DNA of 64,000 nt from Octopus vulgaris. Taxonomy: Eukaryota. Positions within the stretch are counted from its first letter, which is position 1; every line of letters starts with the position of its first letter. The translations under genes and the position numbers were made by a program. The notes beneath the pieces were generated by a model, which was not told the origin of the DNA, did not search any database, and was given only the letters and a program-made list of their open reading frames with translations. Positions 1-64,000 of this stretch are shown one piece after another. The stretch covers positions 223,634,001 through 223,698,000 of the forward strand of contig OX597814.1 of assembly GCA_951406725.2 (NCBI GenBank), written 5' to 3'.

Positions 1-68
1 ACCTAATAATAATGTTTTTTACTCTAGTCACAAGATCCGAAATTTGGGGGGAGGAGGCCAGTTGGTTA

Positions 69-123
69 GAAGAAGAAGAAGAAGAAGAAGAAGAAGAAGA
101 AGAAGAAGAAGAAGAAGAAGAAG

Positions 124-155
<32 letters not shown>

Positions 156-279
156 GAACAAGAAGAACAAGAAGAACAAGAACAAGAACAAGAAGAGGGA
201 GGAGAAGAAGAAGAACAAGAACAAGAACAAGAAGAGGGGGGAGAAGAAGTAGAAGAAGAAGAAGAAGAAGAAGAAGAAG

Positions 280-311
<32 letters not shown>

Positions 312-335
312 GAAGAAGAAGAAGAAGAAGAAGAA
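69..335. repeat. Compound (GAA)n/(CAA)n microsatellite
   Basis: Visible trinucleotide runs. They explain the poly-E/poly-R/poly-F ORFs. Confidence 0.95.
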
Positions 336-467
336 GGTCTTATTTATTAGCTTAATTGTTATTACTGTTCTAATTTTTGCTGTTGAAAATGGTCTTGTTA
401 AGAAGTGTTTGGTGATGATAACGTAACGAGGATAGTGATGAAGAAGTCGAGTAGGTGTGTAATGGTG

Positions 468-505
<38 letters not shown>

Positions 506-1039
506 GCAATGTCGATGGCGATGATGATGGTGATATTCATGGCGTTGAAGATTCTCTTCTACTGTCGTAAATATTGCTTTTGCGGAATACATAAATCGTT
601 GCTTTAGTATGTCTATATTAGTATATATCTTGAAATATATGTATGCATTTTTATTGAACTTCCATTTTTATTTTATTTTTCTTTATGCGCGCGTGTATAT
701 ATGTATATATGTATGTACGTTGGACCGAGGAAGAGATGAAATCTAAAAAGTTTATATGTTCGGATGTATATGGATAATTAAATGTACGTCCATCTATGTG
801 TATACGTCCAGGAGTATATGCATGTGTATAAATCCATGTCGTTGCATACAGACATGTAAATGTGTACGGATGTGCTTAATGCAGCTTTAGGCTGTGGTCA
901 TTTATTTATTTATTTAGGTAGGTCAGGTAGGTAGGTAGGTAGGTAGGTAGGTATGTAGGTAGGTAGGTAGGTAGGTAGGTAGGTAGGTGTTTTCCTGTGG
1001 TTATTATTATTTATCTTTCACTGAGAAGTAAACAAATTA

Positions 1040-1690
1040 AATTAGCGATAAAAGAAGAAAGAAAGGAAAAGTGAGCCGGGAAGAATAATGAAAGAAGGAA
1101 GAATTGGTTCGTGGAGAACGAAGGTAGAAGAAAAAATAATGAATGAAAAAAAATTCTGAAAATGGAAAGGAATGAAGAAAGAAAATATAAAATTTAAAGA
1201 AACAAATAAAGAATGGAGAACGTTTGGAGAATTGAATGTAGAAAGAAAGAAAGAAAAAGAAAGAAAAACATGTTGAGAATTGAAGGTAGAAATAAGGAAG
1301 AAGTGAAAAAAAGAAAAGTGAAGTAAAGAAGTATATAAATTGGATTAGACAAAAGAGAAAAAGCATGAAAGAAGAATGAAAGGAAGAAGAAATTGTCTGG
1401 AAGAACGAAGGAAGAGTGAAAGATAAAGAATGAAGAAAGACTGAAAAATAGAAAAGAATGAAGTATGAACAAAAGAAAGTGAAAAAGGGAGAATGGAAAC
1501 GTTTGGGGGAATGAATGTAGAGAGAATGAAAGAGAGAAAGGAAGATGAAATAAAGAAAAAGAAAGAAAAATACGTTGAGGAATGAAAGTAGAAAGGGAGA
1601 AGGAAAGAAAAGTGAGAGAAAGAAAAATGAATGAAAGACAAAAAGAGAGGGATTTGTAAAGAAAGAAAGAAAGATAGAAAGAAGTTTGTT
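1040..1690. repeat. Purine-rich (GA-rich) low-complexity tract
   Basis: About 650 bp made almost only of A/G, with loosely repeated motifs such as gaatgaaag and aacgtttgg. Confidence 0.8.
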
Positions 1691-1952
1691 ATGGGTGTAA
1701 AATATCCAAAAGAAAATTTATTGAAACCTCTAATATAAAAGTTGATTATCGTGATTGAATGGGAAGCACAACTAATCGTTCGTTTGGGTCTACTAATTGG
1801 AGATTTACAACTATTACTGTATTGTTTGGGGAAGGAATGATAGGGTGCGTTTGTATTGTGTAGCTATTGTTGTGTCCCTTATCAAATGGAAAGAAATCCA
1901 GCTGAATAGAGTAGCAAAAATAAATGTTGTAAGATGTATATAACACACTTGT

Positions 1953-2623
<671 letters not shown>

Positions 2624-4494
2624 AAATTGCAATTAAATATATCGTCTCAATTTGCAATTCTGAATTTTATGCAGTTTTCTGTTTTTGGTCTTTTTTTGCC
2701 CTTCGAACTGGACTGTCTGTCTGTCTGTCTTTCTGTCTGACTATATATATGTACCTGCGTATACAGGAATGTATGTATGTATGTGTGTATGCATGTATAC
2801 ACATGAGTAATGCATTGCTGTAAACAACGCTGCATATTTTACCGTACAGTTTCATATTACTTAAGCATCCCTACAACGAAAGGATGATAAAATAATCATT
2901 GGACTTGGCTGGCCGAACGTGTGTAGGCTGGGTTCTCGCGTATTGAGGGCGAGAAGCTAATGGCATCAGCGCAACAAACCAACGATAGTTTAGCTTCAGT
3001 AAAAAATAAATTACATTAAAGAAAACAAGTGTAAAACCGAGGGCACCATGAAATGGCAGATCGTCTACTTCCGGAATATCCTTGAGATTGATCTGTGAAA
3101 TTTAAACAAAGCTGTGTAAGATTAGCCTGTGTGCTAAAATGAGTTCATTGCATTTGTGTGTATATGAACGGGATAGGATGAAGGGTGTTGAAGGATTGTG
3201 AAAAGGAGAAATGGATGGGGCGGATAATGGAGAGTCAATTAGCCAGTTTGCGATGATGTATTAATATGTTGCATGTGAGTATGTGTCAGGTTTGGGAGAA
3301 AATATAATAATGAAAGAGCAAGTGTGTGAAGGAAGAAGAAAATACAATAGGTTTAAGAAATGGAGACCAAAGTAGGAAGATAAGGAGAGGAGAACGGTTC
3401 AATGGAAATTTTATGAATAAGGGCTAGGGTCAGGGCCAGAGTCAGGGTCAGGGTCGGATGGAAGAAAAGAATGAGAGTCAAAATATGTAGAATTAGATGA
3501 AAAAAAAAAAAGAAAGAAATTGCAAGTAAGTCCAAAAGTGGTATAAACCAATCCTCACTTGTAGGTAGAACTCGAATAATTAGATAAAATGTACTTCTGT
3601 TCGTAAGGGCAGAGGTAGAAAGGCACGTTTTTTAAAGTTCAGAAAGGATCCCTGATCAAACTAGCATTATCATACGTTTGAAAATAAAAAAATATTTTTC
3701 TGTATCTTTCAATACATCTCAACGCTTCTAAAACAAACTTCGTTTACTTTCTTCAAAATAAATATTTTCCCCACGAAACAGAGCCTTCTGCTTTTGTTAG
3801 GATACAGTCTGTACTTATCCAACAATCTCCAGTTGACTTATAATGCAGAGTTTTTTTTTTTATCTTTTTCATTTTCTATTTCTTTTTCAACAAACATATA
3901 TTCTTGGCTAATGATATGATACTAGGACTTTCTTGGATCATAAAACAGAAGTGTGATTGTTCGCTCTGATCATGAAAGGGATTTTAATTACTCCGACCAA
4001 TCGACATACTTGTGTTGTCCTGCTGCCAGACCGATATGTCGATTTACACACCCCATATTCTTGTATTAATAGTCTCCTACATAACTATAACATTCTTTTC
4101 TTTCTTTTGTCGATCCTGTAGCACTGTTTCGTTTTTTTCCGTGCAACTTACCACTCCCTCCTATTGACTCTTTATCCTCCTCCTCTGCCCATTCCATATT
4201 ATTGACAATTGCTCTTAACCTTTGATCTTTCATTATTTTATTTTACCCCACGTATATGCATTCCTATACCACCCCTTCCCAAACAGGCTACTTAACTCTT
4301 CACAACCCACTTCATCACCTTCTCTGTCGCTCTCTTTGACCCTCTTCCCTTATCTCTCACCTTAAACCACTTACCTCAAAAATACAATGCAAACTACTTG
4401 TACAGTGAACAGTCTTAGAGGGGTTGGTCTTGACTTCAGAGGCGATAAGAATCATAAGTCTGGAAGGAATTTGCTTGGCATTTCATATTGATTT

Positions 4495-4700
4495 AAAATT
4501 TTGGCACAAGGCCAGCAGTTTAGCGAGAGGAGCCAAGTTGATTGATTCGACTTCAATGTTCAGCTAGTGTATATTTTATCGACCTCGAAAGGATGAAAGG
4601 CAAAGTCAACCTCGACAGAATTTAAAATCAGATCCCAGAGATGGACGAAATGCCACTAAGCATCTTGCCCGACGTCCCCGTATCTCCCTGATAGCCGCCT
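4495..4700 (-). mobile_element. tRNA-derived SINE family B, degenerate copy
   Basis: Contains the family-B core TTTATCGACC(T)CGAAAGGATGAAAGGCAAAGTC(A)ACCTCG and the AAATTTTGGCACAAGG tail shared with many copies in the window. Confidence 0.75.
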
Positions 4701-6064
4701 TTTGAAAGTGGCCAGCAAGCATCTACAAAAAATCGAACCATCTACTTTAAATTCTGGATGAGCGCTCTGTAACATTAAGCTAAGAAACCCCTGACAACTT
4801 CGCATTTCATACTGCTTTGGGTTTTTCATTCCTGTTTCGTTTTTTGATCCTGTAGCCAAAGATTATTGGAGTTGCTGGCTGGGGGGTTTTCTTTCACAAT
4901 TTCAGGACGAAAGAACGCAAGCTATGCATTTCCAGCCCTACCCGAAATGTCTGATGATTGTCTTATTATTCTTTCGTTGTCTGGAGGTCAGTTCATACAA
5001 AACTGTAAAAACAATATTTATCCCAGAACAATATCTACCGAGACTGACGTCACCAGAAAGCCTGGCGGAAGCCAATACACTTAGACCTTTACCCACATGT
5101 CCTTCTGTTACTCTATCTCTATCTCCTTCTTTCCATCTCTCTGTTTACACATATACTCTGTGTGCGTGCGTGTGTGTGCCTGTGTGTGTGTGCATGTGTG
5201 TGTTATATCCCTGCAATACCTACATTGTTGTTATGTTTATCTTTATTGATCGGGGTTTCTTTCGTTTCTGCCGAATTATTTATGTTGTTAAGTATGTACT
5301 TATTTCATTAGTTGTGGAGCGTATTTATCTAATAATAGAATTATGTCTAGACTTCTCCTGAAACATTCTTATGATATATATGTGTACGTGACAGTGGCCA
5401 AATATATAAGGCAATATATTATATATATCATACATTTATATAATATACATGTATATACATATATATACAAATATATATATACATATATATATATATACAC
5501 ATATATATATATACATATATATATACATATAGATATACATATACGTATACTTATACACATACACACACATACACATATACACATATATATATACTTATAT
5601 ATATGTAGATATATGAAGTGTATTTATATATATATATATATATATACATATATACATATATGTATGTATATGTGTATGTATGTATGTATGTATGTATGTA
5701 TGTATGTTTGACTTGTACACACTCGTACACAAACAATATTATACACATCCAACTCTACAAAGAGATAAAGTAAAACGAAAGAAGCAACTTTAATATGGGC
5801 AAAAAAACTAATATCCGAAGCAGGCAGAAATAGAGATAAGGAGCCGCCGACCATCTCCTGCTCCTCATTCTCTTCATCCAGCTCATCATCGTGTTTATTC
5901 ATGTAATGATATGCAGAAAGACAGATTGATAAACAGACAGAAAATCAGACAATGAAACAGACACACTGATACGTATATGTGTGTGTATATATATATATAT
6001 ATACAAACATACATACACACATACATACACAGAGAGATAGATAGACAAAGATATAGATAGATCT

Positions 6065-6475
6065 CTTAGGCGCAGTAAGTAGCTTGTTTACCAACCACAT
6101 GGTTCCGGGTTCATTCCCACTGCCCGGCACCTTGGGGAAGTGTCTCCTACTATAGGCTCGGACAGACCAAAGCCTTGCGAGTGGATTTGGTAGGCGGAAA
6201 CTGAAAGAAGCCCGTCGTATATATGTATATATATATCTATATATATATGTATGTGTGTGTATATGTTTGTGTGTCTGTGTTTGCCCCCCTCCCACATCGC
6301 TTGACAACCGATGATGGTGTGTTTACGTCCCCGTAACAAAGCGGTTCGGCAAAAGAGCGCGATAGAATAAGTACTAGGCTTATAAAGAATAAGTCCTGGG
6401 GTCGATTAGCTCGACTAAAGACGGTGCTCCAGCATGGCTGCAGTCAAATGACTGAAACAAGTAAAAGAGTAAAGA
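6065..6475 (+). mobile_element. tRNA-derived SINE family A (about 400 bp, internal microsatellite)
   Basis: Head GTAAGTAGCTTG...GGGTTCATTCCC (B-box-like), CACCTTGGG core, internal TA/TG tract and a tail ending ATGACTGAAACAAGTAAAAGAGTAAA. Homologous to 36830, 46115 and 54905. Confidence 0.85.
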
Positions 6476-6559
6476 GAGATATAGATAGATAGATACATAT
6501 ATGCATAAATGCATATATACATACGTCTATTCATAAATAAAAAATATATACACTTTTAT

Positions 6560-6880
6560 CTTTTATTTAAGTCATTAGAACTGTGGCCACGCTGAAGCAT
6601 TGCCTTGTAGGGCTGGTCGAACAAATTTACGCCATTACTATTTGAAGTCTGATAAACTTATTGATTCGTCTATTTTATCAAACTGCTAGATTACGGTGAC
6701 GTAAACAAACCAACATTGGTTGTCGAGCAGTGACGGACTAACATAAAAACAGATCACCCCCTCCACATTTACAACTTCCACACAATTTCCGTCTACCAAA
6801 TTCACTAACGCATTGGTCGGCCAGTGGTTATAGTAGAAGACTATTACGCTAGGTACCGCGCCGTAAGACTGAAATGGAAA
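6560..6880 (-). mobile_element. SINE family A, old degenerate copy
   Basis: Recognisable blocks in reverse orientation: gacgtaaacaaaccaacattggttgtc, tttccgtctaccaaatt and tatagtagaagac. Confidence 0.6.
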
Positions 6881-6939
6881 CTACATACACACTGTCTTGC
6901 CCTGGTCAATATGCATACAGTGATTTAAATATATATTCG

Positions 6940-7328
6940 TTTCAAATTTTGGCACAAGGTCAGCAATTTCGGGGATGGGGTTAAGTCGATTACAGCGACT
7001 CCCCAGTATTCAACTGGTACTTACTTTAACAACTTCGACAGGATGAAAGGCTAAGTAGACCTCGGCAGAATTTGGATTCAGAATGTGGCGACGGACGAAA
7101 TACCTATTTCTTTCCTACCCACAAGGGGCTAAACACAGAGAGGACAAACAAGGACAGACACACGGATTAATTCGATTATATCGACCCCAGTGCGTAACTG
7201 GTACTTATTTAATCGACCCCGAAAGGGTGAAAGGCAAAGTCGACCTCGGCGGAATTTGAACTCAGAACGTAGCGGCAGAAGAAATATCGCTAAGCATTTT
7301 TCCGTCGCGGTAACGATTCTATCAGCCT
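6940..7328 (-). mobile_element. Nested or dimeric SINE family B
   Basis: Two B cores in tandem. The second unit (Tx1-like tail) begins at 7105, directly after GACGAAATACC of the first. Confidence 0.8.
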
Positions 7329-8127
7329 CTATATAAATAAATATTACTGTGCAAAGATACGTCATACGTTATTATCATTTACATCATAACACTCCTCCTC
7401 ACCGTCATCATTGTCATTCTCTTCTGTTAGCATGAACGGTAATCTTCAACACAAGTGACGTGGGATACTCATCATTGAATTCTGAGATATACAAACACGC
7501 AGAGATAGAGAGACCAAGACTAAAGGCAGTGGGTGGTATTTAAACTGGCGACAAACAAATTTATTGTCGCAAAGTAGGAATAGATCCCCGATATATTTTC
7601 ACATAGTTTTCATAAATCTAATTCTCGAATCTTTGGTCGAATCGAAGGTGTGGTAGAGGAAGACTGTCAAATGGACTGTGTAATGGAATTGAGAACGACA
7701 CCATACAGCTGCTAATTTAAATTCGCAATAAAACGATTATGCTTACACAAGTAGAGTACAAAGCCTTCCTGTCATGTACAAGAGCAATATTTCCAGTAAT
7801 TGCTCTTTACTTAATATAGTACAACGGGTATTCATCTACGGACATTTCTATATAGCCACAAAATATAAACAGACTAATTCATATGCAGATAACTCACACT
7901 CACACCCTGCAACCACGCTGCAGACACTGCAGCACAGTTGCTCTAACCCAAGCCAGCTTAAATCGCATAAGCATAACCATCGACGGAGAAGAATACACTT
8001 CTTAGCAACAACAGAGACGCAGTTCTTTTGTTTATAGGGGAAGACGCTGTAAATTTGAATCACCTACCTGTCTATATGTCAGTCACTCTGCCTATCTCAC
8101 TGTCTGTCTAACTGCCAATCTGTTTAC

Positions 8128-8295
<168 letters not shown>

Positions 8296-9261
8296 CTACC
8301 TATCTCTCTTTACTCTTTTACTTGTTTCAGTCATTTGACTGCGGCCATGCTGGAGCACCGTCTTTAGTCGAGCAAATCGACCCCAGAACATATTCTTTCC
8401 ATATGTATGCCCGTTTGTATGTCAATTATATGTTAATTTGCGTTAACGTGTGTATGGTGTGTGTGGGTGTGTGTGCGTATTGGCCGTAATGTCTGACTCT
8501 CTGCGTGTTCCTGTGCGTGTTAGCGTGTATGTTTGCTGTGTGTGCATGCGAGAGTTTCCCGGTATGTGTGTTTGGGAGTTCATTTGTATGTGCAAATTGA
8601 GTGTTTGTATGCATGTGTTTATATACGAGTGTGGGGATATGTGAATAAGTGTGTTCAAATGTGGAAATCCCATACAAAGATATTACGTGTGTGTGTGTTA
8701 TACATGTACATATAAGAGCGTATTTACATGTATTGGGTACCTATGTAGGTGTATATGTATGTGCCTATATAGAATATATATGAGAGTTTGAAGTGTGAGG
8801 TGCGTGAGAAAGTATGAGTTTGAGTGTAAGCACATGTACCTCCTAAGAGTAAAAAATCTTCATTCTGTTTGATATAACGCCAAGTTAATAGCTCACTATC
8901 AAATACGTTGCTATTCCCTCCAATAACTTTGCCAACACTGCGAAGCATGGAAAACACATTGCTATATTATGTAGTTTACAGATGTTATGTAAAAGTGCAT
9001 CATATGTATGCGCGTGTGTTTGTGTGTTTGTGTGTTTGTGTGCGTGTGCATGAATATGTATGTGTGTGCATGTATACACGCATGTATATACATATGCGAT
9101 AGGCTTCGGCACAGTTTCCAACTACCTAATTCATACACAAGGCATTGGTCAAAACTGTGATATAGAACATATCCAAAGTTATATGCCGTGTTAACTTGAG
9201 ATCGCCTGGTTTCAAAGCAAAGGTGTCTACAGCTATATAGGTGTGTATATGTATGTGTTCG

Positions 9262-9353
<92 letters not shown>

Positions 9354-9463
9354 AGGGTAACACCAGATAATTCAGGCCACAAAGAATGATCCAACTCCCT
9401 TTCATCAATAGAATTCATATAGAAGAATCACCAAAAGCACATACTTAATTATTATATAGAATA

Positions 9464-9858
9464 CTAGCAGTATCGCCCGGCGTTGCTCGGGTTTGTAAGG
9501 GAAATAACTATATAAGCATTTTTAGAGATGTAAAGTATAATAACCATCTCAATATGGTAAACCACAAAGAGGGGTGTTACTGTAGCTTTTTACGTTCTGA
9601 GATTTAATAATAAATTTTTAGAGAGTTACTTCCCTTATATATGCCAAAAATGGATTAGAAATGGGAAAAATTGATGGTAATTTTTTTTTTCATCGTAGAC
9701 TCATCGTAGACGCGCGCTAATACCCAGAATGGTTCGATATGAATCACGACTATAAGATACCCGGTTTTGGTTACACTGCACCGCAAAATGTGGGAGTAGT
9801 TAGGAATCTAAATCGTAGGAGACAGACACTCACACAACTTCACTTTTATATATAAAGA
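9464..9858 (-). mobile_element. Non-autonomous Helitron-like element
   Basis: On the minus strand it starts A|TC, ends CTAG|T and has the subterminal hairpin CCCGAGC-AAC-GCCGGG. No TSD. Homologous to 10029-10421 and 49026-49331. Confidence 0.8.
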
Positions 9859-10028
9859 TATAAAAATACATAGGTATAAATAAATGTATATAAATATATA
9901 GATATATTAAATATTTAATAAATATGTAAATACATTAAAAATATATAGGGTAACTGATACAGTTAAAAATATACAGATATGAACATTGATACATAAATAT
10001 ATTAAAATATATCAAAGATGTATAAATA

Positions 10029-10420
10029 TCTTTATATATAAAAGTAAGGTTGTGTGTCTGTCTCCTACGATTTAGATTCCTAACTACTCCCACATTTTGC
10101 GGTGCAGTGTAACCAAAACCGGGTATCTTATAGTCGTGATTCATATCGAGCCCTTCTGGGTATTAGCGCGCGTCTACGATGAGTCTACGATTAAAAAAAA
10201 ATTACCATAATTTTTTTCATTTTAATGCATTTTTCGCTATTAAATAAGGGAAGTAACTCTCTAAAAATGTCTACGATGAGTCAACGATTTAAAAAAAATT
10301 TACCATCATTTTTTTCCATTTTTAATGCATGTTTTTGCTATATTTTTGGCTATAACTCTCTAAAAATGCTTATATAGTTGTTTCCCTTACAAACCCGAGC
10401 AACGCCGGGCGATACTGCTA

Positions 10421-10421
<1 letters not shown>
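10029..10421 (+). mobile_element. Non-autonomous Helitron-like element
   Basis: A|TCTTTATATATAAAAG ... CCCGAGCAACGCCGGG-CGATACTG-CTAG|T matches canonical Helitron termini. Carries an internal duplication of the gtctacgatgagtc block. Confidence 0.8.
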
Positions 10422-10464
<43 letters not shown>

Positions 10465-10894
10465 AAAAAACTTGTCCGACTCTCAGAATAAAAATGAAAT
10501 TAATGAAATGGAAGTTAAAAATTCTGTAAGAAAGTAAAGGACTGATGCTGAATGCAGAAAATGTATAGAAGTGCTAAGAAGATTTGAACTTGCATTCTGA
10601 AGATTTTGTCGAGGACTAAGACCGAAGATGTAAAGTGTGGCAATCAGAGAAGTCCAGATGAGATGATATGGCGATAGTGATGCAAATAAACACGCTTAGG
10701 ATTGAAATGCAAAACATACGTACATATATATTGGCATGCAAATATATAGGGATATATATATATAGAGAGAGAGAGAGAGATCTGATGGCCGCACTGAATC
10801 ATTGAATCTTCATTTTCAGTAACGCCTTCTAGGATGTGGTCATACCATGTCTTTGCGTTTATTATCATTATTAACATTGTTGTTGTTGTTACTA

Positions 10895-12410
10895 TTCAGT
10901 ATCATTCAGTACTATCATTTTTATTACGTGCACTACCGAACGCAGCTCTGTGTGCCTCGGGTATGTTCTGTGGTTTGTTTTGGTGTTGTTATTTTCACTG
11001 CATTGAAAGTGCTTTACGTAGGATGTGTGAGGTGCCTAGCAGTGTTATTTTCTGTATGTTATATATATATTCATAAGGCATGGCGTTTTGGTCATGCATT
11101 TGTATTTGTCTGTATATCTTTTATTCATACCTAACGTATCGATTTATTAAAGGGGTTGTTTCAGTTTTCAGTCTCCACATTCGGCTTATCTCTATTTCCA
11201 GATTTTTCTGTTTCGAGAAATTTTCTTCGTTTCTTTTAGACATACATTGTCGTCTGTTGAGATTGTTACGTCGATTAGAAGGCGCTTACTTTTTAGCGGT
11301 CTTTGACAACTATATCTGGCTTTTAGCTTTGCTCCTTCTATCTGTGCGTATTGGCGTGTCACAATGTATGGCTGCTCTGTCATCTGGGATATGCCAATAC
11401 CATATTTTTTGTGTTGTCATTTCATAGTGCTGACATAGTTTCCAGTACATATAAGTTCAAGCACTGTTACGTATAAGAGTATATATCTTCTTAGCCGAGA
11501 CCGGTCAACTAGAAACAATAAATCATATTGTTTCTTCCACATCATCACATATTCTGCGGTTACTGTATTTTCTTCAATTATGTTTTTAGTGGTTTCTGGT
11601 GGGGCGGCTTTGATCTTGTGCTTGAGATCATCCATATACAAGAGATGGTTGATTGTTTTACCCTAGCAATTGTATCCACCTCCTGTTCTGTGTAGCACGT
11701 CGATTAAAAGCATCAGAGCCAGCCAGGTAGAAAGTGAGAAGAGCGAATCTCCTTGGAATATTCCTCTTCCAGTGGGATCTTTTTTTGTTTTTATGGGTCC
11801 CTCTTTTGTCTGTAACTTCAGAACTGTTTGCCATTTATTCATGACATGGTGTATATATTTTATAAGTTGTAGGGAGACATGTTATGGGTCTGTAGTTTTT
11901 TCGGTTTTGCACATTCAGTGGATTTGAGAATTAGGATGGTTTTCCCTTCTGTGAGCCATTGCAGTATTGTCTCTGGTTCTGTTAGCTTTACATTGAATTT
12001 CACTGCCAGCACCTTATGTGCCCCTTTTAAATAGTTTAGCTAGAAATCAGGGATTTTGTCCTGCCCAGGCGTCCTCCTTGTGCTTAGTTTTTACAGTGCC
12101 TGGGTTAACATTTCCATTGTTATAGGTTTCCAGGGTTGTTCAGGTGCTGTTTGTTACTGTTTTCTGGGGTAGGTTTTTCACGACCCATACTTCTTTCCAA
12201 AATTCTTCCATTTCTCCTGTTGATGGTGCTGTATTGATCTCTGTCTTTTTAACAAGTTCTTAGAATTGCTTTGGATTGGGTTAAACTTCTTGTTTTGTTC
12301 AAAGAATCGTTGGCGTTTTTCATACCGGCGGATTCTTTGATCTTTGATCTCAGGTACATATTTTGTCATTTTATATTTTTGTAGTTTCTTTTCTTCCAGA
12401 TTTTATATGA
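10895..12410 (-). pseudogene. Decayed R4/Dong-like non-LTR retrotransposon (RT plus RLE endonuclease remnants)
   Basis: Frameshifted motifs IFQGDSL, YMDDLK, PDIVV and LLGTSHILRK. The 3' UTR is homologous to 26790-26870. Confidence 0.75.
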
Positions 12411-14292
12411 GTAAGCTCTTCTATTTTCGATTTATTATTATTGTAGTCATCGTTGTCGTTGATATTATTGTTGTTGTTGTTGTTATTATTATTTAATTCT
12501 CTTTATCGTTCTTTTTTAATCAGACACAAAATGTGGAAAACATTTTTAATACCGTACTTCTACATAACGACTCGTGTATTTAATTACTTAGAATAATCTA
12601 TAGCCTTTAGGGTGAAAAGTCTTTAATTTGCAAATTAAATAATTTCTTTTTTACCACTCATAAACAATCAAAAGAAAAAATATTTTAAATATCTCTCATA
12701 AAAAAATTCGAACGAAAACGAATACATTTCTGTAATCAGTAAACAGAAAAGAAGAAAATAGAAATTAATGTCCTTCATAGAAAATATTTATATTACAACC
12801 GAATACACGAAGAAAAAAGAATACTACCCCAAATGACGATAACAACGGCGGCAATAACTTTGTTACACGCACGCACAAACGCACACACACTCACATACAT
12901 ACACACACAGGCTTTCGCCAAGTGAAATAGTTAATGGAGAGTTCGAAAAAAGAAGCAAGGAAAGCATTTTTAGCCTTCCTTTCGCTGAATCTACAAGAAG
13001 CAGATGGATCATGTATGGCGGAGAAGAGTCATTATGGTAAAGCTGCTGTTGAACAAGAGCAGGCGTATCCGAGATTCGCTATTTTATCAAACAGCCGGAC
13101 TAAAATATGTCTCTGCATCTCGAAAGACACGTTTCTTAGTTTCTCCGAAAAAAAAATTAGACAGTCTGGTTGATGTGAATAAAATAACTTCTACCCTCCA
13201 AGGAAGATACTCTGAAACCTTAAGCGTAATATACAAAACACCAGAATCAGAGAAAAGTTAAGCTTATGCCTCACATATCTGCCAAGAAAGTCGCGCCACA
13301 TTATTGAGTGCGATACATGAAGTTGAGACTTTGTTCGTCGTCAATTTTGCGGGTCAATAGAAGCAAGTAACAAAAACATATGTAATTGAGAGTATTTTAT
13401 ACTGGTATATAAGTCCTAATGACTCGCAAATGTCATAAGGTAGCTCTGAATTGCGCTCCTTTGAGAGCGCGGAAAGACTATGCGGTTGGTGGCGCAAAAC
13501 AGAAACGTGGTATTTAAACTTGTAACAGTAAGACCCATCTGGGTTTTTCTACCATGTGGAGCCAGAAAAGTACAGAAAGATAGAGTCACAGAAGCAACAA
13601 CAATACCAGCAGCTTTCGGCAAATGCTGTTTCAATAGTGCCGCTAGTAATAGCTTCAGAAATCGAGAATGTTGGCTTGTGCTGGAACCAAGAGATGTGTT
13701 CTCTGTCGTCAACCAGTAGCATCACACGATCGTTTTACGGCATTGAGGAAGTGACAGAAAGCAAGTATTTATGACAGACTACTGGAGACAACAGGAAAGA
13801 CAAGGAACACTAAAAGAACTCAAAAAATTAACAAACCCATGAGAAAACGAGCAAAATATGTGCTGGAAATCCACTCACGTATGCATTAAATTCAGAGTTC
13901 TTAGCATGAAAGAACGAATTGATACAGGTACAGAACGAACAACAGTAAGGGGGGAAATAGAAAAGCATTTGCTGAGAACATTGTCCCCGATTTTGTGGGA
14001 CACTTTAATGATAGACAATTAGTGAGAAATAAACTTATAGCATAAAATCTGTGTGTATGTGTGTGTGTGTGTGTGGTGTTACGCTAAGAAATAGTGAACG
14101 GTATCAGAATTTTCGACTCGAGCCAAATATAACAGACCCTTCCAGAACGTTGTTGGAGTATCAACATAAGTAGAGTCAAGGCCGGTTGGATTGTACTGGC
14201 ATCGACTCGATTTAGGTTAGTGATATTTTGAAACCAAATTTTTGAAATGCTTTAACTGAGGAATGTTTACGTAATTGATTTATTTCCTATTA

Positions 14293-15516
14293 TCAGGTCA
14301 TCCCATAAGTTCTGTCCGAATTTTGAATAAAGAAAACAAGTGATTAAATGTTATATTTAATTGAAATTTAATCATCAATGTACTTACCCTGATTATCTAT
14401 GACTTCCTTCCGTCTATTTACAAGCTTTTTAATCCCATCAATGTAAAACTCTTTTGGCTTCAAAGAGAAGAACTCTGAAATGTCAGTTTCGACTTCTTCC
14501 TGTCTTGCGAAAGTTATGTCCCCCAAATGATTCTGTAAAATACGAAACAAATGGTAGTCTGAAGGAGAATGGTCGGGAGAATGAGGTGGATGAGGAATTT
14601 TTTCCCAAACAAGCTCTTCGATCTTCTGTGATGAGATCTTTGCAGTGTGGGGTCATGCATTGTCCTGATGAAACATCAGTCCTTTTCGATTCACTAAAAC
14701 GGGTCTTTTTTTCTTGAAAGATTGATTCAAACGCTCTAATTCCTGACAGTAGACTTGAGTATTGACTGTTGCATTAGGTGGTAACAATTCAAAGTGAATT
14801 ACTCCATTGCAATCCCACCAGATAGAGAGAAGAACCTTTTCCCATGAAGTTCCCTTCTCGGTTGTGGTTGAGCTGTTTCCCTTTTACCAAGCTACTGTTT
14901 ATGACGTTTAACATTTCGATAGAAGATCCATTTTTGTCACCAGTCACAAGTCTATTCAAAAAGGGTGAAATGAGTTCGCATGAGGCACCCATTTTCCAAG
15001 TTTAGGAACCTTTCCAAGTTGTTGAAGATGACGATGAACAGTTGTATAGTTTGAACTAAGCTTTATTGCCAATTCTTCAACTGATAAATCAGGATTTTCT
15101 TCAAGTAATGCCTCAAGGAGCTTATCATCAAACTCAACTTGACGTCCTGTTCGATCTTCATCTTCAAGGCTGAAATCTCGACTTCTGAATTTTGCAAACC
15201 ATCTTCTGCAAGTTCTTTCATTCAAGCATTCTTTCCCATAAACTGAGTGTATGTTTCGAGTCGCTTCGGCTGCAGAGTTTCCTTTTTTGTACTCATAAAG
15301 CATTATGTACCTCAAATATTAGAAAAGGTTTTAATCAAGGAAATTTTAATTCTATCATTATAATTCTATTATTCTGTAAAAATAATATTTAATCAGTTTA
15401 AATGTATACAAATGCATAAAAATAATTTTTTATTCCATTAGACATTCTAAAATACTATTACATTTCATTCAATTTTAAAAAAGGTAAAATCGGACAGAAC
15501 TTATGGGATAACCTGA
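14293..15516 (-). mobile_element. Full-length mariner (Tc1/mariner) DNA transposon
   Basis: 27-bp TIRs TCAGGTCATCCCATAAGTTCTGTCCGA / TCGGACAGAACTTATGGGATAACCTGA (1 mismatch), flanked by TA on both sides, 1224 bp long. Confidence 0.93.
14368..15315 (-). pseudogene. Mariner transposase, frameshifted
   Basis: HTH region (RYIMLYEYKKGNSAAEATRNI...CRRWFAKF), WVPH, VTGD, QDNA, SPDHSPSDYHLF and the C-terminal FYIDGIKKLV...GKYID are spread over several frames. Confidence 0.9.
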
Positions 15517-16017
15517 TATATAGTACGTATTAAATGATTTCAAAATATTACTCTTTGGGGTTACTTAACTATCACAACTAATATATATAAATGTGTGTGT
15601 GTGCGTGTATACGCGCACACACAGATTTATATAAATGGAGAACGGGTGCATATATAGCTTCATATAGATATAATTCTAATTTTCATTTTTAATCTCTATG
15701 AGACTTCGTTGAGGCTAGCGCAGTTTACGTTCAGTTACAACTACGTATCTGCTTATAACTTTGCTTAATGACAGAATTTTGTCGTATACTTTGAGTTCTA
15801 ATACTTAGGTGATATTCTTTTAGTGTTGTAAACTTATTGCAATCAAGGAATCTAGGTCCATAGCATGATCTTTCAATCGTAACAGCAGCAGCATGCAATA
15901 TCATTAGGGCGTGATATTTTATTATTATAATTATTATACCTAACATACTGAACTTGTTGCTGAAGTTCTCATTAATGTAGCGTGTTCATTTCCCATGAAC
16001 TAAGTTGGCATGTTCTT

Positions 16018-16257
<240 letters not shown>

Positions 16258-18802
16258 TCTTTACATAAACATATGTAATTATTAGCATTGAACCCCAGCG
16301 AATGCAAGGATTTGCTCAAATATATTCCGTTAATTGCCTTTATGACTGTCCCTAATTGCAGTTTCAGTAATGCCAGAGAAATGTCAGCAAAATCTACCTA
16401 CCTTGTATATATATATATATATATACATATATAATGTGTGTGTGTGTACATATATATAAACATATACTTGTATACATGTACATACATACATATGTGAGTG
16501 TGTATCTATGTGCATAGTGCTTTTGTTTACATACGCAGGTATATAGATGTGTTTGGAGATGTGTTTATACTCAGGCATATGATGAAAGAACTCGAGATAT
16601 AACAGAAGAATGTTTGTGCAGTTGTATATACACATGAGTGTATTCTATAAATCGATCGATCTATAATTTTCTGCTTATATTCATTTATGTATGCATATAT
16701 ATATATTTATATATATATATTTATATATACACATATATACATATACATGCATATGTGTGTATGTGTGTGTACATATATATAGATAGATACATTGACACAT
16801 ACGTACTTATAAATATATTTATAAGTATTTAGTACTGCAAGAATAAAGTAGTAATTAGACACGGCACTTCGGCAAAGCGGACACACATTTGTACTTCATA
16901 GTTGTCTTGGCACTGTATACATGTGAATCAATAGTTTCTGGAATGTTCTCAACATCCGGTTGCCAAGTGTATACCAAATATAACACAAATTACCAAATTA
17001 TCCATAAATTTTGCTGTTTATTTGAAGGGAAAATATATCAAGATGTTTCTAGTTTGCGCTCAGAATTGTATTAATATCGTAAAATTTATCTGTACAACTA
17101 CTCGCTGCAACCGCCACCGCTGCCGTAGCTAATTTTGTGATGGAGGTAGCCTAGCGCTAGGTCTATTTCTAACTGAGAAAATCTTTAATCTACAGCGTTC
17201 CAGACACGACTACTCTGTCCTTCTCTTAAGTTTTAGATGTGATTTCTAAATAATGGTTTTGTTGCTATGTCTGATATTTTTCAAGCCTATAATTTGTTTC
17301 AAAAGTCACAAAGATGTCATCGTTTTTGTTTAGCCCTAGGTCAACCATTATTTCGCAGATACAGGATCAAAAGCGTTCCCCCTATGACCACTCCATTTTT
17401 TTATGTATCAATATTTTATATTGTCCAATATATTATTCTTTATTTATAACAGAGGAATGTGATTTGAGGTAGATATGACTGCTATTTCTCTCAAGTGGAG
17501 AAACCATCCACAGGCTTCTCCGTTAGCTATTCGGTAGTAATATTGTTGTGGCTCCATATGGAAGAACAGGTTCCAAATCCCGATTTTCATTGGTCCAGTA
17601 AAGTCGATTTTCTAATTCACGTTTACGCCAATATTTCGGTGTGATACTTATATATGAATGTCGAAGTGTTAGCTGTGGGTTTTTATTGGAATTGGAGAAG
17701 TGTATTACGAATATTTTGCTGGATCTCTTTGCGTTCCTTTACTTTTGACTTTGAAACTCACTAGGAATATATCTCTATGATAATCAATTTCTTCGTTTCA
17801 ACCAGATTTCTGATATCCCAGAAAAATCCTTGGTTGATCTCAATGAAAGCCGGTTTTATTCATACAGAAATTCATTTGATATCTGCATTGATTTAAATAA
17901 GATTCGTGTGATTCAGGAAGTTGTGAACGTTTGCATGCAATATCGAATATTAGAAGCCTTGGAGTACAAACATCGAATCAAAATACATTTAGTTGTTTAT
18001 CTCAATACTCGCTAAACTCTATGAAATGAACTGAAATAAATCCTAAAATGAAAGAGAAAACAAATAAGAGGAATTGATTTATATTAAACCAACTCCTTTT
18101 TCTTCTGTTTTTAATTTCATCTTCTCTCTGTGGTAAAGATTCTCAAAAATACACGTCAGAAAGAATGTGTATGCTGGAAGACAGATTACAGTATCGATGC
18201 TTCATAGATAAAAAAGAAAAAGGCTTCAAATTAATGTATTTCAATAAAACTCGATGTCTGCTAGGTTATTGGATTCTTTCGATTAGGCACATGTTCTACT
18301 ATTTGGGGGAAGAAAATAGGGATTTGTGGCGTTCATACGGTTACCAAGAACACTAAAGATGAAAGTTAAATTTATTGCAGCTGAGGCATAAAAGTTTGGA
18401 TTACATTTAATTCAACGAGTGTATGTTTTTTTCTAGTTTCTAATTATTAAATTCAAGGTCTTAGTATTTTAGGAAGTGCAGAAACGAATATATTGTTATA
18501 TTTCGGGATAGTTTTTCTTTTTCATTTTTGCCCAATAACAACAATATTAAATCCGAAGTGAAGAATGGATATCTAGTGCGTGTGTTTATTTGGGAAAAAC
18601 AATGACCGTCCCGAAATATAACAATATCTGTTTCAACACACGGTTCCACATCAGGAATCTTGCAAAACAAATACATAAACGTAAGAGAAACGAAATATTG
18701 TTATGTTAATGTCTTCCTAGCCGATTGTCCTAAACACCATGCAAAATCCGCTTCGTCAGGTGCATATCCATTCTCAGTTGCATCGCAATAGCCTGTTAAG
18801 AT

Positions 18803-19237
18803 TTTCTTTTCTACTCTAGGCACAAGGCACAAAATTTTGGGGGAGGAGGCAAGTCGATTAAATCGACTCCAGTACGCAACTGGTACTTAATTTATCGACC
18901 CCAAAAGGATGAAAAGCAAAGTCAACCTCGGTGGAATTTAAACTCAGAATGTAAAGACACGTAATACTGTTAAGCATGCCGCCCGGTGTGCTAACGTTTC
19001 TTATTTCTTTACTGTCCACAAAGGGCTACGTACAGAGGGGACAAACAAGGACAGACAAACGGATTAAGTCGATTATATCGATCCCAGTGCGTAACTGGTA
19101 ATTATTTAATCGACTCCGAAAGGATGAAAGGCAAAGTCGACCTCGTAGGAATTTGAACTCAGAACGTAGCGGCAGACGAAATACCGCTAAGCATTCCACC
19201 CGGCGTGCTAACGTTTCTGCCAGCTCACCGCCTTAAT
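18803..19237 (-). mobile_element. Nested or dimeric SINE family B with TSD
   Basis: Two B cores with a junction at 19000/19001 after GCTAACGTTTC. The whole unit is flanked by the direct repeat CTGTTAAGAT (18793-18802, 19238-19247). Confidence 0.85.
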
Positions 19238-20963
19238 CTGTTAAGATATTACCTCCTTACCTAACTAAAAGCCACCCAAACCATTTCTTTTGTAAATGTG
19301 ACATATTGTGACTTTATGCACTGCTGGTAGTAACGTTATTCCCTGCGAAGAAACTTAAGTAAAGTGTAACACTTGTAGAATTTAAATTGAGGCTCTACTA
19401 ATAATCACAACCTTACTATCATGTAAAATATACGATTATTTTTTTGACAAGGAAGCAACTCGTGTACTCCAAGAAAATAATAAATAGGAACAGTTGACAT
19501 TCATACCTTTCTAGAGGATACTAAGAAACGTGAAATACCTGCAACTGTTGAAACTATTTACCTCTTGTTCAAACGTTCTCTCTGCATTGTTAGAAAGTTG
19601 ATTTATTTTCATTTAGTGAGAAATTTAACATTTGTAATCGAGGTCTTGATCTCGGTGTAGGATATTCAATTACGAGGCACGCCTATGCGGTCGGAAATTG
19701 CAGACCAGACAAATATCCCCCAAAGCGCAGTCTAATATGTTAAAAACCGAATGGCGCATTGTACACGATAGTCTCAAATATACAAACAGGTGAGGCTCAT
19801 GGTTGGATTATCTTTCACTCTAAGTCTACTCGAACAGGGCTAGCCTTGTGTTAAACAGCATTAACAATTTCTACTTATTTTATTGACATTGGAGAAGTGA
19901 AAAGTATGATCAATGCCAGTAAGAAATATATCCAGGACCGGGGTGGATGGCAGCGTGTATCATAAGTGTTTTATTATTTTTTTTATCTACTTGACTTTTG
20001 ATGAGAGTAACACTATGAAGATTGAATCGTTCTCACGATACAGTTTGTACATTTTCATTGAGCTTCTGGTAATATAAAACAAATACAAAGTCCAGCAGGA
20101 TTTGAATTAAGAGTTCAGGAGATAACCAAACACTTTACTGGATATCTTTACTGCTCTACAAGCAATACTATTACCTCTAAACTGATAAGTAACAAATAAA
20201 CATGACCTCCACCTCTTAGTCTGGTTCACTATCGAATCGGAAAATGCGACTCACAAAGGTTAAAGAGCAAAGTTTACTACTTTTGGATTTGTTTTACACA
20301 TCAAATACGTTAATATTTTCTGAAAGGTACTAAGAAACAATTTTTGTACTGACATTTGGAAATGGCATGAAAACATTTAATATTCTTCTAACTTCCTTAA
20401 CTACTATTACTGGATTTAGATGGCATTTACCAAATTCAACTGAGAATGTCTAGTGATTTAGAAACAAGATGACAGTTATTGTTATCGAATTATTTTATGA
20501 GAATTGTTGAGACATAGTCCTAGCATAGTAACTAGTATTTCGTACAGTTAATCTTTTGACATAGGACTGAGAGTTTATAATAGAATTTTTTTTTCTTCTG
20601 GAGGGTGTTGACTAACCTTTTATTGCATTATCATAGTTGAGATATATTTCTTCAATTGGTGTAGATTGAACTGACAGTAACTTTAGAACATTGGATTGTT
20701 TGTATTAAAGTTTTCAGCATTATTTCTTTGTATTTCAGTTCAAATCCCACCAGTGAGATGATGAAATAGATTCAGTAGAAAACTTAATTTTTTTTTTCAA
20801 AAAATGTGTGCCTGTACCCTAATAAGAAATCTTCCAAGGAACTAGATTATAGAATAGCCAGAACTGTATAATACCAAACAAAATCTCAAGCAACATCTTG
20901 TCACATCTCTTTGCATTCATAGGAATCGAGCGCCATACTGATGTAGATCTAATTCACTTGATT

Positions 20964-21009
<46 letters not shown>

Positions 21010-22170
21010 GAGTGTGAGTGTGTGTTTAAGTATATATGTATGTATATGTATTTTTGTGATTTTTATTATTTTTTCTGTTAAAATCATATAAGAAAATACT
21101 TTAAATATAGTACAGATTTTAAAAATTCAATGGTTCGTTGATGATTTTGCGTAATATTGGTATAACACTAATAGATTTTTTACAATCACTACTGGTAAAT
21201 TAGTGTTTATTCGTTCACTAAGAAAACAAATATGCAAGTGAATACTTATGTTGTGAACGACAGAAAAACGTTTGGTGCCGGATACAAGAACTCTCAACCA
21301 TTTGTAAAATGTTATCCAGTCGACTACTTTCCTCCTAAATTTAAAATTATGTAAAGTAAAAATAAATATAATAATGTATGATTTGTGATAAGACTATAAC
21401 TTGGTGAATTTCTTTGATGTGTTGGAATGCGCAGACATAATCATCTCGGCAATATAAAGAAATAAAGGAAAGTGGATAATAGCAGGTAGATAATGATGTT
21501 GTTTGTAAGTAAAATCATATTGTACTTTTGTAATGATACAATGGCATGCAGACACTGGAAATCAGATTTGTGCTACCGCAAATGTTATCTGCTAACCGCG
21601 TTTTGTAAATGAATATAACGAGGTTATATTCTTTTTATTGCATTGTATTCAGTTCTGCATATACGTGTACATTAATATGCGTGAAAGAAATTTATCTTTA
21701 AATTGATCAGAAAGATGTTACCCACCCACTTGTCATAAGTCTAAGTTTCTCTTGCTTCAGGCAAATAATAGTATTATTGATAAACAACCTTCCATAATGA
21801 AGATAACAATCCGCAATCATCTTATTTTCCTAAAATTATCTCTTGTATTCTGTCTTTTATTATATATCTGACGATAGAATGTGATTTATCAAATGACTTC
21901 TTTCATTTGGTCGTTTCGATGGTCATATTGCGATGGTCTTTCATTTGGAGTGTTCCGATGGTCATATTGCGAGCGCTTGTATCATGGACAATTCACGCAA
22001 GTATATTTGAAATGTACATTAATATCAATTTGATTTTATGAAACATAAACCAGACCAAAAAATACAGAAAAGGCTGAAATCAACAGCGACTGTATTTTTG
22101 GCCAATAATTTAAATTGATAAGATTGCATTTATGAAAGAAGATATTTGGAATGGAAGAAACTTCCATTAA

Positions 22171-22389
22171 CCCTTTCCTTACTGTGTTTATTTGAGACGC
22201 TCTGTGCTTCTTTCAATTACTTTAAATATAACAAAGATTTTAGTAAAATAACTTAGTTATCATTCAGCTAGTGTTGGGAACATAAATTGTGACTAAGGTT
22301 TGGTGGAAGATTTTAGTTCAAAACTTTTGAAAACAAGACATTTATACTCAGAGCCAGAGCCGGTTTCAGCCGGGTTGGTAACGAAAGGT
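22171..22389. mobile_element. Putative MITE (piggyBac-like ends)
   Basis: TTAA|CCCTTTCCTTAC at the left and GGTAACGAAAGG at the right form an imperfect TIR. The right TTAA is missing. Hairpin CCGGTTTCAGCCGG lies near the right end. Confidence 0.4.
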
Positions 22390-22989
22390 GCCGTTCTTTA
22401 ATATTTTGTTGGCTGTAATTTATGCTGCAGACAATTTCTAGCAAACTTACAGCCTCTATATCAGGAATGGTTATGTGAACCATTCTTAACGAAAGTCAGA
22501 GCTTCCTTCGACCACTAGATAAAAAGTATTAAGAAACAATGTTATTTAGATATAGTTTTATTGTAGCTGTTTACATTATTTTATGCTTGTTTATACTCTT
22601 ATACGTTCAACGTTCTCAAATTTCCTTATTTCAATTATGAATCATATTCTTTTAGATAATATCAATATGATTGCAAAACTTCTTTGTAGGCGATATTTTC
22701 TGTTTGGTGGACACATACCATGTGTAAACATCAGAGTGGGTAAATATACACCTAAACGATCTAAAGTCTGGCCCTGTGCCTTGCTTGCTGTGAATCTTTA
22801 GGATTGTAAAAAATCCAACAAAGACTTACCCTCCACTATTCTGTGCGAATAATGTCTAGATTTTCTGGTACCAAGGGTTATTTTAATTGACAAGATTGTG
22901 ATGTAAACAACAACTGCTTCGATTAGCTGTTTCGAAACCTGCTCGAGACTGACACACTTAAATAACCACTAAATAATCCCCCACACTAT

Positions 22990-23651
22990 ATATTAACACG
23001 CGTTTTTCATTTTATTTTCGCTGTTAACCGTCGTCGCCACCCTTTTCGTATCTACGATGGGGCCACGAACTATACGATGAAAATCCAAAAGTTACTCGTG
23101 GTCGGTGAATTTTTGATAAAAATGCGAAAGTGGTTTGTCAATTCAAAAATCGATATCCACGAAATAATCATAGTTTCTGATTATTTTTTAATGCTAAAAA
23201 CCTTCCTGGCGTCTTTGTAATCCCGAAATATATCGTAACCATTGGCCCAGCCGTGTGGCCGTGAAGAGGGAACAAAGTGACGGACAGACAGCCGGACATA
23301 ACGCCCATTATAGTAAGATAGAAAATCTGCCCATCAACAATGGGAAATAAAGGTGTAGTATCGCAAATCTAAACCCTCTAAATTCACGAACTATACAGGG
23401 GTGAAATACAGAGTTAATCCTCGTCGCAGCAATTTAAAAAATAAAAAAATCAAAGGTGATCTATTAGTACAAAACTCAGATCCAGTAAATAATCATACTT
23501 TTCCACATTTGTTTTCGCTAAAAACCTTCCTGGTTACCTCTTTTGTCATCCTGAAAAACATCGTGACCATTGGTCCCAGCCGTCTGACCGTGAAAAGGGA
23601 ACATACAGACACACGGACAGATAGACGGACATGACTACCATTATAGTAAGA
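22990..23651 (-). mobile_element. Two tandem related repeats, possibly Helitron-like
   Basis: Blocks GCTAAAAACCTTCCTGG...CCATTGG(T)CCCAGCCGT...CGGACAT...CCATTATAGTAAGA occur twice (about 23190-23318 and 23515-23651). The minus-strand start TCTTACTAT resembles a Helitron 5' end. Boundaries are uncertain. Confidence 0.45.
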
Positions 23652-24949
23652 CTTATGTATCTATCACAAGCGGATATTTTGGTGAGAAGAACAACCATAT
23701 CATAAACATGAAATATTGGAGATTATAGGGACCCTCCGAAAAAGGACCCATCCGAAGCATTGGTTTTATATTACCGCATTTCATACTAACTTGTAGTTGT
23801 TAATTTTTTTATTTTCAAGCGACGAAGTTTCAGCAGTTTGTTTCGTGTAATTACTATTGAATGGTCAACACATTTACCTTCCTAATAAGAAGACCCTGTA
23901 TACCCGACAGTAAATTGTTACAACATAGAAGAGCCTCACTACACTAAACGATCGTTGCAAGGTGAGACTGGCAGATGTTACAATAATTTCTAGTTCTGAG
24001 TTCATCTCACGAGTGTGTATTGTATGTTTCTTTGCTTTTCTTTTTCTTTTCAATGACTAAGCAGAGAAGAAGTGAGTGTGCTTATCACCTTTCTCGTGGA
24101 TTCTGTGACTGAAGGAGCGAAAGTAGAATGTTATTCTCAAGCAGAAGGCTTTTTAAAAATTATTGCTAATGGTAACCAACAACTACGTGGCAGTGCTCCT
24201 TTTAATTTTTAGTTGTCAGAGTAAACACAACCTTTATGTTGTGTAAATGTTTTCCTTCTGACAAAATTATGGGCACATTAAAAGCTTCTGCAAATATAAA
24301 CTCAAAATCGTTTCAACAGAAACCTAAATGGCATCTTGAAAAAAAGAGAAAAATCTGGAAAAAGAGAAGGATAAAAGAAGGCAGAGGTGAAGAAAAGTTG
24401 TAATAGATAGAGGTGAAGGATGAGTGAATGAATACGAGGAGGTGGTGGTTACAATGGCGTTGTTGACTGAGTCATAATGGTAATGATAGCCCAGAAGGTG
24501 TTACTCAATACTGAATAATCTAGTTTAGGACCGTTAATTGACTCTTGTCCGCTACATACATTTAGGCCATGTCTCCAGTTTGGTAACTTTTCTCAGATTG
24601 ATTCATTATACTAAAATCTAACCCATAATCCACACTAAATACGCAAAAGATTCTCCCAATCTCCAATAACTTTGCGATATCTTAAATTGTTCATTTTGAG
24701 GTACAACTGCCACAACCTGACTAGAGGTTGGAATTTGCATTAATTTTTTATTTCAATAGAATTTTGTAATCATTAAATTACTTAAAACCATGTTATTTTA
24801 GGTGGAAAATTATAATATTTCATGCATACGTCAATAATTTATTCATCACCAGATGTGAAGTCATAATCTGCAAATGCACAAAGGTCAAAAATGAACTGTT
24901 CTTGTACCTCATTTTTGGGAAACTTTTAATGAAAATGAACTCAAAGACA

Positions 24950-25600
24950 ATTTATATCAGTCAGCAGTAAGCTTGTATTTACAGTTTTCTTTACTTTGTT
25001 GGCAGAGCAAAACTTTAATGTTATCATTCTGCCAAACATTGTCTTTCACATACTGGTTTCTTATCGTGTTAATTTTGCCTTGCGCAAAATGTATTGAATC
25101 AATCGTTGTCAGACTCTCTTTTACAGATTCTTATAAAGTGTAGTCAGCTCTTCAAAGACATCTTTTAAACCTGTATTGTATGTGATGTTTATCAATTTCT
25201 TACGACAGATTTCAGCCGCAGGGTTATTTTGACTTATCTTTTTCAAAATATGTGATCAATAACTCATAATTTTATTATAGTATTTCTGCCTTCAATGCCA
25301 CGAGTCTACATAATTATTTGACTTCATTGAGTTGTCTATAAGTAACGGCTTCATTTACAGTGGCTTCTAGAATTTGTTCAAAGTTAAATCTTTTAGATGC
25401 AGATCGATCAAACGCAGTATAGATTGTCTTCATCAAAGTTTCTTATTAGATTGGACTCTTTCTTTGTATCACAAATCCTCATCTCTTTGTGTTGTGCTTC
25501 ACAGCTTCTCTGATTAAATGTGCTGCGACACTACTAACTCTACCCAACATTACTGACGATCCAAAAACATACACATCACCATTTTTTTAGTAAAACCACT
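24950..25600 (-). pseudogene. Degenerate hAT-superfamily transposase fragment
   Basis: Manual minus-strand translation with stops gives FGSSVMLGRVSSVAAHL ... LMKTIYTAFDRSASKR ... LNEVK*LCRLVALKA. This resembles the hAT DGASVMLG, IYxxFxxSxxR and EVRWLSR motifs. Confidence 0.5.
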
Positions 25601-26289
25601 TCGTTTCTAAAGCAAAAAAATAGCCAAACTGAACTGTTTTAGAAAAATGTTTTATACACTGTACAAGCTTTAAATCTAAAATTGAAATACAGAATGCGAC
25701 ATTTGATGACCGATATATTTGTGGTTTCGCCAACTGTTATAATGTGGAAATCCACTGATATTATTTATTCGAACAATTTCTGAACAATATAGTTGATAGC
25801 CTCAAGAAATCCTAATCAAGTATATTTTCCTTCCCCGGCTCTCTGCGAGCTGAGTATACGTTACATGTCTACTAACGTACTAAATATGAAGAGTAAGTTG
25901 TTTCTTTTAACAGTTAACCACAGACTGTCGATAAGAAGTTTGAACTTACTTAGAATTTATAGTTTTTTCTCTCACTCCCACTCACTCTCACTGTTTCAGA
26001 TTTATTATCAAGAGCTCATAATGCAACAGATTAAAAACTAGCCAATAGCATACTTTTCTTCTGATAAGAGACTCGTATTCAGAGTAGGCCAAAATTCACG
26101 CACAATGTAAGTTCAATACGCACCGGAGTTGTCAAAGACATGCTTCAATTATTCTAAAATTAAATAACTTATAACTGGGACGGCATCCTAAATCCTGTTA
26201 TTATCTTTCTTGTTTTCCTGTCTATTTTGATTAGTTGTTTTAGAGCCCAGTTAAGAATATTTTATCAGTAACTTATAGCTGGGAAGGCT

Positions 26290-26872
26290 AGAATATATTC
26301 ATTGACACGACAGAGTTGGGACCTATATACACTGGAAGCTATGCCAACACTATAGAATAACAACAGAAAAAAGTTGGTTTAGACATACGCCAGAAAAGGT
26401 CACAGAAAATGAGAAAGCAACCATACTCTGGAATATGCCAATACACAGGTAAAGAAAGACCAGTGTCCCGGATATAGTTGTCAGAGATCACCTAGAAAAA
26501 ATGCTTTCTAATCGATGAATCAATACCAACGTTTCTCTAAAAGAAACGGAGAACATTTCAAAATACAAAGATCTGGAAATATAGGTAACTCCAATGTGGG
26601 GTCTGAAAACAGAAATAGTTCTTATTATAGTAGGCGCATTAGGTACGATAAAAAAGACCTTCAGACAAATACATAACAAAAATACCAGGACTAACGCGTA
26701 TATATAACATACATAAAGTAGTCCTACTAAGCACCGCACACATCCTACGTAAAACACTTTCAATACAGTAACTATAAGAGCATCACAACAAACCACAGCA
26801 TGTACTCAAGGCGCACAGAGCTGCGCTGGTTAGTGAAGTGAAAGCGCGTGATAAAAATAAGACAACTGAATA
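26290..26872 (+). pseudogene. R4/Dong-like LINE 3' fragment (RLE domain plus 3' UTR)
   Basis: Remnants of PDIVV, KYKDLE, IIVGALG and LLSTAHILRKTLSIQ. Same family as 10895-12410. Confidence 0.75.
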
Positions 26873-27084
26873 ATGATATAAGATATGTAAGATCTCTCCT
26901 GTCGTCTCCAAGTTCTTACAAGGTAGCATGGCCATGTGGAACACACGTTTCCTTCTATTCCATAGTAATGGGATGAGCTAATCCAACAACATCAACATCA
27001 AACGCGGTCTCCATTACGCTTTTGCATGGCACTGATCCCACTTTCAAACGAACTGAATGACACCAAAATTTAGAACACAAAAAC

Positions 27085-27242
27085 AAACTATCTGTTTTAT
27101 TTACATTATTTACAATCGACGGATATTTGTCCTCATCTTGTTTGTTGTTAACACAACGTTTCGGCTGATATATTCTCCAGCTTTCATCAGGTGTCTTGGG
27201 GAAATTTCGAACCTGGGTTCTCATTCCTATTGTATTTTTCGA
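27085..27242 (-). mobile_element. Penelope-like pLTR remnant containing a minimal hammerhead ribozyme motif (27151-27194)
   Basis: The minus strand reads ACAC-CTGATGA-AAGCTGG..TCAGCC-GAAAC-GTT-GTGT, giving the hammerhead core with stem I (ACAC/GTGT), stem II and a palindromic AACGTT stem III. Confidence 0.65.
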
Positions 27243-27247
27243 TGTTG

Positions 27248-27311
<64 letters not shown>

Positions 27312-27399
27312 CATTATTATTATTCAGGTTACTGCTTGGAATCGAACTTGGAATCTTGGGGTTAGTAGCCCGTGATCTTAACAACTACGCCATATGCCC

Positions 27400-28010
27400 G
27401 TGGTGAAATGACAGATGGGCAGAAGGCAATCTACGACAGAATAAAGGAAACGCTACAGGAGAACGATGGCGACATTATTTGCAACTTTAAAAAGGTTGGT
27501 CGGTGGAAATTAAACCAAGAAACGAAAAATGTAATTCTAGGATACATCAGAGCAAAAATACCGGGCACTGAACAGGAAGTATGATATTGAAAGAAAGGGC
27601 CTGAAAGTGGTAATGGAGGAACTGAAACAGCGTCTCGTTACAAAGAAAGGAAAGATATAACCAAAGAATGAAGGGATACCAGCAGAATATGTTATTCAGC
27701 GCAGATCAGAAGAGATTCTACAAAGAAATAAATGGAGGGTGTACTGATGGAAAGTTGATACCAGATAACATTGAAAGTCAAAGGTTTTGGACTGACATCT
27801 GGAGCAAAGACAAGGAGCCCAAGAAGGATGCTGAATGGTTGCAAGAACTGAAGCAAACAGCAGTCTGTCCACAACAGGCAGAACTAGTCATTTCAGTTAG
27901 GGAAGTGAAGGAAATCAGCAAAAAAAGGAAGGCCCCGGGACCAGATGGGCTTCAGAGCTACTGGATCAAAAGATTTGGTGAATGTGATGCACGAATAGCT
28001 GCACAACACC
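27400..28010 (+). pseudogene. R4/Dong-like LINE internal fragment (upstream of RT)
   Basis: ORF 27668 contains QNMLFSADQKRFYKEI, FWTDIWS and KAPGPDGLQSYWIKRF, typical of the pre-RT region of non-LTR elements. Confidence 0.75.
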
Positions 28011-28029
28011 TTGTAAATACCTACCAAGC

Positions 28030-28690
28030 GGGATGGGCTACTCGACCTGAAGAAAATTCTGAACCCCACCTGCAAGGTCATAAGCTGTTTATCTAGATAT
28101 GAGAGCACCAAATCGCGCACATATTGTTGTGATGCATGTACCTGGTGTACTCTTATCAGACGGGTAGTTATCATGAGTATATTGCGCTTTTTTCCCATGC
28201 CATCTTGATGGCATGGGAAAAAAATAATAATAATAAAAGATGGGCTAAAGCAAATATTCTGCTCAACACCACAGCTTTACTTGTGAGTTGTTTGACTTGA
28301 ACCAGCTGAACATGTCCCTTAGTGGTTGGCGATATGTGCATTTCTGATCACGACAAGAAAAAGAGAAGTATCATACCCATCTGTTGAGGGGAATTCTTTG
28401 GGGTTTGAATAATTCACCTCTGGAAACAAGTGTTTCGTTCATCTTCCTTAAACAACCCTTTTTCAGGGACCTTTTGAGCGCGATAGACACTCGACCTGAA
28501 TAAAATTCTAATTGGGCCCTACCTGCAAGGTCATGGATTGCTTACCTTGATATGAGATCACCAAATCGCGCATGTGATGGTTGTGATGCATGTGCCTGGT
28601 GTACCCTTATCGGGCGGGTAGGCAAGATGGGTAATATTGCGCTTCGTATATTTTACCCCAGTGTCACTTTAATATCATGCGCAGCCCTCC
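28030..28690. repeat. Unclassified interspersed repeat with a local duplication
   Basis: A block of about 150 bp (CTCGACCTGAA..CCTGCAAGGTCAT..GATATGAGA.CACCAAATCGCGCA..CTTATC) occurs at about 28030-28175 and 28480-28630. Confidence 0.6.
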
Positions 28691-28705
28691 CATTCAATCA
28701 TAATA

Positions 28706-29125
28706 AACCTTTCTACTAAAGGCACAAAGCCTGAAATTTTGGGGCGAGGAGACTAGTCGATTACATTGAGTCAGTGTTTCCCTGGTACTTATTTTATCGA
28801 CACGCAAAGGATAAAAGGCAAACTCGCAGGAATTTGAACTCTGAACGTACGAAATGCCGGTAAGCATTTTGCCCAGCATGCTAACACATCTTAATTTTTT
28901 TATTGCCCACAGGGGGCTAAACACAGAGAGGACAAACAAGGACAGACACACGCATTAAGTCTATAACATCGACCTCAGTGCGTAACTGGTACTTATTTAA
29001 TCGCCCCCGAAAGGATGAAAGACAAAGTCGACCTCGGCGGGATTTGAACTCAGAACATAACGGCAGACGAAATACAGCTGCGCTTTTCGCCCGGCGTGCT
29101 AAAGTTTCTGCCAGCTCACCGCCTT
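28706..29125 (-). mobile_element. Nested or dimeric SINE family B
   Basis: Two B cores with a junction at 28890/28891 after GCTAACACATC, the same position as in the 18803 copy. Confidence 0.8.
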
Positions 29126-29984
29126 AGTAATTATTGTAACCGTTTCTTTATTTATAACATATAAATAAAATGTCGAGTGTATTGGAGCGTTTTTTTTTTA
29201 GGGGGCGGGGTTTCATCCTGTAGTGTGACCACCGATGTAATCGATCACTGGCAAATTCTGTTCTTGATATTCTATTCTTGATATTCTGGGAATTTCTCTA
29301 AGACTGTTGATATATCACACAGATTTAACCGGCAATATGACGTCGAAAACAAAAAGAGTAAAAATCTTCTTCTCATGACAAGATGATATCTCGATTTTCT
29401 CCTTTTGTTGTAGTCTCGTTGCATTTCAGTATTGACTTTAAACTATGTGAGACGTTAAATGTGGAGAGCGCAACAAGTCTCAACTATTTGAATATGAAAT
29501 ATGAAGTTGTGTGCCAACGACCTGAGAGGTTAAAAGATTCACTTTCATCGTGCAATGTCATTATTCGGTGCGGGAAGGGGGCTAACTATGGAAATCAGAG
29601 ATTTGGAAAACTTCACGGAATAAAGGAAATATGTAGAAGCATGAGTAGTAGTAGTGGTAGTAGTAGTATTTTCGATCAGTGATATTACCAGCCACCTCTA
29701 TCTCAGATTTGCTAATGATGTTAACTACAAAGGTGCCTGTTCATCATCCAGCTGATGATTTATTGCACTTGGAAAAAAAAGATAATTTAGAACTAGCAAA
29801 AAAAATGACTCGGTAGTGGAAGTAGCAACAGAGACTGAGTGAGAGAAAGATATTTAGAAAAAAACAAAGTTTAAAAAAAAATTAAAAGAAAATAAAAGTA
29901 CGGGATGCTTTCCTTTGAATTCGTAATGAACTGCCGCGAATGGGAATGGCTTTGCTAATCAATCCATTTATCAAACTAAAAAAA

Positions 29985-30113
29985 TTATTATCATTATTAT
30001 CAATATTATTATTATTATTAAAATTATTATTATTATTATTATCATTATTATTATTATTATTATTATTATCATTATTATTATTATTATTAAAATTATTATT
30101 ATTATTATTATTA

Positions 30114-30153
<40 letters not shown>

Positions 30154-30241
30154 CATTATTATTATTATTATTATTATTGTTGTTATTATTATTATTACCA
30201 TTATTATTATTACTACTTCTACTAGCTGTTGTTGTTGTTGC

Positions 30242-30305
<64 letters not shown>
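29985..30305. repeat. (TAT)n microsatellite
   Basis: Directly visible. Confidence 0.95.
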
Positions 30306-30310
<5 letters not shown>

Positions 30311-30608
30311 TATTATTTATCATTATTGCTATGATTAGCATCATCATCATTATCATTATCACCATCAATTTCATCATTATTCCTATCCCACAACAATATC
30401 ATCATCATCATCAACATCATTCACATCATGTTTATCAGCATCATCACCATCATCACCGTCGCCACCGTCGTCGCTATTTTTTTTTTATTGGTGTTAATTT
30501 TCTTTTTGTTGATGATGGAATTGATGTCCGGGGTTGTAATTATTATTAATAGTTGTTGGATTTTTAGTTGTTTTGCGTTTTACATTTTGATAGCTGTTTC
30601 ATTTTATA

Positions 30609-30660
<52 letters not shown>

Positions 30661-30824
30661 ATGCAGTAGCTTGTTCTTTTTTCCTGTATTTATGTTTTTC
30701 TAATGTTTTGGTGGAGTTTCAGGGATTTATGCTTAAGGATTAGGGCAATAGAAGAGAAAATGGAAATTCAGGTAATACTACTAACAGCAACAGCTGTAAT
30801 AGTAATAGTAGTTGCAGCAGCAGC

Positions 30825-30859
<35 letters not shown>

Positions 30860-30929
30860 AAGCAGTTGTTACTGACTTATCAAAGAGGTGGCGAATACGT
30901 CTACTTTCAAATCCCAAGAATACTGACGT

Positions 30930-30975
30930 ACATACAAACATACATACAAACATACATACATACATACATACATAC

Positions 30976-31012
<37 letters not shown>

Positions 31013-31033
31013 TAGATAGATAGACAGACAGAC

Positions 31034-31127
<94 letters not shown>
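30930..31127. repeat. (TACA)n(GACA)n(GATA)n compound microsatellite
   Basis: Directly visible. Confidence 0.95.
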
Positions 31128-31128
<1 letters not shown>

Positions 31129-31567
31129 CGGCGAAGAGAAAAGTAATATGAAAAGAGGAGCAGATAAAGCAGAAGATAAGACGTTAGGAGTATCCTTCTC
31201 TCTATATCACCATATCTCTCCGTAAGAGAGAACTATGGTAAGAAAAGAGAGAGAGGAACTGAGATAGTAGTTTATAAAGGGAAATGAGTGACGACGAAGA
31301 GCCGCTTTTTTTTGGTAATGTTTCAAAATGTTCATTAGTGCTTGATATTTAAATTTGCAGTTTGAACATGGTGGGAAAAAAAAAACCTTAAAATGTTTGC
31401 CCTCCATTAAGAAATTTGGTGAATATATTTCTTCCTTATGCTTCTCAATTTATATTTCATTAGCAATTCATTTAGAAACGTTTTGCTAATAGCAGAAATG
31501 CGTATGGATGAATATATCTCTACATATGCATGTATTTGTATGTATAAGTATATATACACACACACAA

Positions 31568-31641
<74 letters not shown>

Positions 31642-31710
31642 GTAGATATAGACATATATGTACATATATGTGTATGTGTGTGTACGTATGTATGTATATA
31701 TATTTATATA

Positions 31711-31742
<32 letters not shown>

Positions 31743-31879
31743 CATATATATATATATTTATATATATATATATATGAATATATATGCATGTGTGTGTTCG
31801 TGCGTGTAAATATGTATGAGTGCGTGTGCGTGTGTGCGTGTGTGTGTGTGCGTGCATGTGTGTGTGTGTACGAGTACAC

Positions 31880-32150
31880 TTTTATTCTTTTACTTGTATC
31901 AATCGCAGAAATCGAGCCCAGAACTTATCTTATCGTTCTCTTTGGCCGAACCACTAAGTTTCAGGGACGTAAACACATCAACATCAGCTGTCAAGTGATG
32001 GTGAGGGGACAAACACAGACACACATAAATATATACCAAATCCACTCATAAGGCCGGCCCGAGACTATAGCAGAAGTCTCTTGGCCAAATTGCCACGCGG
32101 TGGGACGGAACCCCAAACCGTATGTTTGGGAAGCATGCTTCCTACTCCAC
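31880..32150 (-). mobile_element. SINE family A, internally deleted copy
   Basis: Blocks gccgaaccactaag, gacgtaaacacatcaacatc, taccaaatccactca and tgccacgcggtgggacggaaccc. Confidence 0.7.
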
Positions 32151-32564
32151 AGTTTAATTTGAGATGTGATGTATACTTCTTGAAAGATAACCAGAAAATT
32201 ATAACTTTTCTCAAGTACACAACATGGTTACGCCATAAGTTTTTTATTTCTCCATTGGCAGATATATAGGGAGCGATCTGATTAGTTTCTAGTCTTTTTG
32301 TTATGTAGAAATGACTCTTTCTATATCGTTGTTTCATGCTCCTAACAACTCTGTGGACAAGCCATTGGTATTCACTAAAGATGTCGCCTCACTTATTTCA
32401 CTTGTGGAGATGTAAAATCTGTGCTGCCAAACACTAAGAAAAGCTACAGATGATGTGTTTATTAAAAAGATTGCCCATTACAGTTCCAAACATCTGCTCA
32501 TGCATATGGATATGCTCGTATGCATGAAAATGCGTGTGTATGGGTATATATATATGTATGTATG

Positions 32565-32606
<42 letters not shown>

Positions 32607-32625
32607 TAATCCAAACAAGAAAGCA

Positions 32626-33092
<467 letters not shown>

Positions 33093-33661
33093 CGTTTATG
33101 TATTTCTTTTGCAAGATTTCTGATATGGAATCGTTTGTTGAAACAAATATTGCTATATTTCGGGATGTTCATTAGTTTGTTCTTTTGTTTTTGGTGGGGG
33201 TGCGAAATAACCATGTGCACTCTATATTTGTTCTTCACTTACTTTGTCTCAACTCCTTCGTCACACATCTTGTGACCTCTTCTGATAGAAAGACAAAATG
33301 AAATAAAGAGAATCGTTGAAGAGGTCACAGGATGCGTGACGAAAGATTTCAGACATCGGAATAGAGTAGCCAATAGAACAAAATCTTACAAACGTGTTAC
33401 CTCCTTGGCACGGCCAGAAAGATCAGGGAAGTATTAGACAGTTGAAAAGAACAGATATCATGGTACCGTAGGGTGCAGGCAAGTCTGCTACGCATGCAAG
33501 GCTCTAGGAGTTTCCATAAATCCTGAGTTAAAAGGAATGAATAATAATAAAAAGCTCAAGTGAGTATATAATGCGTGTGATTATCTGGCAAGCAAAACCT
33601 GACCGTCCCAAAATATATAAGTGTGTGAGTGTGTATCTATATATATATATGATTATATAAT

Positions 33662-33697
<36 letters not shown>

Positions 33698-36600
33698 GGA
33701 ATAAATGTAAAGACAAGCAAATTAGGCAAGTCGATATACAAAGTTTATTAAATTTATTTGATACGAAAAATGTACGTGTATACATATAAAAATCTGTCAG
33801 ACTTACACAGAATGGAAACGATATCAAGATTTAAGGGGGGTGAAGAGGAGTTTTCCTAGTCCTACAGCTGTTCCTGGGGGTTCGGTGGTCCAAAAGAATG
33901 TTTGTAATTTGATACCATCATCGGAAACCACCAGCCTCCGTCTTCAGGGAACAATTCTACATTTGAGGTGTAAATATCTGGAAGAATTCGTCACTGAGGA
34001 GGCAAAATGAAGTTGAAACACGGTGTCCAATAATCTACTAATGACATGATAAAATAAGGCACAGCAGATAGAAGAGATCTATAAACCTCAGATTGGAGTT
34101 TTAAACTCAGAGTATCCATCCGTATTTCAACGTTAGCTTTGAAACCATTTCTGGGACAATGGAATACGTATCAACCTGCCTATAGCAAGGAATATTTGAA
34201 CTGAAATCATCTTACATTGGAAATCTACATATTTATAATACAGTCATACAACGAAACATCAAGTAAAGAGAGTGACAGACAATTTCCGAATACAGCCTAA
34301 AATCGGAACACCAAAAATTTATAACACGTTTCTAAAATTCCGAGTTGCTTTTCGTCATCATTGTTATTTAAATTCCAGTTGTGGAAGTGTATTTCTCATT
34401 AAAAACACACTTCATCGCTGTAAGAATAGTGAAAATAATTTAAAAAGATAATGTATTTTTAAGCAGATGCAGTTAGAGAATCACATTAAATATAAAACAA
34501 TTCTCACATTTATGTTTTATCTATTTTGAATTCTTCTTCGAATTCTTCTTTTAATTCTTTGAAGTATAATTTAAAATAGCATAAGTATAGATTTTTTGTG
34601 CGTTTCTCTCTCTCTCTCTCTTTCTCTTTCTCTTTCTCTCTCCCTTTTCTTTCTCTTTCTTCATCTCTCTCTCTCTCTCTCTCAGACACTCACACATACA
34701 CATACACTTGAAATAACTTTAGATTAAGATAATGTTATTATAATATTAATAATGTATATACAACGGTGGAACAATGTTGTAAAGTTTTAGCTCAAAGAAA
34801 TGTCTCAAAAATACTTGTGTCATAAAAAGCACAGATACCGAAATTGAAGTCGAAACACGGTGTCCAACAATCCGCTAAAGACATCTTTGTGTGAGTTCTG
34901 TGCTTTTCAACACGCAAGTTTCATCGAGAAGTTTGTCATAGAGGAAATATTACAGCAGGCACAGTTCGACGTTTCTATATTCGATATAAATATTATACAC
35001 TTAATTTAATTTAATGTACTGATATGTATGTGCATGAGAGTGAGAGAGAATGTGTATGCGTGTGTATGTGTGTGTGCGTGCGCGTGTGTGTGTATTTGGA
35101 AGAGTGAGAGAGGTGCATAGTTTATTTTCAATAAAGCATGAATTATCAACAACTTTGACTTATGAACTACAGCTTATCTAATTACAAACTAAAATGTTAT
35201 ATGTAATTACGAGACTGTTTTCTCCTATCTTATTTCAACTTTGCTGTAGAAAAGGTCAATACGAACAATTTACTTAATGAACATATCACAATGTATTATC
35301 AGGTTAAATAGTTTATCACCACATATTGAATTTAGATGTTAGATTCTTTGTTACGTTTTTAGTGAAAAGCTTGATCTATGTACTTATTAACGAAACATGA
35401 TTTTGAATATTTCATTTTAAAATCTTCCTAAATAGTTGACGACTGAATTAAGAGGTAGGACTGCAGAAATCGACTTACAGCATTCAGCTAAGTTTCTTTT
35501 AGTTCAGGTTTTGAATGACGCTGGACTCAGTATGACCCTTGGTGTTTCTCTAGGTTTATAACATAAGCATTATTCAAGGACTGTGAATCAATTTATTCGA
35601 TCAGAGCCGATGGACGGACCTGTTAAGATGGAATAATGCCATTTATAAATTCAGTTCAGTAGTTGAGACTATGTTGCTTTCTGGAAGAACTAAAATGTCT
35701 AGGCAGAAAATCATTATAATGATTATATTTTTGCTCATCTAATATTTTAAAGTCTATTTTTTCAATTAATCTATTTATTATCTACACTTCTAATTCACAG
35801 TTTAAAATAATTGCAATTATCATTTAAAAGAGAAATCCGAAGAAAATTTCGTTAAAAGGATTTTAATTTAAAAAACAATTCACAGGAGTTTCTTTCATAA
35901 CTAAGCATCGTTTCCGTTTTGTTAGAGTTTTGTCATGAATAGCTAAACTTTATGAAATAATAAGTTTGGATGTATATATGCGGTAGGACTATAGATATAG
36001 AAAAATATTTAATAGACATAACTTAAGGGTTTCATGGAACTGCACACCTAATGTAAAGAAAAAAGATTAGTTGTTACCACTAAACTGCACACAGAAGTTG
36101 GATTTCCTGTAGTGAATGCCCAGTGGATGGCAAATGGATAAATGCAACAGAGAACCCGCGGTTTACGAACCAGAAGTGTCACAACCAACATCAACTACCG
36201 TTACCCCGATGTACATAAATACATTAGGGTGACGGTAATTCCTTTTAAGGCCAGACTAAATAGTCACATATCCTCTTTTCGGATCCAGGAAGTGTTTATG
36301 TTAGAACTTTAACACTGTATGACATCAAGATTGCTAGAAAGTTCTAGGCCGTATGTTGCTGGAATTGTCTAGGTTGTATGTTAATTGAAGACGCGGAGTC
36401 TGGTAGTGAGAAGAATCATTCTAAAAATATTCACACAATCTGTGCGCTTTCTTTAACCCGATAAGTGAAATTGTTGGGTGCCGTCCTCATAAGAGCAAAT
36501 TTGTCTTAGTGACATGGTCATACCCGTTTTTGAAAAGGGGAGCGATATATATAAACAACTTACACGATCTTCTGACAGCTAACATCAAACCTTGTGGAAT

Positions 36601-36827
36601 AACACTTCTGTGTTTTTAGAAAAGCAATATTTTTCACTGTTTCGTTCCACCTTTTCGTCACCACTAAGTCTGCATAAAGGGATGAACCGCCAGTATAAAA
36701 GTGGATGTGCTTTCAACAGCTAAGTCAGAAGTATAGTTAATATTATCTAGGAGTAACATTCAGCCCGAAACCGGCATAACATTTTAACCATTTATATGCT
36801 ATAACCAGAAATGTATTACATAAAGGC

Positions 36828-37205
36828 ACAGGAGTGGTTGTGTGGTAAGAAGCTTGCTTCCCAAACATATTCTTCCGGGTTTAGTCCCACTGCGAGGCAC
36901 CATGGGCAAATGTCTTCCATAGTCTTGACCAAGACTTTGTGAGTGGATTTGGTAGACGGTAATTGAGGGAAGCCCGTCGTATATATATTTATATGTGTGT
37001 CTATGTTTGTCCTCAGTCACCACTTGACAACCGATGTGGGTGTGTTTACGTCCCCGTGACTTAGCGGTTCGGCAAAAGATATCGATAGAATAAGTACCAG
37101 GATTAAAAAATAAATACTAGGGTCGATTCATTCGACTAAAAATTCAAGACAGTGTGTCCCAGCATCGCGGCAGTCTAATGACTGAAACAGGTAAAAGATA
37201 AAAGA
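36828..37205 (+). mobile_element. SINE family A, full length
   Basis: Head GGAGTGGTTGTGTGGTAAGAAGCTTGCT...GGGTTTAGTCCC, the family core, and the tail ATGACTGAAACAGGTAAAAGATAAAAG. Confidence 0.85.
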
Positions 37206-37649
37206 TATATATATATATGTGTGTGTGGCTGTTTGTGTGTGCGCGGGGGTGTATAGTTACATGGTGTACTGTTACCTTTTATAAGGTCATAATATTCGTG
37301 CGCATTAACTCCTAGTGACTCACGGATCCATTTGCTTGACGTACACAAACATATGTTTAAAACGATACAAATATAATACATAACATGATATTGATCATAA
37401 GCCTTAAGCCATGCTTTAGTATGGTTAGAATTTACAAGTATTCGAATCTGCTAAAGGATTAAATAAATTTATAAACTACTTGCACATTGTACACGAAGCA
37501 TGTCTGTATGTGTATGTCTATGCAATTATGTAAGCACATCTCTGACGAACCGACTTATATATGAATTCGTTGATATTTTCCTTGTGTTTTGAAAATATTT
37601 CTTTTCCTTAGAGTCATATTGTTTGGGCACAATCATAAAACAAAATACT

Positions 37650-37651
<2 letters not shown>

Positions 37652-37692
<41 letters not shown>

Positions 37693-37780
37693 TACATACA
37701 TACATACATACATACATACATACATACATACATACACACACACATACATACATACATACATACATACATACATACATACA

Positions 37781-37814
<34 letters not shown>

Positions 37815-37830
37815 CATACATACATACATA
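37652..37830. repeat. (CA)n(TACA)n microsatellite
   Basis: Directly visible. Confidence 0.95.
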
Positions 37831-38455
37831 TATCAGACCAAATATTTGGTCGCAGAATAATCCAAAACATGGGTAATTTAAAATTTGCTCGAAACACAAA
37901 CAACGAAATAAAGATTGGACAGCCAGGTTTTATCAAAATATATTCATAACAATGAAAATGTTTATAACATTACAGAATACGTTAAAATTCTGTAGCATGT
38001 TTTGTACAATTTCCATAATTTATAATAATTTTCGGAATTTACTATGAAAAATATTGTAACCGCACATAGAATAATTTCATTTACTTCTTTGTTTTATATT
38101 TTGCCTGCGAATTTTGCATAACCAATATTATGTAAAAGTCTTGAAATATTCCGATGTAGAATCTCTATATCAAACGAAACTGAAGAATAGCTTACACATC
38201 CCAGTAGATTTCATACTTTTTACCGTTTCATGTGAGTCTTTGACAAAAGAATTTATGATCTGCAAGGAAAAGCTGACTAGTTTTGTTTCTTTAAGATGTG
38301 TTATGACACATTCACCGGAAGAGTTATTCTGTAGGCTTTGAATTCATTGTTGCTGTTGGTGCTCCGCCTTTGTCAAAATTGCAATACACAACTGAACAAG
38401 AAACTTTGTTTCCACACACGTATCAGCTTCTCAAACGGAGACAGCAAAACATTTT

Positions 38456-38555
<100 letters not shown>

Positions 38556-38677
38556 CGTACGTACAGCTTCCTCTTATATGTATGTAAGCATTCCACTATA
38601 TATATATATCAGAACATTTCGTTTTGGGATTTGGTTTGCAAGATTCTTTATATGAGTTCGTGTGTTGAAGCATATTC

Positions 38678-38893
38678 CGTTGTGTCTGGGGAGAGTCATT
38701 TTCTTTTTGTGCCTTATAATGTAACACACTCACCGGTAAAATATCCACTTATTTCTTCTTATTTTCTTAAAAATTTTTCGCTGCGTCTTGCATCCTTTTC
38801 AGGAAAGTAAAAATAAGAAATAAGTGGAAATTTTACCGGTGAGTGTGTTACATTATAAGGCACACAAAGAAAATGACTCTCCCCAGACACAAC
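38678..38893. repeat. Long inverted repeat (arms about 85 bp, spacer about 45 bp), probably Penelope-derived
   Basis: GTTGTGTCTGGGGAGAGTCATTTTCTTT...CACCGGTAAAA..CCACTTATTTCTT is mirrored by AAGAAATAAGTGG..TTTTACCGGTG...AATGACTCTCCCCAGACACAAC. Confidence 0.85.
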
Positions 38894-39636
38894 AGTATAA
38901 GAACATTATTATTCATAAAATAACAACTTTAGTGGCGGCAAGCATAAAAGCCGTATAGGCAAAATTAATAAATATATGTAACATATAGAAAGTACAAAGT
39001 GAGATAACATATAGAAATATATTTATATATAATAGGGCACTAATAACCGCTCCGAAAATACAGAAGAATTATTAAATTTTTACAGACATGATAGGAAAAA
39101 GTTTAAAACAAGTGAATAAGAATTGTGTCTTACTTTTTCAAAGGTTGCAGAAAGAATGTCAGCTGCTTATTAGTAACCTATAAAATATAAAATATATATA
39201 AAATATATATTTCATATAACATTTATTAATTTGGCCTATACGGTTTTTATGCTTGCAGCCACTAACATTATTTTTATGAATAACAATATCCTTTTATATA
39301 TATTTATATAATTCACATAGTTCGTTTGTTTCAATGGTGCTTGGGCACTCAAACGAACACAGGCATGATAGTAATCAATCTTAGTAATTGTTATTAGTAG
39401 ATCTGACTAAAAAGAATCGAGTGCCTTTGGCGCTAAATTCGAAATTATGATATCAGATTAACCGACATTCCTTCTACAACCTTTGCGGAGGTAAAACACA
39501 ATTCTTATTCACGTAATTTTTTTCCTATCATTGCCTGTATAAATTTAATGATTCTTTTGTGGCGTCGGAGTGTTTTGACTCCTATCTTTAGCAATGCAGA
39601 TGCTTATTAGTACTCTCTATTATGTATAAATATAAG

Positions 39637-39669
<33 letters not shown>

Positions 39670-39681
39670 TATATATATATA

Positions 39682-39985
39682 TCACGTGATCACGTGAGCG
39701 ACTGGACCATCAGATGTTGCTACACATCGCTGGTCACAATGCGTTTGCATTGTTTTGGCCTTCGAACGACGCCACCCCGCTGGCTAAGCGAGTAGGCCAA
39801 CAGAAGAAAGAGTGGGAGAAAGAGTGGTGAAAGAGTACAGCAGGCATCACCACCCCCTGCCGGAGCCTCGTGGAGCTATTTTAGGTGTTTTTCGCTCAAT
39901 AAAAACACACAACGCCCGGTCTGGGAATCGAAACTGCGATCCTCCGACCGCGAGTCCGCTGCCCTAACTGGGCCATTGCGCATCC
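39682..39985 (-). mobile_element. tRNA-derived SINE family C
   Basis: Minus-strand head GGATGCGCAATGGCCCAGTTAGGGCAGCGGACTCGCGGTCGGAGGATCGCAGTTTCGATTCCC has A/B-box-like motifs. The GC-rich body ends in the tandem tail CACGTGATCACGTGA and is inserted in (TA)n. Confidence 0.75.
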
Positions 39986-39991
39986 ATATAT

Positions 39992-40124
<133 letters not shown>

Positions 40125-40194
40125 ATACACACACTCGCACACATTATACACAGTATATAATATGGAGGAAATTCCTATTACCCAATAATAAGAA

Positions 40195-40413
40195 TAATCC
40201 TCTCTACTAAAGGCACAAAGCCTGAAATTTTTGTGGAAGGGGACTAGTCGATTACATCGACCCCAGTGAAACACTGGTACTTAATTTATCGACCCCGAAA
40301 GGATGAAAGACAAAGTCGACTTCGGCGGAATTTGAACCGAGGAAATAAAGGCGGACTAAATGCCGGTAAGCATTTTCCCCTGCGCGCTAACCATTCTGCC
40401 AGTTCGTTGCCTT
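40195..40413 (-). mobile_element. SINE family B
   Basis: B core plus the CTACTAAAGGCACAAAGCC tail. Confidence 0.8.
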
Positions 40414-40440
40414 ACTCAGTAATAATAATGGTAATCCTGA

Positions 40441-41867
40441 TTTCATTTATTTGCGTCCGAGGCGGATGAGGGGAAACAATAAGAAGACAGACACGAAGCG
40501 TGGGGATTTACACATAATGAAATGATAAAATAATTTTTAAAAATGTAAGTATACACGATATCCAATGGAAAGAAATGGAAATATACATAGTATACAAAAT
40601 TTAAAAGGCGGGAATGGTCTCTAGAGATAATCGAGGAACCCCACTATCTGAGATCTCTCTGAACATCAAGACCAAGTGCCCCTTCCAATTCTCTCTCCCC
40701 GACTCACAGGTCTACACTCAGAGGTACTATCCACTCTTGCCATTTTCGCAACTTTCGCCCACCTTTCAGTAAACTCACTCGAGGACAGCACTTCCCTCTC
40801 TACCCTCAATTTCGTTTTCAAGTGAAACTGAAAATGTCAATGAGACGAAATTATCTGTCCTCATCCCTTTCAGCCTTGTCCACCATAAACCTCTTTCTCC
40901 ACAGCCACCTGGCAAAGGAAAACTGTTTTACCTGTCCGATTACTGGGTGATGACAGGGCAATCATCACTATGAACTCGGCCGACATAACCCCACAAGTCA
41001 GCAACGCCCGGACACTGAACGAGTGCGTGCAGAACGGTTTCGTCACTTTGCGTGCAACTCGCACAAGCTCATCTGACAGCACATCCGTGCCTGCAGAGTT
41101 TATCTGAAACAGGTAGCGCCCCATCACTGCCAGGCTAAGGACATCTAGAAATTATCCATGATAGTTTCCGACCAGAAGGTCCTCCGGAACAAACTGACAA
41201 GTTCGTTTTCGTCAGTGCCCAGACTCTCTCCGAGAACGTCGGCGCACTTATCCGCCACTAATCCTCTATAAATTTCTAAAGAGGAACATCCACCGATCCC
41301 AGTGCCCAACAGTGAGCTGTGAGCGCTTGATGACATTTCAGGTACCAGGCACCCAGTCTCGGTCTTTTCTTCATTCAGGACAACAGCTCCGTCAAAGAGA
41401 CGAGCTACGGACAGACGTGTCTCACAAACTGAGCCCTCACATGCTCACTGTCCAGAAATTGTTGCAGGTGGCGCAACCTAAGAGTATGTCTGCGTATTAG
41501 AAGACACGGCATATCTAACCCGCCACTCAAAGCGTGCTGGCAACAGATTGACCACCTGACCATAGAGTCGCGTCCCTTCCAAAAGAATTTAAATAAAAGA
41601 CGTTCCAATCTGGTCATGTAGTAACCGAGACAACGCACGACAGTCAGTCTATAAACGATAACAGAGACGATGTAGACATTCGCCACTTCTGCCCGACCTT
41701 TCAGGGACAACTTCTTCTCAGCCTATTTTTGGGTAAGACTGGCCATCCTGTTCGTCACCTCGTCCCGATCCTTATCAATTTGGAGGTCGGAATTAAACCT
41801 GACCCCGAACAGTTTAACTGGTCCGTCGATCCAGCGTCCGATGACACCACCCGATGGCATCGATCTG
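40441..41867 (-). pseudogene. 5'-truncated, decayed Tx1-clade LINE related to 55318-60756
   Basis: Fragments align to ORF2: MPSGGVIGRWIDGPVKLFGV vs MPSNNVVGRWTEGPVKLLGV, LERLLFKFFWKG vs LERILFRFLWKG, and LVSLFRRTF vs LINLFRRTF. The 3' end is similar (GAGGGGAAACAATAAGAAGACAGAC). Confidence 0.9.
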
Positions 41868-41894
41868 CAATAATGATTTCTTAATAATAACAAC

Positions 41895-42305
41895 TTTTGT
41901 GCTATAGGCACAAGGGTTCCTGAGAGATGGTTTAGTGGATTACAACTACTCCAGTGCTCAACAGGTACTTATTTTATCGACCCCGATAAGATGAAATATA
42001 AAGTCGAGCTCAGCGGAAGTTGAGTGTAAATGATGGCCAAAATGCCTTTCGGTACATTGTCCGGTGTGCTACTGAGTCTGCTAGTTCATCGCCTCAGTAA
42101 TAATGATAATAATTTCAAATTCAGGTACGGGGCCATCAGTTTTTGAGGAGAAGGAATAAGTCGATTACATCGACCCCATTTTTTTGTTTTTCTGCTACTT
42201 ATTTCATCGAACCCGAAGTCATCCTTAGAAGTTTTTAAATTCAGAACAAAAGGACAATCGAAATACCGCTAAGCATTTTGTCCGGCACCGCTACCGTTCT
42301 ACCCT
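41895..42305 (-). mobile_element. Two adjacent degenerate SINE family B copies
   Basis: B cores at about 41895-42094 and 42113-42305. Confidence 0.65.
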
Positions 42306-42325
42306 TTCGTCATCTTCATCATCCT

Positions 42326-42401
<76 letters not shown>

Positions 42402-42957
42402 AGAAGAAGAAGAAGAAGAAGAAGAAGAAGAAGGAGAAGGAGAAGAAGAAGAAGAAGAAGAAGAATGAAAGGCAATTTTGACCTCAGTCATATTTAAACA
42501 TCGTACGCACATTGCCGGTAAGAAAATATATGCTTCGACTTAAGACAGCATTGCTTTTATCTGGATGTACAGTATCCAAGAGATAAGTATTGATATCGTC
42601 AAAAGTAATACAATTTGAGATCTTAACTCCGATGATGGAAGCGAGAAATGCACCAATATAGTAGCATATAGTGAAGCTTACGTTATTATATAGAAATCTG
42701 ATTTTCATAAATATGCGTCAACATTTTATTATTTTTCATTCCATATGCAGAAATAAGCCGCCGTAAATGAGAGCGGCTGCAATTGGTTCACTTGACAACG
42801 TTGTCAGGCACGTCAGTTATCACGACATATGTAAAAGTTTTCAAACTCAATTACTTTCGTCACCTTCATCATCCTCATCATCATCATCATCAGCAGCAGC
42901 AGCAGAAGAAGAAGAAGAAGAAGAAGAAGAAGAAGAAGAAGAAGAAGAAGAAGAAGA

Positions 42958-43515
42958 AACCAGATATTTTGATGTGGTGTGAAAGAAAGAAAGTTGTAAA
43001 TATAGTGGAGCTAACGGTTCCTCATGAAGATAATATGGACGCTGCTCGGGCTCGAAAATTGAACAGTTATGAAAACCTCCTCGAGAAATGTGAAGACGCA
43101 GGCTGGAAAGCGGAACATTTTCCTATCGAAGTCGGTTGTAGAGGGTTTGTTGGACACAGCGTGAGACGACTGTTGTTATCGCTAGGCCTAACTCATCGTA
43201 AAGTCAATACCACCATGACTGATATCCAATCTACAGTGGAGAAGGCTAGCCACTGGATTTGGTTAAAAAGAGACGATGAGCGATGGCTAGAAGTATATTG
43301 ATTTCTCCATAACCAGCTGATCTAGCAAGCGGGGCCTTATTTCAGTGAGGAGGGCCGGTGCGCATTGATGCCGTCGAGAGGTAGGCCCCGAAACGGCGCG
43401 CATTCTCTCCTGATGACCCCATACACTTGCTAGCTTCCGGTATACGGAGCTTTTAACTGGTAGCACTTGCATGTGTAAGTTGTTTGCAAGACATCTAATT
43501 ATACCTAATTAAGTA
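42958..43515 (+). mobile_element. 5'-truncated RLE-type non-LTR retrotransposon (HERO-like): endonuclease C-terminus 42958-43301 plus 3' UTR
   Basis: Open frame KPDILMW...IVELTVPHEDN..AARARKLNSY..L...FPIEVGCRGF...EKASHWIWLKR is a PD-(D/E)xK RLE signature typical of HERO-like elements. Confidence 0.85.
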
Positions 43516-43915
43516 ATATAACTTTCTCGGCACATTCCTGTCTGGCGGTAACCAATCACTGATATCTGTGTGTATATGTGGGTGTGCTTTGTATATATAT
43601 ATATATATATATATGAGTGTGTGTATGTGTGTGTGTGCATGTGCTTATCTGTGTGTGTTTATATACGTATACATATAGACGTTCATATATAACTTTATTT
43701 CCCTGCATTTGACTCCATGTCTCCATATCTGACAGTTCTATATTCGTCTCAGCTCATTCCTGTTGCTTATCGCAGAACGAAATTCCTACACAACAACAAT
43801 TTACATTTTTCATTGCTCCTTCTACACATCTCACTTCTTAAACAACGGCTTTCTTTTTTTCCATTTATACGGCATTTTATTTTACTTCCTCATATATCTG
43901 TGTGTGTGTGAGAGC

Positions 43916-43973
<58 letters not shown>

Positions 43974-44519
43974 ACATATATGCACATATATATATATAAT
44001 TTTTTGTTTCATTACTTTATCTTACAATTTTTTTATTGCTATTCATTTCTTATGAAGAGAATTCATCATTATTATATTCAGTTTTTTTTTTTGTATTCTT
44101 TTATTCGTCCTCTTTTTTTCTTCTTTTCACCGTTTCCAGTTAACATTTTAATCAAATTTGAATTTATCCTAAACTCACGTTGCTTTCAATTTGAGCAATA
44201 AAACTGAAAGCAGAGAAGAAAAGCAAAAGGAATAAAAAAAGTATTAATGATAGTTATCCTCAGGTTATTTTGTTTTGTTTTCTTATCCTGCTTCATTTTT
44301 TGTTTTGTTTTTATTTCTTTTTTTTTAACTTAAGATGGATAAAGCATCATCTCTTTTTCGCCAGAAAAACACATAAATTATGTTAAATATGCGTCTAAAA
44401 TGTACGATTTATGTCTTGAAACTTATATACCTCTCTTGCTGTATGAATGCGCATGTAGGCTTGTGTTTATTTATTTTCTTTGTTTGTACAAAGATGCATA
44501 TAGATTGATACATAGGTAG

Positions 44520-44533
44520 ATAGACGGACAGAT

Positions 44534-44631
<98 letters not shown>

Positions 44632-44634
44632 TAT

Positions 44635-44696
<62 letters not shown>

Positions 44697-44726
44697 TATA
44701 GATAGACAGGCAGATTAGATAGATAT

Positions 44727-44799
<73 letters not shown>

Positions 44800-44833
44800 C
44801 AGATAGATAGACAGATTAGATAGATAGATAGAT

Positions 44834-44916
<83 letters not shown>

Positions 44917-44922
44917 GCAGAT

Positions 44923-45012
<90 letters not shown>
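44520..45012. repeat. (GACA)n/(GATA)n compound microsatellite
   Basis: Directly visible. Confidence 0.95.
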
Positions 45013-45344
45013 TGCGTGCGTGTGAGTGTGAATGTACATAGAAAGATAGAGAGAAATTGACGGATAAATACAGATACATAGAGACACACATTCACATTCA
45101 TATATATATATATATATATATACAAACTTACACACAGACACCTATGCACACATGTATATATGTTGTATATATGTGTGTGTGTGTGTGTGTATTCATGTGT
45201 ACGTGCACGCGTACGAAACTTAAACATTCACTTCCCTTTCAGGCATTCCAGTATATCGATAATTAAGTACACATTTGAAATGCCTGATGACTTCACAGAT
45301 CTCGATTTTCATTGAATTTTGTAAACAACACCTTGCATACGTGC

Positions 45345-45398
<54 letters not shown>

Positions 45399-46114
45399 AA
45401 TTTTTTTTTACTTTCCTTGAAATTATGAGCAAAGTGGTGAATCAAGGTTGAAACTAAATGCTTGCAGCTATAGTTGAAACACCACTGATTATCTGTTGCA
45501 CACTTCCAAATAAAGGGCAAAGATTTAGGGCAACGATTTTTCTGTTTTCGAGGCGAGAAATTAATCATAATCGTTCAAGCATCGGACACAATGGCTGACG
45601 CTATTTTCTCTGGCTTTCCTCGTTCTGAGTTCTCATTCCGCCGCGGTCAGCTTTGCCTCTTACGTTTTCAGCATCAATAAGTAAAACTTCAGTCTAGGAT
45701 GATTGACTAGCAAAACCATTAGAGAGTGTGATGCGATGTGTTGCCGTTTTAATTCTGGTTCTTTACATCCTGAGTTCAAATCCCGCCAAACCTATTTGGG
45801 TAGAAGACTTAATTTGTTATTCCTTAAATGATGCTTAAATGCCTTTAGCGAAGTTCTCTCTATTGCTAACACTCAGGCCAGGTCATCGGTTTCAGGATAA
45901 CTCCCAAGCCTCACCAATCTCGGAGGCCCTGTAAAAGTCTGCCCTTTCCTCCTGACAAAACAATGATAAACAAAACTTCAAATTAGAAAACTCTTTTGCA
46001 GATCTCTTGTTAAATGTCAATAAAAATTATATTTCAGTATCCTGTGAATTCTACCACTCCCCTCTTCAGTTATTGTAATAGGAATAAGAAGAAACAATAT
46101 GTACTATAGACATA

Positions 46115-46490
46115 GGTTTGGCTGTGTGGTAAGAAGCTTACTTCCCAAACACATTGTTCTTGGTTCAGTCCCACTGTGTGGCACCTTATGCCTTTTGCAA
46201 TAGTATCGGGTCGAGAAACGCCTTGTGAGTTGATTTAGTAGTCCGAAACTGAAAGACGCTTGTCGTGTATGTGTGCGTGTGTGCTTTTTTTTTTTTTGTT
46301 TCTGTGGTTGTCCCCACCACCACTTTACAACTGGTGTTGGTACGTTTACGTCCGCGTAACTCAGCGGTTCAGCAAAAGTGAGTGATAAAATAAGTACCAG
46401 GCTTAAACAAAATAAGTACTGGGATTGATTTGTGCAACTATAATTTCCCAAGGCGGTGCCCCTGCATGGCTTCAGTCTGAAAAATGTAAA
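46115..46490 (+). mobile_element. SINE family A
   Basis: Head TGGCTGTGTGGTAAGAAGCTTAC...GGTTCAGTCCC plus the family body. Confidence 0.8.
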
Positions 46491-46821
46491 AGGCGCACAG
46501 AATACGTCAAAGCATTTTGTTGCGTTCCTTGGTTGATATCTCGCACCCAAGACTTCGGACGTGTGATTCAGTTTCAGAAACATCATTCGTGCTTCAATAT
46601 CCAGGCCTTTCCATTAATAATGCTGTAATTTATACACCACCAGGTCCGAGTGAAGGCGGGATGAATCTGTTGGCAACCAAAAGTGGTACGAGTGCTTTTG
46701 TGTTGTCTTACTGACACTGCATCTGTCTTCACACATCTTATCGTAGATACGATTTCGGATTTTAAGGCTGAGAGTCGTTCGAGTGATAGCATCGGCTATG
46801 AATTCATTCGCCTTTGTCATA

Positions 46822-47054
46822 TGTTTCTTTATTACCCACAAGGGGCTAAACATAGAAGGGACAAACAAGGACAGACAAACGGATTAAGACGATTACATCG
46901 ACTCCAGTGCTTAACTGGTACTTAATTTATCGACCCCGAAAGGATGAAAGGCAAAGTCGACCTCGGCGGAATTTGAACTCAGAACGTAGCGGCAGACGAA
47001 ATACGGCTACGCATTTCGCCCGGCGTGCTAACGGTTCTGCCAGCTCGCCGCCTT
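46822..47054 (-). mobile_element. SINE family B (Tx1-tail subfamily), full-length monomer with 16-bp TSD
   Basis: Flanked by ATTCGCCTTTGTCATA at 46806-46821 and 47055-47070. Confidence 0.93.
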
Positions 47055-47660
47055 ATTCGCCTTTGTCATAGTTTACTGCGATGCTTCTCAATTATTTATT
47101 GTTCTCGTGTGAAAAGTCTTTTCAAAATGTAGGTTCGCACAGTAGCAGATATTGTATTGTTTTCCTATTCACCCCTGATCCAACAAACCTATTATTAAAG
47201 ACGTTCCAGTCATGATAGTACCTTTTAATAACCTAGGACACCATAACTCATATATATTTTTGAAAGAGAGTAGGACGTAATTTGAAGAATATTTTCCCCA
47301 GTTCTATCACGTGAAAGCCCCTTTGTCGTCAACTAGTTTCTATTAAAAATTCATGACGGCCCTGACAAGCCGAACATTGATCTCTGGTTATATTGCTAAT
47401 GCTTTGACATTCGCATATTCTATACTTCTATAAATAAGCACTTGTATTACCTGGCACCCACACTACCATGTCGTTGTTCTTCACCTGTTCCTTGGAATAA
47501 AATTATAATGTCTACTAATTTATATCAGACCTCCTTTGACACATGGCTTATTTAAGACTAGAGTTATATCATTATATTCTGAAGTCATCTAGTCATCATG
47601 TTTAGTCGTAAATACTACTATCTTTTACTCTCCTGTCTGACATTATTATAAGAGTAGCAA

Positions 47661-48055
47661 GGCGGCGAGCTGGCAAAAATGTTAGCACACCGGGCGAAAT
47701 GCGTAGCCGTATTTCGTCTGCCACTACGTTCTGAGTTCAAATTCCGCCAAGGTCGACTTTGCCTTTCATCCTTTCGGGGTCAATTAAATAAGTACAGTTA
47801 CGTACAGGGGTCGATATAATCGACTTAATCCGTTTGTCTGTCCTTATTTGTCCTCTCTGTGTTTAGCCCCTTGTGGGTAGTAAAGAAATAGGTATTTCCT
47901 CTGCCGTTGCGTTCTGAGTTCAAATTCCGCCAAGGTGGACTTTCATTCTTTCGGGGTTGATAATATAAGTACCAGTTGAACACTGGGGTCGATGTAATCG
48001 ACTCATCTCCACCTCCCCCAAGCTTCCCTTGTGGCAAAAATTTGAAATAATTATA
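47661..48055 (+). mobile_element. Nested or dimeric SINE family B with 13-bp TSD
   Basis: Flanked by ATAAGAGTAGCAA (47648-47660, 48056-48068). The junction at 47890/47891 (..AAAGAAATA|GGTATTTC) is equivalent to the 7104/7105 junction. Confidence 0.88.
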
Positions 48056-48129
48056 ATAAGAGTAGCAAAGTTGGCAATCTTGCATATTTGTTATCACGCC
48101 AGACAAAAGGCTTGGCATTTGGTCAATCT

Positions 48130-48280
48130 TTACTTTCTGAGTTCAAATTCTGACGAGGTCGATTTTACTTTTCATCTTTTCAGGGTCTGTAACTTAAGTG
48201 CCAGTCAAACACATGGGTCAATGTAATAGACTAGTCCCCCCCGCACAAGATTTCAGGCTTTTTGCCTATAGTAGAAACGA
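48130..48280 (+). mobile_element. SINE family B, 5'-truncated
   Basis: TTCTGAGTTCAAATTC..GAGGTCGA core and the GGCTTTTTGCCTATAGTAGAAA tail. Confidence 0.65.
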
Positions 48281-49025
48281 TTATTATAAGAGATGTAGTC
48301 CTCATTCGTTTTTTTTGTTATTTTTTGCTTGTTTTGTTTTTGTCTTTTGTTTTTTTATTTTTTGCTTGTTCGAATTTCATAATGAGATCGGAATACGCGG
48401 GCGTATGGTCCGTACATACTCGTTCCGTTGTTTTCTTTCCTTTTGGATATTGGTACATTTAATGTTTTGTTACCTGTATTACTATGCTCACTCCTGTCAC
48501 TGATGTTGCAATTGATGCAATCACGATCACTTGTTTTGAGTTCGAAATGAACGAAATTTTTGCTAGTATTACTATGTATTATGTTAATTTTATACTTAGT
48601 GTACCTGTTAGTAATAACTTCTACTTTAAGCACAGTGTCAGCAATTTTGAAGAAAATGGGTTAGTTGATTTCATCAATCCCAACACTTGACAAGTATCTT
48701 TGTTGACCCCCTCTAAATGATAGAATGTGAACTTAACATCGGTGAAATTTGAGCTCAAATATAGATTTAATAAATTACAATGGGGGGAGCGTTAAGCAGT
48801 GATAAGTAAAATTGTAATGTTATTATCAGTTCGAATATGCTTGAAGCACGCTCGAACTGGGGAACAAGCTACTCAGTGTATTTTGTCATGGAAAGTATAT
48901 GCTGTTTGTTGACAAATGGTGTGTATGCATCTAGATCAGCTCACAGTACCACCTATTACACTGTGAGATGCTACCATTTCATAGTAGTGACCAAACGCAG
49001 TGAGTGCAATTTCACTTATCACTGA

Positions 49026-49331
49026 CTAGCAGTATCGCCCGGCGTTGCGCGGGTTTGTAAGGGGAAATAACTATATAAGCATTTTTAGAGTTACTTCCCT
49101 TATATAACCCGAGCAAAAATCATTAAAAATTCGGAAAAATTATGGTAATTATTTTTTTAAATCGTAGACTCATCGTAGACGCGCGCTAATACCCAGAAGG
49201 GCTCGATATGAATGACGACTATAAGATACCCGGTTTTGGTTAAACTGCAACGCAAAATGTGGGAGTAGTTAGGAATCTAAATCGGAGGAGACAGAGTCTC
49301 ACACACACAACTTCAAATTTATATATAAAGA
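49026..49331 (-). mobile_element. Non-autonomous Helitron-like element (third copy)
   Basis: A|CTAGCAGTATCGCCCGGCGTTGCGCGGG ... TATATATAAAGA|T. Same family as 9464 and 10029. Confidence 0.8.
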
Positions 49332-49739
49332 TTTGCGCTCCCCCTCTGTAATTTACTAACGGTGAGCCGTCGCATAGCGCTGCCAGTCACCGTGTGTTGA
49401 CTGAAAATGCATAAAAATGTCAATCGCTTCAGTCAGCTCGTAGCGCCCTCTGGCTAGTGCCTGTGACCAAATAGGAGATTACTCCGAAATGCTAGCATCT
49501 CATAATCTAGGTAGGTGGCACTGCGAGCTGATATAGGTGTATACACACCATTTGTAAGCAAAAGGAATATATTTTCCGTGACAAAACGCAATGAATAGCT
49601 TGTTCCCCAGTTCGAACGTGTTTCAAACATATTTGGACTGATAATAACATTGCAGATGTTTTAAATGCCTACAGCCATTTCGTCCAACGCTTTAAAGATT
49701 CTGTTAGCTATCCTCCTTCGTGGTAGCAATTAATAATGG

Positions 49740-49958
49740 TTTCTCGTTCAGACATAAGACCAACAATTTTTGAGGGGAGGGTTTAGTTGATACCCATACA
49801 TTGACCTCTATACTGACTGTTACTCATTTCAATGATATTGAAAGGATGAAAGGCAAGGTTTACCTCGGTGAGATTTGAACTCATAAATGTAAGAGTGCCG
49901 AAACAAATACTGCAAACCCTTATTCCGACGTTGTAATCATTCCGACAGCTCGCCGCCT
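49740..49958 (-). mobile_element. SINE family B, degenerate
   Basis: GAAAGGATGAAAGGCAAGG..ACCTCGG core and the head end CAGCTCGCCGCC. Confidence 0.65.
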
Positions 49959-49969
49959 ATAATGTAGCA

Positions 49970-50012
<43 letters not shown>

Positions 50013-50409
50013 GAAAAGATATGCATCCGTTTCCTTCTCCGAAGAAGGATGTTGGCTGTCTCTGTTTTATTTCTCCTCTCCCTCTTTCAATTTCTGAGCA
50101 ATATAAATATCAGTCAACAAGATAATAAAACAACAAAATTCCCTATTTTAAATGGAGAGGATAAATACAAATAAAGCTCTCCTTCTCTGCCTTGATATAA
50201 GGATAAGTGAATAACACAAAAATATGTTTGTGCAAACATATTCAAACAAAATGAGTTTAGAAAAATACTTAGAAGCGAACAAAGGGAAATTGATTAATGT
50301 ATTGTGGGAACATAAGGAAAACAAAAGCCATATTTTGTATATATTTAATGAAGTAATAAAATGAATTTAGAAAGTAATTTGGAGAAAAGGAGTTTCGATA
50401 AGGGCAAAT

Positions 50410-51030
50410 AAGGATGTTGCCCTTTTGAAGATAGTCAATAAACATAATACCTTTTGCATCCAAAAAATCCGAGACACTGACCTCCCCTAAGAATGAAATT
50501 TCCTTGACCTTCTTTGGAGCATGTGAGAGGGGTGCTTTCTCTGCATTGATTGTCTTTTTATTTCTGGTTCTAAGTGCTGAAGCCAACACTTATTCTGGCT
50601 TACAAAATGTTCAAGGAAACTTGCTGGATCTGCCTCAACCTGGTGCGCTTTTGATCAGGTGTCGGAAGACGTGGCACACACCGAGCAGAAACCTTCGTCA
50701 TGCTAACTTCATTATGTAGAATATTCTCAACCCTCTTACAGGATATGCTAATAGCATTGGCTATTTGATTTATAGTCAATCGTCAGTCATCCATCACCGT
50801 ATGGTGAGCACAATCAATATTTTCCTCGGAGTTGGCAATTTCCGGATGTCCAGACCTTAGGCCATCTTCATAACTCTCCCTTCCCCTCCTAAATTCAGCT
50901 GCCCACTTTTGCACTGTTGATAAAGCTGTAGAGTCATTTCCTAATGTAGCAGACATGTCAGCATGAATTTCCTTGAAGACTAAATCCATTTTCTGCAGGT
51001 ACTTGATGCCAAATTTTGTCCATTTTCATG
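50410..51030 (-). pseudogene. Mariner transposase fragment (second, different lineage)
   Basis: KEIHADMSATLG..STVQKWAAEFRRGRES..DGLRSGHP and DAKGIMFIDYLQKG are mariner transposase motifs. No TIR pair was found. Confidence 0.8.
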
Positions 51031-52355
51031 ACAAGTCACTACTAGTAACTTTCGAAGTGTTCTTTGAGCAGTCAGATATCAGTTTAACTGGACTGAAATA
51101 ATGCAGACATTAATGCTAGACTTCATAGTCAGCCTATGAAATTTTCAGCCCACACTCGTATGACATGTACACATGCATGGATCGCATAGCATATAATGCT
51201 GAAATTCTTGAATGCATTACTTATGTTGTCAGTACCTGTGATACCTTGTACTTCTAAACTGATAAGGTGTGTTCATTCATGTATTGTAAATCCAACTTTC
51301 TCATCATTGGTAGGAAGGCAGATATAGCCACGTAGTCATGTGTTCCGAAGGTTACTTGTAAAATTCTAAACTTACATTCCGGATGCAGTGCCGAAAGATT
51401 TTTCATTAGATAAGCATAGATTTCCGTTTCCCTGATATTTAAAATTATAATGACATCTATTGGGCGCCTGATTTCAACTACTGTGCACAGTTTCTGTCAA
51501 TTCCAGGTCATGTTTTTGGTATGTTGTGCTTCCATTTTATTGAAGTCTTCACAGAGATGACCCATAACATATTTTCGAATTTTATGTGGTTACGCCCTCC
51601 AATTCATCTTTGTATATTGGTTTATTCAGGACTACCTTTTCTTTTCCATGGATTTCAAAATATAGTGTTCTAACCACAACAGCGCATCTTGTAGGTATAT
51701 AATGCCATGAAGAGATTTTTCGGGAAGCTGCTGCTTATGATGTTGTTGACGTTCTCAGAGTTGCTTCTATCAAGTCCGCATGGGCTGTCTCATCTAGGCA
51801 ATGTATGCGTATATATGTATAAATGTTTATACACACACACACACACACACACATACACACACACACACACTCATATATATATATACATATATATATGTAT
51901 GTATGTATGTATGTATGCATGCATGTATGTATGTATATATATATATATAATTTTAAATAAATACGTTCTCAAACCGGCAAAGGCTACTGCAGTAAATTAT
52001 TTCATGAAGTATTATTTCCGGTAATTTAGCGCGCCAAAGCGAAGTCTTTTGAAAAATAACCACAAGTGTAATAGGTAGAACTGCATACATATTCGACTTC
52101 GTGTTGATGTTCTTCAAATTATATTTGTATGGACGATCATACTGAAGATCTACAGATAAATTGCGTAAGTAAAATTACGTAATTTGTTGATAGTGAAACA
52201 TTGTTTATGATTAATCTATATGTTTGTTACTTTTAATTGGTCTTGCTCGCTTACATTTCTGGTGTTTGCTAAATTTTCTAAAGAAAAATTCTTAGTGGTA
52301 AGACCATAGCGGATCTTCTTCTAGCATAAGGGTTTCCACATAGTGGTAATTCCCG

Positions 52356-52395
<40 letters not shown>

Positions 52396-54324
52396 CATAT
52401 ATATGTATATCCATATCAATAAATACACATACACATATACATTTTCATATAATACATACATGCATATACGTATATATATATATATATGTATTCACAAACT
52501 TCTCTCTCTCTTTCTTTCTCTCACTCGTTGATACTTCGACGTGAAAACTGAGAAGTAATGCGTTTTTGTTTATATGTGTATGTGCACATGTGTGTGGTGG
52601 TGGGTCCCTGCATGTGTGTATGCAAGATGTTAATATTGCGAATAAGTTCTGTACATACGAAACTGAAAGGACGGTTAGTTTATTTCAACATGTTTGCTCC
52701 TTTCACTCATCAGCAAATGCTAAATTGTAACACTTCTTTCTCAATACTCCGTTTGCTATGCTAGTAATTTTTGAAGAAGCTGATAAGAAATTCGTCAGTG
52801 GAAACTAAGCCACCCTTCAGCACTTCAACCTCATCCATTGCACCATCTCTTTTCCTATAAACATCAGCATTAGAAAACTACCTGCTATTTACTGTCCTAA
52901 AAAAAAGGTAACACAGCAATATTCGCTAGGAATCAGCTCTCCTTGCGACACATGCGACAATAACCATTACACAGGTGAACGAACTGTATACGATCTGTGT
53001 ACACAAGAGAGGTGAGCATTAGACGGCTTTTTAAATTTCATTATCTTTGGATATATCTGACTAGTGGCATGACAGTACTTGTAAATCTTATCCCGAATCA
53101 GAAGCATCTATCGACAGCGTTGCTAGATAAATATATTTTTATTCAATATCCACGAAAATTAACTGAATGGATTGGTCAGTGAAAGAAAGGCAATGCATAA
53201 AACTAGTATTTGAAACTTCTCTGCAGATAAGAAGGAGAAATTGAAAAATAAAACACGGATGATCTTCAGACAGAAAATATATTTAGATACCCTTGCAGCA
53301 GAATGGACTTGGTTAAGAACTGTGAAAGAACATGATCATTTTAGGAGCAACGTTGTAAAATTTCACTCAGAAGTCGATACGAGGCCACAGCTAAAACTTA
53401 ACTTATTTCTTCTACTTTTTGCTTTTGTAATTTGTCTTTTTTTTTCGACATGACATTTCTTTTCTTTGAATTTCTGAAATATTGCACTCCTAACAAAAAA
53501 ATTAATAAGTTTTCATAATTTCTTAAATATTTAAATTTATGCACATTTTCATTTTTCATTATTTGTAGTCTTTTGATAAAACAAAACTTGCTTGACATTT
53601 AACCAATTTAATTCACGGCTATGAACGATGCATTTAATTAAAAATTACTTCATACGTTTATAGTTTCAAATTAAGCTGACCATTTATTATAAATTTCGAA
53701 GTTGGAGGTGACGATGAAATATAACTTTAAAGCTTTGGAGTTAATATAAAAGGAATTGATTTCTTTCTCTCAATGCTACCATATTTAAGAATGTTACCAA
53801 TATGTTCCCACAGGGAGAAAAATGGAGAAAGAGATGTGGCGATAGAGAGTCGTAAGAAAGAGAAAGATGCTGAAATAAAGAAATAAAGAAAGAGAATAAA
53901 CTAGGACTTAAGGAAGAAAAATGAAGCAAATGAATAAATCACAGAAAGGAATTAAGAATAAGAATAGAGAATAATGAATTGAAAGAGTACAAGAAAATAG
54001 GTAGAAAGATAGTCCGTCATATAGCTTTATATATATATATATATATGAGCAGGGATTGTTAGATAAATAGATGAATAGATAAATAGACAGAAAGAAAAAG
54101 AGGAGGAAGAGAGAGAAAGAGATAACGCAGATATTTTAGGCGCTTAATCTCAAGAGTTCTTCAAACACGTAATGACAAGTACCTGTTTGGTCGTGAGGTC
54201 GTTAGTGAAAACTTGCTTTTTTGAACCGGTGTGAAGGGCCAATTGCTTTACGTACTCAGGCTAAACATTATTCACTAATGAAGCACGTCTTGCTACAGCA
54301 GTGAAATATATCTTATCACTCTAT

Positions 54325-54562
54325 TAAGGCAGCGAGCTGGCAGAAACGTTAGCACGCCCGGCGAAATGCTTAGCAGTATTTCGTCTGCCGTTACGTTCTG
54401 AGTTCAAATTCTGCCGAGGTCGACTTTGCCTTTCATCTTTTCGGGGTCGATAAATTAAGTACCAGTTACGCACTGGGGTAGATATAATCGACTTAATCCC
54501 TTTGTCTGTACTTGTTTGTCCTCTCTATGTTTAGCTCCTTGTGAGCAATAAAATTTAAAAAA
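54325..54562 (+). mobile_element. SINE family B (Tx1-tail subfamily), full-length monomer with 17-bp TSD
   Basis: Flanked by ATATCTTATCACTCTAT at 54308-54324 and 54563-54579. Confidence 0.92.
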
Positions 54563-54904
54563 ATATCTTATCACTCTATCTATTGATAGACGAGCCAATA
54601 ATGGAACTTCTACGCATGCGATCGGCCCGCTAGAAATAACAGCCAATTGTCTTAAAAGGGCAGCACACATTGGTCAAGCAGTCCTATCATTACAGTTGAA
54701 ATGCTTTCCATGAGATATTTTTTTCCGTCAGTACTAATTTGGAACTGAACAAAAGAAAGAATCTATTGAGAAGTAGTTACAGAGCGGAGGAGTTTATAAG
54801 GCAGAATCGTTGATTTTTGAGCTTTTTAAAAAACGACTGTTATTTGCAGCGCTCCTCTCAAGAGGTTATGGTGCGTGTGTGTGTGTGTGTGCGCGTGTTT
54901 GTAT

Positions 54905-55118
54905 CTTTTATCTTTTACTTGTTTCAGTAATTTGACTGTGGTCATGCTGGAGCACCGCCTTTAATCGAGCAACTCGACCCCGGGACTTATTCTTTGTAAG
55001 CCCAGTACTTATTCTATCGGTCTCTTTTGCCGAACCGCTAAGTGACGGGGACATAAACACACCAGCATCGGTTGTCAAGCAATGCGAGGGGGAAAAACAC
55101 AGACACACAAACATACAT

Positions 55119-55177
<59 letters not shown>

Positions 55178-55317
55178 CGACGGGTTTCTTTCAGTTTCCG
55201 TCTACCAAATCCACTCACAAGGCTTTGGTCGGCCCGAGGCTATAGTAGAAGACACTTGCCCTAGGTGCCACGCAGTGGGACTGAACCCGGAACCATGTGG
55301 CTGGTTAACAAGCTACT
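54905..55317 (-). mobile_element. SINE family A, interrupted in its tRNA-like head by the LINE array
   Basis: Well-conserved family-A copy. It stops at ...GGTTAACAAGCTACT, where intact copies continue with the last about 20 nt of the head (minus-strand GTGGCTGTGTGGTA). Confidence 0.9.
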
Positions 55318-55546
55318 TTATTTCATATAATTTGCCATTTAGGCATTTACAAAGAGGGGACAAACAAGGACAGACAAATATAAAGGATGAAGTAGCTTAA
55401 CACAGTTACAATTTTCGAATGAAATTACGGATAAGATTATAAACAATGAATTTTACGAAGGCAATGTTTAAAAATATTAATGATCATGTCGAAGGACGGA
55501 CACCCAGCCATCCGGGTAGAACCTTTACTTTCTGATCCGGTCACAC

Positions 55547-55768
55547 TTACCTGGTGCCAAACATACCCATCTTGTATGCCACAGGCTTCCATCTTTTCAC
55601 AAACATATCTCGTGACAGACACCTCTTCTCCAGCCTGATTTTGCTACTGAGGTGGTAACTAAAAAAGTTAATCAACCCCTGGCCGGAGACAAAGGTGCCT
55701 GTCACTATACCTTTCGTACGCGTCTTCCATACTGTTTCTTTCAGTATGGCTACTACAAGAAAAAACAA
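55547..55768 (-). CDS. Frameshifted C-terminal extension of LINE ORF2
   Basis: FFLVVAILKETVWKTR... continues ORF2 in the -1 frame across a T6 run. It is colinear with the decayed copy (KTVFLCQVAVEKEV at about 40900). Confidence 0.75.
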   Translation of the reverse strand: MFFLVVAILKETVWKTRTKGIVTGTFVSGQGLINFFSYHLSSKIRLEKRCLSRDMFVKRWKPVAYKMGMFGTR

Positions 55769-58700
55769 GCCTTTCTTTCCCTGTTAAGGAAAGGGGGCGG
55801 CACAATCTCGATGATAGACTCAGCTGATAGCTGTACTCTTCCCATCACTGACAACAGTTGTTCTACAAAAGCTATCAGTCCCGATAACTCCGGACACTCC
55901 ACGAATGCGTGCAAGACGGTCTCCCTATTCTGCTCACATCGCGGGCATGTCGGCGAGACGGCACTACCGTGCCTTGACAGCTTGTCGCGAACAGGTAAAG
56001 CCGCACGGAAACATTGCCAGGCTAGGGATTTCTGGTAATTATCCAGGTACCCCGGCCCGAACGTCCTCCGGAACAGGTTGATCAACTGATTTTCATCGTA
56101 GCCCAGGGTCTCCCCCAAGGCGTCTTCGGACTTAATCTCCACTAACCCGCTATAGAAATCCGTGGTGGAACTCCTGTTGCCGGCGTTGCCCACCCGAGAT
56201 AGTAGCTGGAGCGCCTGACGGCACTCCAAATGCCATTCACTCAGTTTAGGTCTCCGCTTGATCCATGCACCGATGTCCGTTAGGGATGTTAACTGGGGAA
56301 GGTAGAACCGGACGTGCGGCGACCACACCTGCTCTCCATCCAGGTAAAGCCAGAGGTGCCTCAACCTTAACGCGAGTTTTCGCATCCTCAGCCAAGGCAT
56401 CCCTAGCCCACCCTTTAGCGGTTTCTGGCAGCAGACAGAGCGCTTTACAAGTGGCTTTCCTCCTTTCCACAAAAATCGGAAAAGGATTCTCTCCAACTTG
56501 TTCAGCCACAAATCGGGGCAAGGCACCACGGTCAGACGGTAGGTGATTACTGATGCTATAAACATCTGCACCACCTCCGCCTTCCCTAGCAGGGATAACG
56601 CCCGCCCAGACCAGGTCTGGGTTAGAGCGGTCACCTTGTTGGCCACCTCACTCCAATTTTTCTCAATCTGGAGGTCTGGCCCGAACCAGACTCCGAGCAG
56701 CTTAACAGGACCTTCCGTCCAACGCCCTACGACGTTATTGGACGGCATCGGCTTGCCCCTCCAGGTGCCGAGTTGCAAACCGACCGACTTGTCCTTGTTA
56801 ACCTTTGCTCCTGCCACCGCCTCGTAGCTTTTTATGGCCTCTTCCACCACTGGAAGCTGGCCTTCGTCTGCCACGATGATGGAGGTGTCATCCGCATACG
56901 CCGTAGCTCCTCTTCCACACCATAGATCATGCGGCGCGCCCCCTAGTGCCTCCAACTTCCGCAGCAAAGGCTCAAGAGCCAATACGTATAGGAGCGAGGA
57001 CAGGGGACACCCTTGACGAACTGAACGCTCGATCCTGAACGGCTTCGAAAAGGAACCGTTCACCTTGACTACAGACTCGATGTCGCTATACAAAGCAGCG
57101 ATCCAACCTCGAAAGGTCGGGCCTAGGCCAGCCTCTCCGAGGACCGCCGCCAGGTACCGATGGTCGACCCTATCAAATGCTTTGGACTGGTCTAAATGTA
57201 CCAGTGCTCCCCCTGCGCCAGAAAGCTTCCCCACCCTCTCTAAGGAGTAGCGTATAAGGTGGAGATTGTCGTGGATCGTTCTGCCGGGGATAGCGCACGT
57301 TTGCGCTTCCCCGACAAGTTTGTCCACGACCCGCGCCAACCTTTTTGCTAGCACCTTGGCCAGAATCTTTAACTCTGTGTTTAACAGAGTTATGGGCCTG
57401 AAGTTCCCTATCTCGTCCCCCTTGTTCGGGTCCTTCCTGATCAAGGTCACCGCCCTCCGGCTCGCAGACTTGGGAATTCTCCCATTCTGCTGCCAGTTGG
57501 CGTAGACGCTAGCCAGCAGGTGCCCGAACAAGTTTGGCATACTTCTATAAAATTCATAGGGCAGACCATCGAGACCCGGCGACTTCTCCCCGGGGCACTT
57601 GCCCAACACCTCGATTACTTCCTCGGCTGTGATTGGCCCTTCACAGCACTCAGCCTCTCGTGTCGAGAGGCGCGGGCCACCAGACAGGAAGTCCCTAAGG
57701 GCCTCACCATGATCCAGCGTCCCGCACCTCCCGAACAACTCGGCGAAGTGCTTGTGGAGTGCCTCACACATCTCGTCCCGCTTCTTGATCGTGCATCCGT
57801 TTTCATCAACAAGAGACCCAATTGTGGCATCGTTTCCACGCTGTGTTTCTATCGTACGGGCCCATCCGGCAACATTAATTCCCTCACGGCCCAATGCTCG
57901 TACTTTAGCCCGGACTCTACATCCCTCATGTTTGGTTTTGAGGTGACGGTCTAATGCCGTTCTCGCCGCTAAAATGTGAGATGCAGAGCCCAACCTCAAC
58001 GCCTCCTCTAAGTTCTTAACTAGTTGCCCTTCTATTCTAGCCCTATCTAGTCTTAGTTGTTTACTAAATCTAATGGACTCGAATCGAATGGCTCTTTTGA
58101 GGGTGAACCACCACCGGTTATTAACCACGGCTCCGGTTAACGCCCTCTGCACTAACACCTTAATCCGGCTACGGTATGCCTCGCGTGTCAAAATAGACTT
58201 GTTCAGCTTCCAGTAGCCGGTTCCTATCTTAAGTGTGCTATCTATGTCCAGTCTACACGTGACCATTCTATGGTCAGTATAGGGCACCTGGACGAGCTGT
58301 GGACAACTAAAACTAGACTTATCTCTAGTTCTTATCACTATCCTGTCTAGATAAGACTTGAACCTTCCGTCGCCACTCATCCAGGTCCACTCTGGGACGT
58401 TCGGATGGTCAAGTCTGTAACGATCTGCTAGCTGAAACCGTTTAAGCAGATCCACGAGACGTGAGTTCACTTTCCTATAGATCGAGCCAACGCTATCGAT
58501 GTGTACGTCAACGATAGCATTAAAGTCCCCTAATATCACTAAAGTCTTCGACGTCACGAGAAAGCCCTCTAGGCGCCGATAAAAATCAGTTTGGAAACCT
58601 CTAGCACAAGGTGCATAGAGTCCGATCAACCTGAAGGCCTTACTGCTGTATGTCACATCAAGGACGACCAGCCCACCTTCTGGGTCTACATAGACTGTAC

Positions 58701-58947
58701 TTGTCTGTAGAGCCAAGTCTTTACGGATCAGTACCACTACGCCCCCTCGCCCTCCGGTCTGGCCAGGAGACATGATTTTCTCGTAGCCATTCAGGAGAGG
58801 CGAGAAGGTTTGTAGGCTGTCCAGCTTGGTCTCTGTAGCAACCATCACATGTATATCATGTGATCTGAGGTCGTCGAGGAAACAAGCCTGCTTCCACTTC
58901 GAACTCAGACCACGCACATTTAAACAACCAAGGTTAAGCGAAGCCAT
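55753..58947 (-). CDS. LINE ORF2: APE endonuclease, reverse transcriptase and C-terminal CCHC zinc finger (1064 aa)
   Basis: LNVRGL, ETKL, LYAP, LGDFN, YLDR and TDH (APE). KSPGLDG, FRPITLLN, DQSKAFDRV, RQGCPLS and YADD (RT). CPRC..ETVLHAFVEC (zinc finger). Confidence 0.97.
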   Translation of the reverse strand: MASLNLGCLNVRGLSSKWKQACFLDDLRSHDIHVMVATETKLDSLQTFSPLLNGYEKIMSPGQTGGRGGVVVLIRKDLALQTSTVYVDPEGGLVVLDVTYSSKAFRLIGLYAPCARGFQTDFYRRLEGFLVTSKTLVILGDFNAIVDVHIDSVGSIYRKVNSRLVDLLKRFQLADRYRLDHPNVPEWTWMSGDGRFKSYLDRIVIRTRDKSSFSCPQLVQVPYTDHRMVTCRLDIDSTLKIGTGYWKLNKSILTREAYRSRIKVLVQRALTGAVVNNRWWFTLKRAIRFESIRFSKQLRLDRARIEGQLVKNLEEALRLGSASHILAARTALDRHLKTKHEGCRVRAKVRALGREGINVAGWARTIETQRGNDATIGSLVDENGCTIKKRDEMCEALHKHFAELFGRCGTLDHGEALRDFLSGGPRLSTREAECCEGPITAEEVIEVLGKCPGEKSPGLDGLPYEFYRSMPNLFGHLLASVYANWQQNGRIPKSASRRAVTLIRKDPNKGDEIGNFRPITLLNTELKILAKVLAKRLARVVDKLVGEAQTCAIPGRTIHDNLHLIRYSLERVGKLSGAGGALVHLDQSKAFDRVDHRYLAAVLGEAGLGPTFRGWIAALYSDIESVVKVNGSFSKPFRIERSVRQGCPLSSLLYVLALEPLLRKLEALGGAPHDLWCGRGATAYADDTSIIVADEGQLPVVEEAIKSYEAVAGAKVNKDKSVGLQLGTWRGKPMPSNNVVGRWTEGPVKLLGVWFGPDLQIEKNWSEVANKVTALTQTWSGRALSLLGKAEVVQMFIASVITYRLTVVPCPDLWLNKLERILFRFLWKGGKPLVKRSVCCQKPLKGGLGMPWLRMRKLALRLRHLWLYLDGEQVWSPHVRFYLPQLTSLTDIGAWIKRRPKLSEWHLECRQALQLLSRVGNAGNRSSTTDFYSGLVEIKSEDALGETLGYDENQLINLFRRTFGPGYLDNYQKSLAWQCFRAALPVRDKLSRHGSAVSPTCPRCEQNRETVLHAFVECPELSGLIAFVEQLLSVMGRVQLSAESIIEIVPPPFLNRERKACFFL

Positions 58948-58963
58948 TACAAAAGTAAAGGTT

Positions 58964-60292
58964 CTACTTACATTTCGTTGGAGAGGTGGGGGCCGACCTC
59001 ACCACACGTTTGTGGGCCCCTTCTTTCTCCTCTTTCTTCAGATAGTCCGGCAAGTTCGCGATATGCCGGATGGCGTTTGGGTGTCTGTCTTTTAATTGTT
59101 TGAACGTTGTTTCCGCAATCCACGCGTGTCTATTTCGATCTTTGTATTTGTTGTACAGTCTTGCTGACTGATGCTGAACCACAATATCGTTTATGTATTT
59201 GTCTTGTGTGTCGAATTCAATTAATATGAGTTCATTTTCTTTTTTGTCTTCTTTTTCTGGGCCAGTTGAGCGGGATTTTTTTTTCCGTGTCTGTGGTGTG
59301 TCTTTGTTTTTATTATTTTTTGTAGGGGATGTGGACGGGGATGCTGCACGAATTCTTTTACGAACTGGTGTAAATCCCCCCTCTGATACCTCCATGGTAT
59401 CGTCTGTGGTAGCAATAGTTTGTTCGGTAGGCGCCGCAGTTTTTAGGGGGGTGGGAGGTTTTAATAGTGTAGGGGTTTGTGAGTGCGAGGGCTAGGTTTT
59501 TTCTTCAGTCTGTTTTGGGGTTGGCACCGTAACAGCAGGAGTGGGATTTTTTGTTTTTGTAGGGGTAGGTGTGTTTGCAAGGGTAGGGACTTTTTTATTA
59601 TCTGAGGGGCCTGGTGTCTGCGGTTTCTTTTGCTTGTCTGGACAGTCTACACGAATGTGGCCCTTTTTGCTGCAGGCGTAACAGGTGGGTTTTCGGCCTT
59701 CGACCTGTACCCTGAGGGCTACGTTCTCGCCCACGAGCACCCTCTCAGGAAGGAGCTGCAGGTCCTCCGCTGTTCCTTGAATTAATATATTAATGTTACG
59801 CCCGAGCCAAAATCGAGGGGTAGAGCATGTTACTTCTAGTATTTTTATTTTGTCCGCCCTTTTATATAACAGGGCGGCCACTACCTCTACCGGATCTACG
59901 TCCGGCGGGGCTTCTACAATCCTGACCCGGGACGACCTGCGTCCCCTATAGCTTGGAAAAAGTACCACCTCCTTGGTTTTTAGGGGGTTCACAGAATGCC
60001 CGCGGGCCATTTCTTCCCCCGAGAAGCGGACATCCACAGTGCCATATGCCCGTCCCCTGGCGACGTACACGATGTCCTTCCAAATCGGGGACAGGCATTT
60101 CTCGATGGTGCTTTTTTCAAAGTGTTTGAACCTTCTGCTTTGTGGACAGAAAGTTTTAAACACTACGGTCCGCTTCTCGGTCTCCACGATACTGGCGGAG
60201 GGTGATATTTTAACATCACCACCCTCCTCTTGCATTCTTTTAAATAGCTCGACGAGCTGGTTGACATCGATGTCAATCTTCTCGGTAGCCAC
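58964..60292 (-). CDS. LINE ORF1 (Gag-like, CCHC zinc knuckle), interrupted by one in-frame TAG at 59492-59494
   Basis: Track ORFs 59492-60292 and 58964-59395 are in the same frame and joined by an open P/T-rich linker. Knuckle CYACSKKGHIRVDC. The track start codon is GTG. Confidence 0.85.
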
Positions 60293-60771
60293 TGCGGCTA
60301 CCTCAGAAAATTTTTAACATTGCTCTCCTCAAGAGCACTACTTTCGTGAATAATTTCAACAGACATTATTCTGTTGAAATTAGACAACACAAAAATTACG
60401 AATATTGGTTTCCCACAAAACTGGGAAACCTATAGAAAGTTTTTCTTCCAAAGTAGTTCAAAAAAGCAGTTCAAAAATTCCAATTCCCACCCCCATTCGG
60501 GGGAGGGGCACGAAAATAGTCTGGCAGGACTATATATAGTCACGTAAATAAAAAGCCACAGTGGCTAACAGTTCAACGGTAAGAAATTATTCAATTATTT
60601 CCCGGTAAAACCGGAGAACAAGACAGTTCAGCAACGTTTAAAGGCAAATTTTCAGTAGTAGGAATTCAACAATTAATAACACAGCAAAACTTCTTACCGG
60701 GAAGAAAACGCGTCCAAACCGTAGTACGGTAGGCAAAGTCACTCTTCTGTCAGTGAGGTTAGCAAGCTACT

Positions 60772-62755
60772 TTATTTTAAATAATTTGCCACTAGGGCAG
60801 CACACAGAGTAGTAGCTACGGGCTGGACAAGGACATTAATGGATGATGGTGGTGGTTGATGAAGATGGTGATGGGAGAAGTCGAAAGCGCCCGCCGACTT
60901 TTGCTTCTCTAAAACAATGTTTCAATAAATACATTTAATAAACAATGATTCAAATTGCATAAAAATGTTCAACAATTCTTCTCGTCAGGTCCCCGAAGCA
61001 AATTGTCTTGCCGCCTGCAGACAACTCTGCGACGACAAGTCGGGGCCTGCAAAGAGAAAGGTAAAGTCTTTCTTTTCAAAGGTCTCTGCGACCCTTGACA
61101 AAGTATCTTCTGTTACTTTCTCCGCAGCTACCTGCGGAGGCCATAACGGACTCCTTGAGCCGACCGTGTCCTTACGCTCTCGGTCACCCAAGCCAGTCAA
61201 GAATCTTTCAACCTTCTCTCCCTTGTGGTAAAGGAGGAGAAGCATCTCCTCTTCACAGGGAGGGACCTCACACTCCTCCGTCGGTGGCACACTTCCCACT
61301 GGCGGAGCCTTGTCCGCGGGTGGCACACATCCCACCCGCGGCTCCGTCGGCGACACAGAAACGTCAGTCGTCCGACCTCTCCTTTTTCTCCTCCTTCTTT
61401 TGGGGGAGACTGCTGACCCAGGGGACTCCGTCACCAGACACGGGGGATTGCTATCCCCCTTCGCCCCCTGAGCGTTCTTTGGCGGGCAACCATTGTTGCT
61501 CGCCTTTCTCTTTCTTTTCGTGGAGGCAACCTCCTCCACGACTTCCATCGTCTCCCCCTCCAATGAGGGGGCGGCGGGCGCCTTTTCCCCTCTCTGCTCC
61601 GGGGCACCACTACGGCCCCTGGGACAATTCTTCCTGATATGTCCGGGCTTCAGGCACAGGTGACACTTGGGGGGGCGACCCTCGAGTATCACCGGGTACC
61701 TGTGCCCAGCCATTCTCAGGAAGTCCGGGAATTTCATTTGCCCCACGGCTACCGGTGTCCACAGGGTCAAGGTTGCCCTCGACCCCTGCCAGGCGACCGC
61801 GGGAGCCACCTTCACACTTAGCAGTCTGGGTCCGCTATCCCCCAGGCCTCGCCGGATGGTCTTTTCGATCCATTCCGCCTCCGTGCCCGGGGGCAGCCCA
61901 CACACCCAGGCTCTTTTCACTTTTCTGCCACAATACGAGGGGAGGAACAAAATTTCCTCTCCCTCCAGTGGCTCGCTAGCAAATCTGCTAGCTTCCTCGG
62001 GGGTACCAAACAGCAACCAGACCGTTGCAAATTTGCTCCCCCGAGAAATAAATTTTATAGTTGGCAGGTAGTCCCCCAACTCTTTCTCTATAGTATTCTT
62101 GTCGAAGAGGGCAATGGCTCCACGCGACCTAGAATAGGTTCGTAGGACCACCGTCCTCTTCTCAAGACTTTCAATCCACTGCTTTGGTGGGACGACCTCC
62201 CATTCCAAAGCGGTGGTTTCTTTTGTTGCCATGTTTTTTTTTTTGTTTTTTTTAAATAAATGTATTTAGAATAAAACTAAAAAACGAGAAGAAAAGGAAA
62301 TCCGAAGAATGTCACAATGAAAAACGGAGAGAGTCAAATAAAGTTGAAAAGAAAGTCAAATAAAGTTAAAAAGAAAGTCAAAAACACAGCAAAATCCTTT
62401 TGGCCATTTGGTACTCCCGGCCTAAATCGAACCAGGATCGCACAACTTCCACAAAAATTGGTGTAAAATTGGTAGTTCTTCACAGCACCATACAATTTTC
62501 ACAATTCGAAGACGGATACGCCCCCCAAAATTTTCTCAGCGAGAAAATATATCTGCCACATGTCGGCAGAATCAGAATTCTGAATCCAGTAGGACTTCCT
62601 GCATGTAAAAAATAATTCTCAACAAAAACTCCCACTGGACCCAGAAAACAGAATCTTACCTTACATGGGGCTTCCAAAGTTTCAATTCAAGACGGCTTCA
62701 AAAGCACATCTTCACTGCTTCAGTAGCAAACACAACACTGACTCGCACATGCGCA
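60772..62755 (-). mobile_element. Non-autonomous ORF1/Gag-only retroelement, copy 1 (about 2.0 kb)
   Basis: 5' UTR of about 520 bp, a single ORF, and a 3' UTR of about 210 bp ending like the LINE (TGGCAAATTAT..AAATAAA). Bounded by GTTAGCAAGCTACT on both sides. No RT or endonuclease sequence. Confidence 0.88.
60985..62232 (-). CDS. Gag-like ORF1 protein with CCHC zinc knuckle (415 aa)
   Basis: Intact ATG ORF with knuckle CHLCLKPGHIRKNC and basic NLS-like tracts (KRKRK, KRRRRKRR). Colinear similarity to the LINE ORF1. Confidence 0.9.
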   Translation of the reverse strand: MATKETTALEWEVVPPKQWIESLEKRTVVLRTYSRSRGAIALFDKNTIEKELGDYLPTIKFISRGSKFATVWLLFGTPEEASRFASEPLEGEEILFLPSYCGRKVKRAWVCGLPPGTEAEWIEKTIRRGLGDSGPRLLSVKVAPAVAWQGSRATLTLWTPVAVGQMKFPDFLRMAGHRYPVILEGRPPKCHLCLKPGHIRKNCPRGRSGAPEQRGEKAPAAPSLEGETMEVVEEVASTKRKRKASNNGCPPKNAQGAKGDSNPPCLVTESPGSAVSPKRRRRKRRGRTTDVSVSPTEPRVGCVPPADKAPPVGSVPPTEECEVPPCEEEMLLLLYHKGEKVERFLTGLGDRERKDTVGSRSPLWPPQVAAEKVTEDTLSRVAETFEKKDFTFLFAGPDLSSQSCLQAARQFASGT

Positions 62756-62769
62756 GTTAGCAAGCTACT

Positions 62770-64000
62770 TTATTTTAAATAATTTGCCACTAGGGCAGCA
62801 CACAGAGTAGTAGCTACGGGCTGGACAAGGACATTAATGGATGATGGTGGTGGTTGATGAAGATGGTGATGGGAGAAGTCGAAAGCGCCCGCCGACTTTT
62901 GCTTCTCTAAAACAATGTTTCAATAAATACATTTAATAAACAATGATTCAAATTGCATAAAAATGTTCAACAATTCTTCTCGTCAGGTCCCCGAAGCAAA
63001 TTGTCTTGCCGCCTGCAGACAACTCTGCGACGACAAGTCGGGGCCTGCAAAGAGAAGGTAAAGTCTTTCTTTTCAAAGGTCTCTGCGACCCTTGACAAAG
63101 TATCTTCTGTTACTTTCTCCGCAGCTACCTGCGGAGGCCATAACGGACTCCTTGAGCCGACCGTGTCCTTACGCTCTCGGTCACCCAAGCCAGTCAAGAA
63201 TCTTTCAACCTTCTCTCCCTTGTGGTAAAGGAGGAGAAGCATCTCCTCTTCACAGGGAGGGACCTCACACTCCTCCGTCGGTGGCACACTTCCCACTGGC
63301 GGAGCCTTGTCCGCGGGTGGCACACATCCCACCCGCGGCTCCGTCGGCGACACAGAAACGTCAGTCGTCCGACCTCTCCTTTTCTCCTCCTTCTTTTGGG
63401 GGAGACTGCTGACCCAGGGGACTCCGTCACCAGACACGGGGGATTGCTATCCCCCTTCGCCCCCTGAGCGTTCTTTGGCGGGCAACCATTGTTGCTCGCC
63501 TTTCTCTTTCTTTTCGTGGAGGCAACCTCCTCCACGACTTCCATCGTCTCCCCCTCCAATGAGGGGGCGGCGGGCGCCTTTTCCCCTCTCTGCTCCGGGG
63601 CACCACTACGGCCCCTGGGACAATTCTTCCTGATATGTCCGGGCTTCAGGCACAGGTGACACTTGGGGGGGCGACCCTCGAGTATCACCGGGTACCTGTG
63701 CCCAGCCATTCTCAGGAAGTCCGGGAATTTCATTTGCCCCACGGCTACCGGTGTCCACAGGGTCAAGGTTGCCCTCGACCCCTGCCAGGCGACCGCGGGA
63801 GCCACCTTCACACTTAGCAGTCTGGGTCCGCTATCCCCCAGGCCTCGCCGGATGGTCTTTTCGATCCATTCCGCCTCCGTGCCCGGGGGCAGCCCACACA
63901 CCCAGGCTCTTTTCACTTTTCTGCCACAATACGAGGGGAGGAACAAAATTTCCTCTCCCTCCAGTGGCTCGCTAGCAAATCTGCTAGCTTCCTCGGGGGT
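62770..64000 (-). mobile_element. Non-autonomous ORF1/Gag-only retroelement, copy 2 (runs off the window end)
   Basis: Almost identical to 60772-62005. Two 1-bp homopolymer deletions (near 63055 and 63382) frameshift the ORF. Confidence 0.88.

What the first reader, a model, noticed from the sequence alone, without database searches (positions are those of the whole stretch)
54905..64000. Stack of retroelements inserted head-to-tail at one site in a SINE's tRNA-like head: a candidate SINE-targeting Tx1 system
Seen: a family-A SINE breaks off at GGTTAACAAGCTACT (55303-55317). The same SINE-derived word recurs at exactly the two downstream element junctions, GGTTAGCAAGCTACT (60757-60771) and GTTAGCAAGCTACT (62756-62769), each followed by an element 3' end (TTATTT..ATAATTTGCCA). 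Three elements of two kinds therefore sit in the same orientation, separated by target duplications. Known: Tx1-clade APE LINEs often target multicopy sequences (U2 snRNA genes, 5S rDNA, tRNA arrays, other transposons), and TPRT creates TSDs that can regenerate the target. Inference: this family cuts next to the A-box region of a high-copy SINE, uses it as a safe harbour and builds arrays by repeated insertion.
Basis: partly seen in the sequence, partly recalled or inferred. Interest (0 to 1): 0.9.

Follow-up and report, generated by a model that had tools for sequence, protein, structure and literature searches.

The report
SINE-targeting LINE that rebuilds its target
A jumping gene and its short partner elements almost always sit at one exact spot inside another, very common repeat, and each carries part of that spot at its own front end, which likely rebuilds the landing site so new elements stack up there and would make it a candidate tool for targeted insertion in octopus-like animals.

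Summary
Real, and larger than the window shows. Genome-wide, 104 of 107 LINE 3' ends are followed directly by the target word; 1,018 junctions of many families sit at this one base of a SINE with about 95,000 empty sites.

One correction: the 14-15-mer is not a plain target duplication. In 21 of 23 copies whose target differs from the common word, only about 8-11 bases are copied and the element supplies (G)CTAAC(C) itself, likely rebuilding a standard target. Arrays look built mainly by repeated insertion, with some local duplication.

Unexplained: only 0.9% of sites are occupied, yet the window's 2-kb family stands in front of another element in 19 of 23 runs, unlike the LINE (4 of 41) or a sister ORF1-only family (1 of 29).

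Transposon-targeting Tx1 elements, ORF1-only elements and target-carrying 5' ends are each known; a SINE target and this combination were not found in ten paper searches. Tx1-clade membership is likely but not tested by tree. New variant of a known kind.

The parts
54905..55302 (-). Host SINE, body and tail (B-box-like GGTTCAGTCCC side); its head lies 19.4 kb away, beyond the window
   Evidence: 84% to a full copy at 6077-6475; head found after the last junction; box names are recalled consensus, read by eye
55303..55317 (-). Original target word of this SINE copy, AGTAGCTTGTTAACC; insertion point is just before its first base
55318..60756 (-). Full-length 5.44-kb LINE (family 'A'), youngest subfamily: 14 substitutions in 5,186 columns from its nearest relatives
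55333..55345 (-). 3' hairpin TGCC-5 nt-GGCA followed by AAATAA; no poly(A) tail
   Evidence: same motif in all four reference families and 28 of 30 position-ordered junctions (the GGCA half was imposed by the search); 60 of 60 ends abut AGTAG directly
55753..58947 (-). ORF2: APE endonuclease, reverse transcriptase, zf-RVT; 1,064 aa here because the frame breaks near the end; open (1,140-1,150 codons stop to stop) in copies L108, L109, L115, L128
58964..60313 (-). ORF1 of the LINE with a CCHC knuckle, in pieces in this copy; one open frame of 488 codons in L128, L115 and others
60757..60771 (-). Junction: AGTAGCTT(G) copied from the target plus GCTAACC carried by the LINE's 5' end
   Evidence: bridged by a contig of an independent run (X17, 60409-60808)
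60772..62755 (-). 2-kb ORF1-only element 'el2', copy 1 of 7; open frame 60985-62232 (415 aa), two predicted RRM domains and a CCHC knuckle, 29% identical to the LINE's ORF1
62756..62769 (-). Junction AGTAGCTT + GCTAAC
62770..64000 (-). el2 copy 2 (3' part); five more copies follow outside the window, then the last junction and the SINE head at G000:C1:223708756

Best explanation
A young L1-group LINE and many ORF1-only partner elements sit at one exact base in the head of a SINE with about 95,000 empty copies and carry a target-like word at their own 5' ends; the LINE's endonuclease likely makes the cut, and that word likely rebuilds the site so that later elements stack in front of earlier ones. 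Steps. (1, shown) Insertion is at GGTA|AGTAGCTT, two bases after the A-box-like motif, always in the SINE's orientation. (2, inferred) ORF2p nicks the bottom strand there and starts reverse transcription at a fixed point of an RNA that it recognises by the 3' hairpin plus AAAUAA; this shared tag lets the ORF1-only families borrow ORF2p. (3, shown) The upstream junction copies about 8-11 target bases and then reads (G)CTAAC(C), often after one extra T, whatever the target had. (4, inferred) Transcription starts inside that word, so the cDNA end pairs with the target overhang; this gives mostly full-length copies and restores a standard target upstream. (5, well supported) New elements land on the restored site, so arrays grow towards the SINE head; some neighbours are also duplicated locally. 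(6, weakest, about 0.4) Occupied sites are hit far more often than their 0.9% share, most of all by el2; I favour an exposed promoter at the restored site, now kilobases from the SINE's B box, with el2's own ORF1 protein adding a family-specific pull towards it.
For: 104 of 107 LINE 3' ends are followed by AGTAG; of the other three one is on target with a base missing and two are short off-target fragments. 1,018 junctions of the generic form, control 1. 95,065 empty against 862 occupied sites at equal stringency. Flanking SINE halves differ by 8.6% (23 flanks), LINE copies by 1.2% (32 copies), and 27 upstream flanks share nothing: independent insertions. 21 of 23 diagnostic targets end in the element's word; L172 copies a rare base at +6 but not the base at +12. 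Only 3 of 41 LINE copies lack more than 100 bases of the 5' end. Array copies are of mixed descent: window copies 3 and 4 are 2-3 substitutions from a copy on C10 and 6-13 from their other neighbours; el2-el3 pairs have unrelated distances; a three-T junction is passed on in 13 of 15 cases against 14 of 76 after a two-T target. el2 in front of another element: 28 of 30 copies, 19 of 23 runs. ORF1-only frames are under purifying selection, dN/dS 0.09-0.25 in the 26 of 28 pairs that could be computed.
Against: No biochemical or transcript evidence: the start site, the nick and the use of ORF2p in trans are inferred. Exceptions exist: L188 has a full 15-base duplication, L114 a 13-base one, the 5'-truncated L121 a 15-base one, and L196 and L112 do not copy position +6. 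The three-T test counts locally duplicated copies as if independent. Open chromatin alone cannot explain why LINE A (4 of 41) and el3 (1 of 29) show so much less preference for occupied sites than el2. Older el2 copies stand before older LINE variants and younger before younger, which also fits joint insertion.
Confidence: 0.75

Rival explanations
1. Same targeting, but stacks are made in one event: at the end of one RNA the reverse transcriptase jumps to the 3' end of a co-packaged ORF1-only RNA, helped by pairing of the GCTAAC word, so el2 rides along on insertions started by others.
For: Would explain at once why el2 is rarely alone (28 of 30 copies in front of another element), why el2 and its neighbour look alike in age, and the mosaic el2 copies.
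Against: The two-T or three-T state of junctions follows the array, not the el2 lineage (13 of 15 against 14 of 76; the same lineage has two T in the window and three on C5 and C10), as expected if each junction is copied from the one before it in the chromosome. In the C5 and C10 arrays the lineage that also fills the window array sits at the head end, in front of other lineages.
Confidence: 0.13
2. Arrays grow mainly by local DNA duplication (unequal crossing-over or slippage between the junction words), not by new insertions.
For: Window copies 3/4 and 6/7 differ by 1 substitution in 1,854 columns, and C5 copies 1-2 repeat as 3-4; the three LINEs on C9 are partly closer to each other than to others.
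Against: Cannot make mixed arrays (up to four or more families on C10, C7, C3) nor the 19 of 23 runs whose first el2 stands before a different family; most array members are closer to copies on other contigs than to neighbours.
Confidence: 0.06
3. One reading: a full 14-15-base target duplication, with nothing carried by the element.
For: L188 and the truncated L121 have full 15-base duplications, so the second nick can fall that far out.
Against: 21 of 23 diagnostic full-length copies carry the element's word instead of the target's.
Confidence: 0.04
4. The link is not targeting: one SINE with a LINE inside was copied as a unit, or the array is an assembly error.
For: The assembly has many one-base indels between array copies (2-13 gap columns between neighbours); no read spanning the whole array was seen.
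Against: SINE halves differ far more than the LINEs; upstream flanks are unrelated; array copies differ by shared substitutions; a contig of an independent study bridges a LINE/junction/el2 joint.
Confidence: 0.02

Closest known systems
Tx1-Mar LINEs and SINEU-3 of crocodilians, inserted into Mariner-N4_AMi (PMC4494074; passages, section 14 and part 3 of 5 read)
   Same: Tx1-type LINE aimed at a high-copy transposon; non-autonomous partners share the target; tandem copies sandwich the duplication and are ascribed to sequential insertion.
   Different: Target here is a SINE head, at one base (105 of 107) against two regions and 13-90% preference; partners are protein-coding ORF1-only elements, not SINEs; the system is young (1.2% between copies) with open frames; the element supplies part of the junction word.
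Xenopus Tx1L in Tx1D; Keno (U2), Kibi and Koshi (microsatellites); crocodilian Tx1 in LTR and Harbinger elements (as listed in PMC4494074; the primary Tx1L paper was not held)
   Same: APE-type LINEs of the L1 group with a multicopy target.
   Different: No SINE target in the passages read; the figure that lists all targets was seen as a legend only.
ORF1-only LINE derivatives HAL1, HeT-A, Ag-Sponge (PMC5786205, one passage; the HAL1 paper was not held)
   Same: Encode only ORF1p and depend on an autonomous partner; HeT-A also forms head-to-tail arrays with its partner (recalled).
   Different: Here many families (about 58-67% amino-acid identity to el2, synonymous sites near saturation) share an interstitial target; el2 shares with LINE A only 29% protein identity and the terminal motifs.
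R2 elements whose RNA keeps upstream 28S target sequence (PMC3774820, abstract only)
   Same: Target sequence on the RNA's 5' end is proposed to anneal to the target and give uniform 5' junctions.
   Different: R2 has a restriction-like endonuclease and a ribozyme; no Rfam family matched 10 kb of a LINE A array with its junctions. Here the carried word lies downstream of the nick and restores a reusable site.
Dada DNA transposons (PMC8869645, passages) and Dictyostelium TRE5-A (PMC5006619, passages)
   Same: Dada inserts in or near the A box of tRNA genes and often replaces the duplication with its own word; TRE5-A is an APE LINE whose ORF1p is thought to guide targeting through TFIIIB.
   Different: Both aim at true tRNA genes; Dada is a DNA transposon, TRE5-A inserts about 50 bases upstream by position, not at a sequence inside the head.

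Membership tests
Tx1 clade (L1 group) non-LTR retrotransposon | ORF2 with APE endonuclease, RT and C-terminal zinc motif | tested here: met
   PF03372, PF00078, PF13966 all above curated cut-offs
Tx1 clade (L1 group) non-LTR retrotransposon | Belongs to the L1 group | tested here: met
   Best solved relative is human L1 ORF2p, E 1.8e-125 over profile positions 5-856, against 2e-44 for R2; other clades are poorly represented in PDB
Tx1 clade (L1 group) non-LTR retrotransposon | RT tree places it with Tx1L/Keno/Kibi rather than in the L1 clade | not testable with these tools
   No named Tx1 protein came back from three searches; nearest named hits are an Argonauta hians protein (63% in RT) and a Pelobates cultripes protein (42%)
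Tx1 clade (L1 group) non-LTR retrotransposon | Type I ORF1p (RRM plus zf-CCHC), described as consistent with Tx1 in PMC5203782 (passages) | tested here: met
   zf-CCHC in LINE ORF1; model of the homologous el2 region has two RRM-like domains (pLDDT 81) and matches tandem-RRM proteins at E about 1e-4 with low whole-chain TM-scores of 0.25-0.33
Tx1 clade (L1 group) non-LTR retrotransposon | Sequence-specific insertion with a target duplication | tested here: met
   105 of 107 on target; duplication mostly 8-11 bases
ORF1-only non-autonomous LINE (HAL1 / HeT-A / Ag-Sponge type) | Encodes only ORF1p, kept by selection | tested here: met
   One 415-aa frame in 2 kb; dN/dS 0.09-0.25 among eight such frames
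ORF1-only non-autonomous LINE (HAL1 / HeT-A / Ag-Sponge type) | Made of the 5' and 3' parts of its autonomous partner (internal deletion) | tested here: not met
   No DNA match between el2 and LINE A at E 1e-3; ORF1 only 29% identical. Other LINE subfamilies at the site (80-94% to LINE A) were not tested as parents
ORF1-only non-autonomous LINE (HAL1 / HeT-A / Ag-Sponge type) | Moved in trans by the partner's ORF2p | not testable with these tools
   Inferred from the same site, same junctions and same 3' hairpin
R2-type target-carrying 5' end | 5' end made by an HDV-like ribozyme from a co-transcript | tested here: inconclusive
   No Rfam match at gathering score in L035, which holds LINE 5' ends and junctions; a divergent ribozyme would be missed
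tRNA-derived SINE (host; octopus OR1/OR2/OK families) | Sequence identity with a described family | not tested

The most novel reading that the evidence does not exclude
Three tiers of parasitism at one base: a SINE is the host, a Tx1-type LINE targets the SINE and rewrites the site to a standard word, and el2 is a specialist on the LINE and its partners, using its own ORF1 protein (or a read-through RNA tail) to steer the borrowed ORF2p about 90-fold towards sites that already hold an element. Target choice would then be set by the passenger, not by the endonuclease alone.
Probability: 0.35. Interest if true: 0.8.

Novelty: new variant of a known kind. Interest (0 to 1): 0.62.

Why it matters
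It adds a SINE to the list of targets of sequence-specific LINEs and gives a young, near-exact (105 of 107), mostly full-length APE-type system with copies whose two frames are open. It offers a direct way to test two open points: whether target sequence carried on the RNA's 5' end completes integration in APE elements, and whether an ORF1-only passenger can change where ORF2p inserts (el2 against el3 is a natural pair). If the cut works in cells, a site present in about 95,000 dispensable copies would be a candidate landing place for transgenes in cephalopods. For annotation, these nests break SINEs in two and fuse families in repeat libraries.

Tried and rejected
Whether relatives aim at SINEs or tRNA genes is therefore open. 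Protein searches gave almost no names. Sequencing runs: no RNA holder on record; the four runs laid are contigs and cannot show starts, ends or expression. Rfam on a LINE array: nothing. One paper search returned only unrelated papers; two primary papers were not held. Earlier findings of this scan: none for this genome or sequence, one unrelated note. Rejected: el2-el3 moving as a ready-made dimer (el3 neighbours 4 substitutions apart carry el2 copies 27 apart, and 20 apart carry copies 7 apart); el2 as a deletion product of LINE A; a poly(A) tail (60 of 60 ends abut the target).
Full report
What is in the window. On the minus strand lie a SINE body, a 5.44-kb LINE (55318-60756) and two copies of a 2-kb element. 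The window is G000:C1:223634001-223698000 of a 2.8-Gb assembly. The host is probably an octopod: the nearest named relative of the RT is an Argonauta hians protein at 63%. The next 20 kb hold five more 2-kb copies and then the junction word and the missing SINE head. The stack is eight elements, 19.4 kb, inside one SINE.

The elements. ORF2 has APE, RT and zf-RVT domains and is closest to human L1 ORF2p among solved structures. The window copy has broken frames, but copies L128 and L115 have both frames open as they lie, and the main contigs of independent runs differ from the window copy at its breaks. Thirty-two near-full copies differ by a median 1.2%, the window copy by 14 substitutions from its nearest. 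The 2-kb element (el2) has one 415-aa frame with two predicted RRM domains and a CCHC knuckle. It has no DNA match to the LINE and 29% protein identity to its ORF1. It is one of many such families: el3 (2.2 kb), el4 (1.5 kb) and others; of the first 30 junctions on C1, 6 are LINE-like, 23 resemble el2 or el3, 1 is unclassified. Their ORF1 frames show dN/dS 0.09-0.25 with synonymous sites near saturation (26 of 28 pairs computable), so they are old, selected lineages. All end in a TGCC-loop-GGCA hairpin and AAATAA with no poly(A): 60 of 60 ends abut the target.

Targeting. Of 107 exact LINE 3' ends in the genome, 104 are followed by AGTAG; one more is on target with a base missing and two are short off-target fragments. 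A generic junction pattern finds 1,018 places, its control 1. At equal stringency there are 95,065 empty and 862 occupied sites, 0.9%. The site is GGTA|AGTAGCTT, two bases behind the A-box-like TGGCTGTGTGG (box consensus recalled). Insertions are independent: SINE flanks differ by 8.6% (23 flanks) and 27 upstream flanks share nothing.

The junction word. I compared both junctions of 101 copies; 93 had both and a target word upstream (7 lacked a usable 5' end, 1 had no word). In 23 the SINE target differs from GCTAAC at positions 9-14. In 21 of these the upstream junction still ends in CTAAC(C); one is a 13-base hybrid and one a full 15-base copy. L172 copies a rare base at +6 but not the base at +12. 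So the true duplication is mostly 8-11 bases and the element brings the rest, often after one extra T. A 5'-truncated copy has a full 15-base duplication and another a 9-base one, so the second nick varies. I infer that transcription starts inside the word and the cDNA end pairs with the target overhang, as proposed for R2 elements that keep 28S sequence (PMC3774820, abstract). Only 3 of 41 LINE copies lack more than 100 bases at the 5' end, which fits.

How arrays grow. In a tree of 30 el2 copies, array members are of mixed descent: window copies 3 and 4 are nearest a copy on C10, and the head-end copy on C5 is nearest window copy 1. Some neighbours are near-identical, so local duplication also occurs. 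el2-el3 pairs are not inherited as dimers. A three-T junction is passed to the next junction in 13 of 15 cases, against 14 of 76 after a two-T target (locally duplicated copies are included, so the P value of 8e-7 is too small). This favours sequential insertion at the restored upstream site. A contig from an independent study bridges a LINE 5' end, the word and an el2-type 3' end (X17); the stretch is held by runs of 7 studies and 2 organism labels. No read spanning the whole array was seen.

The odd part. With 0.9% of sites occupied, re-use should be rare. Yet 28 of 30 el2 copies, and the first copy in 19 of 23 runs, stand in front of another element (I moved one row, C29, from 'other' to SINE by eye; two runs share one array). 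The LINE does so in 4 of 41 copies and el3 in 1 of 29 (L184 moved to SINE by eye, L193 unresolved). In a position-ordered sample 3 of 27 loci are stacks. A general preference could come from an exposed promoter at the restored site and loss of the nearby B box. The difference between el2 and el3 needs something in el2 itself; its ORF1 protein is my first guess, with TRE5-A as a precedent for ORF1p-guided targeting (PMC5006619, passages), then a read-through RNA tail or joint insertion by template jumping. None was tested.

What is known. Tx1 elements aimed at other transposons, with tandem copies around a duplication, are described in PMC4494074 (passages, section 14 and part 3 of 5 read). ORF1-only elements are known (PMC5786205, one passage). 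An octopus repeat annotation lists 13 recently active L1-Tx1 families with 421 insertions and says nothing on targets in the two of three parts read (PMC13282606); PMC8967140 names L1-Tx1 only as a class (passages). PMC3747384, PMC5203782, PMC9004415, PMC8869645, PMC4824008 and PMC4758252 were seen as passages. Ten searches showed no SINE-targeting LINE in titles, abstract starts or the passages read. The library lacks most subscription papers and Repbase Reports, and I read no supplements; the target lists in the supplement and figure 3 of PMC4494074, or a Repbase entry, may already hold this family.

Verdict. It works like Tx1-Mar with a SINE as target and ORF1-only passengers; Tx1 membership is met on every feature I could test, with the tree untested. 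New variant of a known kind, interest 0.62; the el2 bias is the part most worth an experiment.

Noticed in passing
5' ends of LINE A (+59), el2 (+96), el3 (+92); window about 60698 and 62660: Each has a splice-donor-like GGTAAG in the 5' untranslated part, and the target itself reads TG|GTAAGT; el4 lacks it in its first 400 bases. Consensus recalled.
   Followed up: no
first bases of el2, el3, el4 (window 62748-62755): A GCGCATG / CATGCGC motif directly after the junction word, like an NRF1 site (recalled); absent from LINE A.
   Followed up: no
L154, L065, L163, L201: More distant families begin with GCTTAC, GCTTAT or GCATAC instead of GCTAAC; GCTTACC is also the commoner SINE variant in the listed empty sites. 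The carried word may track SINE subfamilies over time.
   Followed up: partly
G000:C1:223713500-223716000 (L032): A second stack 5 kb beyond the array, in the opposite orientation: el2 in front of another family's 5' end, which is itself interrupted by a SINE.
   Followed up: partly
G000:C9:2664554-2680875 (L034-L036): Three full-length LINE A copies in tandem in one SINE, 24-46 substitutions apart, all with three-T junctions.
   Followed up: yes
G000:C10:101173000-101191000: An 17-kb stack of nine units from at least four ORF1-only families and no LINE; one unit is internally deleted and one has a mixed el3/el2 5' end.
   Followed up: partly
el2 copies on C1, C5, C10: Blocks of diagnostic bases are shared across lineages, so several copies look like mosaics (template switching or gene conversion).
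   Followed up: no
L199 (G000:C20:37793040): Only the last 27 bases of LINE A, joined behind a different tRNA-like repeat and off target.
   Followed up: no
window 54325-54552 and 41008-41270: A second SINE-like family with more than ten pieces in the window, and an old fragment 68% like the LINE's ORF2 region.
   Followed up: no

Follow-up and report, generated by a model that had tools for sequence, protein, structure and literature searches.

A LINE and a SINE that end in the same letters may share the enzyme that copies them, and the locus described here raises the question of whether a LINE of the L1 superfamily can be the partner of an octopod SINE. Sharing of 3' tails between SINEs and LINEs is in general already well established, and in the octopods it points to the enzyme that copies their SINEs, while tail recognition has been seldom reported for L1-related elements. 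SINEs make up about 40% of the annotated TE content in octopuses (PMC8967140; the sources given by PMC number are cited throughout from excerpts), and in O. vulgaris they occupy 11.6% of the genome, with 893 unclassified among the 900 SINE families that were active recently (PMC13282606); the excerpts of these two papers name no partner LINE for octopus SINEs. We analysed a stretch of 64,000 nucleotides of the O. vulgaris genome (the window), for which a preliminary description had proposed that a LINE and the tails of a SINE subfamily share a 26-nt block and that the LINE lineage mobilises the SINE.

The LINE in question, LINE1, belongs to an array of minus-strand elements inserted into a SINE of another family (family A), with two ORF1-only units upstream of it:

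54902 to 55303, minus strand: body of the family-A SINE that hosts the array
55304 to 55318, minus strand: 15-bp target duplication in the family-A SINE head, just past the A box
55319 to 60757, minus strand: LINE1, a full-length-looking element of the L1 superfamily (Tx1-like)
55333 to 55345, minus strand: 3' hairpin of LINE1, with a 4-bp stem and a 5-nt loop, followed by a GAAATA end
55353 to 55378, minus strand: 26-nt pyrimidine/G-rich block common to LINE1 and the tails of family-B SINEs, identified by matching and shuffles
60773 to 62755, minus strand: ORF1-only unit 1 (HAL1-like), with a 415-aa ORF1 homologue and no ORF2
62771 to 64000, minus strand: ORF1-only unit 2, incomplete at the edge of the window

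ORF1 of LINE1 (about 60367-58964) contains a zinc knuckle, one frameshift near its start and an in-frame stop at 59492; ORF2 (58947-55753) comprises APE, RT and zf-RVT domains and has a frameshift near its C-terminus. Both frameshifts, one near each coding end, lie at T runs, and the 3' UTR is about 220 nt long. LINE1 and both ORF1-only units stop immediately ahead of a common 15-bp sequence, which recurs with 1 mismatch at 60758-60772 and 62756-62770, so that they form a head-to-tail array; with two other family-A copies as reference, the site corresponds to the family-A head right after the A box, and the 5' end of the host SINE would fall beyond position 64000. The target site duplication (TSD) of 14-15 bp reported earlier for LINE1 is indeed 15 bp long, but it represents one of three occurrences of a junction within an array that occupies a family-A SINE head.

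The ORF1-only units share with LINE1 their terminal ~35 nt, including a hairpin at 60787-60799 in unit 1, and thus combine an ORF1 without ORF2 with a 3' end common to an autonomous relative, as is characteristic of HAL1-like units. The ORF1 of unit 1 is 29% identical to that of LINE1, and a search with the ORF1-only protein returned 51 relatives, the best of them at 62%. The two units differ by 2 internal single-base indels over ~1245 nt, which could be assembly errors. We also observed that nine bases in the LINE1 3' UTR (55390-55398) form an exact reverse complement to bases 1-9 of the target duplication (p ~0.004 by shuffle, for a pattern noticed post hoc) and pair with the duplication in the predicted fold (z=-1.6); a 7-nt version of this stretch is present in an ORF1-only unit (p 0.12) and none in LINE2, the sister element introduced below.

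Domains PF03372, PF00078 and PF13966 in ORF2 assign LINE1 to the L1 superfamily, and the best match of ORF2 in the PDB is human L1 ORF2p (E=8.5e-67, as compared to E=5e-20 for R2). In ORF1, PF00098 scores above the cut-off, and neither Transposase_22 nor RRM was detected. Among named proteins the closest is one of Argonauta hians (63% over the RT region); named Tx1 elements are absent from the LINE1 protein-search matches, the quick tree was likewise built without a Tx1 reference, and an NCBIfam scan added nothing. We refer to LINE1 as Tx1-like on the grounds of its type of ORF1, its target behaviour (three insertions at one 15-bp site, at a single locus of the source genome) and, in part, of what we take to be the typical features of the Tx1 clade. 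ORF1 of that clade has been described as Type I-like, with a CCHC knuckle and not Transposase_22 (PMC5203782), and its members as exhibiting target sequence preference (PMC4494074).

The SINEs that carry the block (family B) and those that resemble them (C1 and C2 types) are distributed over the window as follows:

4485 to 4698, minus strand: C2-type SINE, tail matching the 3' ends of the ORF1-only unit and of L022
7111 to 7326, minus strand: B SINE whose initial 47 nt are much more diverged than its remainder, joined to a C2-type SINE (6932-7103)
19008 to 19231, minus strand: B SINE with a 26/26 block, joined to a head-truncated C1-type SINE (18801-19003)
28899 to 29122, minus strand: B SINE joined to a head-truncated C1-type SINE (28696-28890), of the same junction class as the copy at 19008
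40187 to 40410, minus strand: C1-type SINE with the head and core of B, tail matching the 3' end of L001 and L041
41895 to 42098, minus strand: decayed C-type SINE, tail without a match to a LINE end at p<0.05
46822 to 47051, minus strand: B SINE monomer with a 16-bp TSD
47662 to 47890, plus strand: B SINE joined to a C2-type SINE (47892-48045), of the same junction class as the copy at 7111
48062 to 48285, plus strand: C1-type SINE
54329 to 54556, plus strand: B SINE monomer with a 17-bp TSD and a compensatory change in the stem

Here L001, L022 and L041 denote arrayed LINE relatives from another assembly, to which we return below.

The match between LINE1 and the B SINEs is beyond chance. 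The block at 55353-55378 is identical (26/26) to 19034-19059 and recurs with 1-2 mismatches at 7137, 28925, 46854, 47833 and 54501, just as the preliminary description had it; with up to 3 mismatches allowed, the window contains 7 matches, one in the LINE1 3' UTR and six in B tails, all in the same sense, and 100 dinucleotide shuffles contain 0. Full identity to LINE1 is limited to one B copy of six, and the six-copy majority differs from LINE1 at one block position. The similar distance of the block from the 3' end was correctly noted too, being 34 nt in LINE1 (end at 55319) and ~32 nt in the monomeric SINE 46822-47051. So were the TSDs of the monomeric B copies, 16 and 17 bp; their similarity to the 15 bp of LINE1 holds, but it is weak evidence for pairing. 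Downstream of the nearly invariant block the remaining 34 nt of LINE1 and of the B SINEs diverge, in both stem and loop, yet the hairpin is kept.

B and C SINEs have a common head and core and different tails. The C copies were assigned to C1 or C2 by visual inspection ahead of the tail test, which used 500 shuffles per comparison (floor p=0.002) and 84 SINE comparisons in total; the test took 8 of the 11 C copies, leaving out three decayed ones at ~42160-42300, 45560-45720 and 49800-49960. All six B tails match the LINE1 end at p=0.002, while none of the eight C tails matches LINE1 or LINE2; at the same p value the C1 tails match L001 (4/4) and the C2 tails match the ORF1-only end (3/3). Weak matches to the ORF1-only end are seen for four of six B tails as well (p 0.014-0.042), and one C copy of the eight matched no LINE end tested. 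With 84 comparisons, single weak p values mean little and what counts is the block-wise pattern of the table: at the sequence level there is one SINE body combined with three tails, and each tail has its own matching Tx1-like 3' end. The B tails have neither poly(A) nor a repeat tail; the C1 copies generally have ATT repeats at their end and in their flanks, most of them lacking clear TSDs. The B copies differ from their consensus at 4-11 of ~118 core sites, and by comparison LINE1 looks younger and LINE2 older than they are.

The head of B and C is probably tRNA-like, judging from A and B boxes seen by eye, with 0 tRNA genes found by ARAGORN and no tRNA match in Rfam. For the window as a whole Rfam returned only microsatellite-driven matches below gathering scores, and no U1 or U2; B has neither the snRNA head nor the poly(A) tail of the SINEU type. 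Other repeats in the window include inverted-terminal (MITE- or DNA-transposon-like) elements at 9453-10433, 49025-49332 and 48813-49654, found by self-comparison, and two unclassified pairs, 10901-11467/26310-26874 (69% identical) and 23118-23318/23445-23651 (76% identical), the latter weakly resembling the block.

The feature common to all these ends is a hairpin with a 4-bp stem and a CUNGU-type loop, located just before an AATAAA/GAAATA end and exhibiting compensatory stem changes. It is present in LINE1 (whose loop departs from the consensus), LINE2, the two ORF1-only units, 14 SINE tails and the arrayed relatives of another assembly. An alignment of 26 tails, 25 of them distinct, was assembled from 3 LINE-type tails of the window, 14 SINE tails and 9 array subfamilies. 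The stem is paired in 91 of 100 cells, three of the four pairs are changed on both sides, and none of 500 shuffles reaches this, with slid controls at 32-51%; since the alignment was anchored on a pattern of our own choice and its rows are related, these statistics are to be read as support and not as a probability.

The relatives come from a contig scan, which returned 69 loci, 63 of them on 16 contigs of one assembly. These 63 loci are head-to-tail eukaryotic retrotransposons, 38-44% identical to ORF2, and a stem-CTNGT-stem hairpin lies near the unit end in 63 of the 63 searched, which, since the loci are overlapping and near-identical, count as about ten subfamilies rather than 63 cases. 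They group with LINE1, LINE2 and P0001 with SH-aLRT 100 in a quick tree without bootstrap. Their junctions of ~15 bp are subfamily-specific; ARAGORN found no RNA genes as targets in 15 loci, and in 8 relative loci Rfam reported above its gathering score only U1, in L063. The 26-nt block is missing from all 69 loci (at least 7 mismatches). In the six distant loci (L063, L064 and L066-L069), several of which lack a 3' end, a relaxed hairpin pattern gave no hit in five and four scattered hits in L068. The conserved core of these tails is the hairpin, the block being a feature of a sub-lineage.

The loci L001-L062 and L065 (contigs CAXXMW01*) are filed as a bacterial MAG, and yet consist of arrays of Tx1-like units of 6.4-6.8 kb; they are eukaryotic contamination of a GTDB entry. 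The locus L063 (29% identity) ends directly at a U1 snRNA gene (8029-8205) that is without its first ~35 nt, and has an intact U1 gene upstream (1104-1267); it is possibly a U1-targeting element.

A second LINE in the window bears on the side from which the block was acquired:

40438 to 41866, minus strand: LINE2, an old 5'-truncated sister element with 7 stops, 42% aa identity to LINE1 ORF2

LINE1 and LINE2, both within the 64-kb window, are the only two LINE copies from the source genome in this analysis, and LINE2 lies between C-type SINEs in ATT-rich sequence (40187-42300). A search for its TSD found none. The similarity of the two at the DNA level is restricted to the coding part, with the exception of the very end: the terminal 62 nt of LINE1 can be aligned with the LINE2 end (p=0.001), and only the B copies and the ORF1-only units score above this site when the window is scanned as a whole. 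The block ought to recur in other copies of the LINE, according to the preliminary description, and LINE2, the one sister that could be consulted, does have the same kind of end, with a degenerate block at ~40468-40493 and a decayed hairpin at 40453-40465 that pairs at 2 of 4 positions. Taken alone this block is weak, with four of six B tails at p<0.05 against LINE2 and two not.

This bears on the possibility that the block travelled from SINE to LINE, i.e. that an ancestor of LINE1 captured it from B, or from a similar motif in family A, by template switching or conversion, in which case the block would ride along and the hairpin alone, if any part, would act as a signal. Such a capture would account for a block that hardly varies next to 34 nt of divergent sequence, that is of low complexity, and that is absent from the more distant relatives. 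A source would be at hand as well, for LINE1 targets family A, and family-A SINEs contain an internal motif identical to the block at 19-20 of 23 positions and to LINE1 at 20-24 of 30 positions in 5/5 copies; owing to this motif one family-A copy scores 37, nearly as much as LINE2 with 38. The motif is found right after a TG microsatellite (55088-55110, ~6265-6290 and ~32010-32035). However, it is internal, and the tails of family A match neither LINE1, LINE2 nor the ORF1-only ends (5/5 at p>0.05), whereas LINE2, which belongs to a sister branch and whose 3' UTR is unrelated in other respects, has its version at the same position as LINE1. Moreover, capture by LINE1 leaves the tail matches of C1 and C2 unexplained, and we regard it as improbable.

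The opposite transfer, from LINE to SINE, could still have left a tail that is Tx1-derived and vestigial, recording the origin of B while its copies are moved by another LINE or a relaxed one. No B copy, of six, lies at the target of LINE1, these copies seem older than LINE1, and the ATT-repeat ends of C1, mostly without clear TSDs, fit such a reading as well; in O. vulgaris RTE, Dong-R4 and CR1 families have been active recently alongside L1-Tx1, which comprises 80 consensus families (PMC13282606). A search of the window with 23 fetched proteins found no other RT-bearing elements. Against a vestigial tail, the stem is intact in five of six B copies, in one of them through a compensatory change, B offers no poly(A) or repeat tail that another LINE could use, and the TSDs of its monomers match in length that of the array. 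To this reading we give even less credence than to capture by LINE1.

We consider it likely, instead, that a Tx1-like LINE lineage and these SINEs form a partnership of the stringent type, with swapping of tails, at the level of the lineage. Shared tails, covariation of the hairpin, three-way tail matching, an array at one site and B-C joins at two positions can all be read from the letters of the window and its relatives, and two hallmarks of stringent pairs are found: a common 3' terminal sequence and a stem-loop conserved through compensatory changes, the latter in an anchored alignment of related rows. The earlier suggestion that this LINE lineage mobilises the SINE is thus upheld as far as the lineage is concerned, on the evidence of sequence, but probably not for the family of LINE1 itself. 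Given the differing final 34 nt and the absence of B copies from the LINE1 target, that family is probably a sister of the one that donated the B tail, and the donor most likely lies outside the window.

The B copies may have a target preference of another kind. Directly after four of the six comes a C SINE with a truncated head, the junction falling at one of two recurring positions; this is unlikely by chance (1.5e-5), given that C-like copies (all 11 counted) cover only 3.2% of the window. In these joins the C halves differ at 46 of 215 sites and the B halves at 25 of 235 (p=0.002 pooled; 0.014 and 0.074 for the two junction classes), and within a junction class the C halves are 78-79% identical as compared to 87-91% for their B halves. 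The head of the copy at 7111 is old (13 mismatches of 45 versus 7 of 118, p=2e-4), the other three joins being uninformative in this respect. The simplest reading of these differences would be that B copies inserted into older C heads, with the 5' junction formed by homology, and SINE heads would accordingly be preferred targets. In one junction class (7104-7111 and 47884-47897) a short palindrome spans the join, made of the last letters of the B tail and the first of the C remnant.

Alternatively, the joins could be copies of dimeric masters or chimeras generated by template switching, a reading that bears on the targeting claim alone. Outer TSDs of 10 and 13 bp surround two whole joins, a leftover duplicated head is absent upstream of all four, and the copy at 46828 is without a run of four T, which makes read-through transcripts plausible; furthermore, the old head is seen in one join of four and the second class taken alone gives p=0.07. 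The unequal divergence of the halves is not what copying from a single master would produce, nor is the old head at 7111. A single dimeric master for each class can be discarded on the divergence of C halves from B halves; as to several dimeric masters, or chimeras, we deem them unlikely, if less so than the two alternatives concerning the tail.

In the model that we favour, the Tx1-like lineage would recognise its own RNA by a pyrimidine-rich tract and a hairpin followed by an AATAAA/GAAATA end without poly(A). A tRNA-like SINE body, presumably transcribed by pol III, would have acquired tails from at least three sub-lineages (B, C1 and C2), the tail having moved from LINE to SINE, and that of B would come from the LINE1/LINE2 sub-lineage, most likely from a sister family. 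By analogy with stringent LINEs, the ORF2 protein of these sub-lineages would bind tract and hairpin, nick the target and copy the SINE in trans via target-primed reverse transcription, which would start at the A-rich end and leave a duplication of 15-17 bp; the ORF1-only units would use the same 3' signal.

A broader proposal, to which we give slightly less than even chances, is that an animal Tx1-like lineage has a CUNGU-loop stringent signal across families only ~40% identical in ORF2, drives a major share of octopod SINE expansion via one tail-swapping body (at least three sub-lineages), and directs its own insertions and those of its passengers into the pol III heads of SINEs, with the result that the LINE, ORF1-only units and SINEs become nested in each other. 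If correct, it would bring animals into the range of stringent recognition by the L1 superfamily and provide a partner for the very abundant octopod SINEs, whose subfamilies could then be classified simply by tail. With its 13-nt hairpin and natural variants of the stem, such a case in an animal would also make the ancestral stringency of the L1 clade directly testable.

A literature search found no SINE sharing its tail with a Tx1 element in titles and the beginnings of abstracts, and Repbase, Dfam, SINEBase, subscription papers, figures and other supplements may hold a prior note; the excerpts of PMC4758252, PMC13282606, PMC4824008, PMC5786205, PMC10294476 and PMC8967140 likewise contain no such pairing. 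Among known systems, stem-loop tails are an established signal of stringent LINEs (PMC4176376). The UnaSINE/UnaL2, ZfL2, CR1 and RTE pairs resemble the one described here in having a short common 3' tail with a stem-loop and no poly(A) (PMC3747384, PMC4176376), but the partner of B is an animal element of the L1 superfamily and B is devoid of a 3' microsatellite. The part of Ohshima 2013 cited here, Table 1 with its 58 pairs, contains no LINE named Tx1, the clade of RSg-1 aside (PMC3747384), and according to Ohshima 2012 L1-clade tails are found in just 3 of 58 SINEs, from plants and an alga (PMC3472496). In ZmSINE2/3 with LINE1-1_ZM and SINEX-3_CR with L1-1_CR, a 3' hairpin of the L1 clade with variable stem and conserved loop is shared by SINEs, as in the octopus; those hosts, however, are plants and a green alga and the loop is UCU, while here the host is an animal and the loop is CUNGU-type (PMC3472496).

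SINEU and Tx1-Mar of crocodilians (Kojima 2015, PMC4494074) are similar in that the SINE has been assigned to a Tx1 partner, insertions enter another repeat at two unrelated hot spots, and tandem copies occur around a TSD; they differ in that SINEU has snRNA heads and poly(A) and is paired by target preference, as opposed to a structured tail and SINE-head targets here. No LINE with the 3' terminus of SINEU-1 was found according to the excerpts of that paper (PMC4494074). Octopus OK, OR1 and OR2, MetaSINE and CORE-SINE, compared by description, combine a tRNA-like head and a common body with exchangeable tails, as the SINEs of the window seem to do (PMC4824008). MetaSINEs have a 66-bp Meta-domain behind the tRNA head, and a comparison by eye, in which the body of B and C did not resemble the bivalve MetaSINE rows, gave no support for membership (PMC4824008). 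Finally, HAL1, HeT-A and Ag-Sponge are ~2-kb units encoding only ORF1p that end like an autonomous element, as do the ORF1-only units of the window (PMC5786205, PMC5753468); unlike them, the latter are Tx1-like, have an ORF1 only 29% identical to that of the adjoining LINE, and are stacked with it at one target.

Follow-up and report, generated by a model that had tools for sequence, protein, structure and literature searches.

HeT-A, HAL1, and Ag-Sponge are described as ORF1-present non-autonomous LINEs, originating from the Jockey, L1, and CR1 groups, respectively (PMC5786205). Why some non-autonomous LINEs retain ORF1 is an open question, and natural examples are few. Site-specific insertion into repeats or gene families is, according to the available text of PMC4494074, found among LINEs of the Tx1 clade: Tx1 inserts in Tx1D, Keno targets the genes for U2 snRNA, and Tx1-Mar, like the element SINEU-3, is found in Mariner-N4_AMi. 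Tandem SINEU-3 insertions sandwiching a target site duplication (TSD) have been interpreted there as sequential (PMC4494074). The repeat annotation of Octopus vulgaris lists 13 recently active L1-Tx1 families, with no mention of ORF1-only or SINE-targeted families in the accessible portion of that report (PMC13282606). A literature search likewise found no SINE-targeted ORF1-only system; Repbase, Dfam, the O. vulgaris repeat library, and subscription journals may hold such families.

The window analysed here is a 64,000-nt stretch of O. vulgaris DNA (contig OX597814.1), the features of which are collected in Table 1. Along the genome, the locus comprises a SINE that is split at one base and contains a LINE of 5.44 kb and, after it, seven units of 2 kb; neighbouring elements are all separated by GTTAGCAAGCTACTT, and all lie in the orientation of the SINE. 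The first of the seven units, on the minus strand, encodes a single 415-aa zinc-knuckle protein without ORF2, and reading of its ORFs and domains revealed neither a reverse transcriptase (RT) nor an endonuclease. The second is 99.8% identical to the first, with two 1-nt losses. Contigs of a sequencing run, guessed to be RNA, span 60764–62784 and hence the whole unit. A 97% copy in the opposite orientation is located approximately 4.7 kb past the end of the array (G000:C1:223713503-223715236, locus L022), where it abuts the 5′ end of an element of a further type.

The preferred reading, to which a probability of about 0.85 is attached, is that these units (family U) form a recently multiplied ORF1-only family from an old octopus clade under purifying selection, with a one-base target in the head of a very abundant SINE, and that they are likely copied by the ORF2 protein of the LINE. 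The first-pass annotation had recognised the unit for what it is, as an ORF1-only retroelement, in an account that lacked the strict SINE target, the mixed arrays, the radiation of sister families, and the bias of U towards 5′ junctions.

Table 1. Features of the LINE and ORF1-only array (positions are those of the window)
Feature	Positions	Strand	Remarks
3′ part of host SINE	55178..55318	-	B-box-like GGTTCAGTCCC and body
LINE, full-length, autonomous type (L1/Tx1 group)	55319..60757	-	5.44 kb; private lesions in this copy
Inverted target copy, LINE 3′UTR	55390..55398	-	AAGCTACTT on sense strand, ~80 nt from 3′ end
LINE ORF2	55753..58947	-	APE endonuclease, RT, zf-RVT; 1064 aa in this copy, against 1133 aa in intact members
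LINE ORF1	58964..60235	-	Split by stop at 59492 and 1-nt loss near 60311; 467 aa in intact members
15-nt junction, LINE 5′ end/unit 1 3′ end	60758..60772	+	GTTAGCAAGCTACTT
ORF1-only unit, copy 1 (family U)	60773..62755	-	First of seven tandem copies
3′ hairpin TGCC-5nt-GGCA	60787..60799	-	Common to LINE; TGTC/GACA in sister families
Inverted target copy, U 3′UTR	60811..60819	-	GTAGCTACT, ~45 nt from 3′ end
415-aa ORF1	60985..62232	-	Two predicted RRMs (~14–187), CCHC knuckle (189–204), low-confidence linker, clade-specific C-terminal region
15-nt junction, unit 1 5′ end/unit 2 3′ end	62756..62770	+	
ORF1-only unit, copy 2, 3′ 1.23 kb	62771..64000	-	Five further copies beyond window

The protein encoded by U carries one CCHC knuckle and is homologous to, albeit diverged from, the ORF1 protein of the neighbouring LINE, as had been claimed from the letters alone: the two share 29% identity over 191 aa (E 1e-23), and all motif pairs quoted in that claim were found in the alignment. 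The C-terminal 100 aa of U ORF1 shows no similarity to the LINE ORF1 C terminus (E 61), and similarity of unit and LINE at the DNA level is confined to the 3′ end and the target (35 nt at 91%, 54 nt at 81%), which bears out the suggestion that C termini and UTRs are unrelated but for the 3′ end. In a structure model for which 12 natural sequences served as input, confidence is high for residues 10–200 and low for the remainder. This model resembles tandem-RRM proteins such as hnRNP A1 UP1 (Foldseek E approximately 1e-4), with a middling score against single RRMs (VIA Z 7–7.5); for residues 315–415, in the low-confidence part, the ESM Atlas gave no usable match.

Between U and nine ORF1-only relatives, dN/dS is 0.10–0.27 (all p ≤ 0.006; Nei–Gojobori, approximately 180 codons). 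Values of 0.23–0.62 were obtained for the C-terminal region, with constraint in two of four comparisons, and selection is undetectable in the linker (0.6–0.9). Synonymous sites are saturated between U ORF1 and LINE ORF1. Most assembled U copies contain 1-nt frameshifts in the ORF, and besides the reference, only 4 of the 27 copies compared are indel-free. These gaps are mainly homopolymeric (44 of 67 gap letters fall within runs of three or more, and one frameshift recurs at 62038), and no indel inside the ORF occurs among the rows listed for the short-read contigs; the frameshifts are therefore read as assembly errors, a plausible interpretation of the sequences rather than a proven one.

A DNA search with the unit gave 21 full-length matches at 93%–100% identity, and with three arrays read out, the census of full-length copies called for by the first-pass annotation comes to 38 distinct copies at 21 loci, dispersed inside SINEs on many chromosomes. 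All full-length copies examined share exactly the same 3′ junction, without poly(A). U-type 150-nt tails number 57 genome-wide (14 in SINE context); these counts mix in other families, none of the 13 extra loci with such a tail being a full U, and hence reliance is placed on the 38-copy census. At the protein level, the 150 matches listed for U ORF1 extend down to 63%. Octopus sinensis, O. vulgaris, O. bimaculoides, and Argonauta are the sources of the named homologues, the O. sinensis relative being at 67%.

In 40 regions chosen around ORF1 matches or arrays, ORF1s of the U clade occupy units of approximately 1.5–2.3 kb without ORF2. A U-clade ORF1 followed by ORF2 in the same unit was found neither in those regions nor at 60 occupied target sites (the first in list order, of 413), and in 20 regions with ORF2 matches of 61%–88%, the ORF1 upstream of ORF2 is always closer to LINE ORF1 than to U. 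The earlier suggestion to look for a copy linked to an ORF2 thus produced none in these three sets, although genome searches score top candidates only and a rare LINE with a U-type ORF1 could escape them. The same 60 sites start with an ORF1-only unit in 29 cases, a full LINE in 9, a LINE fragment in 5, and a sequence with no protein match in 17, such that ORF1-only units outnumber the helper LINE at the shared target by 29 to 14. Clustering of units longer than 1.2 kb produced 33 groups, only one of which is the LINE.

An ORF1 tree of 18 rows (nine ORF1-only, eight ORF2-linked, and one from O. sinensis) splits the U clade, to which the O. sinensis protein belongs, from the rest by a long branch (100/100). 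Within the radiation, N- and C-terminal ORF1 halves are shuffled between families, and chimeras join a U N terminus to a C terminus of family B, or an N terminus of family F to a U C terminus. The copy census, the regions and sites surveyed, the tree, and the low dN/dS together support U as an ORF1-only lineage that is independent and kept under purifying selection, as first proposed, and that is present in many copies. A second ORF1-only type, D, with a 408-aa ORF, was observed in the C10 array (L107:4774-5997, a 1522-bp unit) and at L115. Its ORF1 is 42% identical to LINE ORF1 and 28% to that of U, and it keeps the LINE-type N-terminal extension that is absent from the U clade. On these sequences, D is possibly a family of separate origin; in the tree, long branches meet. 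A protein search of 1.84 billion representatives returned only one close protein (62%); the other 50 matches are distant, and those aligning over the domain are no closer to U than to LINE or D ORF1. One O. sinensis gene model with an integrase-like domain (P0022) includes, by splicing, the 46 N-terminal residues of a B-type ORF1 and is probably an annotation artefact.

The ORF2 of the partner LINE belongs to the L1 group, with human L1 ORF2p as its best solved relative (E 8e-67, against 1e-19 for R2), and its closest RT relatives are unnamed or hypothetical proteins; anatomy and site specificity, rather than an RT tree, are the grounds on which membership of Tx1 is inferred. At least 23 full-length copies exist, at 96%–100% identity. 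The insertion base is identical in all 12 copies examined, 11 of which sit alone in their SINE.

It had been noted that the adjacent LINE has a broken ORF1, and reciprocal complementation was thought conceivable, with the LINE giving ORF2 and the unit giving the ORF1 that the LINE lacks. The split is real in the window copy and is what speaks for such an exchange, but it is not a property of the family. The stop at 59492 is seen in none of 11 other LINE copies compared, and nor is an additional ORF2 frameshift that the window copy carries near 55758; of those 11, L066 and L072 possess a continuous 467-aa ORF1 and L075 one of 466 aa, and intact ORF1s (466–467 aa) are also present in L159 and L183. 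With a damaged ORF2 in the window copy, intact ORF1s elsewhere, and 11 of the 12 best LINE copies alone in their SINE, complementation is very improbable. Equally hard to credit is that the unit is a simple internal deletion of the LINE, or that the array arose by neutral tandem duplication at the locus. Elements of this kind usually originate by internal deletion (PMC5786205), and the array is indeed tandem, but the ORF1s are only 29% identical with saturated synonymous sites and are under purifying selection, and the copies are dispersed. The seven copies of the window array, each with zero or one private substitution, represent at least five haplotypes common to other chromosomes, and local duplication of one copy as the origin of the array is rejected on this recurrence. 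The claim that the unit is no recent deletion derivative of its neighbour therefore stands; an ancient deletion origin is likely.

The host SINE is split just after an A-box-like sequence (TGGCTGTGTGG) and ahead of the B-box-like sequence, and its 5′ part follows the seventh unit, approximately 10.8 kb past the window end. Both box labels were assigned by eye against the Pol III consensus. Rfam gave simple-repeat matches only, and no tRNA match, for one empty SINE copy. A tRNA-derived CORE-SINE, OR1, is named in PMC4824008, and the host repeat may be of this kind. Perfect target sites number 413 occupied against 51,475 empty, an occupancy of 0.8%. Very short inserts also occur at the SINE site (L150, 106 bp; L099, 5940–6039; L238, 129–175), one of them joining a B 5′ end to a B 3′ tail, and these are candidate non-coding bipartite derivatives. 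A second abundant dispersed repeat of approximately 230 nt, with copies 81%–91% alike (54322–54553, 7111–7304, and 19008–19237, and further at 28898–29129, 40237–40414, and 46828–47055), is probably a second SINE family.

U, its sister ORF1-only families, and the LINE have a common insertion point and a common 3′ hairpin tail, the TGCC/GGCA and TGTC/GACA forms of which are a compensatory pair. The LINE and the ORF1-only families end in ...AATA, which when joined to the target AAG reads AATAAA. The inverted target copy of U-clade tails reads GCAAGCTACT in several sister families; its counterpart in the LINE is present with one mismatch in 7 of 11 other LINE tails, and family D has no such copy. 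Minimum free energy folds often pair the inverted copy with the read-through tail, as a prediction only. At the other end, the outer junction base (T or A) was informative in 14 solo copies and goes with the family rather than the site in 13 of them, whereas inner junction variants derive from the site by duplication (as at L091, L105, and the C7 locus). The same division applies to the first junction of the window, of which the inner part is a site duplicate and the outer part mostly element-encoded. A plain 15-bp TSD is accordingly rejected in part, the 15-nt repeat being only partly a TSD, and the elements would thus rebuild a target at their 5′ junctions. Positions 62740–62756, and the 5′ ends of B, D, and chimeric units, contain GCGCATG(T/C)GCG-like and CCGGAAG-like motifs that resemble NRF1 and ETS sites and may act as a Pol II promoter inside the element.

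The insertion point and 3′ hairpin tail that U has in common with the LINE make trans-mobilisation of U by the LINE ORF2 protein likely, judging from sequence. In the mechanism proposed, U RNA would run on into the target through the composite AATAAA signal, and the read-through tail would anneal to the nicked strand and prime reverse transcription without poly(A). R1Bm is reported to need downstream target sequence (PMC7265360). ORF1 would bind its own RNA in cis, and this binding may be why it has been kept under selection. The first 5–6 nt of the element would mimic the target, such that every insertion would rebuild the target at its own 5′ junction and later RNAs could insert successively at the rebuilt junctions.

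Family U stacks on earlier arrivals, and its sister families go in alone, a family-specific habit that is unexplained. In 35 of 38 copies, and at 18 of 21 loci, U sits directly upstream of another element. The first position at the site is held by B in 19/19 cases, family A′ in 11/11, and complete LINE units in 20/20, counts drawn in part from a set selected as first-position; approximately 160 of 200 B-type tails genome-wide lie in SINE context, as counted with two slightly different patterns. A second junction is present in only 3 of the 60 occupied sites, and U is the second element in two of these. Arrays in which LINE and ORF1-only units are mixed, and which are old and decayed (L087, L084, L213, and L220), show that stacking at the SINE site is long-standing. 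Three tandem full-length LINEs at one SINE site (L239-L240; G000:C9:2664555-2680884) share a stop in the endonuclease region. Fixed B-U or LINE-U dimers co-transposed from one donor are rejected, near-identical U haplotypes being found on different partners and the B partners themselves differing.

Several junction variants run through arrays: an extra A occurs in 7/7 junctions after the first element of the C5 array, in six consecutive junctions in C10, and in 3/3 5′ junctions of the LINE triple, and a TTACC variant runs through three junctions at C7; at L008 and L013, the extra A was not passed on. Inherited variants and distinct haplotypes within arrays point to serial insertion at a regenerated site, while coeval copies and a correlation between partner age and U age (rho 0.64, p 0.014, n = 14) leave room for rapid or one-event stacking. 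In the latter case, RT would jump between co-packaged RNAs via the shared 15-nt sequence, and U would be a hitch-hiker that rarely starts an insertion. The seven window copies, near-free of private substitutions and yet of differing haplotypes, fit this account, as does the age correlation, and the mosaic haplotypes and U/B and F/U chimeras suggest that RNAs meet during copying. However, site-specific junction variants reach the last junction, which fits serial duplication and not independent donors; moreover, some partners are clearly older than their U (8.3 against 1.0 private changes per kb at L010), and in the C10 array an old U gives way to young ones. Arrays built in one event are on this balance unlikely.

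For the junction preference itself, the leading guess is that the read-through tail, copied from whatever sequence followed the donor, finds its best pairing at a junction of the same type. The types of partner are clustered on the U tree (5/6 LINE partners but 1/9 B partners fall in the older clade; p 0.011), as expected under guidance by the tail, and also under changing partner availability. A stronger version is offered tentatively and is more doubtful than not: U, a protein-coding parasite of a LINE that itself lives on a SINE, would possess heritable, RNA-encoded aiming. The read-through tail of every copy would keep a record of its junction and lead the next copy to one of like kind, and the inverted target copy would pair either with the tail or with the target strand that is displaced. 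U would thereby have become a specialist of the 5′ ends of retrotransposons other than itself, in ordered stacks at fewer than 1% of sites. Alternatively, the RNP might be steered to the 5′ ends of elements already in place, either by U ORF1, perhaps through its C-terminal region, or by open chromatin at promoters. The bias is specific to the family even though one ORF2 is presumably common to all families, later positions are also taken by other families with a U-type 3′ part (5/13), and HeT-A Gag, by possible analogy, is reported to steer RNPs to telomeres (PMC5537684). The clustering of partner type on the U tree, on the other hand, fits inherited tails or partner availability equally well, and steering of this kind is likewise a doubtful proposition. 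Since solo and stacked landing presumably involve the same enzyme and the same target, the roles of ORF1 and of RNA–target pairing are testable by swaps.

Serial trans-mobilisation of U by the LINE remains the preferred reading, and on sequence grounds U is a real, active ORF1-only retroelement. It fits the ORF1-present non-autonomous design, with an ORF1 protein and no ORF2, a family of its own with retrotransposition junctions, and an ORF1 under selection. A whole clade has kept ORF1 long enough for synonymous sites to saturate and is still multiplying, and its precise, full-length, poly(A)-free, site-specific insertion is of interest for RNA-templated gene insertion.

While the design is known from HAL1, HeT-A, and Ag-Sponge, the setting is new: a SINE-targeted system of the L1/Tx1 group with an old radiation. 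HAL1 of mammals is likewise a non-autonomous L1-group derivative with only an ORF1 protein and is described as having arisen more than once (PMC5753468, PMC5786205). U differs in its sequence-specific insertion, the lack of poly(A) at its junctions, its ORF1 of RRM and CCHC type, and its membership of an octopus clade with many radiated, domain-swapping families; nor is it HAL1 proper, its ORF1 being homologous to that of an octopus LINE and not of the mammalian L1 type. HeT-A of Drosophila, as reported, is also Gag-only and under selection and forms mixed head-to-tail arrays of one orientation with an RT-encoding partner (PMC5537684). It is, however, a telomeric element of the Jockey clade with a host function, whereas U belongs to the L1/Tx1 group, has an internal SINE target, and is dispersed in SINEs rather than confined to telomeric arrays; unlike in the HeT-A setting, the partner LINE of U carries an intact-family ORF1 of its own and inserts alone. 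Ag-Sponge of Anopheles shares the ORF1-present non-autonomous design but is CR1-derived, with no SINE target mentioned in the accessible part of its description (PMC5786205). Closest in targeting are the LINEs of the Tx1 clade, described as likewise of APE type, aimed at another repeat, and accompanied by a non-autonomous passenger on the same target (PMC4494074), and from these the octopus system is set apart by its SINE-head target, its protein-coding passengers, and the one family that is found almost only at occupied sites.
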